This document shows positions 1 through 64,000 of a stretch of DNA of 64,000 bases, in pieces (the first letter of the stretch is position 1; the number at the start of each line of letters is the position of its first letter). The stretch lies in the NCBI GenBank assembly GCA_051294375.1, contig CM119264.1, forward strand, positions 22,841,826 through 22,905,825. The letters run 5' to 3'. The stretch is from Paraspadella gotoi. Taxonomy: Eukaryota > Animalia > Chaetognatha. The position numbers and the translations under genes are program-made. The notes below the pieces were generated by a model, which did no database searches, was not told the DNA's origin, and saw nothing but the letters and a program-made list of their open reading frames with translations.

Positions 1-1091
1 GCTGGTTGAGGAGGAGACGATGCAAAGAGAGAAGTAGGAGGAGGAAGAGGAGGAGGATGAGCTCAGCAGCGTCCTCTATTCCCCGCTTTGTTTCGATTGA
101 CTTTCTTCATCGATCAGTGAAGAGAGAAAGAGAAAGAGAAAGTAGAAAGAAAAAGTAAATGGAAACCAACTTAAAACTTAAAGAATTCGAAGAAAGAAAG
201 AGACAAGAATGTGATCGAAAAATAACGTAAAAGAAACGAGGGAGGAGGAGGAGGAGGAGGAAGGGGAGGGGGGGAGAGGGAGGCATCGTCTTGTGAATTG
301 ACATTTTGAAAAAAAGAAGACGAAATTCGCAGGTTTGAAGCGAATCGCTTTACGAGGATATTGACATTGGCGTTTTTCACGTTTTCTTCGAGATTTTCAC
401 TGTGCGCCAAAAAAAAGTTTTTTGAAGTCTTTATCTTTTGTGAAGAAAATATACTGTGGAGCTGATGATTTTGTCATTTTAAATTTTCAGAATTTTCTAA
501 CGGGCGACAATAATTCATAAATTTTCCGGAACTAAACAACGATTGTTCAAGTCAGAACTTTGTATGTTGTAACGCTTTTTATTTGTATGCAAAGAGTTTA
601 ATGTTCTGAGCCTACTTTTTACTTTTTCCATTTGATAACAATATACATACATTTTTCAATCTCATATTCTCTAAAGATGTTTTATGAATTATGATTAGAA
701 GTGATCCAAACGTGATCTGTCGTTTAAGTCTTAGATGTTGAATAAAAACGAAATATCAATTTCACTGATAAATTTTAATTGAGAATTGAGGAAAAAGTCT
801 ATCACACAAATCCCTTCCATCGGTGAAACAATATTTCTCACTTGAATTTTTTGTGAAAAAAAATGACTCCAAAGTCCGAACGTGTGATCGTCTCTCCGCC
901 GATCGACACTTCTGCCCTCTTGAGACTGAGTTTGACATTTAAAAGGAGGACAGAATCCAAACAAAAGACACTTTTGCTGACTAAGGGATCAAAGATGAAT
1001 TGACTCGTTGAAATAGTTAGTGTCATGCTTGTCTCTATAAGGAATGGCGAAAAGTAAGATTTTTCTTTACATTTAGATGTTAAAACATGTA

Positions 1092-1891
1092 CACTGCGGC
1101 GCAAAAAAAAGAAGCCACTTGTTAGCTCTAAATACCCCCACTATTTTTTTTTAATTTGAAAAAAAAATTATTAAAAGTATAGCTTTTTTAAAAAGCTATT
1201 CATTGGTGCAAAAAAATAATGGTTTAGGCAGTAGAATACAACAATAGTTTATAGTCAGAGTCTGAAAACGGAATTAGGAAAAAATCATTTTTGGAGATTA
1301 AGTTGATGATACTTTTTTTTCTGACTAATGACAAATGATTAATTTTCTATATAGTTTCCTTACTTATTTTAATTTGTTTAAGGTCAAAAATGGTTGACAC
1401 TTATCCCTACAGATATTCTATGATGAATTTGTTCAGTCAATTTCATATTATAAATATTTTATAATAGGGAAAAATCATTGACTCTTATTGTCTAAAAAAA
1501 ATTAATTTCTTTTTTTTTCAATTTTTTGTACCATATAACTTTTTGTCCTATAATGTTTGTCCTATAACGCTTTGCTCGATTTTATTTGGACTTGGACCAA
1601 TTGCTTCATCTTTTAATAAGCTCTGTTTATGTTTCTATAACTTAGTAGAGTTCAGTCATCCAATACGAGATNNNNNNNNNNTAATTTCTTTTTTTTTCAA
1701 CTTTTTGTACAATATAACTTTTTGTACTATAACTTTTGTCCTATAACGCTTTGCTCGATTTTATTTGGACTTGGACCAATTGCTTCATCTTTTAATAAGC
1801 TCTGTTTATGTTTCTATATCTTAGTAGAGTTCAATCATCCAATACGAGATTTTCGATGTGAAAAGTGGCTTCTTTTTTTTGCGCCGCAGTG
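1092..1891. mobile_element. Tc1/mariner-type MITE (non-autonomous DNA transposon)
   Basis: 29-bp terminal inverted repeats CACTGCGGCGCAAAAAAAAGAAGCCACTT (1092) / AAGTGGCTTCTTTTTTTTGCGCCGCAGTG (ends 1891), flanked by TA on both sides. AT-rich non-coding interior. Confidence 0.8.
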
Positions 1892-2817
1892 TACGTATAA
1901 ATTATTATACATGGAAAGGAAAAGAGATGTATACATATATAAATTATACATATGCAGTATACATATATAAATAACAAATGTATCAAATGTATCGATATTG
2001 AAAACATTAAAGACAGTGATTACAACTGCCTACGTTAATATTGATACGAGCTGAAAAAATATATTCTTGAAGTTCTCAGATTGCGACGACTATAGATTGA
2101 CTATGACTTAGTGACCATATCTAACAGACACACACACACACACACACAGACACACACAACACAGACCACACACACACACAGAGAACAGCACAGAGATGAC
2201 GAGAGGAGAGAGAGAGAGAGAGAGAGAAGAGAGAGAGGAGAGAGAGAGAGATGGAGGAGAGCGGAAGAGAGAGAAGAAAGAGCCGAGCCACTATTTTCAA
2301 AGTATATTATAATCTAATTTGCATAAAATATAACTAAGTAGTAAGAGAATGATTTGGAATCTTCGATAACCTAAAAAAGTTTGACAAAGCACGAGTAAAA
2401 ATGAAAGAAATAAAAGAAATAAAGAAATAAAATAATAAAAGAAATATAAAATCAGTAAAATAAAACGAAAGAAAAATTTAAAGATAGAAAGAAAGAAAGA
2501 AAAAAGAAAGAAAGAAAGAGTTAAATATAGAAAAAAAACAAAAAAAAAGGACATAACGATAAAATAGAAGAAAGAGAAAAATATAGAGACACAAAACAGG
2601 AAAAAAGTAAAAAGAAAGTCAATGACTTGAGGCCGTCGCGCGTTGCAGCAGATATATTACGTTTGCAGGTTACAGTAGTTTCAGGAGACATAAATTCCGA
2701 TTCGCGACGAATTACAGTTTTATCGTAAAATAGTCTTATTAAAATTTAACTTTTGGAATAAGCTTTTTTTTTTAAAAGTAGAGTTGAATTTAGATCGACG
2801 TCTAGAGATTGACAGAA

Positions 2818-2924
<107 letters not shown>

Positions 2925-3975
2925 AAAAATAACAGCGACGTCAGTGACGATGTCGAGAAGAACAGCAACAACGACGTCCATGAGGACGACGCTCATCGAC
3001 ATCGACTCGTCTTCAACGTCCAAGGACCTTCGACTCGTCGCAGAATCGAGCAATAGCGGACGGCATCGCAATGAGAAGACGAGGAGGACGAGCGATGGAA
3101 TCGGATCGGGAGGAAGAGGATATCGACGACGAAGACAACGACGACGACGACGACGACAACTACGACGAGAAGACGAAGCTGACGTGAGGCTCCGCCGCGG
3201 TGTTTCTGGCAGCAGCAGTCGCGGCGGGGAAAGGACGGAGCTGCAGCAGCCAGTCGTCGGCAGCAGCAGTGATGATATAGAGAACACGACGACGACAATG
3301 AAGACGTCGACGTCGACTACGGCGAAAATTATTGTGATAGAGGCTACGATGAAGGACGAGCACAACGACCTGGGAAATAGCGATATTGTAATTATTGTAA
3401 AAAAAGAAACGTTTGCGCTATTACTCTTCTTAACCTTTTCCATGCGTATCGAGCCAAGTTCCGTATTTTTTTTTCTTTGTTTCGTAAGTTGCTTTGATTA
3501 GTTATATATTAATGACAAAGATAATTACGTTTTGGTAAAAATAATGAAATTGTATGTTAGAAAACTATGTACATACTTTTAATTTCCGCCATATGTTCCG
3601 TAAGTACCCAATTAATGTTTAAAGTCAGAATCAAATAAGTTAGGTTAGGGGTTAAGGATAGAGGTAAGGTAAAATAAGGTTTGGGTTAAGGATTGGGTTA
3701 AATATTTGGTAAAAGATTAGGATTAAATATTTGGGTAAAAATAAAATTGAGGGATGAGGAGAGGAAATGGAGCGCTTTCGAAAAATGTTTTTTTTTCACA
3801 TTGTTAGTTTGTTAGTTTAGATAAGTTTTCCAGCTCTTTCCAATCATTTTCTTTCATTTCTAATTAACTAAGAAGTAAGAAAGACTTATACTTTTTTGGT
3901 CGCGACTTTCGACCGAAAAAAAAATCGAATTCGTGTTAAGTTTAACACTTTTTTCCTTCCGAAGTGAAAAGGAAA

Positions 3976-5519
3976 ATGGAGGAAGGTGGCCCCGCCCTCA
4001 AAAAGTCCCGCCCTTACTTCGCACTACCTCCGCCTGGCCGGCAGCTTGCGTCCCCGCGTGGAAGGCTGCGGCGGCGGCGGCGGCTGAGGACGCCCTGCCA
4101 ACTCGCCGCCGCAAACAACAGAAACGATCAAATTGGCTTTGAGATGAGGCTGGAAGAGGACAAGGACGGTGGACGCTTGGACGACCCGCCTGGCAAGATA
4201 TGCTGAACTACAATACCATCAGTGGGAAGCAGAACCAGGATGAAGAGCTATAATCATTTTCTCGAGACAAATTCATTGGGGTGGGGAGTTCTCATCTCAT
4301 AACGCCTATGGGAAATTCAAATCAATCAAATAAATCAATAAAAAATCAATAATTAAATCAAAAAAACAATCAATCGACTTTATCAATAATTTTATTTAAA
4401 AATCTATCAATCAATCATCAATCCTTTGAAATTCAGACATCAAATCTATACTTTTCTCATCCCTAAGGCTGATGGAGGTGTAAAGAAAAAAACGTCTCGA
4501 AACGAGCGAAAACTACAACCAACTCAATGCGGAAATAATTATGAGTGGAGCGAAAGGTTCGCCAAACATTCAGAGGAAGAATTGGGCTCACATCGAAAAG
4601 TCGCTTCCTTATATGGGCAATTGAAGGAATCGTGAGCAACGAAGTTTCTCTCTAAGAAAATTTTTTTCCCCAAAAAGGGATGGGGTAAAAAGGGAGGGAT
4701 TTTGCAGGTAAGCCTTCGTTTTTGGGTTTAGTCGTCAGGTAAGTCGCAAATCGTAACATAAAAATTTTTAAATATAAGTCGTACCCATATTATAGTGATT
4801 ATTAGTGCTAGTAATATCGCAACTCAACCAGCCGGTTGAGGCGTACATCTTCACCTGTTGCGTGGGTCTTTAGACCTTCCAGCTGTCATCGCTTAGTAGT
4901 CTTCCTAACAACGGTCAATCGTTTAGGTAATAATAATAAACTCGCAGTTGGATTACTGCGTACTCCCGCTAAGCCATTTATGAGTGGCTAAATACATTCA
5001 TGAGTGAAGTATACCGTCATGTTAAAAGCCTGTTACCGTTCTCTTTATTGTAAATGCTATTAGGAGAGGAATGTATTGTAAATTGATTAAAGAAGCTTAA
5101 TATTCTCATTCTGAAATGCTTACCACGAATTACTCCGCTTCATTTTAATCCCGGGATTTTTGAATATTCCTTCCCTAGGGAACTGACCACAGAAACAAAA
5201 AAGAAGAGTATTAAATCGGCGCGGCAAATTTGGAGAGAATTTCGCGAAGAAGTCACACGAAGACGAAAATTGGCATTTGATCGACTGCAGCGCGAGCATC
5301 GCTTCAGTCTCGGATCTTTCGCAGCATTGCCGGTGGAGAGGCAAAAGGATTGATTGGATTGATCTTGTTTCTTTCTCTCTTTCATTCATTTCATTCAATC
5401 TCTCCACTCTTTCAATCCATTCATTAATTTATTGATTCATTTCAACCAACTATTTATTTGATTGATTAATTAATGATTGATTGATTTGATTGATTGATTT
5501 GATTGATTGATTTATTCAT

Positions 5520-5566
<47 letters not shown>

Positions 5567-6143
5567 TTATAATTTTTATTTATTTATTCATTCTCATTCA
5601 TTTCATTCATTCATTCAATTCATTTCATTCATTTCATTCATTCATTCATTCATTCATTCATTCATTCAATTCATTCATTACGCAAGATCTCAAACATCCA
5701 CGAATCCTTGGAATTTCTGGACGACCTCCTCCGAATTCAGTTCTTCTGAATTCGAGGATAACAACGACGACTTCAGCAATGACGACGGCGGACGACGACT
5801 TGTGCAACGTTCGCATTCAACGTCGCCAAAAACTTGGACGGACGACTACGACGACGGACGACGACGACGGCGTCAACAAGAGAGAAAGGGGACGCTGATT
5901 TCCGTCGACCACGCCCACTGACGGCGTCGCGTTTCGATTTCCGGTCTGCGTTAAAAGATGAGAGTCGGACGACGACGAGAACGACGCACCGAGAACGGGA
6001 CGATGGAAAGAAGAGAGAGGCGAGACTGCTTAATCGATTTTCGCGATCTGAACCTCGGTGGACCGAACGGCGATGGGGAACCGTTGGCGACGTTGGCGCC
6101 GGCGTTGGCCGTCGAAAAAGACGAGAAACAACAACGGAGATGA
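3976..6143 (+). other. Possible spliced gene of unknown function (candidate exons ~3976-4206, ~4468-4707, ~5179-5340, ~5688-6143)
   Basis: GC/CpG-rich blocks bounded by plausible acceptors (ccctaag, ttccctag, cgcaag) and a donor (gcag|gtaagc at ~4707). I could not build a consistent reading frame or recognise a family. Confidence 0.25.
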
Positions 6144-7064
6144 AAAACGAAATGGAATGGACGATAAATCGAAAGAAAAAAAAGCGAGAGCTGGAGACGA
6201 GGATGAAAACGCACGACGACGATTGACAAACTGACGGCGTCGGCGCGACGGACGACGATGGAAGGACAACCCCCGGCCTTCGTTAGACGAACGAAAGATG
6301 TCCCACCAACGACGTCGCCGCCTCTGGTTTCTTATGGAAAACAAATAATATACGAAAGCGCCGACTCCGCCACCCAGGCACAATAGGCCGAAAGTCGAAA
6401 GCCGTTGACATTTTGTCCTTTCATAACCTTTTGTTTATTATTTTGTTACATTTTTGAAAGTAAAGTATGATTGTAATTAAAATGTGACATACGGCATCTT
6501 AAGGTTTTTTTTTTTTAAATTAATCATTATGGAAAAGATTCCAAATTTTATTTCGTCTGCCGATTCATACTAGAACGTACCTTTTGTTTTTCCTGTGTTG
6601 TCCCTAAACAATTCGCCCTATTTCGAGTTTTTTTTTTTAAAATCGCGGTAATTAAAACAAAAAGTCAGCTTTTCGTAAACTTTCTTAAAGTCAAATTTAA
6701 TCTATCACGTGCAGTTAAAAAAAAACCTTCTTTAAAAAAAATTTTGCGTCGTACATTAAATTTTGCAAATATTATACGTTTTAAATAAAAAACACGTCTG
6801 TATTTCTAAGAATACCAATAAAATACAAGCAACAAAAGAGAAAGTTTAAAAATGCATCATGATAAATCAACTTTAAAATGGAGCGATCAAGCAATAAAAT
6901 AATATTTAATATTTAATATATATATTATTAATATTAATATTAATAAATATTAAATAACGTCTTATTACTACATTTTGAAATTTGAAGTTAAAGGCCGGAT
7001 CATAGACACAGGAAAGACAGAGAAAGAGAAGAGCAGAGCAGAGAGAGAGATGATGAGAGAGAGA

Positions 7065-7099
<35 letters not shown>

Positions 7100-7850
7100 A
7101 TGATATTTTTCAAAAGGAGGATCCGAAAAAGAGGAGGCGATCATTATTGTTCCTCGTAGTGAGAGATTTTATACTTGGTGCAAACTCTTTCCGACTTTAA
7201 CGTTGTATTTAATTACTTGAAGTTTTAAAATTATGCCGAAACGCTGTTATGATTGAGTGTACCTTCTATTCACTAAATTACTAGTTACTTAAAGTTAAAA
7301 TAAGAACTAACTCTACTAAGGTCATAACTCAAGGCATAAAAAATAATTAACATTATCAATAAAAATCATTCAGTGACAAATGATTTTAGGCGTACATATA
7401 GTTTTCCTTCAAAACTAACTTAAAAGTTCTACAAGCAAATTTAAATGAACGCTTCAGCAGACCAAATATAAAGCTTTTAAAAAAGTTTTTATTTTTGTTG
7501 CCAACTCATTCGGTATGTTGAGAAAAACTCATCAAAAAAAACGCATGACAATAATATCCATCCATCTGCCTTCTCTCTCTTCTCTCTCTCTCTTCTCCTC
7601 TCTCTCTCTATCTCTCTCTCTTTCTCTTTTCTTGGGCTTCACGCTCTGTCGACTTTTTCCGCTCTTTTCGTCTTCTTCGTCCGTATTCTTCGTCGTTGCT
7701 TCTTTCGTCGTCTTCATCGTCGATCGATATACAATCAAGTCGTTTTTCGTCGGTCGTCGATTCGCTGAGCTTCCGCCTTCCGGATTCGATCGTTTTCGTT
7801 TTACTGGAGCATGCATGACGACGAAGAAGACGTTCATCGCTTCTCATTTT

Positions 7851-7929
<79 letters not shown>

Positions 7930-8224
7930 TCTCTCTCTCTTCTCTCTCTCTCTCTACGCCCTTCCACTTTCGTTCTTACTTTCTCGATTCCAAGATTTTT
8001 GTTTAATAAATATACACCTGATTTTTTTGCTAAGTTACATAAAAAGAATTAACATAATATAAATAAAAAAGCAAATAAAAAACCTTTTTGCGAAACATTT
8101 TTTACTTTTCTCATATAATAAAAGTAAGTAATTTACATATTGAATATTATGAATCAAACTGTTAAGAATCACGAACATCGGAAATGTTTTACCGCATGAT
8201 TGGCCGATGAGACTCTTCTGTCTC

Positions 8225-8286
<62 letters not shown>

Positions 8287-9593
8287 TCTCTCTCTCTCTC
8301 TCGCTCTGCAATAGGNNNNNNNNNNNNNNNNNNNNNNNNNATCAGAGTAATTTATTTTTGAGTTAGTATTATTGTTTAGCGTTATTATTCTTTTGCTTTT
8401 CTTTACTAGACATCTTCTGCTTTGCCTCTTTCTCGTTTTATTTTCTTTTCCCTTCTTATTTTTCTTTCCTCATTTCTTTTCTCTGCGTGAGGAGACGAGT
8501 AAATGAAAATCTCCCGCCACGTCGTTCGGCTCAGTTCGAAAAAAAAAACAGACTCGAAAAAAAAACCGTTTCTGTTATTTAATCTATAATTGAAGTACTT
8601 CTAAAATTACTTGCTATTTATACGTAATCTAAAGTAAGTAAAATTAAACTTTGTTAATTTGATATTAAGTTATAANNNNNNNNNNNNNNNNNNNNNNNNN
8701 NNNNNNNNNNNNNNNNNNNNNNNNNNNNNNNNNNNNNNNNNNNNNNNNNNNNNNNNNNNNNNNNNNNNNNNNNNNNNNNNNNNNNNNNNNNNNNNNNNNN
8801 NNNNNNNNNNNNNNNNNNNNNNNNNNNNNNNNNNNNNNNNNNNNNNNNNNNNNNNNNNNNNNNNNNNNNNNNNNNNNNNNNNNNNNNNNNNNTTTTTTTA
8901 TCTGAGGCAGCGAAATAACCCCAGAGAAGCAAATTCTCTCTTCTTTTCGCTCAGTTTCCATACAGTTTTCACCTTCAACAAAGAGGCCATATTTTCTTCG
9001 TTTGAACCCCGTGGATAATAACTGGTTTTTCGTTACAGAATTCGTTTCCGTGGCTCGATTTTCTAGCGACGGGCGGGGAAGCGCGCGCGCAGAAGCAAAT
9101 CGAGTGAAAAACAGTTTCTGTGCGCGCGTCGGATTGGCTGAGCTGGAGAGACGGCGAGTGGCGCTGTGTTGGAGAAACCACAATGGGCAGAATGATGAAG
9201 TGATGTTGTAGAAACCGGGATGGCGGGAAGTGCGACGTCGTGAGATGAGCTCAGTTGGAGTGGCTCAGTAGTTTGCACTGCAAAGCCCTCGGTGATGGCG
9301 CCGTGTGGTAGAGTTGGCATTAAAACGGCAACGGATCGTATTGTGGCGACTCAATATTGGGTTTGTGGTGGCGAAATACTTTCTGGAGGTCGTCCTTGTT
9401 TTAGTTTTCGTCCTCATTTTTAAAAGCAGTTTTTGAGGTCTTGGGCTAAGAGCTTTAGTTTAAGATTAGTTTCGCACAAACTCTGAGAGAAATTTCAAGA
9501 AGTAACCTCGACTATAAGTTTTACGATTATATAAAATAAAAACAATTATGTTTGTTTGAAGGTAAAACTTGTTTATATCTAATAATATTAAAA

Positions 9594-10571
9594 CTGCTGC
9601 TTTATGTTTGAATTAATACAATACCCCCAAAAGTATAAAAAAAAACAGTATTTCTCCATATCGAGGCAATCTAGCTCCGATGTTATTTTTTTTCCCCTTC
9701 CGCTCCTGAGAAGCGATTTCTTGCTTTTCCGCTTCGCAGCCTCGGAAAGAAATTCGTCTCCTTTCCGCTTGGATTTCTGCGACAAGTTGTTTCATTTTAT
9801 GGCCGGCGATTCGAGACAATGACGACGACGACGACGTCGACGATGAATTCAATCCGTATTTGATCCAATTCTGGCTCAATTACGACCTCAGCCGCCTTCG
9901 TTACTAACACCAATTCCTTTCTTTTCTTATTCTCCTCTTCCTCCTTTTTCCTCTTTATTTTTCTCCAAAGGCTTCATTCACTTTTTCCCTTTATACTTTT
10001 TTTCTTTTTTCCGGGTTGCACCAATTTTTCCTTCTTTTTTTTTGGCTCCTCTCCGCTGCCGCTACCGCCGCCGCCGCCGCTGCCACAGCTGCCGCCGCCA
10101 CCGCCGACACCCCACTCCGCCCGATGATTACGCTACGTCTACAGCAAGGATCGGTTGGATCGCCCATGGAGATTGGAGAACGACGGGAGAAAAAAAGAAA
10201 ACGGAGAAAAAAAAATCATAGTGTCATAAAAAAAAAAAAATCATAAAATCATCTCTCAAATTTTAATCAAGATTCAACTGAAATATATATTATTCAAAAA
10301 CGAACGAGATGAGGTGAACTTTACTACTAACTTTCACGAACCAAACTGTAGTCAGTACCAATTACGTTCTCCCTGCTAATTCATCTATTCCTTCCTTTCT
10401 TCTTTCCTCTTCATATTTATGTTTCTCCCTTCTCTTTCCCACTCCCACCCCTCCACCCTCCACCATCGCCACTGGCTCTTGTCTCATTTCGTCCTCATCG
10501 AGAATGATGAACGAGTCCAAATTCCTTCCTCGTGATTATCCCATTAAAAACGCGGAAAGAAAATTATGACT

Positions 10572-10607
<36 letters not shown>

Positions 10608-10827
10608 ACAAAAGACAAAAGTAACAAAAGGGAAACAAGTTGGCGAACACAGAACGTTAAGCGACTCTATTTATCTGTTTTGTTCCGGTCGGAAGCGCAG
10701 GAGAGAGAGAGAGAGANNNNNNNNNNNNNNNNNNNNNNNNNAGAGTACGAGAAGGAACGAGAGAGAGAAGAAAAGAGAAATGAGAGAGAGAGAGGCAGAG
10801 AGAAAGAAGAGGAAGAGGAAGAGAGAG

Positions 10828-10858
<31 letters not shown>

Positions 10859-12598
10859 TAAACTCAAATTATACTCGAAATCAGGAGAAATAAATGTTTT
10901 CTGCATTGGATGAGACGGGTCATATTATTAAAAATATATTACAAAATCACAAAAATAATGAAAACGTCTTAAGTATTACTGAAATGTAACAACCATATAT
11001 AATATGACTGATGACGTAATTTTCGCAAATTCACATTAGACAAATCAAAACGGCGAAGAGATTGGGAAAGAGAGCCAGAAGTTTTAATCATTTTCTTATA
11101 AGCAATTCAGGTTCTCTCCTCTTTCTCCTCTCTCTCTCTTCTCTTCGTCTCGCCTTCCTTTCTCTCTTCCCTCTTCTCACGCCGGGCTTCCACGCGGTGA
11201 CCGGTTACGAGGGATCGGCGGGTCCACGTCACGGCGTCGCGCGGTTAGTCCAGTGACCAAAATCGCGTCACAGAAACGAACATCGTTAGTCAGCGTCCGT
11301 GTAACACGGGAAGGAGTAAGATGAGGAGGAAGAGCAGAATGACAACGAGACTGATTAATGGCAGAAATGACGCTGTTTATCGAAGGTCCGCAGATTCGGG
11401 AATCCCGATGCTCTTTTTTTTCTTCTTCCGGTAATCGGTCGACGCATCAGAGGCGATGATTTGAAATGAATCATCGATTCTGATTCGTCAAACGATTAAT
11501 ATTAACACAATATTAACACACAATATTTAACCAACATATATAACCAAATTGATACTTTTTGTGTTCACTTTCTAATCTCGTTGCTCGTAGTGTCATTGTC
11601 AATTAAAAAAAACATTTTATAACTTGAATAAAAAAAGTTTTTGGATTTAAGAGTTTTTCCCTAATTAGCTTTTCATTTCGCTCAAACACAACTTCATTTC
11701 CTCCATCATTACCCAAATTCCTTGTTCTTCTATTTTCCTTTTCCCTCCTTTCCTCCGTTCTCCTTTTCCACTTCCCTCTACACCTCCCTCTCTTCTCCTT
11801 TTATGACGCCCCCCACATCTTTTCTCCCGACGTGAAAGAGGGGATGAAGTCGATGGAGCGAAAGGGATGATATCCTTCGTTCGAGAGAAGAAACGTTTGC
11901 ATACATTGCAGTCAATTCGTCGAGCGAAGCCAAACGCCACCAATGGCGCGAGGCTTCGAATAAATTACAACAATCAATTGTGGGTCGTAACCCGGGAGAG
12001 GGAATTGGCCGTAAATCGCCCAAAATGTCCATCGATGTAATTTCAAATCGCATATTTTGATCATGCGCCGAAAAATGGAGAGCGAGGAAGGCATAAATTG
12101 CCGGAACTCGCTGACGCGAAGCCACGTCACCTCCGAGGAGAAGGGCAATTGCAATAAAATGCAGTCGTTCGACGAAGGTTTTTCGTTCTGGTCAACAACC
12201 GAGAACAAAGGGGGTGGGCAGGGTGAGAGAGGCGGGGGGGGGACTGGAAGAATGAAGGATGGTGGCTCGTTCAATGTCGGTGTACGCAAAGGGAAGTTGG
12301 ATTAATGAGTTTTTGAATCGTCATTTGAGGAGTTTGGAATAGATGACATTCTGTTCTCAAATATACTCGGAAATAGGAGAAATAAATGTTTCTGCATTGG
12401 ATGACGTCATATTATTAAAAATATTACAAAATCACAAAATAATGAAACGTCTTAGTAATTTTATGAAATTGGTACAACCAATATATATATATATGACTGA
12501 TGACGTAATTTTCGCAATTCACAATTAGACAAATCAAAAACGAAAAGAGATTGGGAAAAGAGCCAAAGTTTATAATCATTTTCTTATAAGCAATTAGG

Positions 12599-12634
<36 letters not shown>

Positions 12635-15460
12635 GCTCCCTTTCTCTCTTCCCTCTCTCTCTCACGACGCGGGCTTCCCGCGGTGACGGTTACGAGGGAC
12701 GCGGGTCCACGTCACGGCGTCGCGCGTTTAAGTCACGTGACCAAAATCGCGTCACCGAAACGAACTCGTTAGTCAGCGTCCGTCGTAACGGGAGGAGTAA
12801 GATGAGGAGGAAGAGCAGAATGACAACGAGACTGAATTAATGGCAGAAATGACGTCTGTTTATCGAAGTCGCGATTCGGGAATCCCGATGCTCTTTTTTT
12901 TCTTCTTCCGTAATCGGTCGACGCATCAGAGGCGATGATTGAAATGAATCATCGATTCTGATTCGTCAAACGATTAATATTAACCACAATATTAACCACA
13001 ATATTAACCACAATATTAACCACAATTGATCTAATTTTGGTTTCACTTTCTATCTCGTTGCTCGTAGTGTCATTGTTTCAAATTAAAAAAAAACATTTAT
13101 AACTTGAATAAAAAAAGTTTTTGGATTTAAGGTTTTTCCTAATTTAGCTTTTCATTTGCTCAACACAAACTTCATTTCCTCATCATTCCCAAAATTCCTT
13201 GTTACCTTCTATTTTCCTTTTCTCCTTTCCTCCGTTCCTCCATTCCACTTCCTCACACCTCCCTCTCCTTTCCTCCTTTTATACGCCCCCCCACATCTTT
13301 TCCTCCCGACCGTGACAGAGGGCGATGAAGTCGATGGAGCGAAAGGGATGATTCCTTCGTTCGAGAGAAGAAACGTTTGCATAAATTGCAGTCATTCGTC
13401 CGAGCGAAACCAAAACCGCAAACCAATGGCGCGAGGCTTCGAATAAATTACAATCAATTGTGGTCGTAAACCCGGGAGAAGGGAATTGCGTAAATCGCCA
13501 AAATGTCCATCGATGTATTTCAAATCGCATATTTGAATCATTGGCGCCGAAAAAATGGAGAGCAGGGAAAGCATAAATTGCCGAACATCGCTGAAGCGAA
13601 GCCAACGTCACTCCGAGGAGAAGGGATTGCATAAAATGCAGTCGTTCGGAACGAGGTTTTCGATTCTGGTCAAAACCGAGAACANNNNNNNNNNNNNNNN
13701 NNNNNNNNNNNNNNNNNNNNNNNNNNNNNNNNNNNNNNNNNNNNNNNNNNNNNNNNNNNNNNNNNNNNNNNNNNNNNNNNNNNNNNNNNNNNNNNNNNNN
13801 NNNNNNNNNNNNNNNNNNNNNNNNNNNNNNNNNNNNNNNNNNNNNNNNNNNNNNNNNNNNNNNNNNNNNNATGTCGAGTTATACTCAAAGTGCGAAAGTT
13901 GGATTATGAGTTTTGATCGTCATTTGAGGAGTTGGAAATAGATGAATTCTGTCAGAGAAAGAAGAAGAGGTAAGTAAGGGGAAGAAAAAAGCGGCAGAAA
14001 TTATAGGTAAAGAGAAGTTGTCCACAATTTGAACATTTCTGAATGTTTTAAACTTTTAATTCACGTTCTGAATCTTCAAACATTGTTATTAGAAATCCTC
14101 AGCAATAACCAATTATTTTAAACAACGCTGTACCTGTCCGATCTGGATTTTGATCTTGAAAATACCAAGAGCCAATTTCATCTCTGACGAATGGAATGTT
14201 CAGAAGCGAAGATCTTCGNNNNNNNNNNNNNNNNNNNNNNNNNCCACACACAGAGAGAGATTGCTGCTTTTATGTTTGAATTATACAATACCCCAAAATA
14301 TAAAAAAAAACAGTATTCTTCCCAATATCGAGGCAATCTAAGCTCCGATGTTATTTTTTTTTCCCCTTCCGCTCCTGAGAAGCGATTTCCTTTGCTTTTT
14401 CCGCTTCGCAGACCTCGAAAGAATTCGTCTCCTTTCCGCTTGGATTTCTGCGACAAGTTGTTTCATTTTATGGCCGGCGATTCGAGACAATGACGACGAC
14501 GACGACGTCGACGATGAAATCAATCCGTATTTGATCCCAATTCTGGCTCAATTACGACTCAGCCGCCTTCGTTACTAACACCAATTCCTTCTTTTCTTAT
14601 TCTCCTCTTCCTCCTTTTTCCTCTTTATTTTTTCTCAAAGCTTATTCACTTTTTCCCTTTATACTTTTTTTCTTTTTTTCCGGGTTAGCACCAATTTTTT
14701 CCTTCTTTTTTTTTGGCTCCTCCCGCTGCCGCTACCGCCGCCGCCGCCGCTGCCACAGCTGCGCAGCCACCGCGACACCCCACTCCGCCCGATGATTACG
14801 CTACGTTCAGCAAGGATCGGTTGGATCGCCATGAGATTGGAGAACGACGGGAGAAAAAAAGAAAACGGAGAAAAAAAATCATAGTGTCATAAAAAAAAAA
14901 AAATCTCCCTTTTTCATAAATCATCTCTCAAATTTATCAAGATTCAATCTGAAATAATTATTCAAAAACGAAACGAGATGAGGGTGAACTTTACTACTAA
15001 CTTTCACGAACCAAACTGTAGTCATACAATTACGTTCCCTGCTAATTCATCTATTCCTTCTTTCTTCTTTCTCTTCATATTTAGTTTCTCCTTCTCTTTC
15101 CCCACCCACCCTCCACCCTCCACCATCCGCCACTGGCTCTTGTCTCATTTCGTCCTCAATCGAGAATGATGAACGAGTCAAATTCCTTCCTCGTGATTAT
15201 CCTTCAACGCGGCAAGAAAATTAAGACTACGACTGACGACGAGACGACGACGACGACGACGACGACGACGACTAGAAACGACAAAAGACCAAAAGTAACA
15301 AAAGGGAAAACAAGTTTGGCGAACACAGAACGTTAAGCGACTCTATTTATCTGTTTTGTTCCGGTCGGAAGCGCAGGAGAGAGAGAGAGAGAGTACGAGA
15401 AGAACGAGAGAGAGAGAAAGAGAAAGAGAGAGAGAGAGGCAGAGAGAGAGAGAGAGAGGA

Positions 15461-15506
<46 letters not shown>

Positions 15507-17243
15507 TGAGAACTCAAATTATACTCGAAAATAGGAGAAATAAATGTTTTCTGCATTGGATGACGGGTCATATTATTAAAAAATATTACAAAATCACAAA
15601 AAATGAACGTCTTAGTAATTTTACTGAAATGGTAACACAACCCATATATATATATTGACTGATGACGTAATTTTCCCGCAAATTCATGACAATATCAAAA
15701 CGAAAAGAGATTGGGAAAGAGAGCCAAAGTTTATAATCATTTTCTATAAGCAATTAGGTTTCTCTCTCTCTTTCTCCTCTCTCCTCTCTCTCTCTCTCGT
15801 CTTCGGCTTCCTTTCTCTCTTCCCTCTTCTCCACGCGCGGGCTTCCCGCGGTGACCGGTTACGAGGGATCGGCGGGTCACGTCACGGCCGTCGCGCGTTT
15901 AAGTCCACGTGACCAAAATCGCGTCAAACCAGAAACGAACTCGTTAGTCAGCGTCCGTCGTAAAACGGGAAGGAGTAAGATGAGGAGGAAGAGCAGAATG
16001 ACAACGAGACTGAATTAATGGCAGAAATGACGCTGTTTATCGAAGTCGAAGATTCGGGAATCCCGATGCTCTTTTTTTTCTTCTTCCGTAATCGGTCGAC
16101 GCATCAGAGGCGATGATTTGAAATGAACATCGATTCCTGATTCGTCAACGAACTTAATATTAACCACAATATTAACGCACAATATTTAACCACAATATAA
16201 CCACAATTGATCTAATTTTGGTTCACTTTCTAATCTCGTTGCTCGTAGTGTCATTGTTTCAAATTAAAAAAAACATTTTATAACTTGAAAAAAAAAAGTT
16301 TTTGGATTTAAAGTTTTTCCCTAATTCAGCTTTTCATTGCTCAAACACAAACTTCATTTTCCTCATCATTACCCAAATTCCTTGTTTTCTATTTCCTTTT
16401 CTCCTTTCCTCCGTTCTCCTTTCACTTCCTCACACCTCCCTCTCTTTCCTCCTTTTATACGCCCCCCCACATCTTTTTCTCCCGACCGTGAAAGAGGGCG
16501 ATGAAGTCGATGGAGCGAAAAGGGCATGATTCTTCGTTCGAGAGAAGAAACGTTTGCATAATTGCAGTCAATTCGTCGAGCGAAACCAAACCGCAAACCA
16601 ATGCGCGAGGCATTCGAATAAATTACAAACAATCAATTGTGGGTCGTAACCCGGGAGAAGGAATTGCGTAAATCGCCAAAAATGTCCATCGATGTAATTT
16701 AAATCGCATATTTGATCATTGCGCCGAAAAAATGGAGAGCAGGAAAGCATAAATTGCCGAAACATCGCTGACCGCGAAGCCACGTCCCTCCGAGGAGAAG
16801 GGAATTGCAATAAAATGCAGTCGTTCGACGAAGGTTTTCGATTCTGGTCAAAACCGAGACAAAGGGGGGAGAGTGAGAGAGGCGGGGGGGGGACTGGAAG
16901 AATGAAGGATGGTGGCTCGTTCAATGTCGAGTTATACTCAAAGTGCGAAAGTTGGATTTAATGAAAGTTTTTGAATCGTCATTTGAGGAGTTGGAAATAG
17001 ATGAATTCGTCAGAGAAAGAAGAAGAGGTAAGTAGGGGAAGAAAAAGCGGCAGAATTATAGGGTAAAGAGAAGTTTGTCCACAATTTTAAACATTCTGAA
17101 TGTTTTTAAACTTTTTTAATTCACAGTTCTGAATCTTGCAAACATTGTTAATTAGAATCCTCAAGCAATAACCAATTATTTTAAACAACGCTGTACCTGT
17201 CGATCTGGATTTTTGGATCTTGAAAAACCAGAGCCAATTTCAT
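9594..17243. repeat. Near-identical ~2-3 kb segment present in three noisy copies (~9594-12343, ~12356-14218, ~14262-17243)
   Basis: The same text recurs, e.g. GTCAGCGTCCGT..GAGTAAGATGAGG at ~11290, ~12775 and ~15950, and GATGAAGTCGATGGAGCGAAAGGG at ~11845, ~13325 and ~16500. Copies differ by scattered 1-bp indels and lie next to N-gaps. Confidence 0.85.
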
Positions 17244-19271
17244 CTCTGACGAATGGAATGTTTCAGTAAGCGAAGATCTTCCGTTCAAGGATTTTCCCCC
17301 CGGTTTGGATTTTTCCCGGCGGGAAGCGACAAGCGATACCATCCTCGTGATAAAAATTCTCTTATATGAAATCTTTTTCGGATCTAATTATCCACAAATG
17401 TTTCTTATATTAAACATGTTTTATATATAACAAAATTAAAATAAAATTAAATAAACAAAAATTATTAAACCGCACTCTTCACTATAAAATGGTGATAAAA
17501 TTAATATTTACCTTGATTATTTATTAATTAAATATCAAATTAGCTGCGTGTATTATCCGCGTTTCAAGTTGTTTGGTTACATATCTTTTATGTTTTGAAT
17601 ATAATAAATTACAGTACGTAATACTTAACACAACGTTTCATGGTTTTAATTTTAAACCTTCACCTTTATCCTTATCCTGCCCTTCTTCCTCCTCCTCCTC
17701 CTCCTCCTCCTCCTCCTCCTCCTCCTCTACCCCCGCATTTCGTCGTCATGATCCAATCAATGACGAAAGATACGAATCAATTAATCGATCGTTTTTCAGC
17801 AAATTAACTAATTTAATCGATTGTTATCGGGTTTCATTTAGTATACATTTGGATTAACTTCGATTAAAAAAAAACAGGTTCAAAGCTATTTTTAACTCGC
17901 GCCACTTGTGACGTCAAAGAAATGTCGTCGACTGTGAAGACGACGACGACGACGACAAAAACGACGTCTGAGACGACCACTACGACGACGACAACGACGA
18001 CGGCGACAGCATTCCAAGAAAAAAAAGGAAATGCAGAAAATTCTCTCGATTTCGGCGTCAGCATTTTTGTCGGCTCCAGTCGTCGTCGTCGTCGTCNNNN
18101 NNNNNNNNNNNNNNNNNNNNNNNNNNNNNNNNNNNNNNNNNNNNNNNNNNNNNNNNNNNNNNNNNNNNNNNNNNNNNNNNNNNNNNNNNNNNNNNNNNNN
18201 NNNNNNNNNNNNNNNNNNNNNNNNNNNNNNNNNNNNNNNNNNNNNNNNNNNNNNNNNNNNNNNNNNNNNNNNNNNNNNNNNNNNNNNNNNNNNNNNNNNN
18301 NNNNNNNNNNNNNNNNNNNNNNNNNNNNNNNNNNNNNNNNNNNNNNNNNNNNNNNNNNNNNNNNNNNNNNNNNNNNNNNNNNNNNNNNNNNNNNNNNNNN
18401 NNNNNNNNNNNNNNNNNNNNNNNNNNNNNNNNNNNNNNNNNNNNNNNNNNNNNNNNNNNNNNNNNNNNNNNNNNNNNNNNNNNNNNNNNNNNNNNNNNNN
18501 NNNNNNNNNNNNNNNNNNNNNNNNNNNNNNNNNNNNNNNNNNNNNNNNNNNNNNNNNNNNNNNNNNNNNNNNNNNNNNNNNNNNNNNNNNNNNNGTTGTG
18601 TCAGTCAGCTATTTCTGCTTACATAGCAACAACGACATTATTGTCATGTATCCACGATTCGTTTGCCATTGTTAACGGACTGTTGTTGGCTCTTTTTTTC
18701 ACCTAGGAATTTTCTTTCTTTCTTTCTTTCCTCTCTCTCGATTTCTTTCTGATCAGTATGTCATCAATCATATTAATGTTTTCCTCGATATAAATTTTTT
18801 CGTTGACTTTCATTCTGGCAAAAAAAAACAGAGCACGTTAGAATCAAATCATAGGCAGCCTAACGCATAACGATTTAAAATTTTCATGGAAAAAAGTACC
18901 AAAGGAAGGCAACAAACAACTAACAGAAAATAAATAATAACAATAATAATAATAAATAAATTTTAAAAAAAAAACCGTGGTAAAGTTAACAAAGTTGATA
19001 GAATATGGCAAAAGAACGTAAAAGATGTGATCAGTTTCCATAAAAACGCCTCTGATTGTAATCAAAGTCCAGGATTCCGCTTTTTTAACAACGAACGGGC
19101 TGTATATATAAAACTTCCTGGTGGCTTGTAACTTTCTAACTAAGTAAAAAATCGCCAAATAAAAAAGTCTTAAATGAAAATCAAAAATGGAACCTACTCC
19201 AATTAGATTATATTTATACATTTTACATATCCTTTGTGATACTATCTCTGCCATTAAAAAATCGCGCGCAA

Positions 19272-20237
19272 GCCGGCCGCCGGAACACCACGCCCCGATC
19301 TCCGTTGACGCTCCTCGAGGCGGCGCCACCAGTCGGCGTTGAATCCGATGCCGACGCCATCTGGTTTCCGGCAGAATTCTGTCCGGCGTCGACCTTCGTG
19401 AGAGGATTCGAGGTTTGGGTGGACAACGGGCGATTAGACGAAGAGGTGGGAAAAATCTTGTTTCGTATTGAAAGTAAATCTTTATCATTAATTCACTACT
19501 CTTACGTGAATTATTTTTAAATAAATCATTTTGTATTTATACTATCTATTTTTCATCTTCATTTTGATTCTAAATTCTTTAATGTATCTAAAATTAATTA
19601 TTTTCATGGTTTCTTTGTTTATTTACTTGTACAAATAAATTCACCTAAGATCAAAGTAGTTACGAACCATCTTCTTGAATTTAACATTATAATTTTTCAC
19701 CCCCACCAAAAAAACAAACAAAAGGGCATCACCAAGATTCGCATGGAGTGCGAAGGTGTGGGCAAGCCTCTACCTCTCTCCTCGGCCGCGCCCCCTTGCG
19801 CCACGCGATTCGTCGTCGATCGGAGGCGTCACGCGATGGCCCCGTCACGTCGTCGCTTCGTCGCGTCCGCCGGACGCGAGTCTCGACTCCGCTCCGCCTT
19901 CAAATCTTGTCCGAGCCCCCAACAGTTCGTCCACGGGTTTCGCGCAGCCTTCGAGGGTCCCAGCGTCGGGGCCTTCGAGCTGGACTTGGTCTGTGACGTG
20001 CCCTCGTGCCCGAAACGAGGCTGGGTCACCGAACTCGTCGACAAAGGGCTGTCGCGCTCCAGCTGCGGTGAAGAAGATTGCGAACGGAGGACCCCGTGGC
20101 TGCGGTGCCCTCGTGGCTCGGCGGTCTGCGGGCTGCAGGCGCGGGTGGAACCGCCCGTCGGGTTTTTGTACGACGATTCGGGAGTCAATGAGATTCGGAT
20201 GTTTTGTTGCGAATTTCCCGGATATCGGAGTATTTGA
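19272..20237 (+). CDS. Vitelline membrane outer layer protein 1 (VMO1)-like beta-prism protein, last two exons (~19272-19445 and 19725-20237); 5' exon(s) not identified
   Basis: A phase-0 GT-AG intron (19446-19724) joins WFPAEFCPASTFVRGFEVWVDNGRLDEE to GITKIRMEC. The C-terminus WLRCPRGSAVCGLQARVEPPVGFLYDDSGVNEIRMFCC matches the VMO1 repeat pattern W..CP...CG...VE....DD..(L/V)N.IR.FCC. Confidence 0.8.
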
Positions 20238-21669
20238 AGAGAAATGTGATCAGAGATCACCGATCACCTCGAGAGCAATGAAATTCAGCTGTGAATTAAC
20301 CGACACAAATAGAATAAGTGGACCATGTGGACACGCCAGGCTCAGTCAGTAAATCCGTCACAAAATAATGACAAAAAGATGATAAGAGACAAAATGAATA
20401 AACATTACGAACATCTTGGATGACAGATTGTTAGAAGAGCAGGAAAACAGTCGAGAAACGATGAAGCGCCATGAATTATTAGGGCAACAATTATTAGTGA
20501 ACATTGTGAACATCATTCACTGAACAAAAAGGAAACGATTACGATTCGAATTCACAAGAATTATGAGAGATCCGATTGCAAGGGTAACGGAAATGAAACC
20601 CTGCATCGTCAAATAAAACGGAGAAGAAAGTTATGATGACTTTTGGCTTCTTGGTGATTTGATGATTTTGGTGATTGGATCCGACTTTTTTCTTTCTTAA
20701 TTTTAACGATTTCAACATAAGCGTCTCATAGTTGACATTAGGTATCTGTCTACAGATCTGTGATCTTAAAAAGCTGGTTAATTTGATAATTATTAGTTAT
20801 TTTCTTCATTAATTAAAGCGGTATTTTTCAACTGTAGTAGTACAACATTTTTGGAAAAGAAAAACATCCTTATACTTTCTTTTTTGATGAAAAATCTTCA
20901 ATTTTTTTTAAGTAAAAAAAAAATCCTTTGTTTCTGCGCCGTGAATCTGACATCTCACAGGAATCGGTGAAGAGGCGGCGCAGTGAACCTGGTTTGGCAT
21001 TTACTCTCACGAAATTCACAGGAGAAGAAAAAAAGTCATCTTAGTTTTTTTTGGTTCAAACAGAAGCATTTTTTTAGTCAACAGCTTTAACGATTGACTC
21101 CAACGTAAGGAAAGTTTTTGATTCAGCACTCAGCAGTAACTAGTTTTTCGTGTTAAGAATTTTAATTTTGTTGTAAATTTTTGTTATAAATATATAGATT
21201 TTGATAAAAAACTTCTTTTTTTATTTAATTTATAAATATAATATATTATTATTATTCTTTTTATAAAAAGCGCTCTCATGTACTAAAATTAATGTATGTA
21301 TCGAATAACTTCACATAGTTTTGCATATTGGAAGTTCTTTTTATTTTCTATTGTCATCCGGAGAGTGTGAAATGTACTGTGAGCTTTGAATTTTTAATGG
21401 TTTGCTGTTAACTAAAATTTCAGAAACTTTCACGGTTTGATCCGATTTTTTTAAACAAAAGTAGAATTAATTACAATAGCATCCCATAAAAGATGTAATA
21501 AATTATAAAGGTAGAATAAATTACAGTAATACCCTATAAAAAAGTATCAACATTTTTAAATCTTTATTCATGTGCATTCCATGTCTCCAATCTCAATATC
21601 TCTTCGGGTATGTCTGTCAGTTGGTTTCCCTTCCCTTGCCTCAGACAAATAGCTCTATTGCGGTTAAAT

Positions 21670-21720
<51 letters not shown>

Positions 21721-23126
21721 GTCGTTTCTGTCCCTTTAGAGGCGAAAAATTAGCAGCGCGTGAAATACTCGGGGGTTTTAATGGAATCGCCTGCCGTTCG
21801 CGTGCACAACGACAAAGGGAGGAGAGAGGGAGAGAAGGAGGAGAGAGGGAGAGAAGGAGGAGAGAGGAGAAAAGAGGGAGAGAGGAAGGGCAGAAGGACT
21901 GAGTGAGACTCAAGAGAAGAAGAGTGGAAGGGTAGAGGAGAGAGAGAGAAGAGAGGAAGAAGAGAAGAAAAATTAAAGAGAGGGAGCGAAGAGAAATAAG
22001 AGAGAGGAAAGGGAGAGGGAAGGGGAGATGAGGGCGAGCCACACTATAGAAGCTTAAGGAGAAAGATGAACAAGAATTAAACCGAGAATTAACGATATGG
22101 AGAGAGAAAAAATAGAGCAAAATCAAATCAAATTCAACGTTTTAAATGCAAGTTTTAAAAATATCATTTTTAAAATATTTGATAACTTTAAATGTAAACA
22201 TGGAAGAAATTCCAGTCGCGAGAAAACTCAATATATCGGGAAAAATCGTCTTTGACTGCCTCCCTTTCTCCTCCCACACTTCCCTCCCTCTTCCTCCTCC
22301 TCCTCATTCTCCTCCTCCTCTTCCTCCTCCTCTCGTCTCAATGGCGCCAACTTCTTTGGGTCTCAGTGAGAAACCGACAGAGAGTCTCTCTTCTCTGACC
22401 TCCGGAGGAGGAGGGCAATCTCGACGACGACGACGACGACGACGATAATCTAGACCACAACGACGACGACGATGACGTCGAAAAAGACCACAAATCCCCG
22501 ATCATCACGATTACAAGATCCACGAAAACCTTTTTGAGTCGAATCGATTAATGAGATCAACACGGTTAACAAGGTTAATCGAGTTAACAAGGTTAATAAG
22601 ATTTCGATGACGCGTCGTTTTGCCTTGAGTAACTTCAAGATCGTCACGGTCTAAAAGTGAAAGCTAAGTCAATCACTGTCACTAAAATTATTTTCGAACG
22701 TGTCATGACATCGTCTCTTGTCATTGTTGCGACTGTGAAATTATCGAGTAATATTTATATTTAATTCATTAGCAGTGAGGCTTTCATATCTTATATATAC
22801 TTTTTTCATCCTTTAACTCTTACTCTGTTATTTTCCTGTCGATTCTTCCTCTTTCCATCCCTTTCTTCCTACATCTCATTCCCTTTCACCGCCTCTCCAT
22901 GTTTCACTTTTTTTCTCCTTCTCCCTCTCCTCTTCCCCTCCTCCTCCTCCACCTCCTCTTCTCTCTCCCCCCTCTCTCTCCCCCCTCTCTTTCCGAGCGA
23001 ATCTACTTCGAGTTAACTTCTTTTGTCTCTCAGATTCTGTTTGCTCTCTCCCCCAGCGGCCAAGGAGACAAAGAAAAGAGTAAAATATGTTTTTGTAAGC
23101 AGAAAAAGCTGCAAATATGAATTTCT

Positions 23127-23187
<61 letters not shown>

Positions 23188-24014
23188 CCTGAGAAAAGGG
23201 GATGGAATCTCTCTTTCGGTCTTTATTTGCACAGTGGATTCACTCTCCCCCTAGGAGCGCCCCCGTCACTCCCCCCCTTGGAGCGCCCCCGTCAACCTCC
23301 CCCGGGGAGCGCCCCCCATTTCTTCCCCCCTTTGGAACCCGAAAAATGGGGGGAAAATAGAATAACTTTAAAAGAAAAAAAGAAAAACACGAAAAATGTT
23401 TATTGCCATTCGAAATTCGCTTTGAATGAATTGTAAAGACTTTTAAAGCCCAAAAAAGGAGTAAAATGAAAACAAAGGTTAGGAAACTAAAGATATTGGT
23501 GCAAAAAAACCAAAATCAAATAAGAAATTTTTATATCAACGAATAATAGAATTCGACTGTGATTTCTGAAAAAAATTTTGTGGAAAGAATATAAAAATTT
23601 ATGTTTTGCAAAGAAGTTAAGTTTTTTCTCTTTTATTTTTAACCGTGAATTTATGACAAAAAACCCAAATAATATTTGACTTTTGTTGATCAATTCGATT
23701 TCGCGAAACTATGATAGAGGGCAAGCTAGAGCAAAGTTCTTCAACAAAAGACAACTCCTTCGGTACACACTCCTTCCTTTCATACACAATATTTTCATTT
23801 ACAACGTCATCGTTGTATATTGTTGAATGAAAAATTGCAAGATTGTTGTATGTTATTGTTTCAATCAATCGGTAAATAAATTTTCTTCCTAAAACCTCCT
23901 TTTTTTCAAAAAAAGTTTGGTAAAACAGTTGATTCGTTTTTTTTTTAATTAAAAAAAGTGAAAAATAAATGAAAAATATTATTCTCGGTTTCTCCGTTTC
24001 TCTCTCTCTGTCTC

Positions 24015-24051
<37 letters not shown>

Positions 24052-24696
24052 TTATCTTTATTTGCCCTCTCTTTCTCCCTTTCTCTTTACTTCTTAATGT
24101 ACCGGTTTGAATGACTGTATTTGCTTTTTTCACTTCAGGTATATTCGAATAACAAATAACATCTGCTTGCTATTAGTTTCCTTTCGCGATCTATTTCGAG
24201 TTCTATTATACTAGTCGCACCAAAATCTCTCGATAACTCTTCAGCGTTTAGAGCAACCTCAGTTTCACATCTTTTAGTTTATTTAATTATTTATGATTGT
24301 TTTATTGATTAGTTTAGGTATTCATTTATTACTTCATCTCTTTCTTTCTTTCTTTCTTTCTTTTTTTCTTTCTTCCCCTTTTCCCTATATTCTGTCTATT
24401 TTTCATGCTTTTTGTCCTTTTTCTTTCTTTTTCCATAATTGGTTTTCCCCCTGAGGCGTTTCAGCTGCTTCAAACAAACAAAACATTGTCGTCATCTTCA
24501 TCATCATCATCGATGTCGTCGTCGTCGTTGTCTTCGTCGTTCTTATAGTATACTTTCCGACTTTCGTTACCGAGGAAAAGAGAGGAAGTTTATTTGTTAG
24601 CTTTTTATGTTTTAAAACTGACACTGGATAAAAAATGTTACAAAATAAGTAGAGGGAAAAGAAAAAAAATTGGGCAAAAAAAAAGAGAAGAAAGTG

Positions 24697-25225
24697 AAAA
24701 ATTAGACAAGAAAGGAAAGAGAAAAAAGAGAAGAAAGTAAGGAATATTAGACAAAAAAGGAAAGGGAAAAAAGAGAGGAAAGTAAGGAAAATTAAACAAG
24801 AAAGGAAAGAGAAAAAAAAGAGAAAAGTAAGAAAATCAGTCAAGAAAGGAAAGAGAAAAAAGAGAAGAAAGTAAGGAATATTAGACAAAAAAGGAAAGAG
24901 AAAAAAGAAAGGAAAGTAAGGAAAATTAGACAAAAAAGGAAAAAGAAAAAAAAGAGGAAAGTAAGGAAAATTAAACAAGAAAAGAAAGAGAAAAAGAGAA
25001 GAAAGTAAGGAAAATTAGACAAGAAAGGAAAGAGAAAAAAGAGAGGAAAGTAAGGAAAATTAGACAAGAAAGGAAAGAGAAAAAAGAGAGGAAAGTAAGA
25101 AAATTAGACAAGAAAGGAAAGAGAAAAAAGAGAGGAAAGTAAGAAAATTAGACAAGAAAGGAAAGAGAAAAAAGAGAGGAAAGTAAGGAAAATTAAACAA
25201 GAAAGAAATCTAAAAAAAGAGAAGC
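24697..25225. repeat. Purine-rich minisatellite, ~45-46 bp unit, about 11-12 copies
   Basis: Unit approximately AAAATTAGACAAGAAAGGAAAGAGAAAAAAGAGAGGAAAGTAAGG in tandem. Confidence 0.9.
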
Positions 25226-25488
25226 AAGTCCAAAAAAAACAAGTAAAGTTGTTGGAGTCGCTGACCCAAGAATTTTTCGGAAGGAAAAACTGAACGGACT
25301 TTCATCTTTTCCATCATCGTAAAACAGAAGATGAGATACGGAGAAAAAAAAACTTTTTTTAAAGAAAATCGCAAAGTAAAAAAACTGCAGAAAACTGAGT
25401 TTTTTTTTGTGGGGAATAAAAAAATAACAAAACGGGCATTTTAGGTCCGGATTAATTACGGATCCTATTTATGGAAAGGGAGGGGAGA

Positions 25489-25537
<49 letters not shown>

Positions 25538-27010
25538 TTTCACAGATGGACAGACTGATCGAAACAACCAAAAAAAGCTAAAAAAAAATCCAATAAACAA
25601 AGAAAAACTTATATATAAAGTTATCGAGCGAACCGATTCCTCTCTTTAACCTTCCTTCGTCTCTTCTCTCCTCTTCCCTCCCTCTCTCCCCTCGTCTCCC
25701 CTTTTTGACCCTCCCTTGCCTTCCTCTTTCCTCCCTCTCCCTTCCTCTTTCCTCCCTCTCTCTCACTCTCCCTTATCTTCTTTCCTCCCTCTCTCCCTCT
25801 ACCTCTTTCCTCCCTCTCGTCTCCTCTCCTTCCTCTTCCTCTCCTCTCTCCTTCCTCTTTCCTCCCTCTCTTCCTCTCCTCTCTTTCCTCCTCTTCCCTT
25901 CCTCTTTCCTCCCTCTCCCTTCCCTTTCCCTTCTCTCCCTTCCTCTCCTCCTCTCTCCCTCTCCTTCCTCTCTTTCCTCCCTCCTCTTCCTTCCTCTTTT
26001 CCTCCTCTTCTCCCTCTCTCCCCCTCTCCCTTCCTCTTTCCTCCTCTCCTTCCTCTTTCCTCCTTCTCCGAGATTTTATTGCGAAAATAAAAGAGAGGAA
26101 GAAGAGAGGCGATAGTCGGATAAGACTTGAAAAAAAAAAGAAAAGAAAAAAAAGAGAGAGAAAAAAAAAAGAAGAAAAAAATCCCGATCTATTATCGGAA
26201 GGACCGGGCGGACCAGGCCGCCAAGGCGCGGCGGCGCATGCCCATGCCGACCATGCCGCATGCCGCTTCGGCGCTTGAGACAGATTTCGACAACAAGACA
26301 ACAAGAGTTAAAGCAAGAAGTTAAAGCATCTTTTTTTTTTCCTTGGGAGGGCGGGGAGGAGGAGGAGGAGGAGAAGGAAGAGGAGGAAGGTAGGAGGCGA
26401 GGAGGCGAGCCCGGTTTAAAGACTTTATCTCGCCGCAGCATCGATGGTGGAAAGCACAAAGAGATTAAACGACTTTGGGGAAGAGACTCTCCGGTTTCCG
26501 GCGGAGGAGGCGCGGATTCCGGAAAAGGAGGTTTCCCGGCAAAAGGGGACGTATATTCCGTAATAGGCTGATTCCGTTTCCGGAGTGGGTTCTCGAGAAA
26601 AAAAAATCTACTCTTTTTCCTTCATAGGAGGAGAAAATCGGAAATGAGGTGAGAAAGTCTCATTTTCTGAAAAAAATGATTTTAAATCATTTTTTTAATC
26701 GATCCATTGACTTTATTCCACGCAGTAGATTTACGTAATTTACTAAAACATAATAAAACATTGAACGCTCTCATTACTCTGAAATCATGGACTGAAAAGC
26801 GACGTCGTTTACTTAGCGATCGCCGATAAGAATCGACGACAACGACGACGACGACGACAACGACGACGACGACAGGGAATTGATGGTCTTAGCTTTTCTT
26901 CTTCAGACTGACCCCCCCCATGGGTGTTCCCTGCCAACCCAACTGACCATTTGACCATTTGACAGCCTACCAGTTGGCACTCCTCCCATCGCATTCTTCC
27001 ATGTCCAATT

Positions 27011-27090
27011 TTGTATTGTATTGTATTTATTCATACAGCGGGGTCCGAGGACCATGGGCAATTGTCCAATGTCCATGGCTGCATCTTTTG
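27011..27090 (-). mobile_element. 3' tail remnant of a non-LTR retroelement (LINE/SINE)
   Basis: On the minus strand, a stem-loop CCATGGACATTGGACAATTGCCCATGG is followed by AATAAA and a (TACAA)n tail. Confidence 0.45.
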
Positions 27091-27575
27091 TTTACTTTTT
27101 AGATATTATACTTTATACCATAGTGAATCCTTATTTAAATACTATTTCTAATAATCAAACATACATTCCTAATTCATTAAAAAACGTTAAATCTTCTATA
27201 TTTCTAAAATCTCTTATATTCTATAAGCTATATACATAAAACTAAATTAAGTACAAACTGCTGCTTAATTATTCCATCCGTAATCCAAAATTTTGGATGC
27301 TTATTCCATGTCTATTGTCTAATCCAAAATCCGTAATCCAAAATTTTGGATGCTTATTCCATGTCTATTGTCTAATCCAAAATCTTCAATGTCTCCCATT
27401 CCCCGTCAACCATCAAATTTCCTTTTATTTTCACAAGCGAATTTTTTCCCAGTTTTCCGATACGAGAAATGCAAAAAGGAAAACGTTCCTCGACTCGTAA
27501 ACTTAATAAGGTTTTGGTCTCTTTCCCTCCTTCTCCCTCTCTGATTTTTTTCTACTTTCTTTTTTCTATTTCTTT

Positions 27576-27688
<113 letters not shown>

Positions 27689-29609
27689 CCTATTATCCTC
27701 TCCTCTCGTTTACCGTAATCTCTCTTTGTCATTTGCCTAAATCGACTGAACCCGTCGGCTCTGGTCCCGTTCTCACTGTAAACCGGAATTACCAGTTGTC
27801 AAATGTGTCGCGCGAATTATTTAATCTTACTAAACATTGATTTTAAATTCCGGAAAAATTGCAAATGCAATAAAAGTTATCACCATATATTAGGAATATT
27901 ATGAGTAATACATACACAGTTTTAGGGATATAAGCACGAAAGAGTAGCAATGAATGCTCTTGTATCTATGTTACATCGCCTTATCTCTTTTGTGGGCCAA
28001 GGATTAATTCCGGATTCAACCTCCGACGTCGCTGCTGCCGGCGAAAAAAAAAGGGCAATCGGGGACAACGAAGATCCGAAACCAAAAATGGATACGAAAA
28101 TCGACGGTCGGAGTTTTTGAATTTGGTCATAGGAAGTTAATGATATTAAAGAGTATTATTTAATTATTAAAGGAGCTGGAAAATAACTTTCTTTAGTCAT
28201 GTATCTCAAAATTCACAGACGATATTAATTTTTATTTCAATAGTTACGAATGTTGACAGAAGATTAAATTTTGGTGAATAAAGTTTCAAAAAAGTATGAG
28301 AAAATGTATTGACTTACCAATACTTGGCGGGGTGATGAAATTTTTGGTAAATCCAGTATATTCGTAAAAAATACGATGAAGTCAAAACAAAAAAAAAGAA
28401 GAAAAATTGTAGGCTGAAAACAAAAAAAGGAAAAGAAAAAAAACTAAATCAATAACGAAATTGAGACCAAGAAGTGAATGCAGACTTGTATTACAACGAC
28501 GACGACGACGACGACGACATCACGACGACGATTCCCGATGATTTTCCTCGCTGATTTTCCTCGAAATGTCAGAGATCAAAAGTTGAGGTGAGATGCCGGA
28601 CGACGACCTTGGATACTCCGTTTGTACGGACACTAAGTTCCGATTAATTACTTAAAACCGTACAGTACAGTACATTGAACAATGACAAACTTTTACCGTA
28701 CAGCAGCTTTAATATTCATGAGCCACTTAATAATTGAACGTCATAAATCTGAATTGCAGCCAAAGTGATAGTGAACTCTTGAGGCAGAAGTATCGGTTGG
28801 TTAATTGTTATTCCCTTTCAGTTTACAACTGTTTTTACTTAATAATGTCGTCGTCAAATAATTTTGGAAAACCTCAAATATCGTTAAAATATCAAATTCC
28901 ATACAATGCTGTTTTTCTACGAAAAATTACATTTGCTTTCGGCAAAACAGTAAACAATCTAAATTTAAAAATTGTTCTGCCTGTAGAGAAGCTTGTATAC
29001 AATTCATGATTACCCCTTTCTCTGCAAACAGGGGCGCCCCCCGACTAGAAACCAACTGCCCCGACGGCACAGTACGCGCCTCCCAAGGATTCTAAAACAC
29101 AACCCCGCCTGTAGCCCCCGAGGCACAGCGGGTCCAGATTTCAGAAAAATCGGCCGCGCAGGTTTTGTCCCCGTCGAACCTGACCCCGGGACCCCCGGAA
29201 CGACCCCCGCCCCCTTTTCTCTTTTCGCAGCCCCCGCGGCACGGACCCAAACATCGCGAGGGGTGGCAATAACTTGGCCCGGGGCGCCGAAGCCTAATCA
29301 CTGGGATTTCCGAGGGAAAAGAAGAAAATAAAAGGGAGAAAATTCAGGGACGAATTGAAATGAATACGTGGGGTGAAAAGTTGCTGAAAGGGGGAAGGGA
29401 GATGATGTGGGCTTAATTGGGGAATAAAGTTAAAGATGAAATAATTAAATACTTATTTTCACTATTTTCACCAAATGACCAAAAACCCAAGGGGCAACCC
29501 ATTGGGTTTTTGGTCATTTGGTCAATTTGACTTTTGACTTACACACACACTCTCTCTCTCTCTCTTATTGGTTAACCTTTCTTTTATTTTTCTTGTTTTG
29601 TCTCTTTCA

Positions 29610-29650
29610 GTCACTGATGATGACTTAGAAATTAAGTCGAAATATATGGC
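29610..29650 (+). ncRNA. Minimal type-I hammerhead ribozyme motif (Penelope-like element remnant)
   Basis: GTCA-CTGATGA-T-GACTTA-gaaat-TAAGTC-GAAA-TATA-TGGC: CUGAUGA/GAAA core, 6-bp stem II, stem I GTCA/TGGC and a shortened palindromic stem III. Confidence 0.6.
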
Positions 29651-30696
29651 AAAAATTTAAAAAAAAATTTTTGTTTCTTATGCACTGTCTCTCCATAGTG
29701 AAAATAAGTATTTAAATAAGCATTCTACTAGTGCATGTGATGACATTAAAGTAAAGATGAAATAATTATAAACTGCAAGGATAAATAAGAACCGATTGCA
29801 ATGAAAGCTGCTGAATTTGGATTTAATTGTGAAACGAATCGGTTAATACATTTTTGTGTCCCTCGCGAACAATATACATTGAATTAGGGGTAATTGTCAG
29901 TTTTTGTTTTAAAAAAAAATTAATTTCTGGAAGAATAAAAAAATGAGAATATCGGAACAAATTACGATTCAAACGAAATTGGGCAGATTGAAATGAACTG
30001 TAAATGAACTATAAAATGTAAAATAAGGTATAAGGTAAGGTAAAATAATGTATAAAAGGTAAATCAGAGAAAAAAAATACTGGAAATGCTTGATCAACAA
30101 TCTACATGGAAAACAATGCATTCCAAGTTTTCTTCCAATTTGACAAATTTAACGGTTTAGTTATTTTCTTTTTTTTTTCTTGTGAAAAATTATAATTTTT
30201 TGGGGTTTTTGTTTATTTCATCTGGAAAAATATTTTAATCCTTTTGACGAAAAGAAATTCAAGACTGAGATGAAAATCGTTGACGAAAAAAAAAAGTGTT
30301 TCGAGGTAAAAATGGAACGAAATTACGTAGATTAAAAAAAAAAAAACTTCACAATTCCGATCATAAACCGACTTAAAAATATATATATATATATTTTGTA
30401 AATCACATCGACGATTTGATTATTTTAAATTTATTGTGGGTTATCTTCCACGAAATAAGTTCAGATACAATCAGGTCCTAATTAAGTTGTGGTTCAAATC
30501 AAATGGAAAAGCGACGTTTACAGAGATTCGCTCGGACTACGAAAGAAGCGCGCGGCGTTGATGCGAAGAAAAAGGAGAAACCAACTTCCGGAAACTTTGT
30601 TCTATGGTAGGTCGGTCGTGCTCGACGTCGTCGTCGTCGTCACATTTTCATTTAAAAAGTTGTTAAATTCGTGGTCGTCGCGGTCGCCTCAGCTTC

Positions 30697-30728
<32 letters not shown>

Positions 30729-30815
30729 TAAATTTGTCGGCCAGGCGGAAGGTCAGTCGGTTTATCAAAATAAAATAATACGACGAATTAAAATATCAAA
30801 TAGTACCATGTTTAG

Positions 30816-31424
30816 TAAGGCGTAGTGAAAGTTACATACGGAAATTCTAAAACTCAATTATGAACAACATACCATCAGTGAACATTAATTTGTAAAAAAA
30901 ATTAATTTTATGTTTTTTAATTTTCGCAGTAGACTATATTTATATATAGTACTATCCTTATAAAATCAAAATTTTCAAAATAGGCTTTTCTTAATTTTGA
31001 TTGCAGATTTAAATTCCTCGTCAAAAGTTGATATAAGAAAATATAAATCATTTTTAAAAATTCTTTTATTAAGTGGGTTAAAAATTAAAAAAACTATATT
31101 TAATATATAAAAAGTTAATTTTAACTTAAAATATAGCTTTTTTTAATTTTTGACCCACTTAATGAAGGAATTTTTTAAAAAGAGTTATATTTCTTTTTGT
31201 CAACTTTTTATGACGAATCTAAATCTGCAAAAAAATCTTAAAAAACACTGTTTTGAAATTTTAACATTTATTGGTTGAGTACTAGTATAAATATGGCTTA
31301 CTGCGTAAATTGTAAAATTTATTATGAATTTTTTTATTACATAAATGTTCATTAGTATAATGTTGTTCGTTCCTCACTTTAGAATTTTAATTAAAGGTAG
31401 ATTTAGAAATTTTACTACGCCTTA
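30816..31424. mobile_element. hAT-type palindromic MITE
   Basis: TIR TAAGGCGTAGT / ACTACGCCTTA with a perfect 8-bp TSD ATGTTTAG (30808-30815 and 31425-31432). The interior is a long imperfect inverted repeat centred near 31115. Confidence 0.85.
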
Positions 31425-32555
31425 ATGTTTAGTAATTGCTTATTTAATGATGCTGACGACGAAGATGATGATAAGAACGATGCCGAAAAATAATCATGAC
31501 GAAGACGACAATGACGACGACGACGAAGAGAACGAAGACGACAACAAAGAGGAAGATAACTAAGGAGAACAACAACAACAACAACGATAACGTCTCGGCG
31601 TTCAAATTCATTCCCGATGTTTATCTCTTGTTTCGGTTCCGCAGTCGATTTTCGGGTGAAATACGGGACTTTAACCAGACCGGAATCCGGAGGCCAGAGA
31701 ATGGCCGGGAACAGGCCAAGAGAATCCGAGGAGAGGCCAAGAGAGGCCGCGAGGAGACCCAAAGAGGCTAGAGAGAGGCTAGAAAAAAAAAGCTCTTAGG
31801 AGAGGCTAGAGAAAAAGAGGCCAAAATTTGAGAACGAAGAAGCCAAAAGCTATAAAAAGAGCAAAAAAGAAAAAAAGAAGCCAATATCTTAGAAGCAGCC
31901 CAGCCACAAAAGAGATGAAAGAAAAAATCTAATAATATTGTGATGAAGGAGGCTATAGTTTAGTATAACAATAAAGTATAAATAAGTAGTTACTAGTCTC
32001 TAGTAGTTACTAGCCTAGGGACTCGGAAAAGAACAAGAATAAAATTAAGTTTAACAAAGTTAACAAAGTTAACAAAGTTAACAAAGTTACTAGTTACTAA
32101 CAATAAGGTATAAATAAGTAGTTACTAGTCTCTAGTAGTTACTAGCCTAGGGACTCGGAAAAGAACAAGAATAAAATCAAGTTTAACAAAGTTATTTTTA
32201 AATTATATTTTTTAAATCATACTACATATACAATTTGCAATTTTGATGTATTTTGTAAAAAAATAAGAATGCAACACGTTTTAAATAAAATAGTTTGGAG
32301 AAACGGCCAACAGGTGACCCTATGACAACTAAGAAATTCAAGTGACAGAGTGCTGTTGGTCCCCAGCCTTAGTGCGCACATTGTGTATGGGAGATTTTTC
32401 CAACTGTTACTTTGCAATCGGAAACTTAGGATCCGGCAGAAGTCTTGCCTCCGGTGACTTAATCGGCGCCAGCACATGGCACTATTACTGTGCTGATGTC
32501 GGGAATCAGCCAGATAAAAAGGGTAACGATCTTTCATCAGTAGGAGATTAAGTGG

Positions 32556-35500
32556 TTACCACTGACGACAGTTTTCCTTGTTTCGCCGAAAGAGCGCGAT
32601 GGCGAATGACATGATGATGACGGATAACAATTCCATAGCAGAGAGAAAGTAAAACGCATCCCGATATGAATCTGATTGGAGAAGAGGTTTAAAAAAAAAA
32701 ATCAATTAATTTATTTTTGATTTTGTAATAATTTTAGAACCAAATTTTAGTTTTTATTTTGTCCACAGAGTTCGGACTTGAATCTTATCCCCCTAATTGA
32801 TCCTCCCCCACGCAAAATTGTTTTACAAAATTGTTTTATTTTTTATAGCAGAAGAATTGTTAAGGATTTTTCTATCTTTTGGATTGTATTTAGTTTTTCT
32901 ATGTCGAAAAACATTAGTATGGGAAACAACCGAAAACCAGTAGTTATGTTTGCTATAATTTCTATTAATTTTGATCTAAGGACATTATGCCCATGTCATG
33001 CAGTATCTAAATTCAATATGATGCTCGACTGTACTTGTAACCAAAATTATGTCACTCTCGCCCCATTATTTAATATAGAGTGGTACCAAGAATATAAAGA
33101 CTTTTTAATATTGGCTACACATCTTTGGAAGGGTTCTAAGAAAGGTATACATGATAAATTAGATGCTAAAATAAGCTAAACATAAAGTAAAATGACCAAT
33201 CAAATAATTGATAAAACGAAATTTTTGAGATATATCATTAAGTACAAATGATCGAGGTAATTAAAATTTTTTTCTATGGGGGTAAGTTGTAAGTCCGAAA
33301 ACTGTTCAAGTATTATGTGAGCTCAATGAGTCGCTCTCCAAAGTCTTAACTGACTTTTTGATGTATTTAATATGCAATCAAAGTTTGGTAATAGTAAGTA
33401 TACTAAACAAGGCCTATTTTGGATAAGCTTGTTAAAATTTTTTTTTTTTTAATTTCAAATCTCTGCAAGTTTTAACCTTTGGTATCCAGATGAAGTCCTA
33501 CGAGAGGCGGGAGAGCAATGGCTGCAATCCCTCCGCTAAACTGCAGCAACCCAATTGTTTTGTGAAATGATTTGGTTCCAAAAATGTCGCCGGGAACCGA
33601 GAAAAACAAAGGCTGAAACGCCCCAGATAGTATGCCTGAGGGAAGTAAGAAAATCTCAATAACTTTAATTTTTTAATAACTTTACATAAATTTTTAAATG
33701 AAATTGCTTTCGAAAAATCATATGTACATGCTCAAATTAACTCGTCATCTGAAAAAGATGCAATAAATTTTGCTTTAAATCTTTAAAAAAAAAAATCTAA
33801 CCTACAAAGCTGATGACGATAAGAATGTCCGTGAGGTTTTTGGTCAACGACAATACGGCGAGCGCGCCAGAAATACAGCAGGAAAAGAGGAGTAACAAGA
33901 TTGGCCCGCCCTCCTCGAATAAATGAAAGACTCCTATCAGGCCCATCCCTAGACAGCCGACAACCTCAAAGGCGGAAAAGACTGTCTGGATGAGCGCGAG
34001 GTCCAAAGAACTGGCGCCGTTATCGTGCCTGGCGAAGGGGCTCAGGTAGACCTGAATGGAGTTGTCCACAGCGCTGGAATGGTTTTTTGTTTTGTTTTGA
34101 GTTTTATGGCATAAAGATAAATAGGAGGTATAAATAATGATTAATGAGTGTATGGCAACGGAGGGACATGTGTGATGCGTGGGGTGTGAGGCATCTCCGG
34201 ACAGCTGGCGCTCAGGGCTTTGGACCTGCAGTGACCACCCCATGTCACTGGCGTGTTTATGCCGACACCATCACACTTAACCAGCGCGACCATGAGGGGA
34301 TTGAACCCGGAACTCATGGTTGGTGAACGAGTACTTAGCTGCCCAAGCCAATGGGACGAGCTGAGTTTCACCAAGCTATACGGGAGGCGAATTTAGGATT
34401 CGCCACAAGTGATTAAATTTAAAGTGTAATTGAATTATGGAAGAGAGTAAGCAAATGACAGAAGGAACGAGAAATAAATAAACAAATATTCTTACTTTAT
34501 TAAAGTGTGCGCTGTGAGATATAATAAGAAGACGCGATTTTTTAGGATAGAAAAGTCGAATATTTTCGTCAGACAACTTCTTTTACAAAATGGTATCGTT
34601 TTCTAGAAGAAAAATATTAAATTAAATTTGTAGTGTTATTAGTTTAAGCATATTATGAACAAAGACGAGTCGACTGTCTTGTTTTACCGACCAAAATTTT
34701 AGCGTTGGTTGCAGTTGCATCAGCAATTTCCATGGCTGAAGTTTTGCGGGACTTTTCTATCTTCGGATCTTCTTTTTCCACTTCGAGATCTTTCTCCTCT
34801 TTCTCTTTATAATCTTCTTTTCTCTCTTTGATTTCTATCCTCTCTTCTTTCTTCCCCACAACCTCTCTCGGTCGTCCCATCCAACCGAGGGCGACGATGT
34901 TAAAACCAAATCCTCCGAGGATAAGAAAGGCGCCTCGCCAGGCGAACTGATCCTTCAGCCAGGTGATGACAAAGGCCAGGCATGTTTTGCCCGCGATTCC
35001 GGCGAGAAACATCAAAGTGATGCACATGTGACGATGCTTTTCTTCAACCTAAGAAAGAACAAAAAATCTTTATAGTAAGTAAGTAACACAGAAACTTTAT
35101 ACTTATAGTAAGTAAGCAACACACTATGGTGGACTAAAATCCACCAACCGTTCATCAGCGGCCATTGGTGCCGGAGGCAAGTCATTCACCTCCCAACCCA
35201 AAGGTCCGGGGTTCTAGCCCGGTGGTCGCCTGGCAGTTAACAGGGACGGGGCGCTTAACCAGCCTGTAACTCGGTGTTACAGCCTGATCCGAAGCTCAGG
35301 GACTGCTTATATTGAACGGTTCTATCACTAACACATAATAATAATTACTGTCTCTTCAACACAAACTAACGAACAACCTCCCAACCGGTTACCCTTTGGG
35401 AAATGATGATTGCGCCAGTCAAAATAATTAATGACGCGCAGGAGAAAGGGAGAACGCCGCCCAGGAATATCAGCGCCGTCATAGACTTGGCCAAAGACGC

Positions 35501-35652
35501 CGCGACTAAACCGACGCCGAAAACGACACCGCCGACGATCGCCGCTGCCCAAGTAGGAAAACCGGCGTTGTAGGCGAATGTGGAGAAAATCGCCAGGATC
35601 GGGCCAAGGCCGCCGGCGACGCTGTGAACCACGGAAACGGCGCTGGACGATT
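32556..35652 (-). CDS. Divergent monocarboxylate transporter (SLC16/MCT-like MFS), paralog B; exons 35652-35393, 35048-34692, 34602-34496, 34073-33802, 33635-33477, 32671-32556; exon 1 not found in the expected orientation
   Basis: GT-AG junctions with compatible phases. MCT-type segments WLKDQFAWRGAFLILGGFGFNIVALGWMGRP, IFDFSILKNRVF and DIFGTKSFHKTIG..ALPPLVG..D..DSYRDAFY. Exon-by-exon similarity to paralog A, including an identical 260-nt second exon. Confidence 0.85.
32766..33304. mobile_element. Probable MITE in the last intron of MCT paralog B
   Basis: Imperfect ~27-bp TIR: CAGAGTTCGGACTTGAATCTTATCCCC versus reverse complement CAGTTTTCGGACTTACAACTTACCCC. No clear TSD. Confidence 0.45.
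34151..34407 (-). mobile_element. Solo LTR of twister/tRNA-like retroelement, family B
   Basis: Perfect 4-bp TSD AGTG (34147-34150, 34408-34411). Ends TGTGGC...GCCATA, 5' hairpin GGCGAAT-cctaa-ATTCGCC, A-box-like TGGCTTGGGCAG, B box GGTTCAATCCC, and a twister motif. Confidence 0.8.
34204..34285 (-). ncRNA. Twister ribozyme, type P5 (predicted cleavage U^A between 34259 and 34258)
   Basis: Minus strand: GCTGGT-t-AA-GTGT-GA-TGG-TGT.cg.GCA-TAA-ACAC-GCC-AGTGAC..GTCACT-G-CAGG-TCCAAAGC-CCTG-agc-GCCAGC. Stems P1-P5 and the pseudoknot CCA/TGG are all intact. Confidence 0.85.
35125..35358 (+). mobile_element. Solo LTR of twister/tRNA-like retroelement, family A
   Basis: Perfect 4-bp TSD ACAC (35121-35124, 35359-35362). 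Ends TATGG...TCTTCA, 5' hairpin GGTGGA-ctaaaa-TCCACC, tRNA-like block GCGGCCA..CTCCCAA..GGTTCTAGCCCGG-TGGTCGC. Near-identical to the LTRs at 52222 and 52640. Confidence 0.85.
35233..35306 (+). ncRNA. Twister ribozyme, type P5 (predicted cleavage 35256/35257)
   Basis: GCAGTT-AA-cAGG-GA-CGG-GGCGCT-TAA-CCA-GCC-TGTAAC-tcggt-GTTACA-G-CCTGA-TCCGAAGC-TCAGG-GACTGC, with pseudoknot CCG/CGG. P2 is short (2 bp). Confidence 0.7.
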
Positions 35653-35871
35653 CTTATTCACGAAATAAAGTGTATGAAGTATAAACAATAAAAAGTTACT
35701 TATTATAGTTTTTAAAAATGAAAATAATTTATTTATTTACAAAAATATGTTAAACAACTTTAAAAGTTTACTTCTCTGTCGCACATTAATTTTTTTGAAC
35801 AAGATTAAATTTTTAAATTAAATTTCTTAATTAAATTTCTTAATACTTTATTGTTTCTTAAGAATAAGATG

Positions 35872-38660
35872 TAAGCAATTTTTCAAAGTAAATAATCCTA
35901 AACCTCTTAAAATTGGGTCTAAAATATTTGTTTTTAAAAAACTTGCATGCTCTAATAATATTTTGAAATTTTTTTTAAAATTTTGCAACTTGTACCAGAG
36001 AGGTTTGTAAACTTCTGTACGAAATATTGTACTATTAAAAAAATTTTCTTTTACCATTTTTCAGTGCTGATTATTTTGATGGGGTCATTTTCAATGATGC
36101 ATAACTTCCTTATTTGGGAATATATATGGTTTTTAAATTTTATAATAAGTGGGCCTTGGGAGTCCTGCATGCATATAAATTTCAGTCATTTAAAAAAACT
36201 TTGGCACAGGCCAAAATTTTTTTACAAAATTCAATTGTCAATCCTGCTTCTAAAAAATATTAATGCAAATATTGTTATTCTTTGCTAAAATCAGTTAAAA
36301 CATATTCAAAATAACCCTAAAGCCAAAAATTTTTTTTCAATTTTTAAAAACTCATTTGCATATTGTTGCTTTATCAATTTTCATTTTTTACCTAAAGTAA
36401 TCCATTTTTTAATAATTTTTGGTTTGACGATAGTATATCATAAACCTTTTACAAATTATACATCAAACCTAATTTTAATAAATTTTAAATATTTTTAATA
36501 TTTTTTAATATTATTAAAATTATAATTTAATCAAAGCATTCTGCTAACTTTTTCAATGTGGCTCATTGAGAAAGAGTGACAACTCGAGGATTCTAAGAAT
36601 ATAATTTTTTTACAATTAAATGTCCCAAAGCTGAATAATTCTTTTTCAAATTGGTCAAAAATTTTTTTTAAAAAAAACCACTACTTTTTAAACCTTTATT
36701 AAAAAGCCGGCTATGATAGCTTTGCTTTAAAATATTGGCAATTAGGTCAAGAATTGTTCATATTTTTGGTATGACATTCCAGGAATAAAGAAGTATTATT
36801 AGTAGATTCCTCAATCGATTTTTAAATTTGGCAGAACATTTTACTTTTTTTACCAAGTTTTTAGAGTACGCTAAATGGTTTCTCTTGATTACACAAAAAT
36901 AGGAAATTGAAATAAGAAATTTTTATACCAATAGTTTGGTGTTATGTTTGATAATAGAAGAAAAAGACCTCGTTTAAAAAATTTGACTGGAACAGGGTAA
37001 CTAAGACTTACCAATGGCATCGTCCATGCCAATCGTTCTTTCAAATAATTTTTTTTATTTAATACATTTGAAAGGGAAAAAAAAGAAAAAAGTCGGAATG
37101 CTGGTTGCATGAAAGGTACAGATAATCTGGACATCGTTGATTGATAATCATGACCTTTATTGTCTTGGGTAATGGGGCAATAAATTAAAACCCAAAAATT
37201 CAATCATTAAGTCAGTCAATCAACCTTTTCAAAATAAGGCTGTTCGCGAAATTTTTTTCGTTCACTAAAAAGATTTTTTTCTTCCCTAAAAAATTTCGCC
37301 AGAACACACCTATTTGAAAAGGGGTTTGATTGATTGATTAATGATAAAATTTTTTAGGTATTTAACTGCCCCCATACCAAGACATAAAAGTCATGATTGT
37401 CAAATCACCAATGTCCAGATTATTTGTACCTTTCATGCCACTTACATCCGAATTTTTCTTTTTTTTTCCCTTTCAAATGTATTTAAATGGAAAAAAATTA
37501 TTTGAAAGAACGATTGCTTGAGACGATCCTAATGGTAAGCCTTAGTTACCCCTGTTTCCAGATAAAATTTTTAAACGAGATTTTTTTTCCCATTTATTTG
37601 AAAAACAACCCCAACTATTGGTACTATAATTTCTTATTTCTCAAATTTATTTTGTGTAATCGGAAAACGTTCAGCGACTGTAAAAAAAAAAAATTTTTTG
37701 GTAAAAAAGAGTAAAATTTCTGCCAATTTAAAATCGATGGAGGAATCTACTATAATATCTTTATTCCCTGACATGTCACTACACAAAATTGAACAATTCT
37801 TGACCTAATTGCCAAGTATGAAACAAGCTATCATAGCCGATTTTTTATAAAGGTTTAAAAGTAGTGTTTTTTTAATTTTGACACTTGAAAAGAATTTTAT
37901 CTCAGCTTTGGGACATTAAATTTGGCTTAAAAAATTATTATATTTAGAATCTCGAGTGCCCCTCTTTTCAATGATGCCACATTGAAAAAGTTAGCCAGAA
38001 TGCTTATTAAATTATAATTTTTAATTAATATTTAAAAATATTAAAAATATTTAAATTTATTAAAAATTAGGTTGTGGCATATTGTAAAGGTTTGATGATA
38101 CTACTATCGTCAAACCAAAAATTTAAAAAGGATTTACTTTTAGGTTAAAAAAATTGAAAAATTGATAAAAGCAACAATTATGCAAATAGTTTTTAAAATG
38201 TTGAAGAAAAATTTTTGCTTTAGGGTTATTTTGGAATATGTTTTAACTGATTCTATAGCAAGAATAACCAATATTTGCATTAATATTTTTTAGCAGGATT
38301 GACAATTGAATTTTGTTAAAAATTTGGCCTTGTGCCAAAAGTTTTTTAAATGATGAAATTTATATGCAATGCGACTACCCAAGCCCACGTTATTACATAA
38401 AATTTTTAAAACCATAATATTCACAAATAAGAGTTTTATGCATCATTAAAAAAATGACCATCAAAAATATCTAGCACTGATAAAAATGGTAAAAAATTTT
38501 TTATAGAACAATATTTCTACAGAAGTTTACAAACCCTCTTGAGTACAAGTTAGCAAAATTTAAGAAAAAATTTCAAAATCATATTAGAACTATTGCAAGT
38601 TTTTAAACAAATATTTTGACCAATTTTTAAGAGGTTAGGATATTTATTGAAAAATTGCTA
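35872..38660. repeat. Long inverted repeat / foldback (two ~1.37-kb AT-rich arms, centre ~37240-37310)
   Basis: Arms are reverse complements, e.g. AGCAATTTTTCAA at 35874 versus TTGAAAAATTGCT at 38648, and TTGACGATAGTA versus TACTATCGTCAAA. There are many indels between arms. Related sequence occurs at ~44160-44470. Confidence 0.85.
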
Positions 38661-38984
38661 AAATGGCACATAGCAGACATCCAGACGCCAACTTCCTATA
38701 AAATCTAAAGCCATTTATCCTATAATGGAAAAGTTATTACATGTTACAGACTTACGACATTCTTAGGTTTCCCGGTACTGTATTGTTAACAATGTAAATA
38801 TGTACGATGTGCAGAGAAACAAATCCACTAAAGGTTTTTTCTACGGTCCGGCCAAATTTGACTATAATGTAGTAATTACACAAGTCCTCCCGTCAAAAAA
38901 TGATAGATCTAATTGCTAAAGAAAAGATTTTCAAAGAAAAAAAACGGTTCCCGAGCAAAATTTATTTATTATTTGAATTAAAAA

Positions 38985-39170
38985 ATGAATAATCAACTTC
39001 TCTCATCGACTATAGAAACGAAATGGGGAATTCGAGTGAAAACCTTCGTCAAGTCACGTGAGCTTTCGATTGGCTCTTGTCATTCCGGAAATTTCTTCAT
39101 CGTTCCCGGATTAAATCTCAAATTGGGCTCCTTTTTTTTCTCGACTGGCAAAATGAGGGATGTGTGAACG
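38985..39170 (+). pseudogene. MCT first-exon homolog in inverted orientation, frameshifted as assembled
   Basis: Frames combine to TFVKSRE.RLAL..GNFFIV.GLNL.LG.FFLDWQNE, similar to paralog A exon 1 SFVKSPDFRLALCLAANVFIFHGFNLNLALFFLDWKTE. It lies on + whereas both MCT genes are on -. Confidence 0.65.
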
Positions 39171-39333
39171 GTGAATCGGGGTTTTACCAAACCCTTTTTC
39201 CGCGATCTGAAATATTTGATTATATTTTTCANNNNNNNNNNNNNNNNNNNNNNNNNTCCGGGCGAACAATTTTGGTGAGAATTCAATAGAAAACTATAAT
39301 AAGGTATTCCTTTCGTTTCGTTGTGTTTTGGTG

Positions 39334-39418
39334 TTTTAGCGAAAACAAAGTTTAGAGTTTGTACTACAACGATAAAAAATCGCTGTAGTACAAACTCTAA
39401 ACTTTGTTTTCGCTAAAA
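39334..39418. repeat. Perfect 35-bp-arm hairpin/palindrome
   Basis: TTTTAGCGAAAACAAAGTTTAGAGTTTGTACTACA - acgataaaaaatcgc - TGTAGTACAAACTCTAAACTTTGTTTTCGCTAAAA. Confidence 0.9.
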
Positions 39419-39794
39419 TAGAAAACTAAAACTCGGAAATCGAGGCGTAAGAAAGAAGAGGCGAGCCTAACATCTTTTGCAATTACTATTAATATATTTT
39501 TCCTTTCTTCACTCTTAGTTTAAAGTTAGTTGTACGTATGTATGTTTCCATTTTAATAATATTTTGATTTTACTTGGCATTTTTTTAGAATATTAAATAT
39601 TTTAACTTGAGGCGACGAACAGATGAGATGAGATCAGATGAGCTTCTACAAACTGTTTTAAGTCATGACGAATAATTGTTGGCTAATCTCTTGTTTCATG
39701 AATTTCAGTATTGTAATTTTAAATGGTGACAATTGAAAAAAACAAAGTAAAGGTCCGAGTAAAAAGTTACATTAATTAGGTAATAAACAAAAAT

Positions 39795-41736
39795 CTATTT
39801 AAATTTCTTCACCATCTCCGGCAGTTTTCTTTGTTTCGTCGAAAGAGGGCGACGGCGAAACAAAAGAGAAGCGATGAGAAAAATCCGAGAGCGGCGAGGA
39901 AGTAAAAGGCGTCTCGATACGAATCTGTTTGATATAATTTTATTGATAAATATTTATATACGATCTCTTTATTTTAAGATTAGGAATTACGGAGAGTCAG
40001 ACCAAAAATTGTAGAGACCGAACCCCGCTATTTCTCACCTCTTTTGTCAAGATGAATTCCGATGAGGGGAGGAAGAGCGATGGACAAGATTCCGCCGCTG
40101 AACTGAAGAAACCCGATTGACTGTTGAAGACAATTCGTCCCAAAGATGTCGCCAGGAACAGAGAAAAACAAAGAGCGAAATGCGCCGGAAAAAAGCCCTG
40201 ATGAAGAAGGAAGAGTTACACTATCGTCAGTGTCGATTCGTCACGCTATCCAGTTGTATTTGTTACAATTAACTTACTATTTTGACTTAATTTACTAATA
40301 CTACCCCTTCAGTTATAATCAAACGTTTACCAACGAAGCTGATGACCGCCAGCATGCCCACAAGCTGCTTGGTCGCGGACAAGGAGACCGCTGCTCCAGA
40401 CAAGCCGCAGGCCACTAGAATCAGCAGAATCGGCCTCTCTTCCGCTAATCGAGGGTGAGTTCCAATCAGGCCCGTTGCCAGGCAACCGATCGCTTCGCAA
40501 GCGGAGTAAACCGACTGCAGCGAGGCCACTCGAATCGCCCGTTGCTCGTGCTCGGCGAAGCGATTAGGAAGACGGGGATGGATTTGTAGACGGCGCTGGA
40601 AAGATCGAGGGGGGGGGGTGATGAGGGGGGGAGTGGGTGACGTCGTGAGAAAAGAGTTGTCAACTCAAAATGTCCCGACAAGGTTCAAACTTCAAATTGT
40701 GTTCATTTAAAAAGAAAATCAAAGTATGGATATCTCGATCTTCATTTTACAATCTTTGACTTACAGTAAACAACAGTGAGCCACCATATAAATTTGATAT
40801 ACTCGGTTTTTGAAGATTGAAAAGTCAAAAACTGCGTTGCATCGAAGCTTTGAAAAAGGGGCCAAGTTTTTTTTAGAGGGAGAGTTCGTTTTTGATCTTT
40901 GAATGTCCGACGACGTTTCTGCGGCAACAGCTTCGACTGTTGCATTCCGAGCTGTTGGAAGGGATCCATGCTTATCACTTTGAGAAATTTCTTTCACTGC
41001 GTCATGATCCTTTTTCGAGTTCTTTTCTTTATTTTTTTTCACTTTTTTATTATCATTTGTCTGTTGTTGTCTTCTTTCTTCATTCTCTCTTTTCTCCGTT
41101 TCTCGTTCTCCTTTTTCTTCCTCTTCCTCCTTCCTCTTCCCCGTCTCCATCCTCGGTCTGCACATCCAACTCAGGGCGACGATGTTGAGCCCGAAGCCTC
41201 CGAGGATGAGGAAGGCGCCTCGCCAGGCGAACTCCTCTCTCAACCAGGTGACGGCGAAGGCCAGGCAGATTTTTCCCGCGAATCCGCCGAAGAGGAGCAG
41301 AGTCGTGCAGATGTGACGATAAGTCAGATGAACCTGAGGAGTGAAAATAGGAGACAAAATATAAAGAGTTGTGTAAACAAATGGGGAAAAAATAGATAGA
41401 GAAAGAATGAGATTTATAATTATAAAGTAGCCAGTTACTGTACTAAATAAAAAAGTAAAAAGTATTCCAAGATACATTCGGGATTAATTGAGGTGGATGA
41501 TAACTTTGAAGCTTTTCGTTTGAATAGAGTATAATTTCAGAAAAAGAAGGAAAGTTATCTCTATTGCCCATTGGGTCTAAAACTAATTTTTTCAATTTCG
41601 CATCCTTCATTTTTTAAAAATTATTTCACACCTCAACCGGTTTGAGTAAAGGTAAAATTAACATTTAAAGATCTAGTGGGAACAAGACTGCAGAAATTTA
41701 TGTATGTACTGTATTTAAAGGATTTTTGATTTGGTT

Positions 41737-41803
<67 letters not shown>

Positions 41804-42277
41804 TGACCCTTCGAGACACAATGATTGTCCCAGACAAAACTAGCAGAGGTGAGCAAGCGAATGGAAGAACGCCGCCCAAAAAAATAAGCGCCATAACAGA
41901 CTGTGCCAGCGACGCCGCCATTACACCGGCACCGAAAACGAAGCCAGCGATTATCGGCGCCATCCAGGGAGGAAAACCGGCGTTGAAGGCAAAGGCGACG
42001 AAGACGGCGAGACAAGCGCCGATTCCACCGGCGACGCTTTGGACGAGGGAGATGACGCTCGAAGATCCTGGATTATGGGATCATGTTTGTATTGTACATT
42101 TGCTTTACTTGATTACATTTTTTACTTCGACTGATTACCTTGGAACTCTGTTTTCCAGTCAAGAAAGAAAAGCGCGAGATTCAAGTTGAAGCCGTGAAAG
42201 ATGAACACGTTTGCGGCGAGGCAAAGAGCCAGCCGAAAATCTGGAGATTTGACGAAAGATAAGATGTGGAATTTCAT
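39795..42277 (-). CDS. Divergent monocarboxylate transporter (SLC16/MCT-like MFS), paralog A; exons 42277-42139, 42067-41808, 41333-40765, 40595-40331, 40197-40039, 39924-39795
   Basis: ATG at 42277, GT-AG introns with compatible phases, stop TAG at 39797-39795. Motifs WLREEFAWRGAFLILGGFGLNIVALSWMCRP, VFDFSIFKNRVY and LPPLIG..D...SYRDAFY. One apparent 1-nt frameshift near 40560, probably a sequencing error. Confidence 0.85.
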
Positions 42278-45200
42278 GTCTATTTCGACGTTTCCAGAAC
42301 AGTAGCATAGAACGAAACAGACGTAAGTGTTTCACATGAGCGACACCAAAAATAAACTTTTCAAAGGTATGATCACGATGTGGATTAACAAGTTTAATTT
42401 TTAAATGACGAAGAAACTCGTTGGATGCAGAGTGAACTTGTTCTCGATATCCAGTTTCTTTTTCGAAAAAAAAAAGACTAGAAATTAATATAGAAAAAAG
42501 TTATTCCGAAAGAAGTCAGCGGATTTTTTCATATATTTTTATGACACAATGAAAAATAACGTGGCGAAACGGTCTCGTGCTGATTTTGTCCCTTTAAAAT
42601 TGTTTCTGAGCCAAATTAATTGATCATTACTTTTGGTAATATGTGCGATATACACTACTGGACATTACTGTATCTGACCATAACCCTTGACCATCAACAA
42701 AAAAGCTAACTCGATCAAAAATAGTAAAAAAGCTGAAGCAATATAGCTCGAAACGCTTACAAAATTTTAAACCATTGCTTTTAATATTATTAAAACAAAA
42801 CTTTAACGATAGCCTAATAGTTAACCGAGACCAAGATGAATATTTTTTACCCATCATTTCCTCAATTTATATGAATCATTTGTTTGTAATTAGTCAATTA
42901 ATCTAAATAACAATATGACAAATTCATTTTCAATTTTTTTTATGAATGGGAAGTTTTCTCTGCTTACTCCCCTTGTGTCTAATTATTTAATATTTTAAAG
43001 GTATTTTCAAAAACCTTATATAATTACTATATTTTTCACTTTTTTTCAATTCTTTCAAACAAAAACAACATCATAAAAACATTTGGAAAAAAATATTTTG
43101 AAACTAGAGAATAATGGATTATGAGTCAGGAAAAAAAAATTGCAATTCTAAAAAAATCAGCCTCTAGTTTTTCGATTTTTTAGAGGCTGATTTTTTTATT
43201 TTTTTGATATTTTGATTTTCTATGCAAACCATTATTCTCAATGAGCATAGGTCGGACGAAATTTTTTTCCAACAATTTTAAAAAATTTCAACTTTTTTAA
43301 TTAAGCTTTTTTGGGGGAAATAAATAAATAAATTATTATACGATGGGTACATCTGAAAGTGATATGTCTCTAAATGACAAAAAAATTTTCTTCAAGTTTT
43401 ATTTTGAAATTTAAGTATTGTACCAATAAAAATAAGTGAGATACTCCCGGCTTTGCCGAAATTTTTAATTTAACAAAGATTTGTACTGCGTAATTTAAAA
43501 AAAGTTATTTTTTTAAATAAACTTTTGAAAGAAAAAAGGTAGCAAGGTGGATGTGATATCAAATTAAAGCCCTAATCATGAGACACCTTTCTAAAAGAGT
43601 TTTATTAAATTAAATCCATAAATCTTTACACAGCTTTTGTTTAAATCAGAGTTAAAAGTATAACAGTTTTTTGCTTTAAAAATTTCAATAAAGGCATATG
43701 AATTTTTTTTTTTTTTTTGTAATTTGAAAAAGGAAAACTGAATTACATTTTGTTTATTATTAATTTTTTTTATTCATAAAATTGCTTATATTTTTCAGTT
43801 AAAGTAAAAAACAAGCAAAAAATTTATGTTGTAGCTTGAAAAATGTATTTTTAAAAATTAAAAATGATAAATACAAAAATGTTTTCAGCTTGATATAAAC
43901 AGTCTGGACATCTACCTTCTTGTCTGTGAAAAAAAATCGTTATTTTTCATTATCTTTAATTGCAAACTAAAAGCTTGACACACTGCTTGTTTTATCATAA
44001 TAAAGTTGTAAAAAATTATATAGCTGGTAACATATTTGACAAAGCAAAAACATCATTGTGTTAAATTGTATTGATAATTTTTTTTTAAATATAGCAAGGA
44101 ATTTAATTCTATTATTTATCATCCATTTTAATTAAGAAAAAATATTTCTCATAATAGCCCATTGGAAAGGGTTCATTGACTGACTTAATGATGAATTTTT
44201 TTAGATTTTTTTACTGCCCCCATTTCACAAGATATAAAAGGTCATGGTTATCATGTCAATAAGTCAGATTATCTGTACCATTTCTGCAACCTGCATTCCA
44301 AATTTTCTTTTTTTCCCTTCAAATGTATTAAATAAAAAAAATTATTTGAGAGAAAAAATCGGCGTGGAGGATGCCATTGGTAAGCCTTAGTTACTACCCA
44401 CTTCCCGATCGAATTTTTAAATGAGGTTTTTTTTTTCATCTATTTCAGACATAACACTAACTATTAGTACTATTTTTTTTTTTTCTTTTACAATTCTATA
44501 AATAAATATGAATAAGTAACTTTTTAAAAAATTTTTTTATCTTTTACCCTATATTCAGTCATATCTAAAAAAACAAAAAATATTTGCATTGATATTTTGG
44601 ATATCAATATATGAAACTATAACGTTTCAAAAATAAAAAGAAATATAATAATATTGAACAGTGAATTTTTTTATGCACGGAACAGTAACATTACGCTATT
44701 TTTCATTGTGTCTTATATCGTTAGATGAGGAATGAGGTGAATATTGTAATTCTCGAGTTTCACTTTAATCGTAGTGAATTGAAAATTTTATGAAGCATAT
44801 TGAATCTCAAAATCGTCAGTTGAATCTTTCACCAAAAATTTCGCGTGGCGATTACATGCCAATTCAGCATCCAAGATGGGAGGTAAAATTGTATCAGAAG
44901 TTAAAAATATACATTAATGGGAACCAAAAGCATTAAGTTCTAAGGAAAAAGGTTTTTTCCGCCTATGATCAGGCAATTTATGCAATTTATCAACAAATCC
45001 AAGGAATCTCGGTTGGTGAAAAAAAATGTCAGATTTCGAAAATCCACCAGCGTGTGGAAAGGTTCACCCAGGATAACCGGAGGCTCCTCAGTGCAGAAGT
45101 TGGAGGAGTAGGGCTGACCAGAGGCTGAACGAACCACCTTTACACTAAAAAGATGGTTGTGACAGGATGGTACACCAAGATGATTGACAACAAATGGAAC

Positions 45201-45848
45201 AACCTTCTCAACAACAACAAATTCTGCGTAACTCACCTTTTCACTAGCTCTCATTAAGTAGTTTTGGTGTAATAAATTTTTACTTTGTGCCATCTGTTCT
45301 CTTTCAAACTTATAATTCCGCTAGTTAATTTAAAAAAAACTTTTTTGGTAAATTATATTGAAGAGAAAATTCATACAAAAAATACTTGAATCAATAAGAA
45401 ACAGGTGATTTTAAAAAAACTTTTTGATGGGAAGCTATATCTAAATTTTAATATAAATAAAAATGCACACTTTTACAACTTCCAATTAAAAAAATTTGTA
45501 ACAATTTCTAATTGTAAACAGTTGTAACATTTTTTTGTCTTTTTTTAAATTATATATATATTTTTATTTTGTCAGGCGCTGCCTCTTCTGATTCGTCTAG
45601 CTTTGCAGCGCTTGTATAAGAAGGTATATTCTCCTAAGATGAGATATGTATATTCTAATATGTTCAGTGTAAACAGTTTAACTATGAATGCGCATTTCAT
45701 GAGTATCTTACTTGATAGAATCTTGACTTGATTTGGTGAATGCTCGCTTATTATGTAAACTAAGCCTTTAATAAAAAGGGTCATTCAAATGAACTTCAAA
45801 ATAGGCCAAAAGATCACATTAAATAATCATCTCCTAAAGTTGGACTTC

Positions 45849-45892
<44 letters not shown>

Positions 45893-47352
45893 GTTAGGTC
45901 AAGTGGCAGGAGCTGTATGTAAGTTGACTTAGAAACACACTGGGGAAAGAAAATAAATCAAGGGAAACCCGATCGGAAGAACGAGATAGTTACTCCTTAA
46001 GAATTTTTTTTTTTCGTTTCAAATAACTTAATTGTTAATAGCATATGATCTAAATCTAATAGGTGGCGTAGCTTTAAAATCTGTCTGTACATCAAAATAA
46101 TTTCAAAAATTGAAAAGTCTTTGGCCTTAAACACTATAATTATCACAAAATCTAAATTAGCACACAAGTATTGATAGCGAACAAAAACAATACTGCGATA
46201 AAAGAAAACCCATACAGCGGCAAATGAATAACGAAACGCAGTAGTAATAAAGAAAATGCATCAGAGAGTATTCAACCTTGGTCATGACTCAATTCTAGAA
46301 CTCAAACACGCAAAATCATCCCACTTACGACAGTTGTTTAATTTTTAGTATGTTTGCTAATATAAAATCGGTTTGAATTAAAATAAATTAGGTATAGTCA
46401 TGAATTGCATAATTGAATCTCATGTTTGCTTACTCATATTAACGATTTTATAAAAATCACAATAATTGTTTTATCGTTTTGTGTGTTTTTTTTGTGACTA
46501 TTTTTCATAGGAGAAGCTGTGAACAAGCTTAAAAAGAAGCAGCTTAACAGTGATGCGTTATTTTAATTGAAAACCTTAGCATTTAGTATAGAGGTTAAGA
46601 AAAAATCGATTTGTTAGTTTGACAAAAAGTTAAAGGAGAAATCATATTTTGAAGAAAAACTTGGTATACTATCACAAAATAATTTCATGAGTTAACTCAA
46701 ATACAATAGATCAAAGACAAAAAAGCTAATCTCATTTAAATATATATGTAGGTAAAATAATATTAAACAATTGAACTTATATTCTATTCAACAAAATTAA
46801 TCAGAAAAATTGCTAACCTAAAACTTCTAAATAAGAATAATCACATTTCGAAGATAATGCGACAGACAAAAGAATCCGCGCAAAATTCACAATAACTGGT
46901 AGAAATCTCGTAACAGATTAAAAACGTAGGGACTAGCATGAAAGACTTAAATACACGTAGTATCTACTTAATATACGAAAGTATAATTTAAACGTTTTGA
47001 AGTTGCTACTGGCTGTTCGACCCCAGGTTTTGTTAGTTAACTGTTCTGTTACTAAGTTTTTTAATAACTAAAGAAGAAACAACTACGTTTCGTTGAATAA
47101 CGTAATAAAGTTATAACTGTTCGGAGATCGAATCGACAGCTAAAAAAACTACAAAACGCTACAATAGTTATTATTATCATTTGAATTTTTATAAAAATAG
47201 ATTAAAAACTAAGCTGAGGCGACGCGCGCGATTTCGTTGTAAATCGTTAAAATTTTATTATTTATTGTTTTCTGTTCTCCAACTTTTTTGGGTTTATTTG
47301 TACCTTTAGACGCAGTTTTTTGTGTCATTTTTGTGCAAGGGTACGTTGGTTC

Positions 47353-47492
<140 letters not shown>

Positions 47493-50400
47493 TCAAAGAA
47501 GAATGTGAATTCCATCTGACTTATGAAGCAAAAGCGTCAAAGTTCGGTGTTCATCGAGTCCTCGGTCCACGTTATTGGATTCCGCCATCTTGAATTTCGC
47601 CATATTCAAGTCAGCCATCTTAGATCCAGCCTCGAGAGATGTCGTTAAAGAGTCGCCGAGTCCAGATTCAGTCATCCTCGACGCGGTCTCTATCGAATCC
47701 ACCATCCAAGACTCTGCCATCCATGACTTTGCCATCCCTGAATCCCCCATCCCAGACCCTCCGTCGTCCACGACCCGTTGGGGAAGAAGAGAGATGAAGT
47801 CGTCCTTCCCGAATCTGGAAGGACGAAGAAGTCGAAGGCGGAAGTCAAAGGGGAATGAGGTCATCAGAGCCTCCAACTCCGCCTGTAGGAAAATAGAGGG
47901 TGGGGCATGGCAAACTATGAAAATAGCGGGAGTAGTGGACACAAAATCTTTTAGAAATATATCTGCCATATAGTTCAACGGGTTCCATTAGAATTGTACC
48001 CACGTAGGATTGCGTCCAGAAAATCTTATGTTGGCGGAATACTATGGGAGCAATGCAATGCAATGCAATACTACGTGGGTGCAATCCAAGGGGCGCAAAT
48101 TATGGGCCCAATAATACGTGGGCACAATCCTGCGACCACCAGTTTTTAACGTTTCACCTTCGAAAATCCAAATTCTGACTCAAATTCTGTCTCTTCTTCT
48201 TTTCCCGATTTTTCGTACAATGGAACTCTGGAAGCGGATTTCGGAGGAGTGGACCTATACACAGATTTCAAAATGGATTGAAATGAAAATATTAATAATT
48301 TCAGCTTTGAAAATTTTTTTTTAAAAGAATACCGATTTGGCAAGAGCATGTTGCCCACTAAACCTTCAAATATATTGATAAGCGCACTAGTATGATATAG
48401 AGTAGCATAATTTTTTTATATAAAAATCTAAACGTCAATAAATTTTTTAACTAATGAAATGATCAAATATCAAGCATAGTCAGTTGTTCATAAAAATATA
48501 TTTTCTTACATTTACGCCGTCAATTACGGTAGACTGCATAGAAAAACAAAATACTACCGCTGACTAAACCCGACATCCAGTGGAAGATTCTTCCAATGAA
48601 CAAAAGACGTAATTTCGGGCAAACAGTACAAAGAAATTTTTTGTATCATTCATTTATCGGTTCAAGTCTTTTGCAGATCACTGAAAAAAATTTTATAGAG
48701 TATTTTTCACATTTTACAGAGCAAAGGTTCAGTGAAATTTCAAAAATCACGAAAAAAAGTCTAATTCAAATTATAAAAAAATTATGACGAATTTATAATA
48801 ACTATTAAATATGAAACAGATTTCTCTAAATCAAAATCAAATATATTTTTGTCAATTTTAAATGTTCAAGTTCTAGAGGCACAATAAATCATTAAAAAAT
48901 TCTTTTTTTCAATTTTAAATATTCAAGTTCTAGAGGCACAATAAATCATTAAAAAATGTTTTTTATGATATCTGCGCGATTTGTCGTCAGTTAAAAGAAA
49001 AAGAAACCAAGAAAAACAAAGGAGGGCATTTTACATAAAAATACTAAAATTAATGTCTTGTCCCGAGATCTATAAATCACCTTGTCAAAAAAAAAATAAA
49101 AATAAAATATCGGCGCAAAGAAACAAGTTAAAAATGTCAAAATATGAAATTCAAATTTAAAAAAAATCTCTCTTGAACTGTCTATGCATATATACAAACA
49201 TACATATAATAGAAGCTGTTAAAATAAAAACCGAAAGACAATAAATAAATTTATTTTCCACGATCTTACTTTTTGTCGCTGCTACTTTCTTTCTCGCCGC
49301 CGACGCCAACGCCGCCGACGATCCTAACGGCGTCTAGAAGAAGCTCGTCAGTCTCCGGGTGATTAAAGGCGGCGACGAGGAACTTGAGTCGCTCGAAGTG
49401 CGGCGTCGACAGCGGTGCCGGTTGCAGAGCTGGATTCTTTGCCGGACTGGACTGCGGCACCAATCCTGCGCAGTGCTCCGTCTGAATCCAAAGGAAATTC
49501 CGATCTCAGCGCCGCTCGTAAAAATAAAATTTTCAAAATACAATTTTCTTATTTGCACTTTTTTGTCACTTTATAATCTGGTTGTCCATTAAAGAAAAAC
49601 ATGATAAAAACGTTCCTTCTTCCTCACCAAACTCTCGAGCGTCTCCAAGCACAACCGAACGCGCCTTTCCCGCCGTCGCTCCACGCTTCCTTCGTCAATG
49701 ACTTCGTCAGAGGCGTCGGGCCGAGACTTGATTGACCAGACATTCCGGGATGGCGGTGAGCGAAGGTATTCCTTGATCGAAAAAAAAAATAGAGATTCAC
49801 ATTCTATCTGACATTTTTACACTTTTTTTAGTATAATTTTCATTCACCATTCTGACAGCGTTTAAATTTTAATATTTCTTCGACGTTTTTTCTCGTTTCG
49901 AATTCTTTTTAACTCTTTTCACTTGATAATCCCTTCTCTGAAAAATTTTCTTTTTTCTAATTCAACTTTATACGTACGGTATGTTAAAGTTTATATCATT
50001 TTCCTTACCTTTAAAACGATTTCCGTCTCCTTTTCCGTCCAACTCAGACGCTCGTGCAAGATTCCATGCAGCAGCAGCCCTCGCAGCAGCCCCGGTAGTT
50101 CCGCGCCGAGGGAAAGGGCAAGAGTAAATCCGCCAGAGGTGAGGACATCGAGCAACTTGAAAGAGCGGAGGTAAAGGTGAGGTAAAAAGGATGGGTCGAC
50201 TCTCACTCCCATGAATAAACAATTAATCAACTACGGGGATGGAAACTGATTATTAATGGATTAGTGAGTCCAACGCAATTTTTTCACACTTGGTAGTCGT
50301 CAAGAACGATTTTGAAAACAGTGAGACATCGACGGCAAAGACCCGAGTTGTGAGAGGAACAACTGGGATGTGAGGTTTGAATCTCGGAATGCGGAGGAAG

Positions 50401-53400
50401 GGATTTCTCGGGGTTGGGAAAAGGGGGATAGTCGCGGGGAGGGAGTGGAGGAGGAGAAGACTGTGGGCAAGGAGTTGCCGAATCGGATGGTTGGAAGCGA
50501 TTGGGAAAATTTGGTGCGGGGGAAACGGTAATTTGTGGTCGATTGTGGTAAGTTGTGGAGTTTGAAGGAGACTTGGTGACTCTCATTGCAGGTTTTAATG
50601 TCTGGTCGAAAGTCGTGCAGGCTGGAATGGGGTGGGAGAGAGTTTTAATGGTTTGAAGGCGACTGTTGGAGGCTGTGGATGAATAATGGGGTTTAAAGTC
50701 GTTCGTGGCAGTTCTTGTGGGATTTTTTGACGGCTTTTCGGCGCGTGCGCAATCAACTCTGGGAGTCCGATTTATGGACGGATTTGAACAGTTTCGAAGT
50801 AAAAGGTGGGAAGGAAAAGGTTGTAAATTTGTCTTTGAAGAGGGTAAGTGACTGCGGTGATCTCCTGTGGTTTGTATGTTATCTGTCGTCTGTAGAGGGG
50901 TATGGCATTTGGCGTAAGCAAATAAAGGATTGAAAAATAAATAATTAAAAATACAAAATTCAACGTTGCGAATTGAGACTATTCAAGAATATATTCTTTT
51001 TTTCGCCTTTTTTCCTTTTTGATTATCCCGCTGTCTAAAAATAGAGAACAACAACAACAACAACAACAACAACAAAAATAAAACGAAAACCGTGAGCAAC
51101 TTTCCCCGCAGCATCGAACCTGCTTCGCCCTAACGTCATTGGCGGCGTCGATTGCGTTGCATATCGGAACAGGGGTTGGACCAACGTTGCATCTGGCAAA
51201 GGGAAGAAAGGGTAGGGAGGTGTAAAAATAGTCATTAGACTGTTTAAAATGAAAAAAAAAGGAAACAAAGGAAACTAGGAAATAAAAAATGAACTTAAAA
51301 AAAAAAAAGAAGTACCAATTCTTGGCGACTGAAACTCATGTGCGACTGAAACTAGGGTTATACATGCGGTTAAACTGGAAGTTAAATATAATAAATTAAT
51401 GTTTAAAAAAAGGGTTGCGGTCAGTGGTCACCTTTGAGAAGGCGGGTTGGATCCGACGGTCCTCGGAGGAAGAGGAGGAGGATTAAGTTGAATATAGGAG
51501 GATGAAGCGACCCTTCGAACCTGAATTATTCCGGACCTGAGGGCGAGTGCCGGGGCGTCATCTGTGGGCAGAATGTGGGTATTGAGTAAGGAGAAAAAGG
51601 AAATAAAACTATCGAGATAAGCTAGACAACATATTGGATAAAACTGCTTTTTTTGAAGTATAAGCGAAGAAAATATTATAAATATAAGCAGAAATTAGTG
51701 GCACGGGAAATGACTTCAGACATGTCGGTTATCGAGAAAGGAATGAAAGGAAGGGCGACATGCAGGTACGCACTTTTACGTTTAATTGTTATTAATGTGT
51801 ATTTGCGGAACACAATTTAAATTAGTATGTTGGAGTCTGTCTTTTTCAATTATTTTCCTCACAAAAGCAATAAAATCGTTGTGAACCAGAAAACCGCTTA
51901 TCATAGCCCTCTTCATTCCCAAATGGACAAGCGGCTGTGACTGTGAGTGATAGTCGACTTCGGGCGATATTTGAAATCCGTGTAGTATACAGTGCAGTAC
52001 ACAGTACAAACTACACATGTTTTATCCAAGATTAGGCAGATTTAATTGTCCGACTTTTATAAATCAAATACTTATGGTGAACTAAAATCCACCAACCGTT
52101 CATCAGAGGCCGTTGATGCCGGAGGCAAGTCATTCGCCTCCCAACCCAAAGGNNNNNNNNNNNNNNNNNNNNNNNNNAAAAACAGTTTAAAATGAAAAAA
52201 AAAGGAAACAAAGGAAACTAGAATGGTGGACTAAAATCCACCAACCGTTCATCAGCGGCCATTGGTGCTGGAGGCAGGTCATTCGCCTCCCAACCCAAAG
52301 GTCCGGGGTTCTAGCCCGGTGCCGCCTAGCAGTTAAGAGGGACGGGGCGCTTAACCCGCCTGTAACATGGTGTTACAGCCTGATCCAAAGCTCAGGGACT
52401 GCTTATATTGAACGGTTCTGTCATTAACACTTATCAATTAATATTGTCTCTTCATTGGTAGCCCGACTTCCGACATAACAGCAACAACAACACTTTCAGG
52501 CGACAGCCTCAACCTGGCGATGCACTTTCTGCCATCAATACATCAGGCGACATGCCTCAACTTGGTGACGCACTTTCCACCAACAACAACAATACACTGA
52601 AGAGACGCAACAGACTTCTCCCTATGGGAGGGGGGGATGTATGGTGGACTAAAATCCACCAACCGTTCATCAGCGGCTATTTGGTGCTGGAGGCAAGTCA
52701 TTCGCCTCCCAACCCAAAGGTCCGGGGTTCTAGCCCGGTGGCCGCCTAGCAGTTAAGAGGGACGGGGCGCTTAACCCGCCTGTAACATGGTGTTACAGCC
52801 TGATCCGAAGCTCAGGGACTGCTTATATTGAACGGTTCTGTCATTAACACTTATCAATAATTACTGTCTCTTCACGAGGAAATAAAAAAAGAACTTAAAA
52901 AAAAAAGAGTACCATTTCTTGGCAGTTGAAACTCATGTGCGACTGAAAACTAGGGTTATACATGCGGTTAAACTGGAAGTTAAATGTAATAAATTGATGT
53001 TTTAAAAAAAGTGTTGCGGTCAGTGGTCACCTTTGAGAAGGCGGGGGTTGGATCCGCCGGTCCTCGGAGGAAGAGGAGGAGGATTAAGTTGAATATGAGG
53101 AGGATGAAGCGACCCTTCGAACCTGAATTCTTCCGGACCTGAGGGCGAGTGCGGGGCTCATCTGTGGACAGAATGTGGGTATTGAGTAAGGAGAAAAAAG
53201 GAAATAAAACTATCGAGATAAGCTAGACAACATATTGGATAAAACTGCTTTTTTTGAAGTATAAGCGAAGAAAATATTATAAATATAAGCAAGAAATTAG
53301 TGGCACGGGAAATGACTTCAGACATGTCGGTTATCGAGAAAGGAATGGAAAGGAAGGGCGACATGCAGGTACGCACTTTTCGTTTAATTTTTTTTAATGT

Positions 53401-56400
53401 GTATTTGCGGGAACACAATTTAAATTAGTATGTTGGAGTCTGTCTTTTTCAATTATTTTCCTCACAAAAGCAATAAAATCGTGGTGGAACCAGAAAACCG
53501 CTTATCATAGCCCTCTTCAATCCCAAATGGACAAGCGGCTGTGACTGTGAGTGATAGTCGACTTAGGGCGATATTTGAAATCCGTGAGTACACAGTGCAG
53601 TACACAGTACAAACTACACATGTTTTATCCAAGATTAGGCAGATTTAATTGTCCGACTTTTATAAATCAAATACTTATGGTGAACTAAAATCCACCAACC
53701 GTTCATCAGAGGCCGTTGATGCCGGAGGCAAGTCATTCGCCTCCCAACCCAAAGGTCCAGGTTCTAGCCCGGTGGTCTAGATAGAACTGTTCTGTCACTA
53801 GCACATAACAATTATTATTGTCTCTTCATACTTATAATAGAAATGAAATACTAAAACTTGAATGGTTTGAATTCAAAGCTTAAATAAATGTTAAATTTAA
53901 TTACTTCATTTATTGTCCTGCAGAGTTGATAATCTCTTCCTCTGTGAAAATAAAACCGGTTTGTTTTTTCCATTTCTCGTCAACGAAATTGATAGAGATA
54001 TTCTATATTCTATTCTTTTGAGGCGATTGTTATTAAAATTAATTAATGCTCGTTGTACAGGTTTTTTAATTAGCCGGTGAAGGGAAGAATTAGTGTGTTA
54101 TCATCCATTTATCTAGTTAGTGAGAATATTTTGCCTTCTATCCTAAATTTTCTAATTTTCTACCACTATAATATTGATTTATAATTTGAGAGTATTAAAT
54201 TAGTAGAAGTCAAAATAAAAATCTAAAGCGAAACAGAGAGGCGGCTTCATACTTGAGTCGGCGACGCATTTGCTTTGATCCGTCAACCAACGACGCATCA
54301 ACTGCGAGGCCGTCGGGGATCGACCTCGACGGTTGAACTCGTCCACGACGGATTCCGATAGAGGGAGACGCGTCGTCGGCGTCGTTGTCGTTGTCGTCGA
54401 CGTCGTCGTTGGTGTCGTCGACATCGTCTTTGGCTGTTGCGATTGCGATGCAGAGCGCAAGTTGTAATTATTTATGGACTCAGCGATTGGAGAAGTTGCT
54501 GATTTTGGTGACAGTAGACCCTTGCCCGCTAGAACTTCTGACTGCGAGAGAGGGAATGCTTTTGAAGCTGTTTGCGGCGAATTACTTTGCAGATCAATCT
54601 CGTTGGTTAACGGCGAGGAAGCTGTCGTTGTTGGCGGCCGCATCGTCGTCGTCGTCAACGACGTCGTCGGCGTTACGCGTCGTTGGCGATTATCTAATTC
54701 TTCATCATGGTAGTCATTTGTGTAATTGTTGTCGAACTTCATGTTGTCATTTCTAAATTCGTCATATTCATTACAATTTTCTTTTTTATCCTTGTCCTCT
54801 TGCCACTCGTCCTGAATGTGCAAAGAGTCAGCGCTCGGAGAGCAAGGCGACGTTTCCATGGGAACTACAGGTGGCGCGGGAGATTCTGGCGTCGTGAGAC
54901 TGCGAAAGAATGCCGCTTCCGGAGCGCCGGTGTCATCTCGTTGATACTGAAATTGCGGCGATGCCGTCTCATCAGTTTCTGGCGACGAGACGAAGGCAGG
55001 GCCGTCGGGCGCAGAGTTGCCGTCGACGTCGTTGTCGTCGTCGTCGTTACTTTGCCGATCTTCATGCCAACCTTTGAGGCGGCGATCGAAGACGAGAAAA
55101 AAGAAGTAGATAAAAAGCGGAAAACGAAAGGGAATGAGGAAAAAAAAGGTCATGCATCTAAGAAACCGTCAATTACGCTTTCAAAGAGAAAAAAGGAAAC
55201 GCGCAACACGACTTGATTTTTAAAATGTTTTGGGGTGTTTTTCCCAACTTTTGTTTCGTTGTCCTGAATTCCCTCCTTGCTTTCTTTCTTCCTCCATTTC
55301 AATTAGTACGACCCTTTCTCCCCCCCTTCAGCTTCTCTCTCCCCCTTCTGTCGTCCCCCATCCCCTCACCCTCCCACTCTCACCTTCTCCAGTCTCCGCC
55401 TCGACCGGCTCCTCGATCGCAATCTCCCTCAAGACGACCGTCTCCGCGGAGAACGTGGAGCATCCCGAGAGGCTTGAAAGACGCTTAAGCTCGTGGGAGT
55501 CGGTCCTGGCGTAGCAGCGCAGCAGCGGGGCCGGGGGCAGCAGCGCCGGGGAAAGCGGCGATGGGGACGGAGCGGGAGGCTGAGGCGTCGGACCATGCGG
55601 GACGGCGTCGCTCGATATTAAGTCGACCGCGTCCGTATTAGATTCTTTGGTTAAAACTGATTGTTCGCTCGTTCGTTCGCTAGTTTGTTCGTTCGTTGGT
55701 TTATCTATGCTATCGAGGGAATCGGTTTCGTCAGACGACGGAGACGAAATGCGAACCGAAGGCAAAGAGGTGGAGGAGACCGACGTGAGAGGAAGCGTCG
55801 TCGGCGTTTGGGATTCGTTTCGCAGATCGCTTCCGATTTCTCTTAGGGTTTCACCCAGAGATTCATTGAAGGGTTCAGTTCGGGGTTCCGTTTGGAAATT
55901 AAGCGGGAGTTCGGTTCGGGATTCAGCCTTTGAAATTGACGGAGCGATCGAGTCTTGAGGCGACCGCGGCTTCGTCGTTGGCGAGGTCTCCTTCGGGCGA
56001 CGAGTCGAATGATTAAGCGGATCGAATATGACGAGCGAGTCGGAAGCCTTGTCAGCTGGCGCTAACGTGGCGGGGCTAGGCCGGGAGGGGCATGCCGCGA
56101 CGGCCTCCACATGCCGATCTTGTTCGGCCGATCGCCCCATAAGTCTCAATTCTTCCGCATCGAATCCGTCGTCAGAAATGAAATCTCCGCAACAGAATTC
56201 TCCGCTTGTGGTGACCCACGCCCGGCTCGTGGTTCCCCATTCCCCGCTTTGGCTGAGTGAATCGTCTGAAGAAGACGTAGGTTGATCGCGAGGGACTGGA
56301 TGTCGGGAGAAAATCGAGGGAAAAAGGATGGAACAAATATATTTTTTTAGGTTTACAAAGTAGCACATAAAACGTACTATGAGATATCACACGATCAAGT

Positions 56401-57974
56401 TAAACAATAAGTTGTGGCGGTATATTCACACCGCCTCACGTCCGTCATCCTTCAGCCAAATCCATTGGCTCAGAGGGGGAACACACCATCCCAAGTGTAG
56501 TGTTCCATCCACAGTCCTAACGACTTCCCTCTGCGTTGGCAAAGCGAGACCGTCCTAGGGTAACCGCGCCAGTGACTGGAGGCGTCACTGAGGGTCGGAA
56601 GCCCCCAAAGCCAACAGTGAGATGCCCCATCCCAATGGGCATCACAGGCAACCCGGCTGTTGCCATAAAGTTTGCTTTAAATGAATGCATAAATTGATCT
56701 ATGCTTCTTTTTATATATTTTAGAAGAATTCATAAATGCGTACAAACCTCTCAATCCTTTTCGCTTCTTCCTTCTTTTGATTGGAGATTCAGCTTCGGAA
56801 TTAAATGCGATCAAATCGCATTCCGTCTCTGGAAAAACAAAATATTCAAACGAAAATTAAATGGATTCAATTTATTTCGACTTTTCTCATATATTATATA
56901 ACGCTTTGAACCAGGGGCGGCGAAAGGGGGGTTTCATTCGCCTCAGGCGGAGGGCCCAGGATGGCTCCAGGAAGAGAGAAAAAATAAGAAAAAAAAAAGA
57001 AGAAGAAAAAAAAGAAGAAAAAAGAATAGGAGGCAGAAGTTTGAGCACTGGAGCAATTCTCAAAGCAGAAAGTCGGTATTCGAAAACTAAATTAATGGAG
57101 AGGGGGGGGGGGGCGGCCAGGGGGTCAGTGGGGGGGCCCGCCATTTCTCTCGCCGACGCTGCTTCGAACAACTATATTATTAAATCTATGTATGACGTCA
57201 GAGCTAGAGATAATTTCCGTGTCCCCTTAATAGTCAACTGCGGTTGAATAAATTTAATGCCCAAACAAGTTATTTTCGCCGGCGGGAAGGTGGAAACTGA
57301 GTTGATGTCATTTATTGGGGATTCGATGCGATTTCAGCGATGATTTCATTCGTTATTATTAGATATTTACGCTACAACTAAATTTTTTTCTTAAAATTAA
57401 ATACGTTACATTGACTATAAACATTTACCAAGTCTCATTAAGGAATTATATATAAACACATTAATAAAACAAATAGCAAATATCAATTTCCCTACCATCG
57501 GCGTCGCTCTGCGCCATCCCCGAAAAGGACCATTCGCTCAGTGACTTTTTGGTGTAGAGCGTCCGGACGGGAGATTCGGACGCCGGATGCCAGGCGGCGT
57601 CTGTGGCGTCGGATACCGTCGGATACCGGCGCCGGATCGGAGAGATCGGAGCCGAAATTGGCGGCGCCATCCGGCGGCGCTGAAGATCTAATCGCGGCGT
57701 TGAGACGGAAACTGGATACAGGGGAAAACATTTTATGACTATAATATATAATATATATATAATATATAATAATTATCATCTTAATCATCATCTTCGTCAT
57801 CATCCTCACCATCATCACATGCTCAATGCTCAATTGCTCATCAGTTATTAATAATTACTTAGATCGTTATTCTCTTCATCAGAACTGGTTCCGTCGTTCT
57901 CCAATTTTCTCGTCGTCGTCGTCGTCGTCTCATCTTCGTCGTTGTTCCTCGTCCTCCCCCAGAGACTTCGCGCC
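47493..57974 (-). CDS. Multi-exon gene encoding a large Ser/Pro/Thr-rich protein with a probable divergent C-terminal RUN domain (RUSC-like architecture); 5' end not resolved
   Basis: The 3' exons ..-50009, 49771-49628, 49481-49270, 48254-48158 and 47882-47493 join in phase. They give LPGLLRGLLLHGI...RNVWS...FERLKFLVAAFNH...LYEKSG...AELEALMTSFPFDF, the order of RUN blocks. Long low-complexity exons lie at ~54230-55080 and ~55330-56300, with further exons at ~56748-56828, 57496-57711 and 57859-57974. The gene structure is better supported than the RUN call. Confidence 0.55.
52329..52402 (+). ncRNA. Twister ribozyme in the 5' LTR (predicted cleavage 52352/52353)
   Basis: Same motif as 35233-35306. 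L4 reads TCCAAAGC, giving one mismatch in the pseudoknot with CGG (mutation or read error). Confidence 0.65.
52749..52822 (+). ncRNA. Twister ribozyme in the 3' LTR (predicted cleavage 52772/52773)
   Basis: GCAGTT-AA-gAGG-GA-CGG-GGCGCT-TAA-CCC-GCC-TGTAAC-atggt-GTTACA-G-CCTGA-TCCGAAGC-TCAGG-GACTGC. Confidence 0.7.
53676..53828 (+). mobile_element. Family A solo LTR with the ribozyme deleted (duplicate copy at 52073-52152, cut by the gap)
   Basis: TSD TACT (53672-53675, 53829-53832). Retains the hairpin, tRNA-like block and 3' end TCTCTTCA but lacks the GCAGTT...GACTGC twister block. Confidence 0.8.
56413..56667 (+). mobile_element. Solo LTR of twister/tRNA-like retroelement, family C
   Basis: Perfect 4-bp TSD AAGT (56409-56412, 56668-56671). 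Ends TGTGGC...GCCATA, 5' hairpin GGCGGT-atattcac-ACCGCC, A box TGGCTCAGAGG, degenerate B box GTTCCATCC, twister at 56535-56615. Confidence 0.8.
56535..56615 (+). ncRNA. Twister ribozyme, type P5 (predicted cleavage 56561/56562)
   Basis: GTTGGC-aAA-GCGA-GA-CCG-TCC.ta.GGG-TAA-CCGC-GCC-AGTGAC-tggaggc-GTCACT-G-AGGG-TCGGAAGC-CCCC-aaa-GCCAAC, with pseudoknot CGG/CCG. Confidence 0.8.
56912..57161. mobile_element. hAT-type MITE
   Basis: Imperfect TIR CAGGGGCGGCGA / TCGCCGACGCTG and an 8-bp TSD CTTTGAAC / CTTCGAAC (one mismatch). Confidence 0.7.
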
Positions 57975-59217
57975 CTGAGAAAAAAAAACCAGTTTCTCAC
58001 TTTCAATATTTGTGCTTTTTCTTCACACAAGCGCTTTTCCGAAAATCCGAAGTTTGCTTTCTTTTCCCGTTCCATTTTTTCACCCTTTTTCTATCTTGTA
58101 TTTGCTGAGTGGATCGAATGCGAAAATCTGTCACAATCTTCTCAATTGGTATGATCAATTTTGTTTTAATTCACGGTTTTTCGCTTTACGTCTGAATTTA
58201 TTTTCATCGCAATCTACTTTCTATGAACTCTACAGTCAGCACTGCACTTGAGCCCTGGCTTGCCCTAACCCGTTCGAATTTACTAAATAACAAAATTAAA
58301 AACGAATTGTGAATCATTAATTTTGTTCTAAAATATTTAAAAATATCACATTTTGTTTATTATTATATTACAATTTTTGTTTTTGAAATATCCTTAATTA
58401 TGAGTGAGCAATACAAAAAAATCATAAGTAGATTTGTTATAACAAATAAATATTCATAGATATGACTTTTTAAAGTCTTTTTTCAGAGTTGTCATTCTTC
58501 TCTTTCATCAACTTTTTCTTGATTGGAATGAGACAAAAAAAGGCATACGTTGTTCTGTTCTGCAATTTTTTAAAGGAAAAAAAAGTTCAAAAAATCATTA
58601 TTATTCAGAAGTTTAGACGTTTTTTTCCCTTTTTCCCCCGGATCCAATGAAACAACAACAACAACAACAACAACAAAAACAGACAGAAGATATGCTAAAC
58701 AGTTTATGCCAAACTCTGTATGCTTACAAAAATATACATTATTAGAGTTTGCTGAAGCAGTAATGAGAAAAAAAGAAGGCAAATATTTGTAAAAAATAAT
58801 ACGTTTTCAATCGCAGCAACTGATCACCATCCGGTGGGCGGCCCCATTTCCACAGATAGAAATCAAGAACAACAACAAGAAGAACAACAACGACGTCGAC
58901 GACGACGACATCGAAAACCGGAAAGGTTTCATTTAAACCCGGCGTCGCCGATGATACATTCGCCGCGATGTCATTACAATCACTTTCTCAGTTAATTGAA
59001 AAGGTTTTTTATTGAGTTTCTCTTTCTCTTATGTTTTTGTCTTTAAAGAAAAAAAAGTTATTTTTTTTCAAACGCTTTCATAATAAATTTTAACAGCTTT
59101 AAAAAAAATTTGTTTTGCTAACGATGAGCATTTTTAGCATCGCAGGACTAACAAGATCGTGAAAGCAAAAAGATTCAAGAGGCAAAAACTCTCTCTTTCT
59201 CGCTTGAGAGAATCGTC

Positions 59218-59261
59218 GTCACGTGAATGGTTGGAATCAACCAATCAACCAATCAACCAAT
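59218..59261. promoter_or_regulatory. E-box (GTCACGTGA) plus three tandem CCAAT boxes between the head-to-head RUN-like and NOX genes
   Basis: GTCACGTGA at 59218-59226 and three CCAAT boxes with 8-bp spacing at 59241-59261, between divergently oriented genes. Function is inferred only. Confidence 0.35.
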
Positions 59262-60208
59262 CGTCTATTTACTATTTTGTTATTATGAAATTGGTACAAC
59301 CAATATAAAAATTATCCATTCATTTAATAAATAAGCTATTTTGCCCCTGACTTTGGACAGGCTTTGGTGGTTTAAGGCCTCCATCACTCTTACAAGATAA
59401 TTACATAGCAGGTCCCTGCAAGCTTTCAATCAAGACTCTCTCACAGTCCTGTTTATTCACTCCCAGAGTACCTGGCTTCCCTATCAATGAAGTGGAAAAT
59501 ATTTCAAAGAATGTTTCAATTGTATGAAAAGACCACTCCCTTTATTTCAGAAAAAAAATTAGGAATTTTCAACTTTGACTTTTCTTCACTTTTCACTTCA
59601 CTTTTCACTTTTCACTTTTCACTTTTCACTTCACTTTTCACTTTTCACTTCCCTTCTTCTCACTTCGGTCATCCGAGGATTGAATTGATTTGATTGATCA
59701 CAAGATCTAATAGAAGAAGAAATATAAAAAAAAAAAAAAGAAGAAAAAAGATACTAAAGAAAAGGACCCGAACAAATATTTTAAGCTTCTTACACTCGAT
59801 CAAAAACGGGACCTCGATTTCTTTTTGTCGCTTCAGATTTTCCGGAATTTCTTTTTTTTTATATTGAGCCGACGAAAACTACGAAACATCGACGCGTCGA
59901 AACGAATTCAAAAACCGAATTAAGTCAGTTTCGAACCCATAAAATTTCCGGTTTCCTCGACTCTTTTAAATAAAGAAAAGACACGCCTTTAAAAGTAAAC
60001 AGAAAATTAACAACTGTATTGCTCCACTTTTAAACCAAGAAAAAAAAAAGATGTAATGCCACGCAAACGCTTAAAAATCATTACGTAATATGTGGCATTG
60101 TGATAGATGATTATATGTAAATTTTCATGACAAATACTATATCCAAACCTCAGTTTTATTTTTAATTTCTTTTTCGATTCCATTGAGCAGAAAGTTTCCT
60201 TCCTCGAA

Positions 60209-64000
<3,792 letters not shown>

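Follow-up and report, generated by a model that had tools for sequence, protein, structure and literature searches.

Ribozyme-bearing LTR retroelements have been described mainly from plants, and with hammerheads only. The plant LTR retrozymes (Cervera et al. 2016, PMC4918200) are, going by the accessible part of that paper, non-coding LTR-PBS-PPT-LTR units with a 4-bp target-site duplication (TSD), gypsy-type mobilisation and one type III hammerhead per LTR bounding a unit-length RNA; the same part gives them a Met primer-binding site (PBS), ~350-bp LTRs and experimentally found circles of 600-1000 nt, reports their RNAs as above 70% paired, and mentions no tRNA-like promoter. The animal non-LTR retrozymes (PMC7229834; bioRxiv 10.64898/2026.07.22.740005) consist of type I hammerheads repeated in tandem, have no LTR, PBS or polypurine tract (PPT), are tied to Penelope-like elements and are circularised by RtcB (PMC7229834); the axolotl hammerhead, with its 1-bp helix III and palindromic tetraloop, works better as a dimer (PMC7229834). 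Twister's sole retroelement role in the literature searched is at the 5' end of LINEs. As to Pol III promoters inside LTRs, the Cassandra and Ajax TRIMs have one derived from 5S, and Helenus (TRIMp3; Kojima 2024, PMC10886601) comprises TRIMs whose LTRs include a tRNA-like block.

The window considered here, 64,000 nt from the chaetognath Paraspadella gotoi (contig CM119264.1), holds an element that in our verdict is Helenus crossed with an LTR retrozyme. It is a real LTR retrotransposon in miniature, repeated and non-coding, with a total length of 653 bp.

52218..52221, plus strand: left TSD, CTAG; these letters stand once at the empty site, 51275-51278
52222..52454, plus strand: 5' LTR, 233 bp; its first base is A, T in other copies
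52224..52243, plus strand: U3-like terminal hairpin that precedes the tRNA-like block of the 5' LTR
52455..52639, plus strand: internal region, 185 bp, non-coding, between the two LTRs
52626..52637, plus strand: polypurine tract of 12 purines, 2 nt before the 3' LTR
52640..52874, plus strand: 3' LTR, 235 bp, fold z -3.3
52875..52878, plus strand: right TSD, CGAG, one mismatch against the left CTAG

An earlier note on this DNA had proposed just such a 653-bp non-coding element with two ~233-bp LTRs, a PPT and a 4-bp TSD with one mismatch, and in these respects it was right: the direct repeats are 96.6% identical across 234 nt (seven substitutions and two indels) and the 12-purine tract is matched by only 2/5,000 shuffles. 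The LTR termini of the family are TATGG...TTCA, with contig loose ends at 52223 in sequencing runs, and the terminal hairpin has the same fold in the 3' LTR and is invariant among the three twister-bearing copies. The internal region contains two ~50-nt tandem units and a stretch that forms a stem with the LTR end, and for a 95-aa ORF within the element Pfam gives no match. The traits of a non-LTR retrozyme or SINE (tandem units or a poly(A) tail, long TSD, no LTR, PBS or PPT) are not those found.

The element exists as many insertions with integrase-type 4-bp TSDs, has an empty allele, and is apparently polymorphic.

35125..35358, plus strand: solo LTR with an intact twister core and a perfect 4-bp TSD, ACAC
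53676..53828, plus strand: solo LTR without the whole P5-closed twister domain (~80 nt), perfect TSD TACT
52073..52152, plus strand: probably the 53676 solo LTR on the other allele, truncated at the assembly gap
51275..51278, plus strand: empty (pre-insertion) site with its single CTAG, in the other overlap copy across a 25-N gap

Since both solo LTRs have perfect TSDs, the LTR ends are fixed; a 5-bp TSD with an LTR start of ATGG suits the 53676 copy and not the 35125 copy, and was rejected. The 35125 copy is flanked by exons of an MFS transporter gene that runs on the opposite strand. In keeping with an animal genome, an intron-bounded exon in the window matches human NOX2 (E 2.5e-6); the Atlas clusters include fungi as well, and protein searches with two exons gave no homologs. 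The overlap across the 25-N gap, about 874-880 bp, has 17 substitutions and 15 indels between its copies, and one contig of run X1 carries the empty-copy letters at 8/8 substitution sites listed up to 53100, plus its indels. Loose ends with unlike flanks are plentiful in X1 (93 contigs at 52223, 56 at 52640, 123 at 52874 and 46 at 52875), and twister-less LTRs are found as joints in sequencing-run contigs as well as in the 53676 copy.

What primes the element's reverse transcription is suggested by the site next to the 5' LTR.

52456..52467, plus strand: primer-binding site, tRNA-Trp-like in its majority form, which has one more G after 52459

The earlier note had read an initiator tRNA-Met PBS, which is ruled out as a one-base loss in the 52222..52874 copy: the extra G has about 96% of the depth in other runs (24,893/25,950 in X1 and 1,432/1,479 in X9, the latter used solely as a source of sequence variants), and is present in the sole X10 contig covering the PBS. 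The majority PBS, TGGTGAGCCCGAC, agrees at 12/13 bases with the published tRNA-Trp PBS of Helenus (Fig S2), the standard of comparison here, and the primer is probably tRNA-Trp. Mobilisation in trans by a gypsy-like element, also proposed earlier, fits the 4-bp TSD of animal Helenus; none of the 128 window ORFs scanned is an autonomous partner.

Each LTR has, in front of its ribozyme-like motif, a block resembling a tRNA.

52254..52328, plus strand: tRNA-like block of the 5' LTR, with degenerate A box and B box 52307-52317; predicted Pol III promoter
52672..52748, plus strand: tRNA-like block of the 3' LTR, with B box 52726-52736, T-arm-like hairpin and 7-bp acceptor-like stem

The B box agrees with its consensus at 10/11 bases; the A box, set against TRGCY...YGG, is a degenerate TGGTG followed by YGG. 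A post-hoc test for B box plus acceptor-like stem is passed by 0/5,000 LTR shuffles and by two of four LTR copies, the 5' LTR block failing for one G missing from its stem; to this extent the tRNA-like block of the earlier note is confirmed. ARAGORN finds no tRNA in the element, and Rfam scans of 2.1-kb and 101-nt stretches find none either, whether at the gathering score or at E<=10. The element lacks any TTTT, which was discarded as evidence for Pol III, being not significant (P 0.45). Pol III transcription is predicted and likely.

That layout is very probably the Helenus one. Like Helenus/TRIMp3, this is a short non-coding two-LTR TRIM (<1.3 kb) with a tRNA-like sequence bearing a GGTTC B box in both LTRs, a PBS for a tRNA 3' end, a PPT, solo LTRs, an inferred gypsy partner and the 4-bp TSD of the animal families (ACAC/ACAC, TACT/TACT, and CTAG/CGAG with its empty site); a Trp PBS is shared with Helenus-2_SyJa. 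What sets it apart from Helenus is that its tRNA-like block is followed by a twister-like motif instead of a T-run and that its A box is degenerate, with an extra hairpin; its LTRs start TATGG, while most listed Helenus start TGT and a few TAT. Five motifs of the element family have no close match at LTR/PBS positions of the Helenus supplement, and in the text of PMC10886601 'twister' is absent and 'ribozyme' occurs only in a reference. Data S1 of that paper nevertheless includes Helenus-2_SyJa and Helenus-2_SyUm from Synergus wasps, in whose LTRs we see, by eye, the tRNA-like block, a type III hammerhead where our element has a twister, and the LTR end, with no T-run between. The hammerhead, identified by eye only, is not remarked on in PMC10886601. 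These elements share the LTR slot of the ribozyme, the Trp PBS and the 4-bp TSD with ours, and differ in their 277-bp LTRs and ~485-bp interior.

The claim of a new retroelement class is weakened by this. With Helenus already published, the Pol III layout does not amount to a class of its own; twister-in-LTR was not found in the literature searched, though the family may sit in Repbase or Dfam with its ribozyme unnoted. With the plant retrozymes (as far as the accessible part of PMC4918200 describes them) the element shares the non-coding LTR-PBS-PPT-LTR layout, 4-bp TSD, and, as predicted, gypsy-type mobilisation and one ribozyme per LTR bounding a unit-length RNA, and from them it differs in having a twister-like motif and no type III hammerhead, a PBS probably for tRNA-Trp and not Met, shorter LTRs, a tRNA-like block as putative promoter, and a circle that is predicted. 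Animal host and, as proposed, both RtcB circularisation and rescue by dimerisation of a weak helix with a palindromic tetraloop are shared with the animal non-LTR retrozymes, whose hammerhead repeats are otherwise unlike it. Cassandra and Ajax likewise have a small-RNA-derived Pol III promoter inside their LTRs, and for them no ribozyme is reported in the literature searched.

The ribozyme candidate is as follows.

52329..52402, plus strand: twister-P5-like motif in the 5' LTR, with cleavage predicted at 52352/52353 and one mismatched T1 pair (52387)
52749..52822, plus strand: twister-P5-like motif of the 3' LTR, predicted cut 52772/3
3' LTR motif, first half, plus strand: P5 from 52749; P2 52759-60; GA 52761-62; T1 52763-65
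3' LTR motif, middle, plus strand: self-complementary linker 52766-71; U^AA 52772-74; T2 52778-79
3' LTR motif, end, plus strand: P3 52780-98; P4/L4 52799-816

Its order, P5-P2-GA-T1-linker-UAA-P2-GC-P4-L4, is that of the type-P5 twister (Rfam RF02684), from which it departs in having a P2 of 2 bp (P4 has 5), no Rfam score, and a linker that by the script's definition is 5 nt against 15-29 nt in type-P5 control matches. Its P3 is similar to the Rfam twister-P1 consensus and to that of the S. mansoni T-variants of Perere-3 (PMC8501958), which, unlike it, are type-P1 and at the 5' end of a non-LTR element. The type-P5 twister that the earlier note read in each LTR holds up as a twister-like fold: the conserved L1 (U^AA, GA) and L4 (AAGC) bases are in 3/3 twister-bearing copies, and the pseudoknots T1 (3 bp) and T2 (2 bp) are complementary in 2/3, the 5' LTR copy being at fault with its A at 52387. 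The Rfam twister-P5 search named there as a check is negative: neither twister, at the gathering score (37.6 bits for RF02684) or even at E<=10, nor hammerhead is found in the 2.1-kb and 101-nt stretches. The two predicted U^A sites are 420 nt apart, and they and the 420-nt unit proposed earlier hold up on the match to sequence and structure.

A type-P5 descriptor matches 2/3 LTR copies (the 5' LTR copy fails) and 10/13 Rfam-positive P5 control loci, as against 1/20,000 LTR shuffles and one site in 30 window shuffles, figures that are optimistic since the descriptors were composed after hand mapping. The T1 swap GACGG/TCCGAAGC is also found in three natural twisters above the Rfam gathering score (L028, L029, L062). 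Differences among the three window copies are on unpaired bases in 4/5 cases; of the LTR variant rows listed from sequencing runs 2/19 are within the twister, both at one P3-loop base, and summed depth over the twister bins is about that of the rest of the LTR. Twisters tolerate defects in P1, P2 and P4 and not pseudoknot or catalytic changes (PMC11662667). A type-P1 twister within one LTR was rejected, no P2/T1 partner being seen downstream by eye. A metagenome scan with a 21-nt motif gave four loci, all one unrelated GC-rich sequence; viral scans gave no match to the P3-L4 motif and, for canonical twisters with a short linker, five loci of which by eye none is a short-linker twister. We consider that the twister is probably active.

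The reduction of P1 to a self-complementary 6-mer linker, GGCGCU, is new here. Since nothing else of P1 is left, a single copy closes just one G.U pair over a GCGC loop; as the 6-mer is self-complementary, two LTR copies could form 6 bp between them and so pair into complete ribozymes. Such a 6-mer arises by chance in 2-6% of cases. The swapped dimer is predicted at -52.3 kcal/mol versus -40.6 for two monomer twister folds. With pseudoknots not scored, the predicted minimum-energy fold of the monomer is instead a rival hairpin in which the U^A site is buried (-29.1 vs -20.3 kcal/mol), and two such hairpins, at -58.2, are below the swapped dimer. Further, P1 is dispensable in other twisters (PMC5408937), so that the dimer may be unnecessary. 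That the twister depends on two copies is possible on these models, though we lean somewhat against it.

How might the element live? Pol III would start near 52254 and read through. In the two-LTR transcript the two linkers would pair with each other as one 6-bp P1 common to both motifs; each core would then be complete, and the inner one would be a type-P1 twister with the body of the element as its P5 loop. Double cleavage would release the 420-nt unit with 5'-OH and cyclic-phosphate ends for ligation by RtcB, as in animal retrozymes. Cleavage would be inefficient where a twister has no partner, as in the circle or a solo-LTR transcript. A gypsy-type element, primed by tRNA-Trp, would probably reverse-transcribe the circle all the way round and so restore both LTRs, with the promoter lost at the first cut. 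A SINE with a ribozyme following its tRNA head would come out truncated (PMC5786205); a two-LTR element would not. Against this reading, the 420-nt unit is only 52% paired, where retrozyme RNAs are reported at above 70% (PMC4918200). We hold the reading as a whole, a Pol III-transcribed element of Helenus layout, self-cleaved to a circularised 420-nt unit and probably gypsy-copied from tRNA-Trp, to be evenly balanced between right and wrong, and are equally divided over the unit-length or circular route in itself.

A twister may be active and yet serve mainly to form 3' ends in place of a T-run terminator, with transposition through linear RNA as in Helenus and Cassandra, transcripts that escape the 5' cut keeping ~100 nt of terminal redundancy (tRNA-like block to cut site). 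The slot suggests it, a T-run coming right after the tRNA-like block in most animal Helenus LTRs described in the accessible part of that work, where here there is the twister; only the 3' site of the 52222..52874 copy has an intact T1, and the 420-nt unit is weakly paired (52%, fold z -2.6). An efficient twister, however, would cut both sites, which form together in the swapped fold, and, as one template gives rise to both LTRs, a defect confined to the 5' copy could not regularly be passed on; we think this rather improbable. Alternatively the twister segment is a dead or near-dead passenger, taken up with a SINE or RTE-LINE fragment by an ordinary Helenus TRIM. The Rfam negative, the 2-bp P2, the hairpin burying the U^A site and the twister-less solo LTRs with clean TSDs are what it would lead one to expect, and both twister variants at RTE LINE 5' ends (PMC8501958) and the uptake of RTE 5' parts by SINEs provide a source. 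It sits poorly with catalytic bases and both pseudoknots intact in 2/3 copies, with a compensatory T1 swap that natural twisters also have, with copy differences mostly on unpaired bases, with a P5 permutation unlike the type-P1 form at RTE ends and with twister-bin depth like that of the remaining LTR, and is unlikely.

Far less credible is that there is no LTR element at all, just two SINE-like copies that inserted at a distance of 420 bp, or a gap-filled region wrongly assembled. The element does lie 45 bp from the 25-N gap in indel-rich sequence, its TSD has a mismatch, its LTRs begin TA and not TG, and none of the contig pieces listed spans the whole stretch; against that, PBS and PPT are exactly at the LTR borders, there are three 4-bp TSDs, an empty site and no poly(A) tail, internal-region depth in X1 is thousands of times that of the flank, and contigs in X9 and X10 cross the LTR-PBS junction.

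Returning to the proposed self-cleaving Pol III TRIM, its generalisation is tentative and rather doubtful: that animal LTR retrozymes are Pol III TRIMs that took up ribozymes repeatedly (a twister here, a hammerhead in Synergus), with a two-copy twister and an abundant 420-nt circle as intermediate. On that view the element would be nature's counterpart of the engineered circular-RNA systems that combine Pol III, twister and RtcB. As the element is short, high-copy and apparently polymorphic, cleavage and circle formation are directly testable. If the motif cleaves, twister would gain a second role in retroelements, LTR retrozymes would be extended to animals, and a link would be made to Helenus, where at least two of the consensus sequences in print apparently conceal a hammerhead. 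A twister that needs a second copy would represent a natural fold state not seen before, and would offer an easy means of leaving circles and solo-LTR transcripts uncut.

The element at 52222-52874 has the two-LTR layout first proposed for it, its LTRs being 96.6% identical (seven substitutions and two indels apart), and three further family members lie within the window.

Family copies and the overlap around the element
52222-52874, element, LTRs of 233 and 235 bp with a 185-bp interior
35125-35358, solo LTR, target site duplication (TSD) ACAC/ACAC
53676-53828, solo LTR without the twister domain, TSD TACT/TACT
52073-52152, family copy truncated by an assembly gap
51274-52152 / 52874-53755, overlap across a 25-N gap

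Because the window copies jointly fix them, the TSD is set at 4 bp and the family ends at TATGG...TTCA. The polypurine tract reported earlier also stands, with 12 purines ending 2 nt ahead of the 3′ LTR (2 of 5,000 shuffles match). None of 128 ORFs scanned in the window, chosen from the top 150 by length out of the 247 that are non-repetitive and at least 65 aa long, has a retroelement domain. The LTR end and start of the primer-binding site (52446-52457) are predicted to pair with 52593-52605, shortly ahead of the polypurine tract, which would close the interior as one domain.

The earlier note took the primer-binding site, TGGTAGC in the window, to match initiator tRNA-Met, and this probably does not hold. 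Among contigs compared with the stretch from 4 of 13 sequencing runs, an extra G behind 52459 is present in 24,893 of 25,950 depth in run X1, 1,432 of 1,479 in X9 and the sole X10 contig there. With it the site is TGGTGAGCCCGAC, 12 of whose 13 bases match the tRNA-Trp site of Gypsy-32_NVi and Helenus-2_SyJa; because this majority form resembles a tRNA-Trp site, the primer site is probably tRNA-Trp-like and the initiator reading an accident of this copy.

The ~880-bp overlap spanning the 25-N gap is 96% identical, with the element in the right-hand copy and an empty site, a single CTAG, in the left. One X1 contig has the left copy's letters at 8/8 listed substitution sites up to 53100, together with its indels, and from sequence the two sides of the overlap are probably haplotypes that the assembly left unmerged, one empty and one filled, with the insertion polymorphic. 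The 53676 solo LTR, being found in both haplotype copies, is older than insertion of the full element. It (53676-53828 / 52073-52152) lacks precisely the P5-closed twister domain, with similar skips in single X1 contigs, and may be a deletion derivative or a pre-capture ancestor. Since the overlap is indel-rich (15 indels to 17 substitutions), single-base oddities in this element copy may be errors. A second gap, at 1672, is likewise flanked by a similar overlap. X1 has 10,903 contigs on the stretch, and its summed depth, which is no copy number, runs from 4e4 to 1e6 in the element versus ~29 in the flank; contigs with loose ends and unlike flanks number 93 at 52223, 56 at 52640, 123 at 52874 and 46 at 52875. 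Short family contigs, 88-95% alike, in X10 (another organism) and X11 (a biofilm metagenome) may come from a relative or from contamination.

Elsewhere the window holds two tandem diverged MFS transporter genes on the minus strand (33472-35657 and 40028-42080; weak MFS_1 matches), the former with the 35125-35358 solo LTR between its exons, and, at 60131-64000, NOX2-like NADPH oxidase exons, of which the N-terminal is long and low-complexity (exon against human NOX2, E 2.5e-6; fungal clusters are also among Atlas matches). A diverged VOMI-domain exon (19743-20234, E 4e-9) had no homologs in a word-indexed search, and a homolog search with a second exon was likewise empty. The host is an intron-bearing eukaryote, probably an animal. 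Long imperfect palindromes at 35874-38659 and 30842-31387 (self-identity 81% and 74%) are possibly foldback or MITE-like elements, and 1.4-2.7-kb tandem repeats of 84-91% identity, interrupted by gaps, occupy 9595-17281, their ORFs without a Pfam match.

The Rfam twister search that had been proposed gave no match in the element. Mapped by hand to the P5-twister consensus, the motif has P5, a 2-bp P2, GA, T1 CGG, linker GGCGCU, U^AA, GC, a 7-bp P3 and a 5-bp P4 with loop UCCGAAGC. Reference twisters came from viral contigs, 9/9 loci of the first set lying above the Rfam P5 threshold. In the motif pseudoknot T1 has G-C swapped to C-G; among 12 viral loci chosen by eye out of 112 plus 5 pattern matches, four score as twister-P5, with the same swap in three (L028, L029, L062). 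The swap, which is compensatory, is also seen in T1 of viral L038 and L051, both with twister-P1 scores under the gathering threshold. A descriptor composed after the mapping matches the window only at 52761-52816 and 35245-35300, against backgrounds of 1 in 20,000 LTR shuffles and one site across 30 window shuffles, and recovers 12 of the 15 controls (10 of 13 when counted over loci that are Rfam-positive for P5); the 5′ LTR copy misses it by a single T1 mismatch. P3 is similar both to the twister-P1 consensus of Rfam and to S. mansoni sequences (PMC8501958), and a post-hoc P3 pattern has three window matches versus none in 100 shuffles. A common T>C variant makes P3 (52780-52798, also 52360-52378) a perfect inverted repeat of 9 bp with a single base at its centre, and in that form P3 could also pair between copies.

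Might pairing of two copies complete the ribozyme? As counted by the script, the linker has 5 nt, versus 15-29 nt in control matches, and GGCGCU is self-complementary (chance expectation 2-6%). In modelled folds a monomer closes just one G.U pair over GCGC, while two copies could share a 6-bp P1; the swapped dimer is predicted at -52.3 kcal/mol, versus -40.6 for two monomer twister folds and -58.2 for two misfolded hairpins, and for the solo copy, at -54.5, it is predicted to better both alternatives. Where one transcript holds both LTRs, the inner core would amount to a type-P1 twister whose P5 loop is the body of the element. In the axolotl hammerhead, helix III has one base pair and the tetraloop is palindromic, and this ribozyme is more effective as a dimer (PMC7229834). 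Since P1 is dispensable in other twisters (PMC5408937, in part), that a P1 shared by two LTR copies would complete the twister is offered as a hypothesis.

As to the tRNA-like block of the earlier note, the 3′ LTR fold (z -3.3) has a stem like that of a tRNA acceptor arm and, containing the B box, a T-arm-like hairpin, and a post-hoc test is passed by 2/4 LTR copies and 0/5,000 shuffles. The A box is degenerate, and neither ARAGORN nor Rfam calls a tRNA. Pol III transcription would be read from these features, as it is for Helenus, the TRIM group with tRNA-like LTRs (PMC10886601, in part).

Helenus comprises gypsy-dependent TRIMs, those of animals having 4-bp TSDs (Kojima 2024, PMC10886601), and the element shares its described structural features, the degenerate A box aside. 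The word 'twister' is absent from the available text of that paper; four L4 8-mers gave one match in the accessible supplement, in an internal region; line breaks in the supplement can mask matches. In its Data S1, Helenus-2_SyJa-LTR and Helenus-2_SyUm-LTR have, by eye, a type III hammerhead directly 3′ of the tRNA-like block (its core made of CTGATGA and GAAA, with three helices and with loops 1 and 2 complementary to each other), along with a Trp primer site and 4-bp TSD. The hammerhead goes unremarked in the text available, and these Synergus elements are probably animal LTR retrozymes already in Repbase. In the titles, abstract openings and passages covered, few of them from subscription journals and none from bioRxiv supplements, Repbase or Dfam, no twister in an LTR element, ribozyme in Helenus or natural two-copy twister was found described; related work includes PMC7761336, PMC6765202, PMC10085705 and bioRxiv 10.64898/2026.07.22.740005, and tandem twisters serve in engineered circular RNA expression (PMC7229834).

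Contigs in X9 and X10 cross the LTR-PBS junction (X10, labelled another organism, with two contigs only), and no piece among those listed spans the whole element; a SINE pair or an assembly artefact is highly improbable. That the twister-like segment is a dead passenger deserves more weight, perhaps a chance in five or slightly better: the predicted best fold in this element is a hairpin burying the cut site (-29.1 versus -20.3 kcal/mol, pseudoknots unscored), which counts against activity. On the other side, unpaired bases hold four of the five motif differences among three copies, and 2 of the 19 LTR variants listed fall in the twister, both at one P3-loop base; large-scale assays found P1, P2 and P4 defects tolerated and pseudoknot or catalytic changes not (PMC11662667, PMC5113685, in part). 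Marginally less probable still, though not negligible, is a ribozyme that forms 3′ ends while linear RNA transposes. The 420-nt unit is 52% paired (fold z -2.6), lower than the 70% reported for retrozyme RNAs (PMC4918200, in part), and the element has no TTTT run, an absence that is not significant (P 0.45).

Engineered tandem-twister expression of circular RNA joins a Pol III promoter to RtcB. The route that we find likeliest, at about an even chance and with all four steps inferred, is similar: Pol III would start at the tRNA-like block and transcribe through both LTRs, both twisters would cut to release the unit 52353-52772, RtcB would ligate it, and a gypsy-type reverse transcriptase primed by tRNA-Trp would copy round the circle, rebuilding both LTRs. 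In a SINE, self-cleavage just after the tRNA head would sever the promoter (PMC5786205); in a two-LTR element the promoter lost by the cut would be restored from the 3′ copy. Lacking the defining hammerhead, the element is by definition no LTR retrozyme, but it likely works like one.

Follow-up and report, generated by a model that had tools for sequence, protein, structure and literature searches.

Does the P1 segment of the twister ribozymes carried by LTRs in Paraspadella gotoi close on its own strand or pair with a second copy, and does cleavage depend on that pairing? A sequence-only reading of the window (the whole 64,000-nt stretch of DNA that was analysed) had placed such a segment at 56552..56560 in an LTR of family C, called it and its counterparts in families A and B nearly self-complementary, and suggested dimer-dependent cleavage. 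The segment is real and had been started one base early, its true span being 56553-56560, in the slot of a circularly permuted P5-type twister fold that separates the T1 strand from the UAA cut site. GGCGCT (A), TGTCGGCA (B) and TCCTAGGG (C) were correctly identified as P1, and the window holds a further twister, D, that was absent from that reading's list. The P1 segments and twister copies are as follows.

56553..56560, plus strand: family C P1 segment TCCTAGGG, predicted cut site 56561|56562.
56535..56615, plus strand: family C type-P5 twister fold with P5, P2, T1, UAA, T2, P3 and P4/L4.
52346..52351, plus strand: family A P1 GGCGCT in the 5' LTR of the two-LTR element, with a T1 mismatch in this copy.
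52766..52771, plus strand: family A P1 GGCGCT in the 3' LTR of the two-LTR element, twister at ~52749-52822.
35250-35255, plus strand: family A P1 GGCGCT in a solo LTR.
34267-34260, minus strand: family B P1 TGTCGGCA, twister at ~34285-34204.
59346..59392, minus strand: twister D, P5-type without P3, P1 AGGCCT at 59380-59375.
63738-63731, minus strand: second family C copy, P1 TCCTAGGG retained, in a decayed solo LTR.

Judged from their sequences, A, B, C and D are probably P5-type twister folds, for which site-specific self-cleavage is predicted. Each has the GA and UAA core, a T1 (3 bp) and T2 (2 bp) that pair to L4 with two-sided changes between families, and P2 and P4 stems with the ends in P5; copies A2 and C2 have core defects. 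The family C twister ends in P5 and has an extra P3 stem, P2 is 2 bp in A and D and 3/4 in C, and T2 of twister D is altered on both sides (AC/GT). Type-P5 twisters (RF02684) have the same segment order, GA, UAA, T1, T2 and P4/L4, and differ from these in a 12-22-nt P1 hairpin where a self-complementary 6-8-mer stands here; A, B and C also carry the added P3 stem. Twister D matched the Rfam Twister-P5 model RF02684 at 59346-59388 on the minus strand (25.8 bits, under the gathering score of 37.6), and families A-C were unmatched in the Rfam scan of the window at E up to 1. Rfam miRNA matches in the window were rejected as microsatellites or inverted repeats. A type-P5 trait that A, B, C and D lack is a stable closed P1 hairpin. 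P1 had been described as 2-3 bp closed by a 2-nt loop, which is no ordinary hairpin; a realistic monomer would form 1-2 bp around a 4-nt loop and is predicted to be unstable, at +2.7 to +5.6 kcal/mol for the four.

P1 of families A, B and C and of twister D is fully self-complementary as RNA, in each case through a different sequence. Every departure from a DNA palindrome is a G-U pair, which points to pairing at the RNA level and makes the word "nearly" unnecessary. The central dinucleotides are CG, CG, TA and GC across A, B, C and D, and self-complementarity at this position is useful to a second copy alone, because adjacent bases cannot pair within a single strand. The LTRs of families A, B and C can be aligned along their length, and the sequence comparison showed two-sided changes in T1, P2, P3, P4 and P5; P1 thus changed between families yet stayed self-complementary.

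With P1 left free at 0-24 nt, the twister search descriptor matched the window five times, where 50 shuffles averaged 0.18 matches (max 2). P1 was self-complementary end to end, as RNA, in 5/5 of the window matches. The chance of a self-complementary central tetramer, G-U included, is ~0.13 per family, or ~0.002 if three families are independent and ~0.0003 if four are. A, B and C have a common origin, though, and were picked out post hoc; twister D alone has p ~0.06-0.13. The control set comprised 36 distinct P5-type twisters among at least 675 microbial loci from pattern scans, selected with a strict pairing filter (P2 4/4) that would itself reject A, C and D and may miss degenerate short-P1 relatives. 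Among the matches listed, P1 was fully self-complementary in 0/36 controls, the central tetramer was self-complementary in 0/29 controls of even length and the central dinucleotide in 4/29, and 35/36 had a P1 stem of at least 4 bp in a 12-22-nt hairpin. Complete pattern scans aimed at short P1 gave no valid further example. The P1 feature is real and unusual.

Several candidates from the scans were set aside. A microbial short P1, GAACGT, the one short case among the 36 controls, was rejected as a natural short-P1 monomer, as it is the 3' strand of the upstream type-P1 twister in a tandem. Three other short-P1 matches were dropped for lack of P4 pairing, and eight further short-linker matches with P2 3/4 are probably chance (0/8 self-complementary). 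Tandem overlapping double twisters were seen in six viral and metagenome contigs (L020, L027, L050, L062, L147 and L497), where a type-P1 twister is followed by a second core whose 5' and 3' P1 strands do not pair. The 5' P1 strand of the first twister can pair with either 3' strand, and a nested two-core fold is possible.

On palindromy across genomic copies, which the sequence-only reading had tied to its proposal, copies A2 and C2 retain the same P1 although core defects keep both from matching the descriptor. In family C, 1/8 P1 positions varied at 2% or more in a run vs 19/255 LTR positions, and the family B P1 had two 1-nt deletions in one contig of 1/4 runs (with 40 of the 138 substitution rows listed). 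Copy by copy, P1 does not exceed the LTR average in conservation, a comparison that is uninformative in families as young and homogeneous as these. P3 of the same ribozymes has ordinary loops that vary among copies, with loop variants at 11% and 29% in family C and at 35271-35272 in family A.

A self-complementary P1 could also be a by-product of erosion, in which a dispensable P1 shrank from a longer hairpin to a linker and its leftover arms look palindromic with no dimer function. Three different self-complementary central dinucleotides (CG, TA and GC) fit this poorly when only 4/29 controls have one (among the matches listed), as do P1 mismatches that are all G-U and a twister D that had played no part in framing the proposal and shows the same self-complementarity. 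Microbial closed-P1 twisters, moreover, keep P1 uneroded in 35/36 cases (among the matches listed). The account draws on the dispensability of P1 in open-P1 twisters, on the palindromic look of any hairpin that loses its tip, on the shared ancestry of A, B and C, which leaves fewer than four independent events, and on copy-level data with no extra P1 conservation. We consider it unlikely, and selection of P1 self-complementarity for pairing between copies quite probable.

The LTRs that carry the twisters, and related copies, are located as follows.

56413..56667, plus strand: focal solo LTR of family C, 255 nt, TG...TA ends, 4-bp duplication AAGT, high-copy.
56466-56476 (box A) and 56502-56510 (degenerate box B), plus strand: tRNA-like boxes of the focal family C LTR.
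63624..63839, minus strand: second solo LTR of family C, decayed, duplication ATAA/ATAG.
52222..52874, plus strand: two-LTR element of family A, LTRs 52222-52454 and 52640-52874, duplication CTAG/CGAG.
52456 (PBS-like TGG start) and 52626-52637 (PPT), plus strand: interior of the family A two-LTR element, 185 nt, non-coding.
35125..35358, plus strand: solo LTR of family A, duplication ACAC.
53676..53828, plus strand: solo LTR of family A with the twister deleted (P5 strand to P5 strand), intact 4-bp duplication TACT.
34151..34407, minus strand: solo LTR of family B, 257 nt, 4-bp duplication CACT (this strand).

For family A the window holds an element with a twister in each of two LTRs, as had been supposed; families B and C are represented there by solo LTRs, the focal copy included, and none with two LTRs was observed for B, C or D. 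The predicted cut sites of the family A element, 52352|52353 and 52772|52773, delimit a 420-nt unit. Target duplications are 4 bp, exact for AAGT, ACAC, TACT and CACT and with one mismatch for CTAG/CGAG and ATAA/ATAG. On the twister strand the LTR termini are TA...CA in A and TG...TA in B and C (non-canonical). All three families begin with a short hairpin and have CCATTGG before box A. Using TRGCY..YGG for box A and GGTTC for box B, family B had box A TGGCT and box B GGTTC, family C had box A TGGCT and a degenerate box B, and family A had box B GGTTC, an atypical box A and a partial cloverleaf-like fold; in each family the tRNA-like boxes lie upstream of the twister. ARAGORN predicted 0 tRNA genes in the window. 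The twister strand lacks T4 runs in A (652 nt), B and C1, which fits Pol III read-through and is not significant. In the decayed C LTR at 63624..63839, the conserved cut-site A and L4 are altered and the box A region is deleted.

The exact span of the focal C LTR collects contigs from four runs, which belong to three studies, with a summed contig depth of ~1.2-1.7 million vs 82-96 on the flanks in run X1 (not a copy number). Families A and B had a similar contig pile-up, and we read these as thousands of dispersed copies. Head-to-tail LTR-LTR joints of family A (35358 to 35125) without an interior were found in 3/4 runs (6 contigs in X1), and in one of them 4 bases separate the LTRs; the joints may be tandem solo LTRs or an insertion beside an LTR. 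Run X7, a presumed RNA run, contained a divergent B-like subfamily at about a quarter to a third of the depth at several positions (34151-34407), on contigs of 0.9-1.8 kb that might be longer or two-LTR relatives. Beside an N gap, 51243-52152 and 52178-53755 form a 96% duplicated block with an empty site (51275-51278) in one version and the two-LTR family A insertion in the other; the block possibly represents two haplotypes, i.e. a recent or polymorphic two-LTR insertion. Elsewhere in the window, a 2.8-kb AT-rich self-inverted repeat (81%) at 35874-38659 resembles a foldback or MITE-type DNA element and has relatives at 44126-44486. The segments 60200-63560 and 33485-42070 contain NADPH oxidase-like exons, with a weak Pfam Ferric_reduct match (E 0.034) in one of three exons, and two paralogous transporter-like genes recognized by eye; twister LTRs are located in introns or flanks of these genes.

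All folding energies ignore both twister pseudoknots and are weak evidence either way; within that limit, P1 is predicted to gain far more from a second copy (self-duplex of -8.3 to -10.0 kcal/mol) than from its monomer hairpin (+2.7 to +5.6 kcal/mol). Strand swapping gives a double twister that is nested, and the swapped trans dimer is predicted at -11.7 to -13.7 kcal/mol relative to two twister-shaped monomers at 1 M, or nanomolar or tighter. In cis, on the real two-LTR stretch, the swapped form is predicted at -2.2 (MFE) to -2.8 (ensemble) kcal/mol. The unconstrained fold of the two-LTR RNA had a P1-P1 pairing probability of 0 and swapped P3/P5 instead. For A3, B, C1 and D, the monomer in twister shape was predicted 5.5-9.1 kcal/mol above the free fold, compared with a median of 4.0 (1.6-8.6, n=35) kcal/mol for the same gap in controls, and copy A1 had a small gap of 1.8 kcal/mol. 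Relative to the free dimer, the swapped form of these four was predicted to cost 4.7-7.4 kcal/mol per ribozyme (A3, B, C1 and D).

The reading we prefer, at a probability of roughly 45%, is that the self-complementary P1 pairs between copies into a strand-swapped double twister that promotes cleavage and is not obligatory for it. Pol III would transcribe the element from the 5' LTR, driven by the tRNA-like boxes. Two twisters, on one RNA or on two, would then each pair their 5' half with the 3' half of the other, with both P1 segments forming a 6-8-bp duplex. Cutting at both sites would release the 420-nt family A unit without a terminal repeat and with its ends already held in a core made from its own two halves. 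A host ligase could circularize this unit, and the circle would be a monomer twister with P1 unpaired and slower re-cleavage. A Gypsy-type partner would finally reverse-transcribe and integrate the unit.

Four different self-complementary P1 sequences suggest such paired cleavage, as do controls without one and a predicted monomer hairpin that is unstable where the duplex is stable. Against it, the free fold is predicted to have no P1-P1 pairing and the swapped form lies above the free dimer. Another possible role for the palindrome is one in which monomers cleave fast and P1 was selected as a dimerization site of the processed RNA, so that two circles or linear units pair for packaging or template switching by a Gypsy-type partner. 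The dimer-initiation palindrome of retroviruses is an analogue. Such a site would account equally well for P1 covariation, P1 dispensability fits it, and in the monomer fold predicted for A3 the palindrome sits exposed in an 8-nt loop. What speaks for a part in cleavage instead is that the palindrome fills the exact P1 slot, from T1 to the cut site, so placed that pairing restores a complete double twister. We regard a dimerization site with no role in cleavage as improbable.

Published ribozymes give precedents on both sides. Hammerheads need a stable stem III for efficient monomer cleavage, and those of Penelope and amphibians in which stem III is short perform better when dimeric, as reported in sections of PMC6765202 and PMC7229834; the axolotl hammerheads of the latter, with a weak monomer and a better dimer, would by analogy be a precedent for paired cleavage. 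Twister results point the other way, as far as the relevant sections of these papers report. P1 deletion left cleavage near wild-type in an open-P1 type (PMC5408937), and P1 length or stability did not predict cleavage in type-P1 forms (PMC11662667). The hatchet palindrome drives a product dimer, yet monomers cleave equally well in the account of PMC6561176. The step from P1 pairing, which the different self-complementary sequences, 0/36 controls (among the matches listed) and a predicted favourable swapped dimer all support, to dimer-dependent cleavage is thus unsupported, as open-P1 twisters tolerate a missing or imperfect P1 and the hatchet dimer cleaves no better than its monomer.

In the strictest version of dependence, monomers would be essentially inactive, cleavage would occur in two-LTR or multimeric RNA alone and solo LTRs would be silent. 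The unstable monomer P1, the weak P2 of A, C and D, the large predicted misfolding gaps of A3 and C1, the strong closed P1 that is the rule in microbial P5-type twisters (among the matches listed) and the analogy with Penelope hammerheads (in part of PMC6765202) can all be read in its favour. Twister chemistry does not need P1, however, a 6-8-nt linker would probably suffice to close the helix end, and axolotl hammerhead monomers still reach 6-22% cleavage within an hour (PMC7229834). That solo LTRs stay quiet does not follow from the proposal either, since with thousands of copies and a trans dimer predicted to be nanomolar or tighter, solo-LTR RNAs could pair with each other. We consider strict dependence very unlikely.

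The fullest statement of paired cleavage is that these elements contain the first natural strand-swapped dimer twister, in a Pol III-driven animal LTR retrozyme, with cleavage delayed until the full element is transcribed, ends pre-aligned and a circle resistant to re-cleavage, in convergence with the double hammerhead. All of this together is doubtful. If true, the same dimer switch would have arisen twice in retroelements, from unrelated ribozyme classes, and a partner-gated twister would be a useful RNA-engineering part. With their closed, minimal P1, the elements also lend themselves to a small direct test of its effect on twister behaviour, as the cited data cover open-P1 forms only. Apart from the dimer question, they combine LTR-retrozyme anatomy in an element of non-plant type with a tRNA-like promoter and a twister, a combination that searches of the open-access literature did not turn up, and they suggest how a Pol III TRIM could define its RNA ends.

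In that literature we found no report of a dimer-acting twister or a twister LTR retrozyme, and Roth 2014, Lunse 2017 and Kosutic 2015 may list short-P1 or palindromic P5-type twisters; other natural twister permutations were looked for and none found, according to part of PMC10085705. The hatchet product dimer, as described in portions of PMC6561176, resembles the proposed dimer in a strand swap nucleated by a short palindrome, but its palindrome is non-conserved and unneeded for cleavage, whereas self-complementarity persists across families here. The minimal hammerheads of Penelope, newt and axolotl (from parts of PMC6765202 and PMC7229834) have a short self-complementary helix at the cut site, which the P1 segments here also provide and which by predicted energies could form an intermolecular duplex. 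In the hammerhead systems a retroelement repeat lies twice on one RNA; here it lies twice in the genomic element of family A, whose transcript would carry both, and B and C were seen as solo LTRs. These hammerheads are of another ribozyme class, and the short helix limits their monomers, where P1 is reported to be dispensable in open-P1 twisters.

The host elements resemble Helenus TRIMs as outlined in PMC10886601, which are short two-LTR elements with a tRNA-like sequence in the LTR, a PBS and a PPT. Family A has two LTRs, a PBS, a PPT and a short non-coding interior, and the elements of the window share the 4-bp target duplication of animal Helenus. Excerpts of the Helenus supplement place the tRNA-like part close to the 3' end of the LTR, where here it lies in the 5' half and is followed by the twister, and the LTR ends here are TA..CA or TG..TA. 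The word 'twister' did not occur in the accessible text of PMC10886601, and a term search of its supplement, in which line breaks can hide matches, gave no twister context. Compared with the published description, our elements are probably Helenus-like TRIMs.

Described animal retrozymes are without LTR, PBS and PPT in the sections of PMC7761336 that treat them. Plant LTR retrozymes, as characterized in parts of PMC4918200 and PMC7761336, are closer, with a ribozyme in both LTRs, a PBS, a PPT, a non-coding interior, a 4-bp duplication and many solo LTRs. Their R repeat is lost through cleavage at both sites, and the resulting circle is the template (PMC4918200); double cleavage here would likewise yield a unit without R. 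The plant elements carry a type III hammerhead, and ours a twister, tRNA-like LTR boxes and a predicted 420-nt unit; the Rfam scan found no hammerhead in the window. By this analogy the elements would work like plant LTR retrozymes, with the twister replacing the hammerhead.
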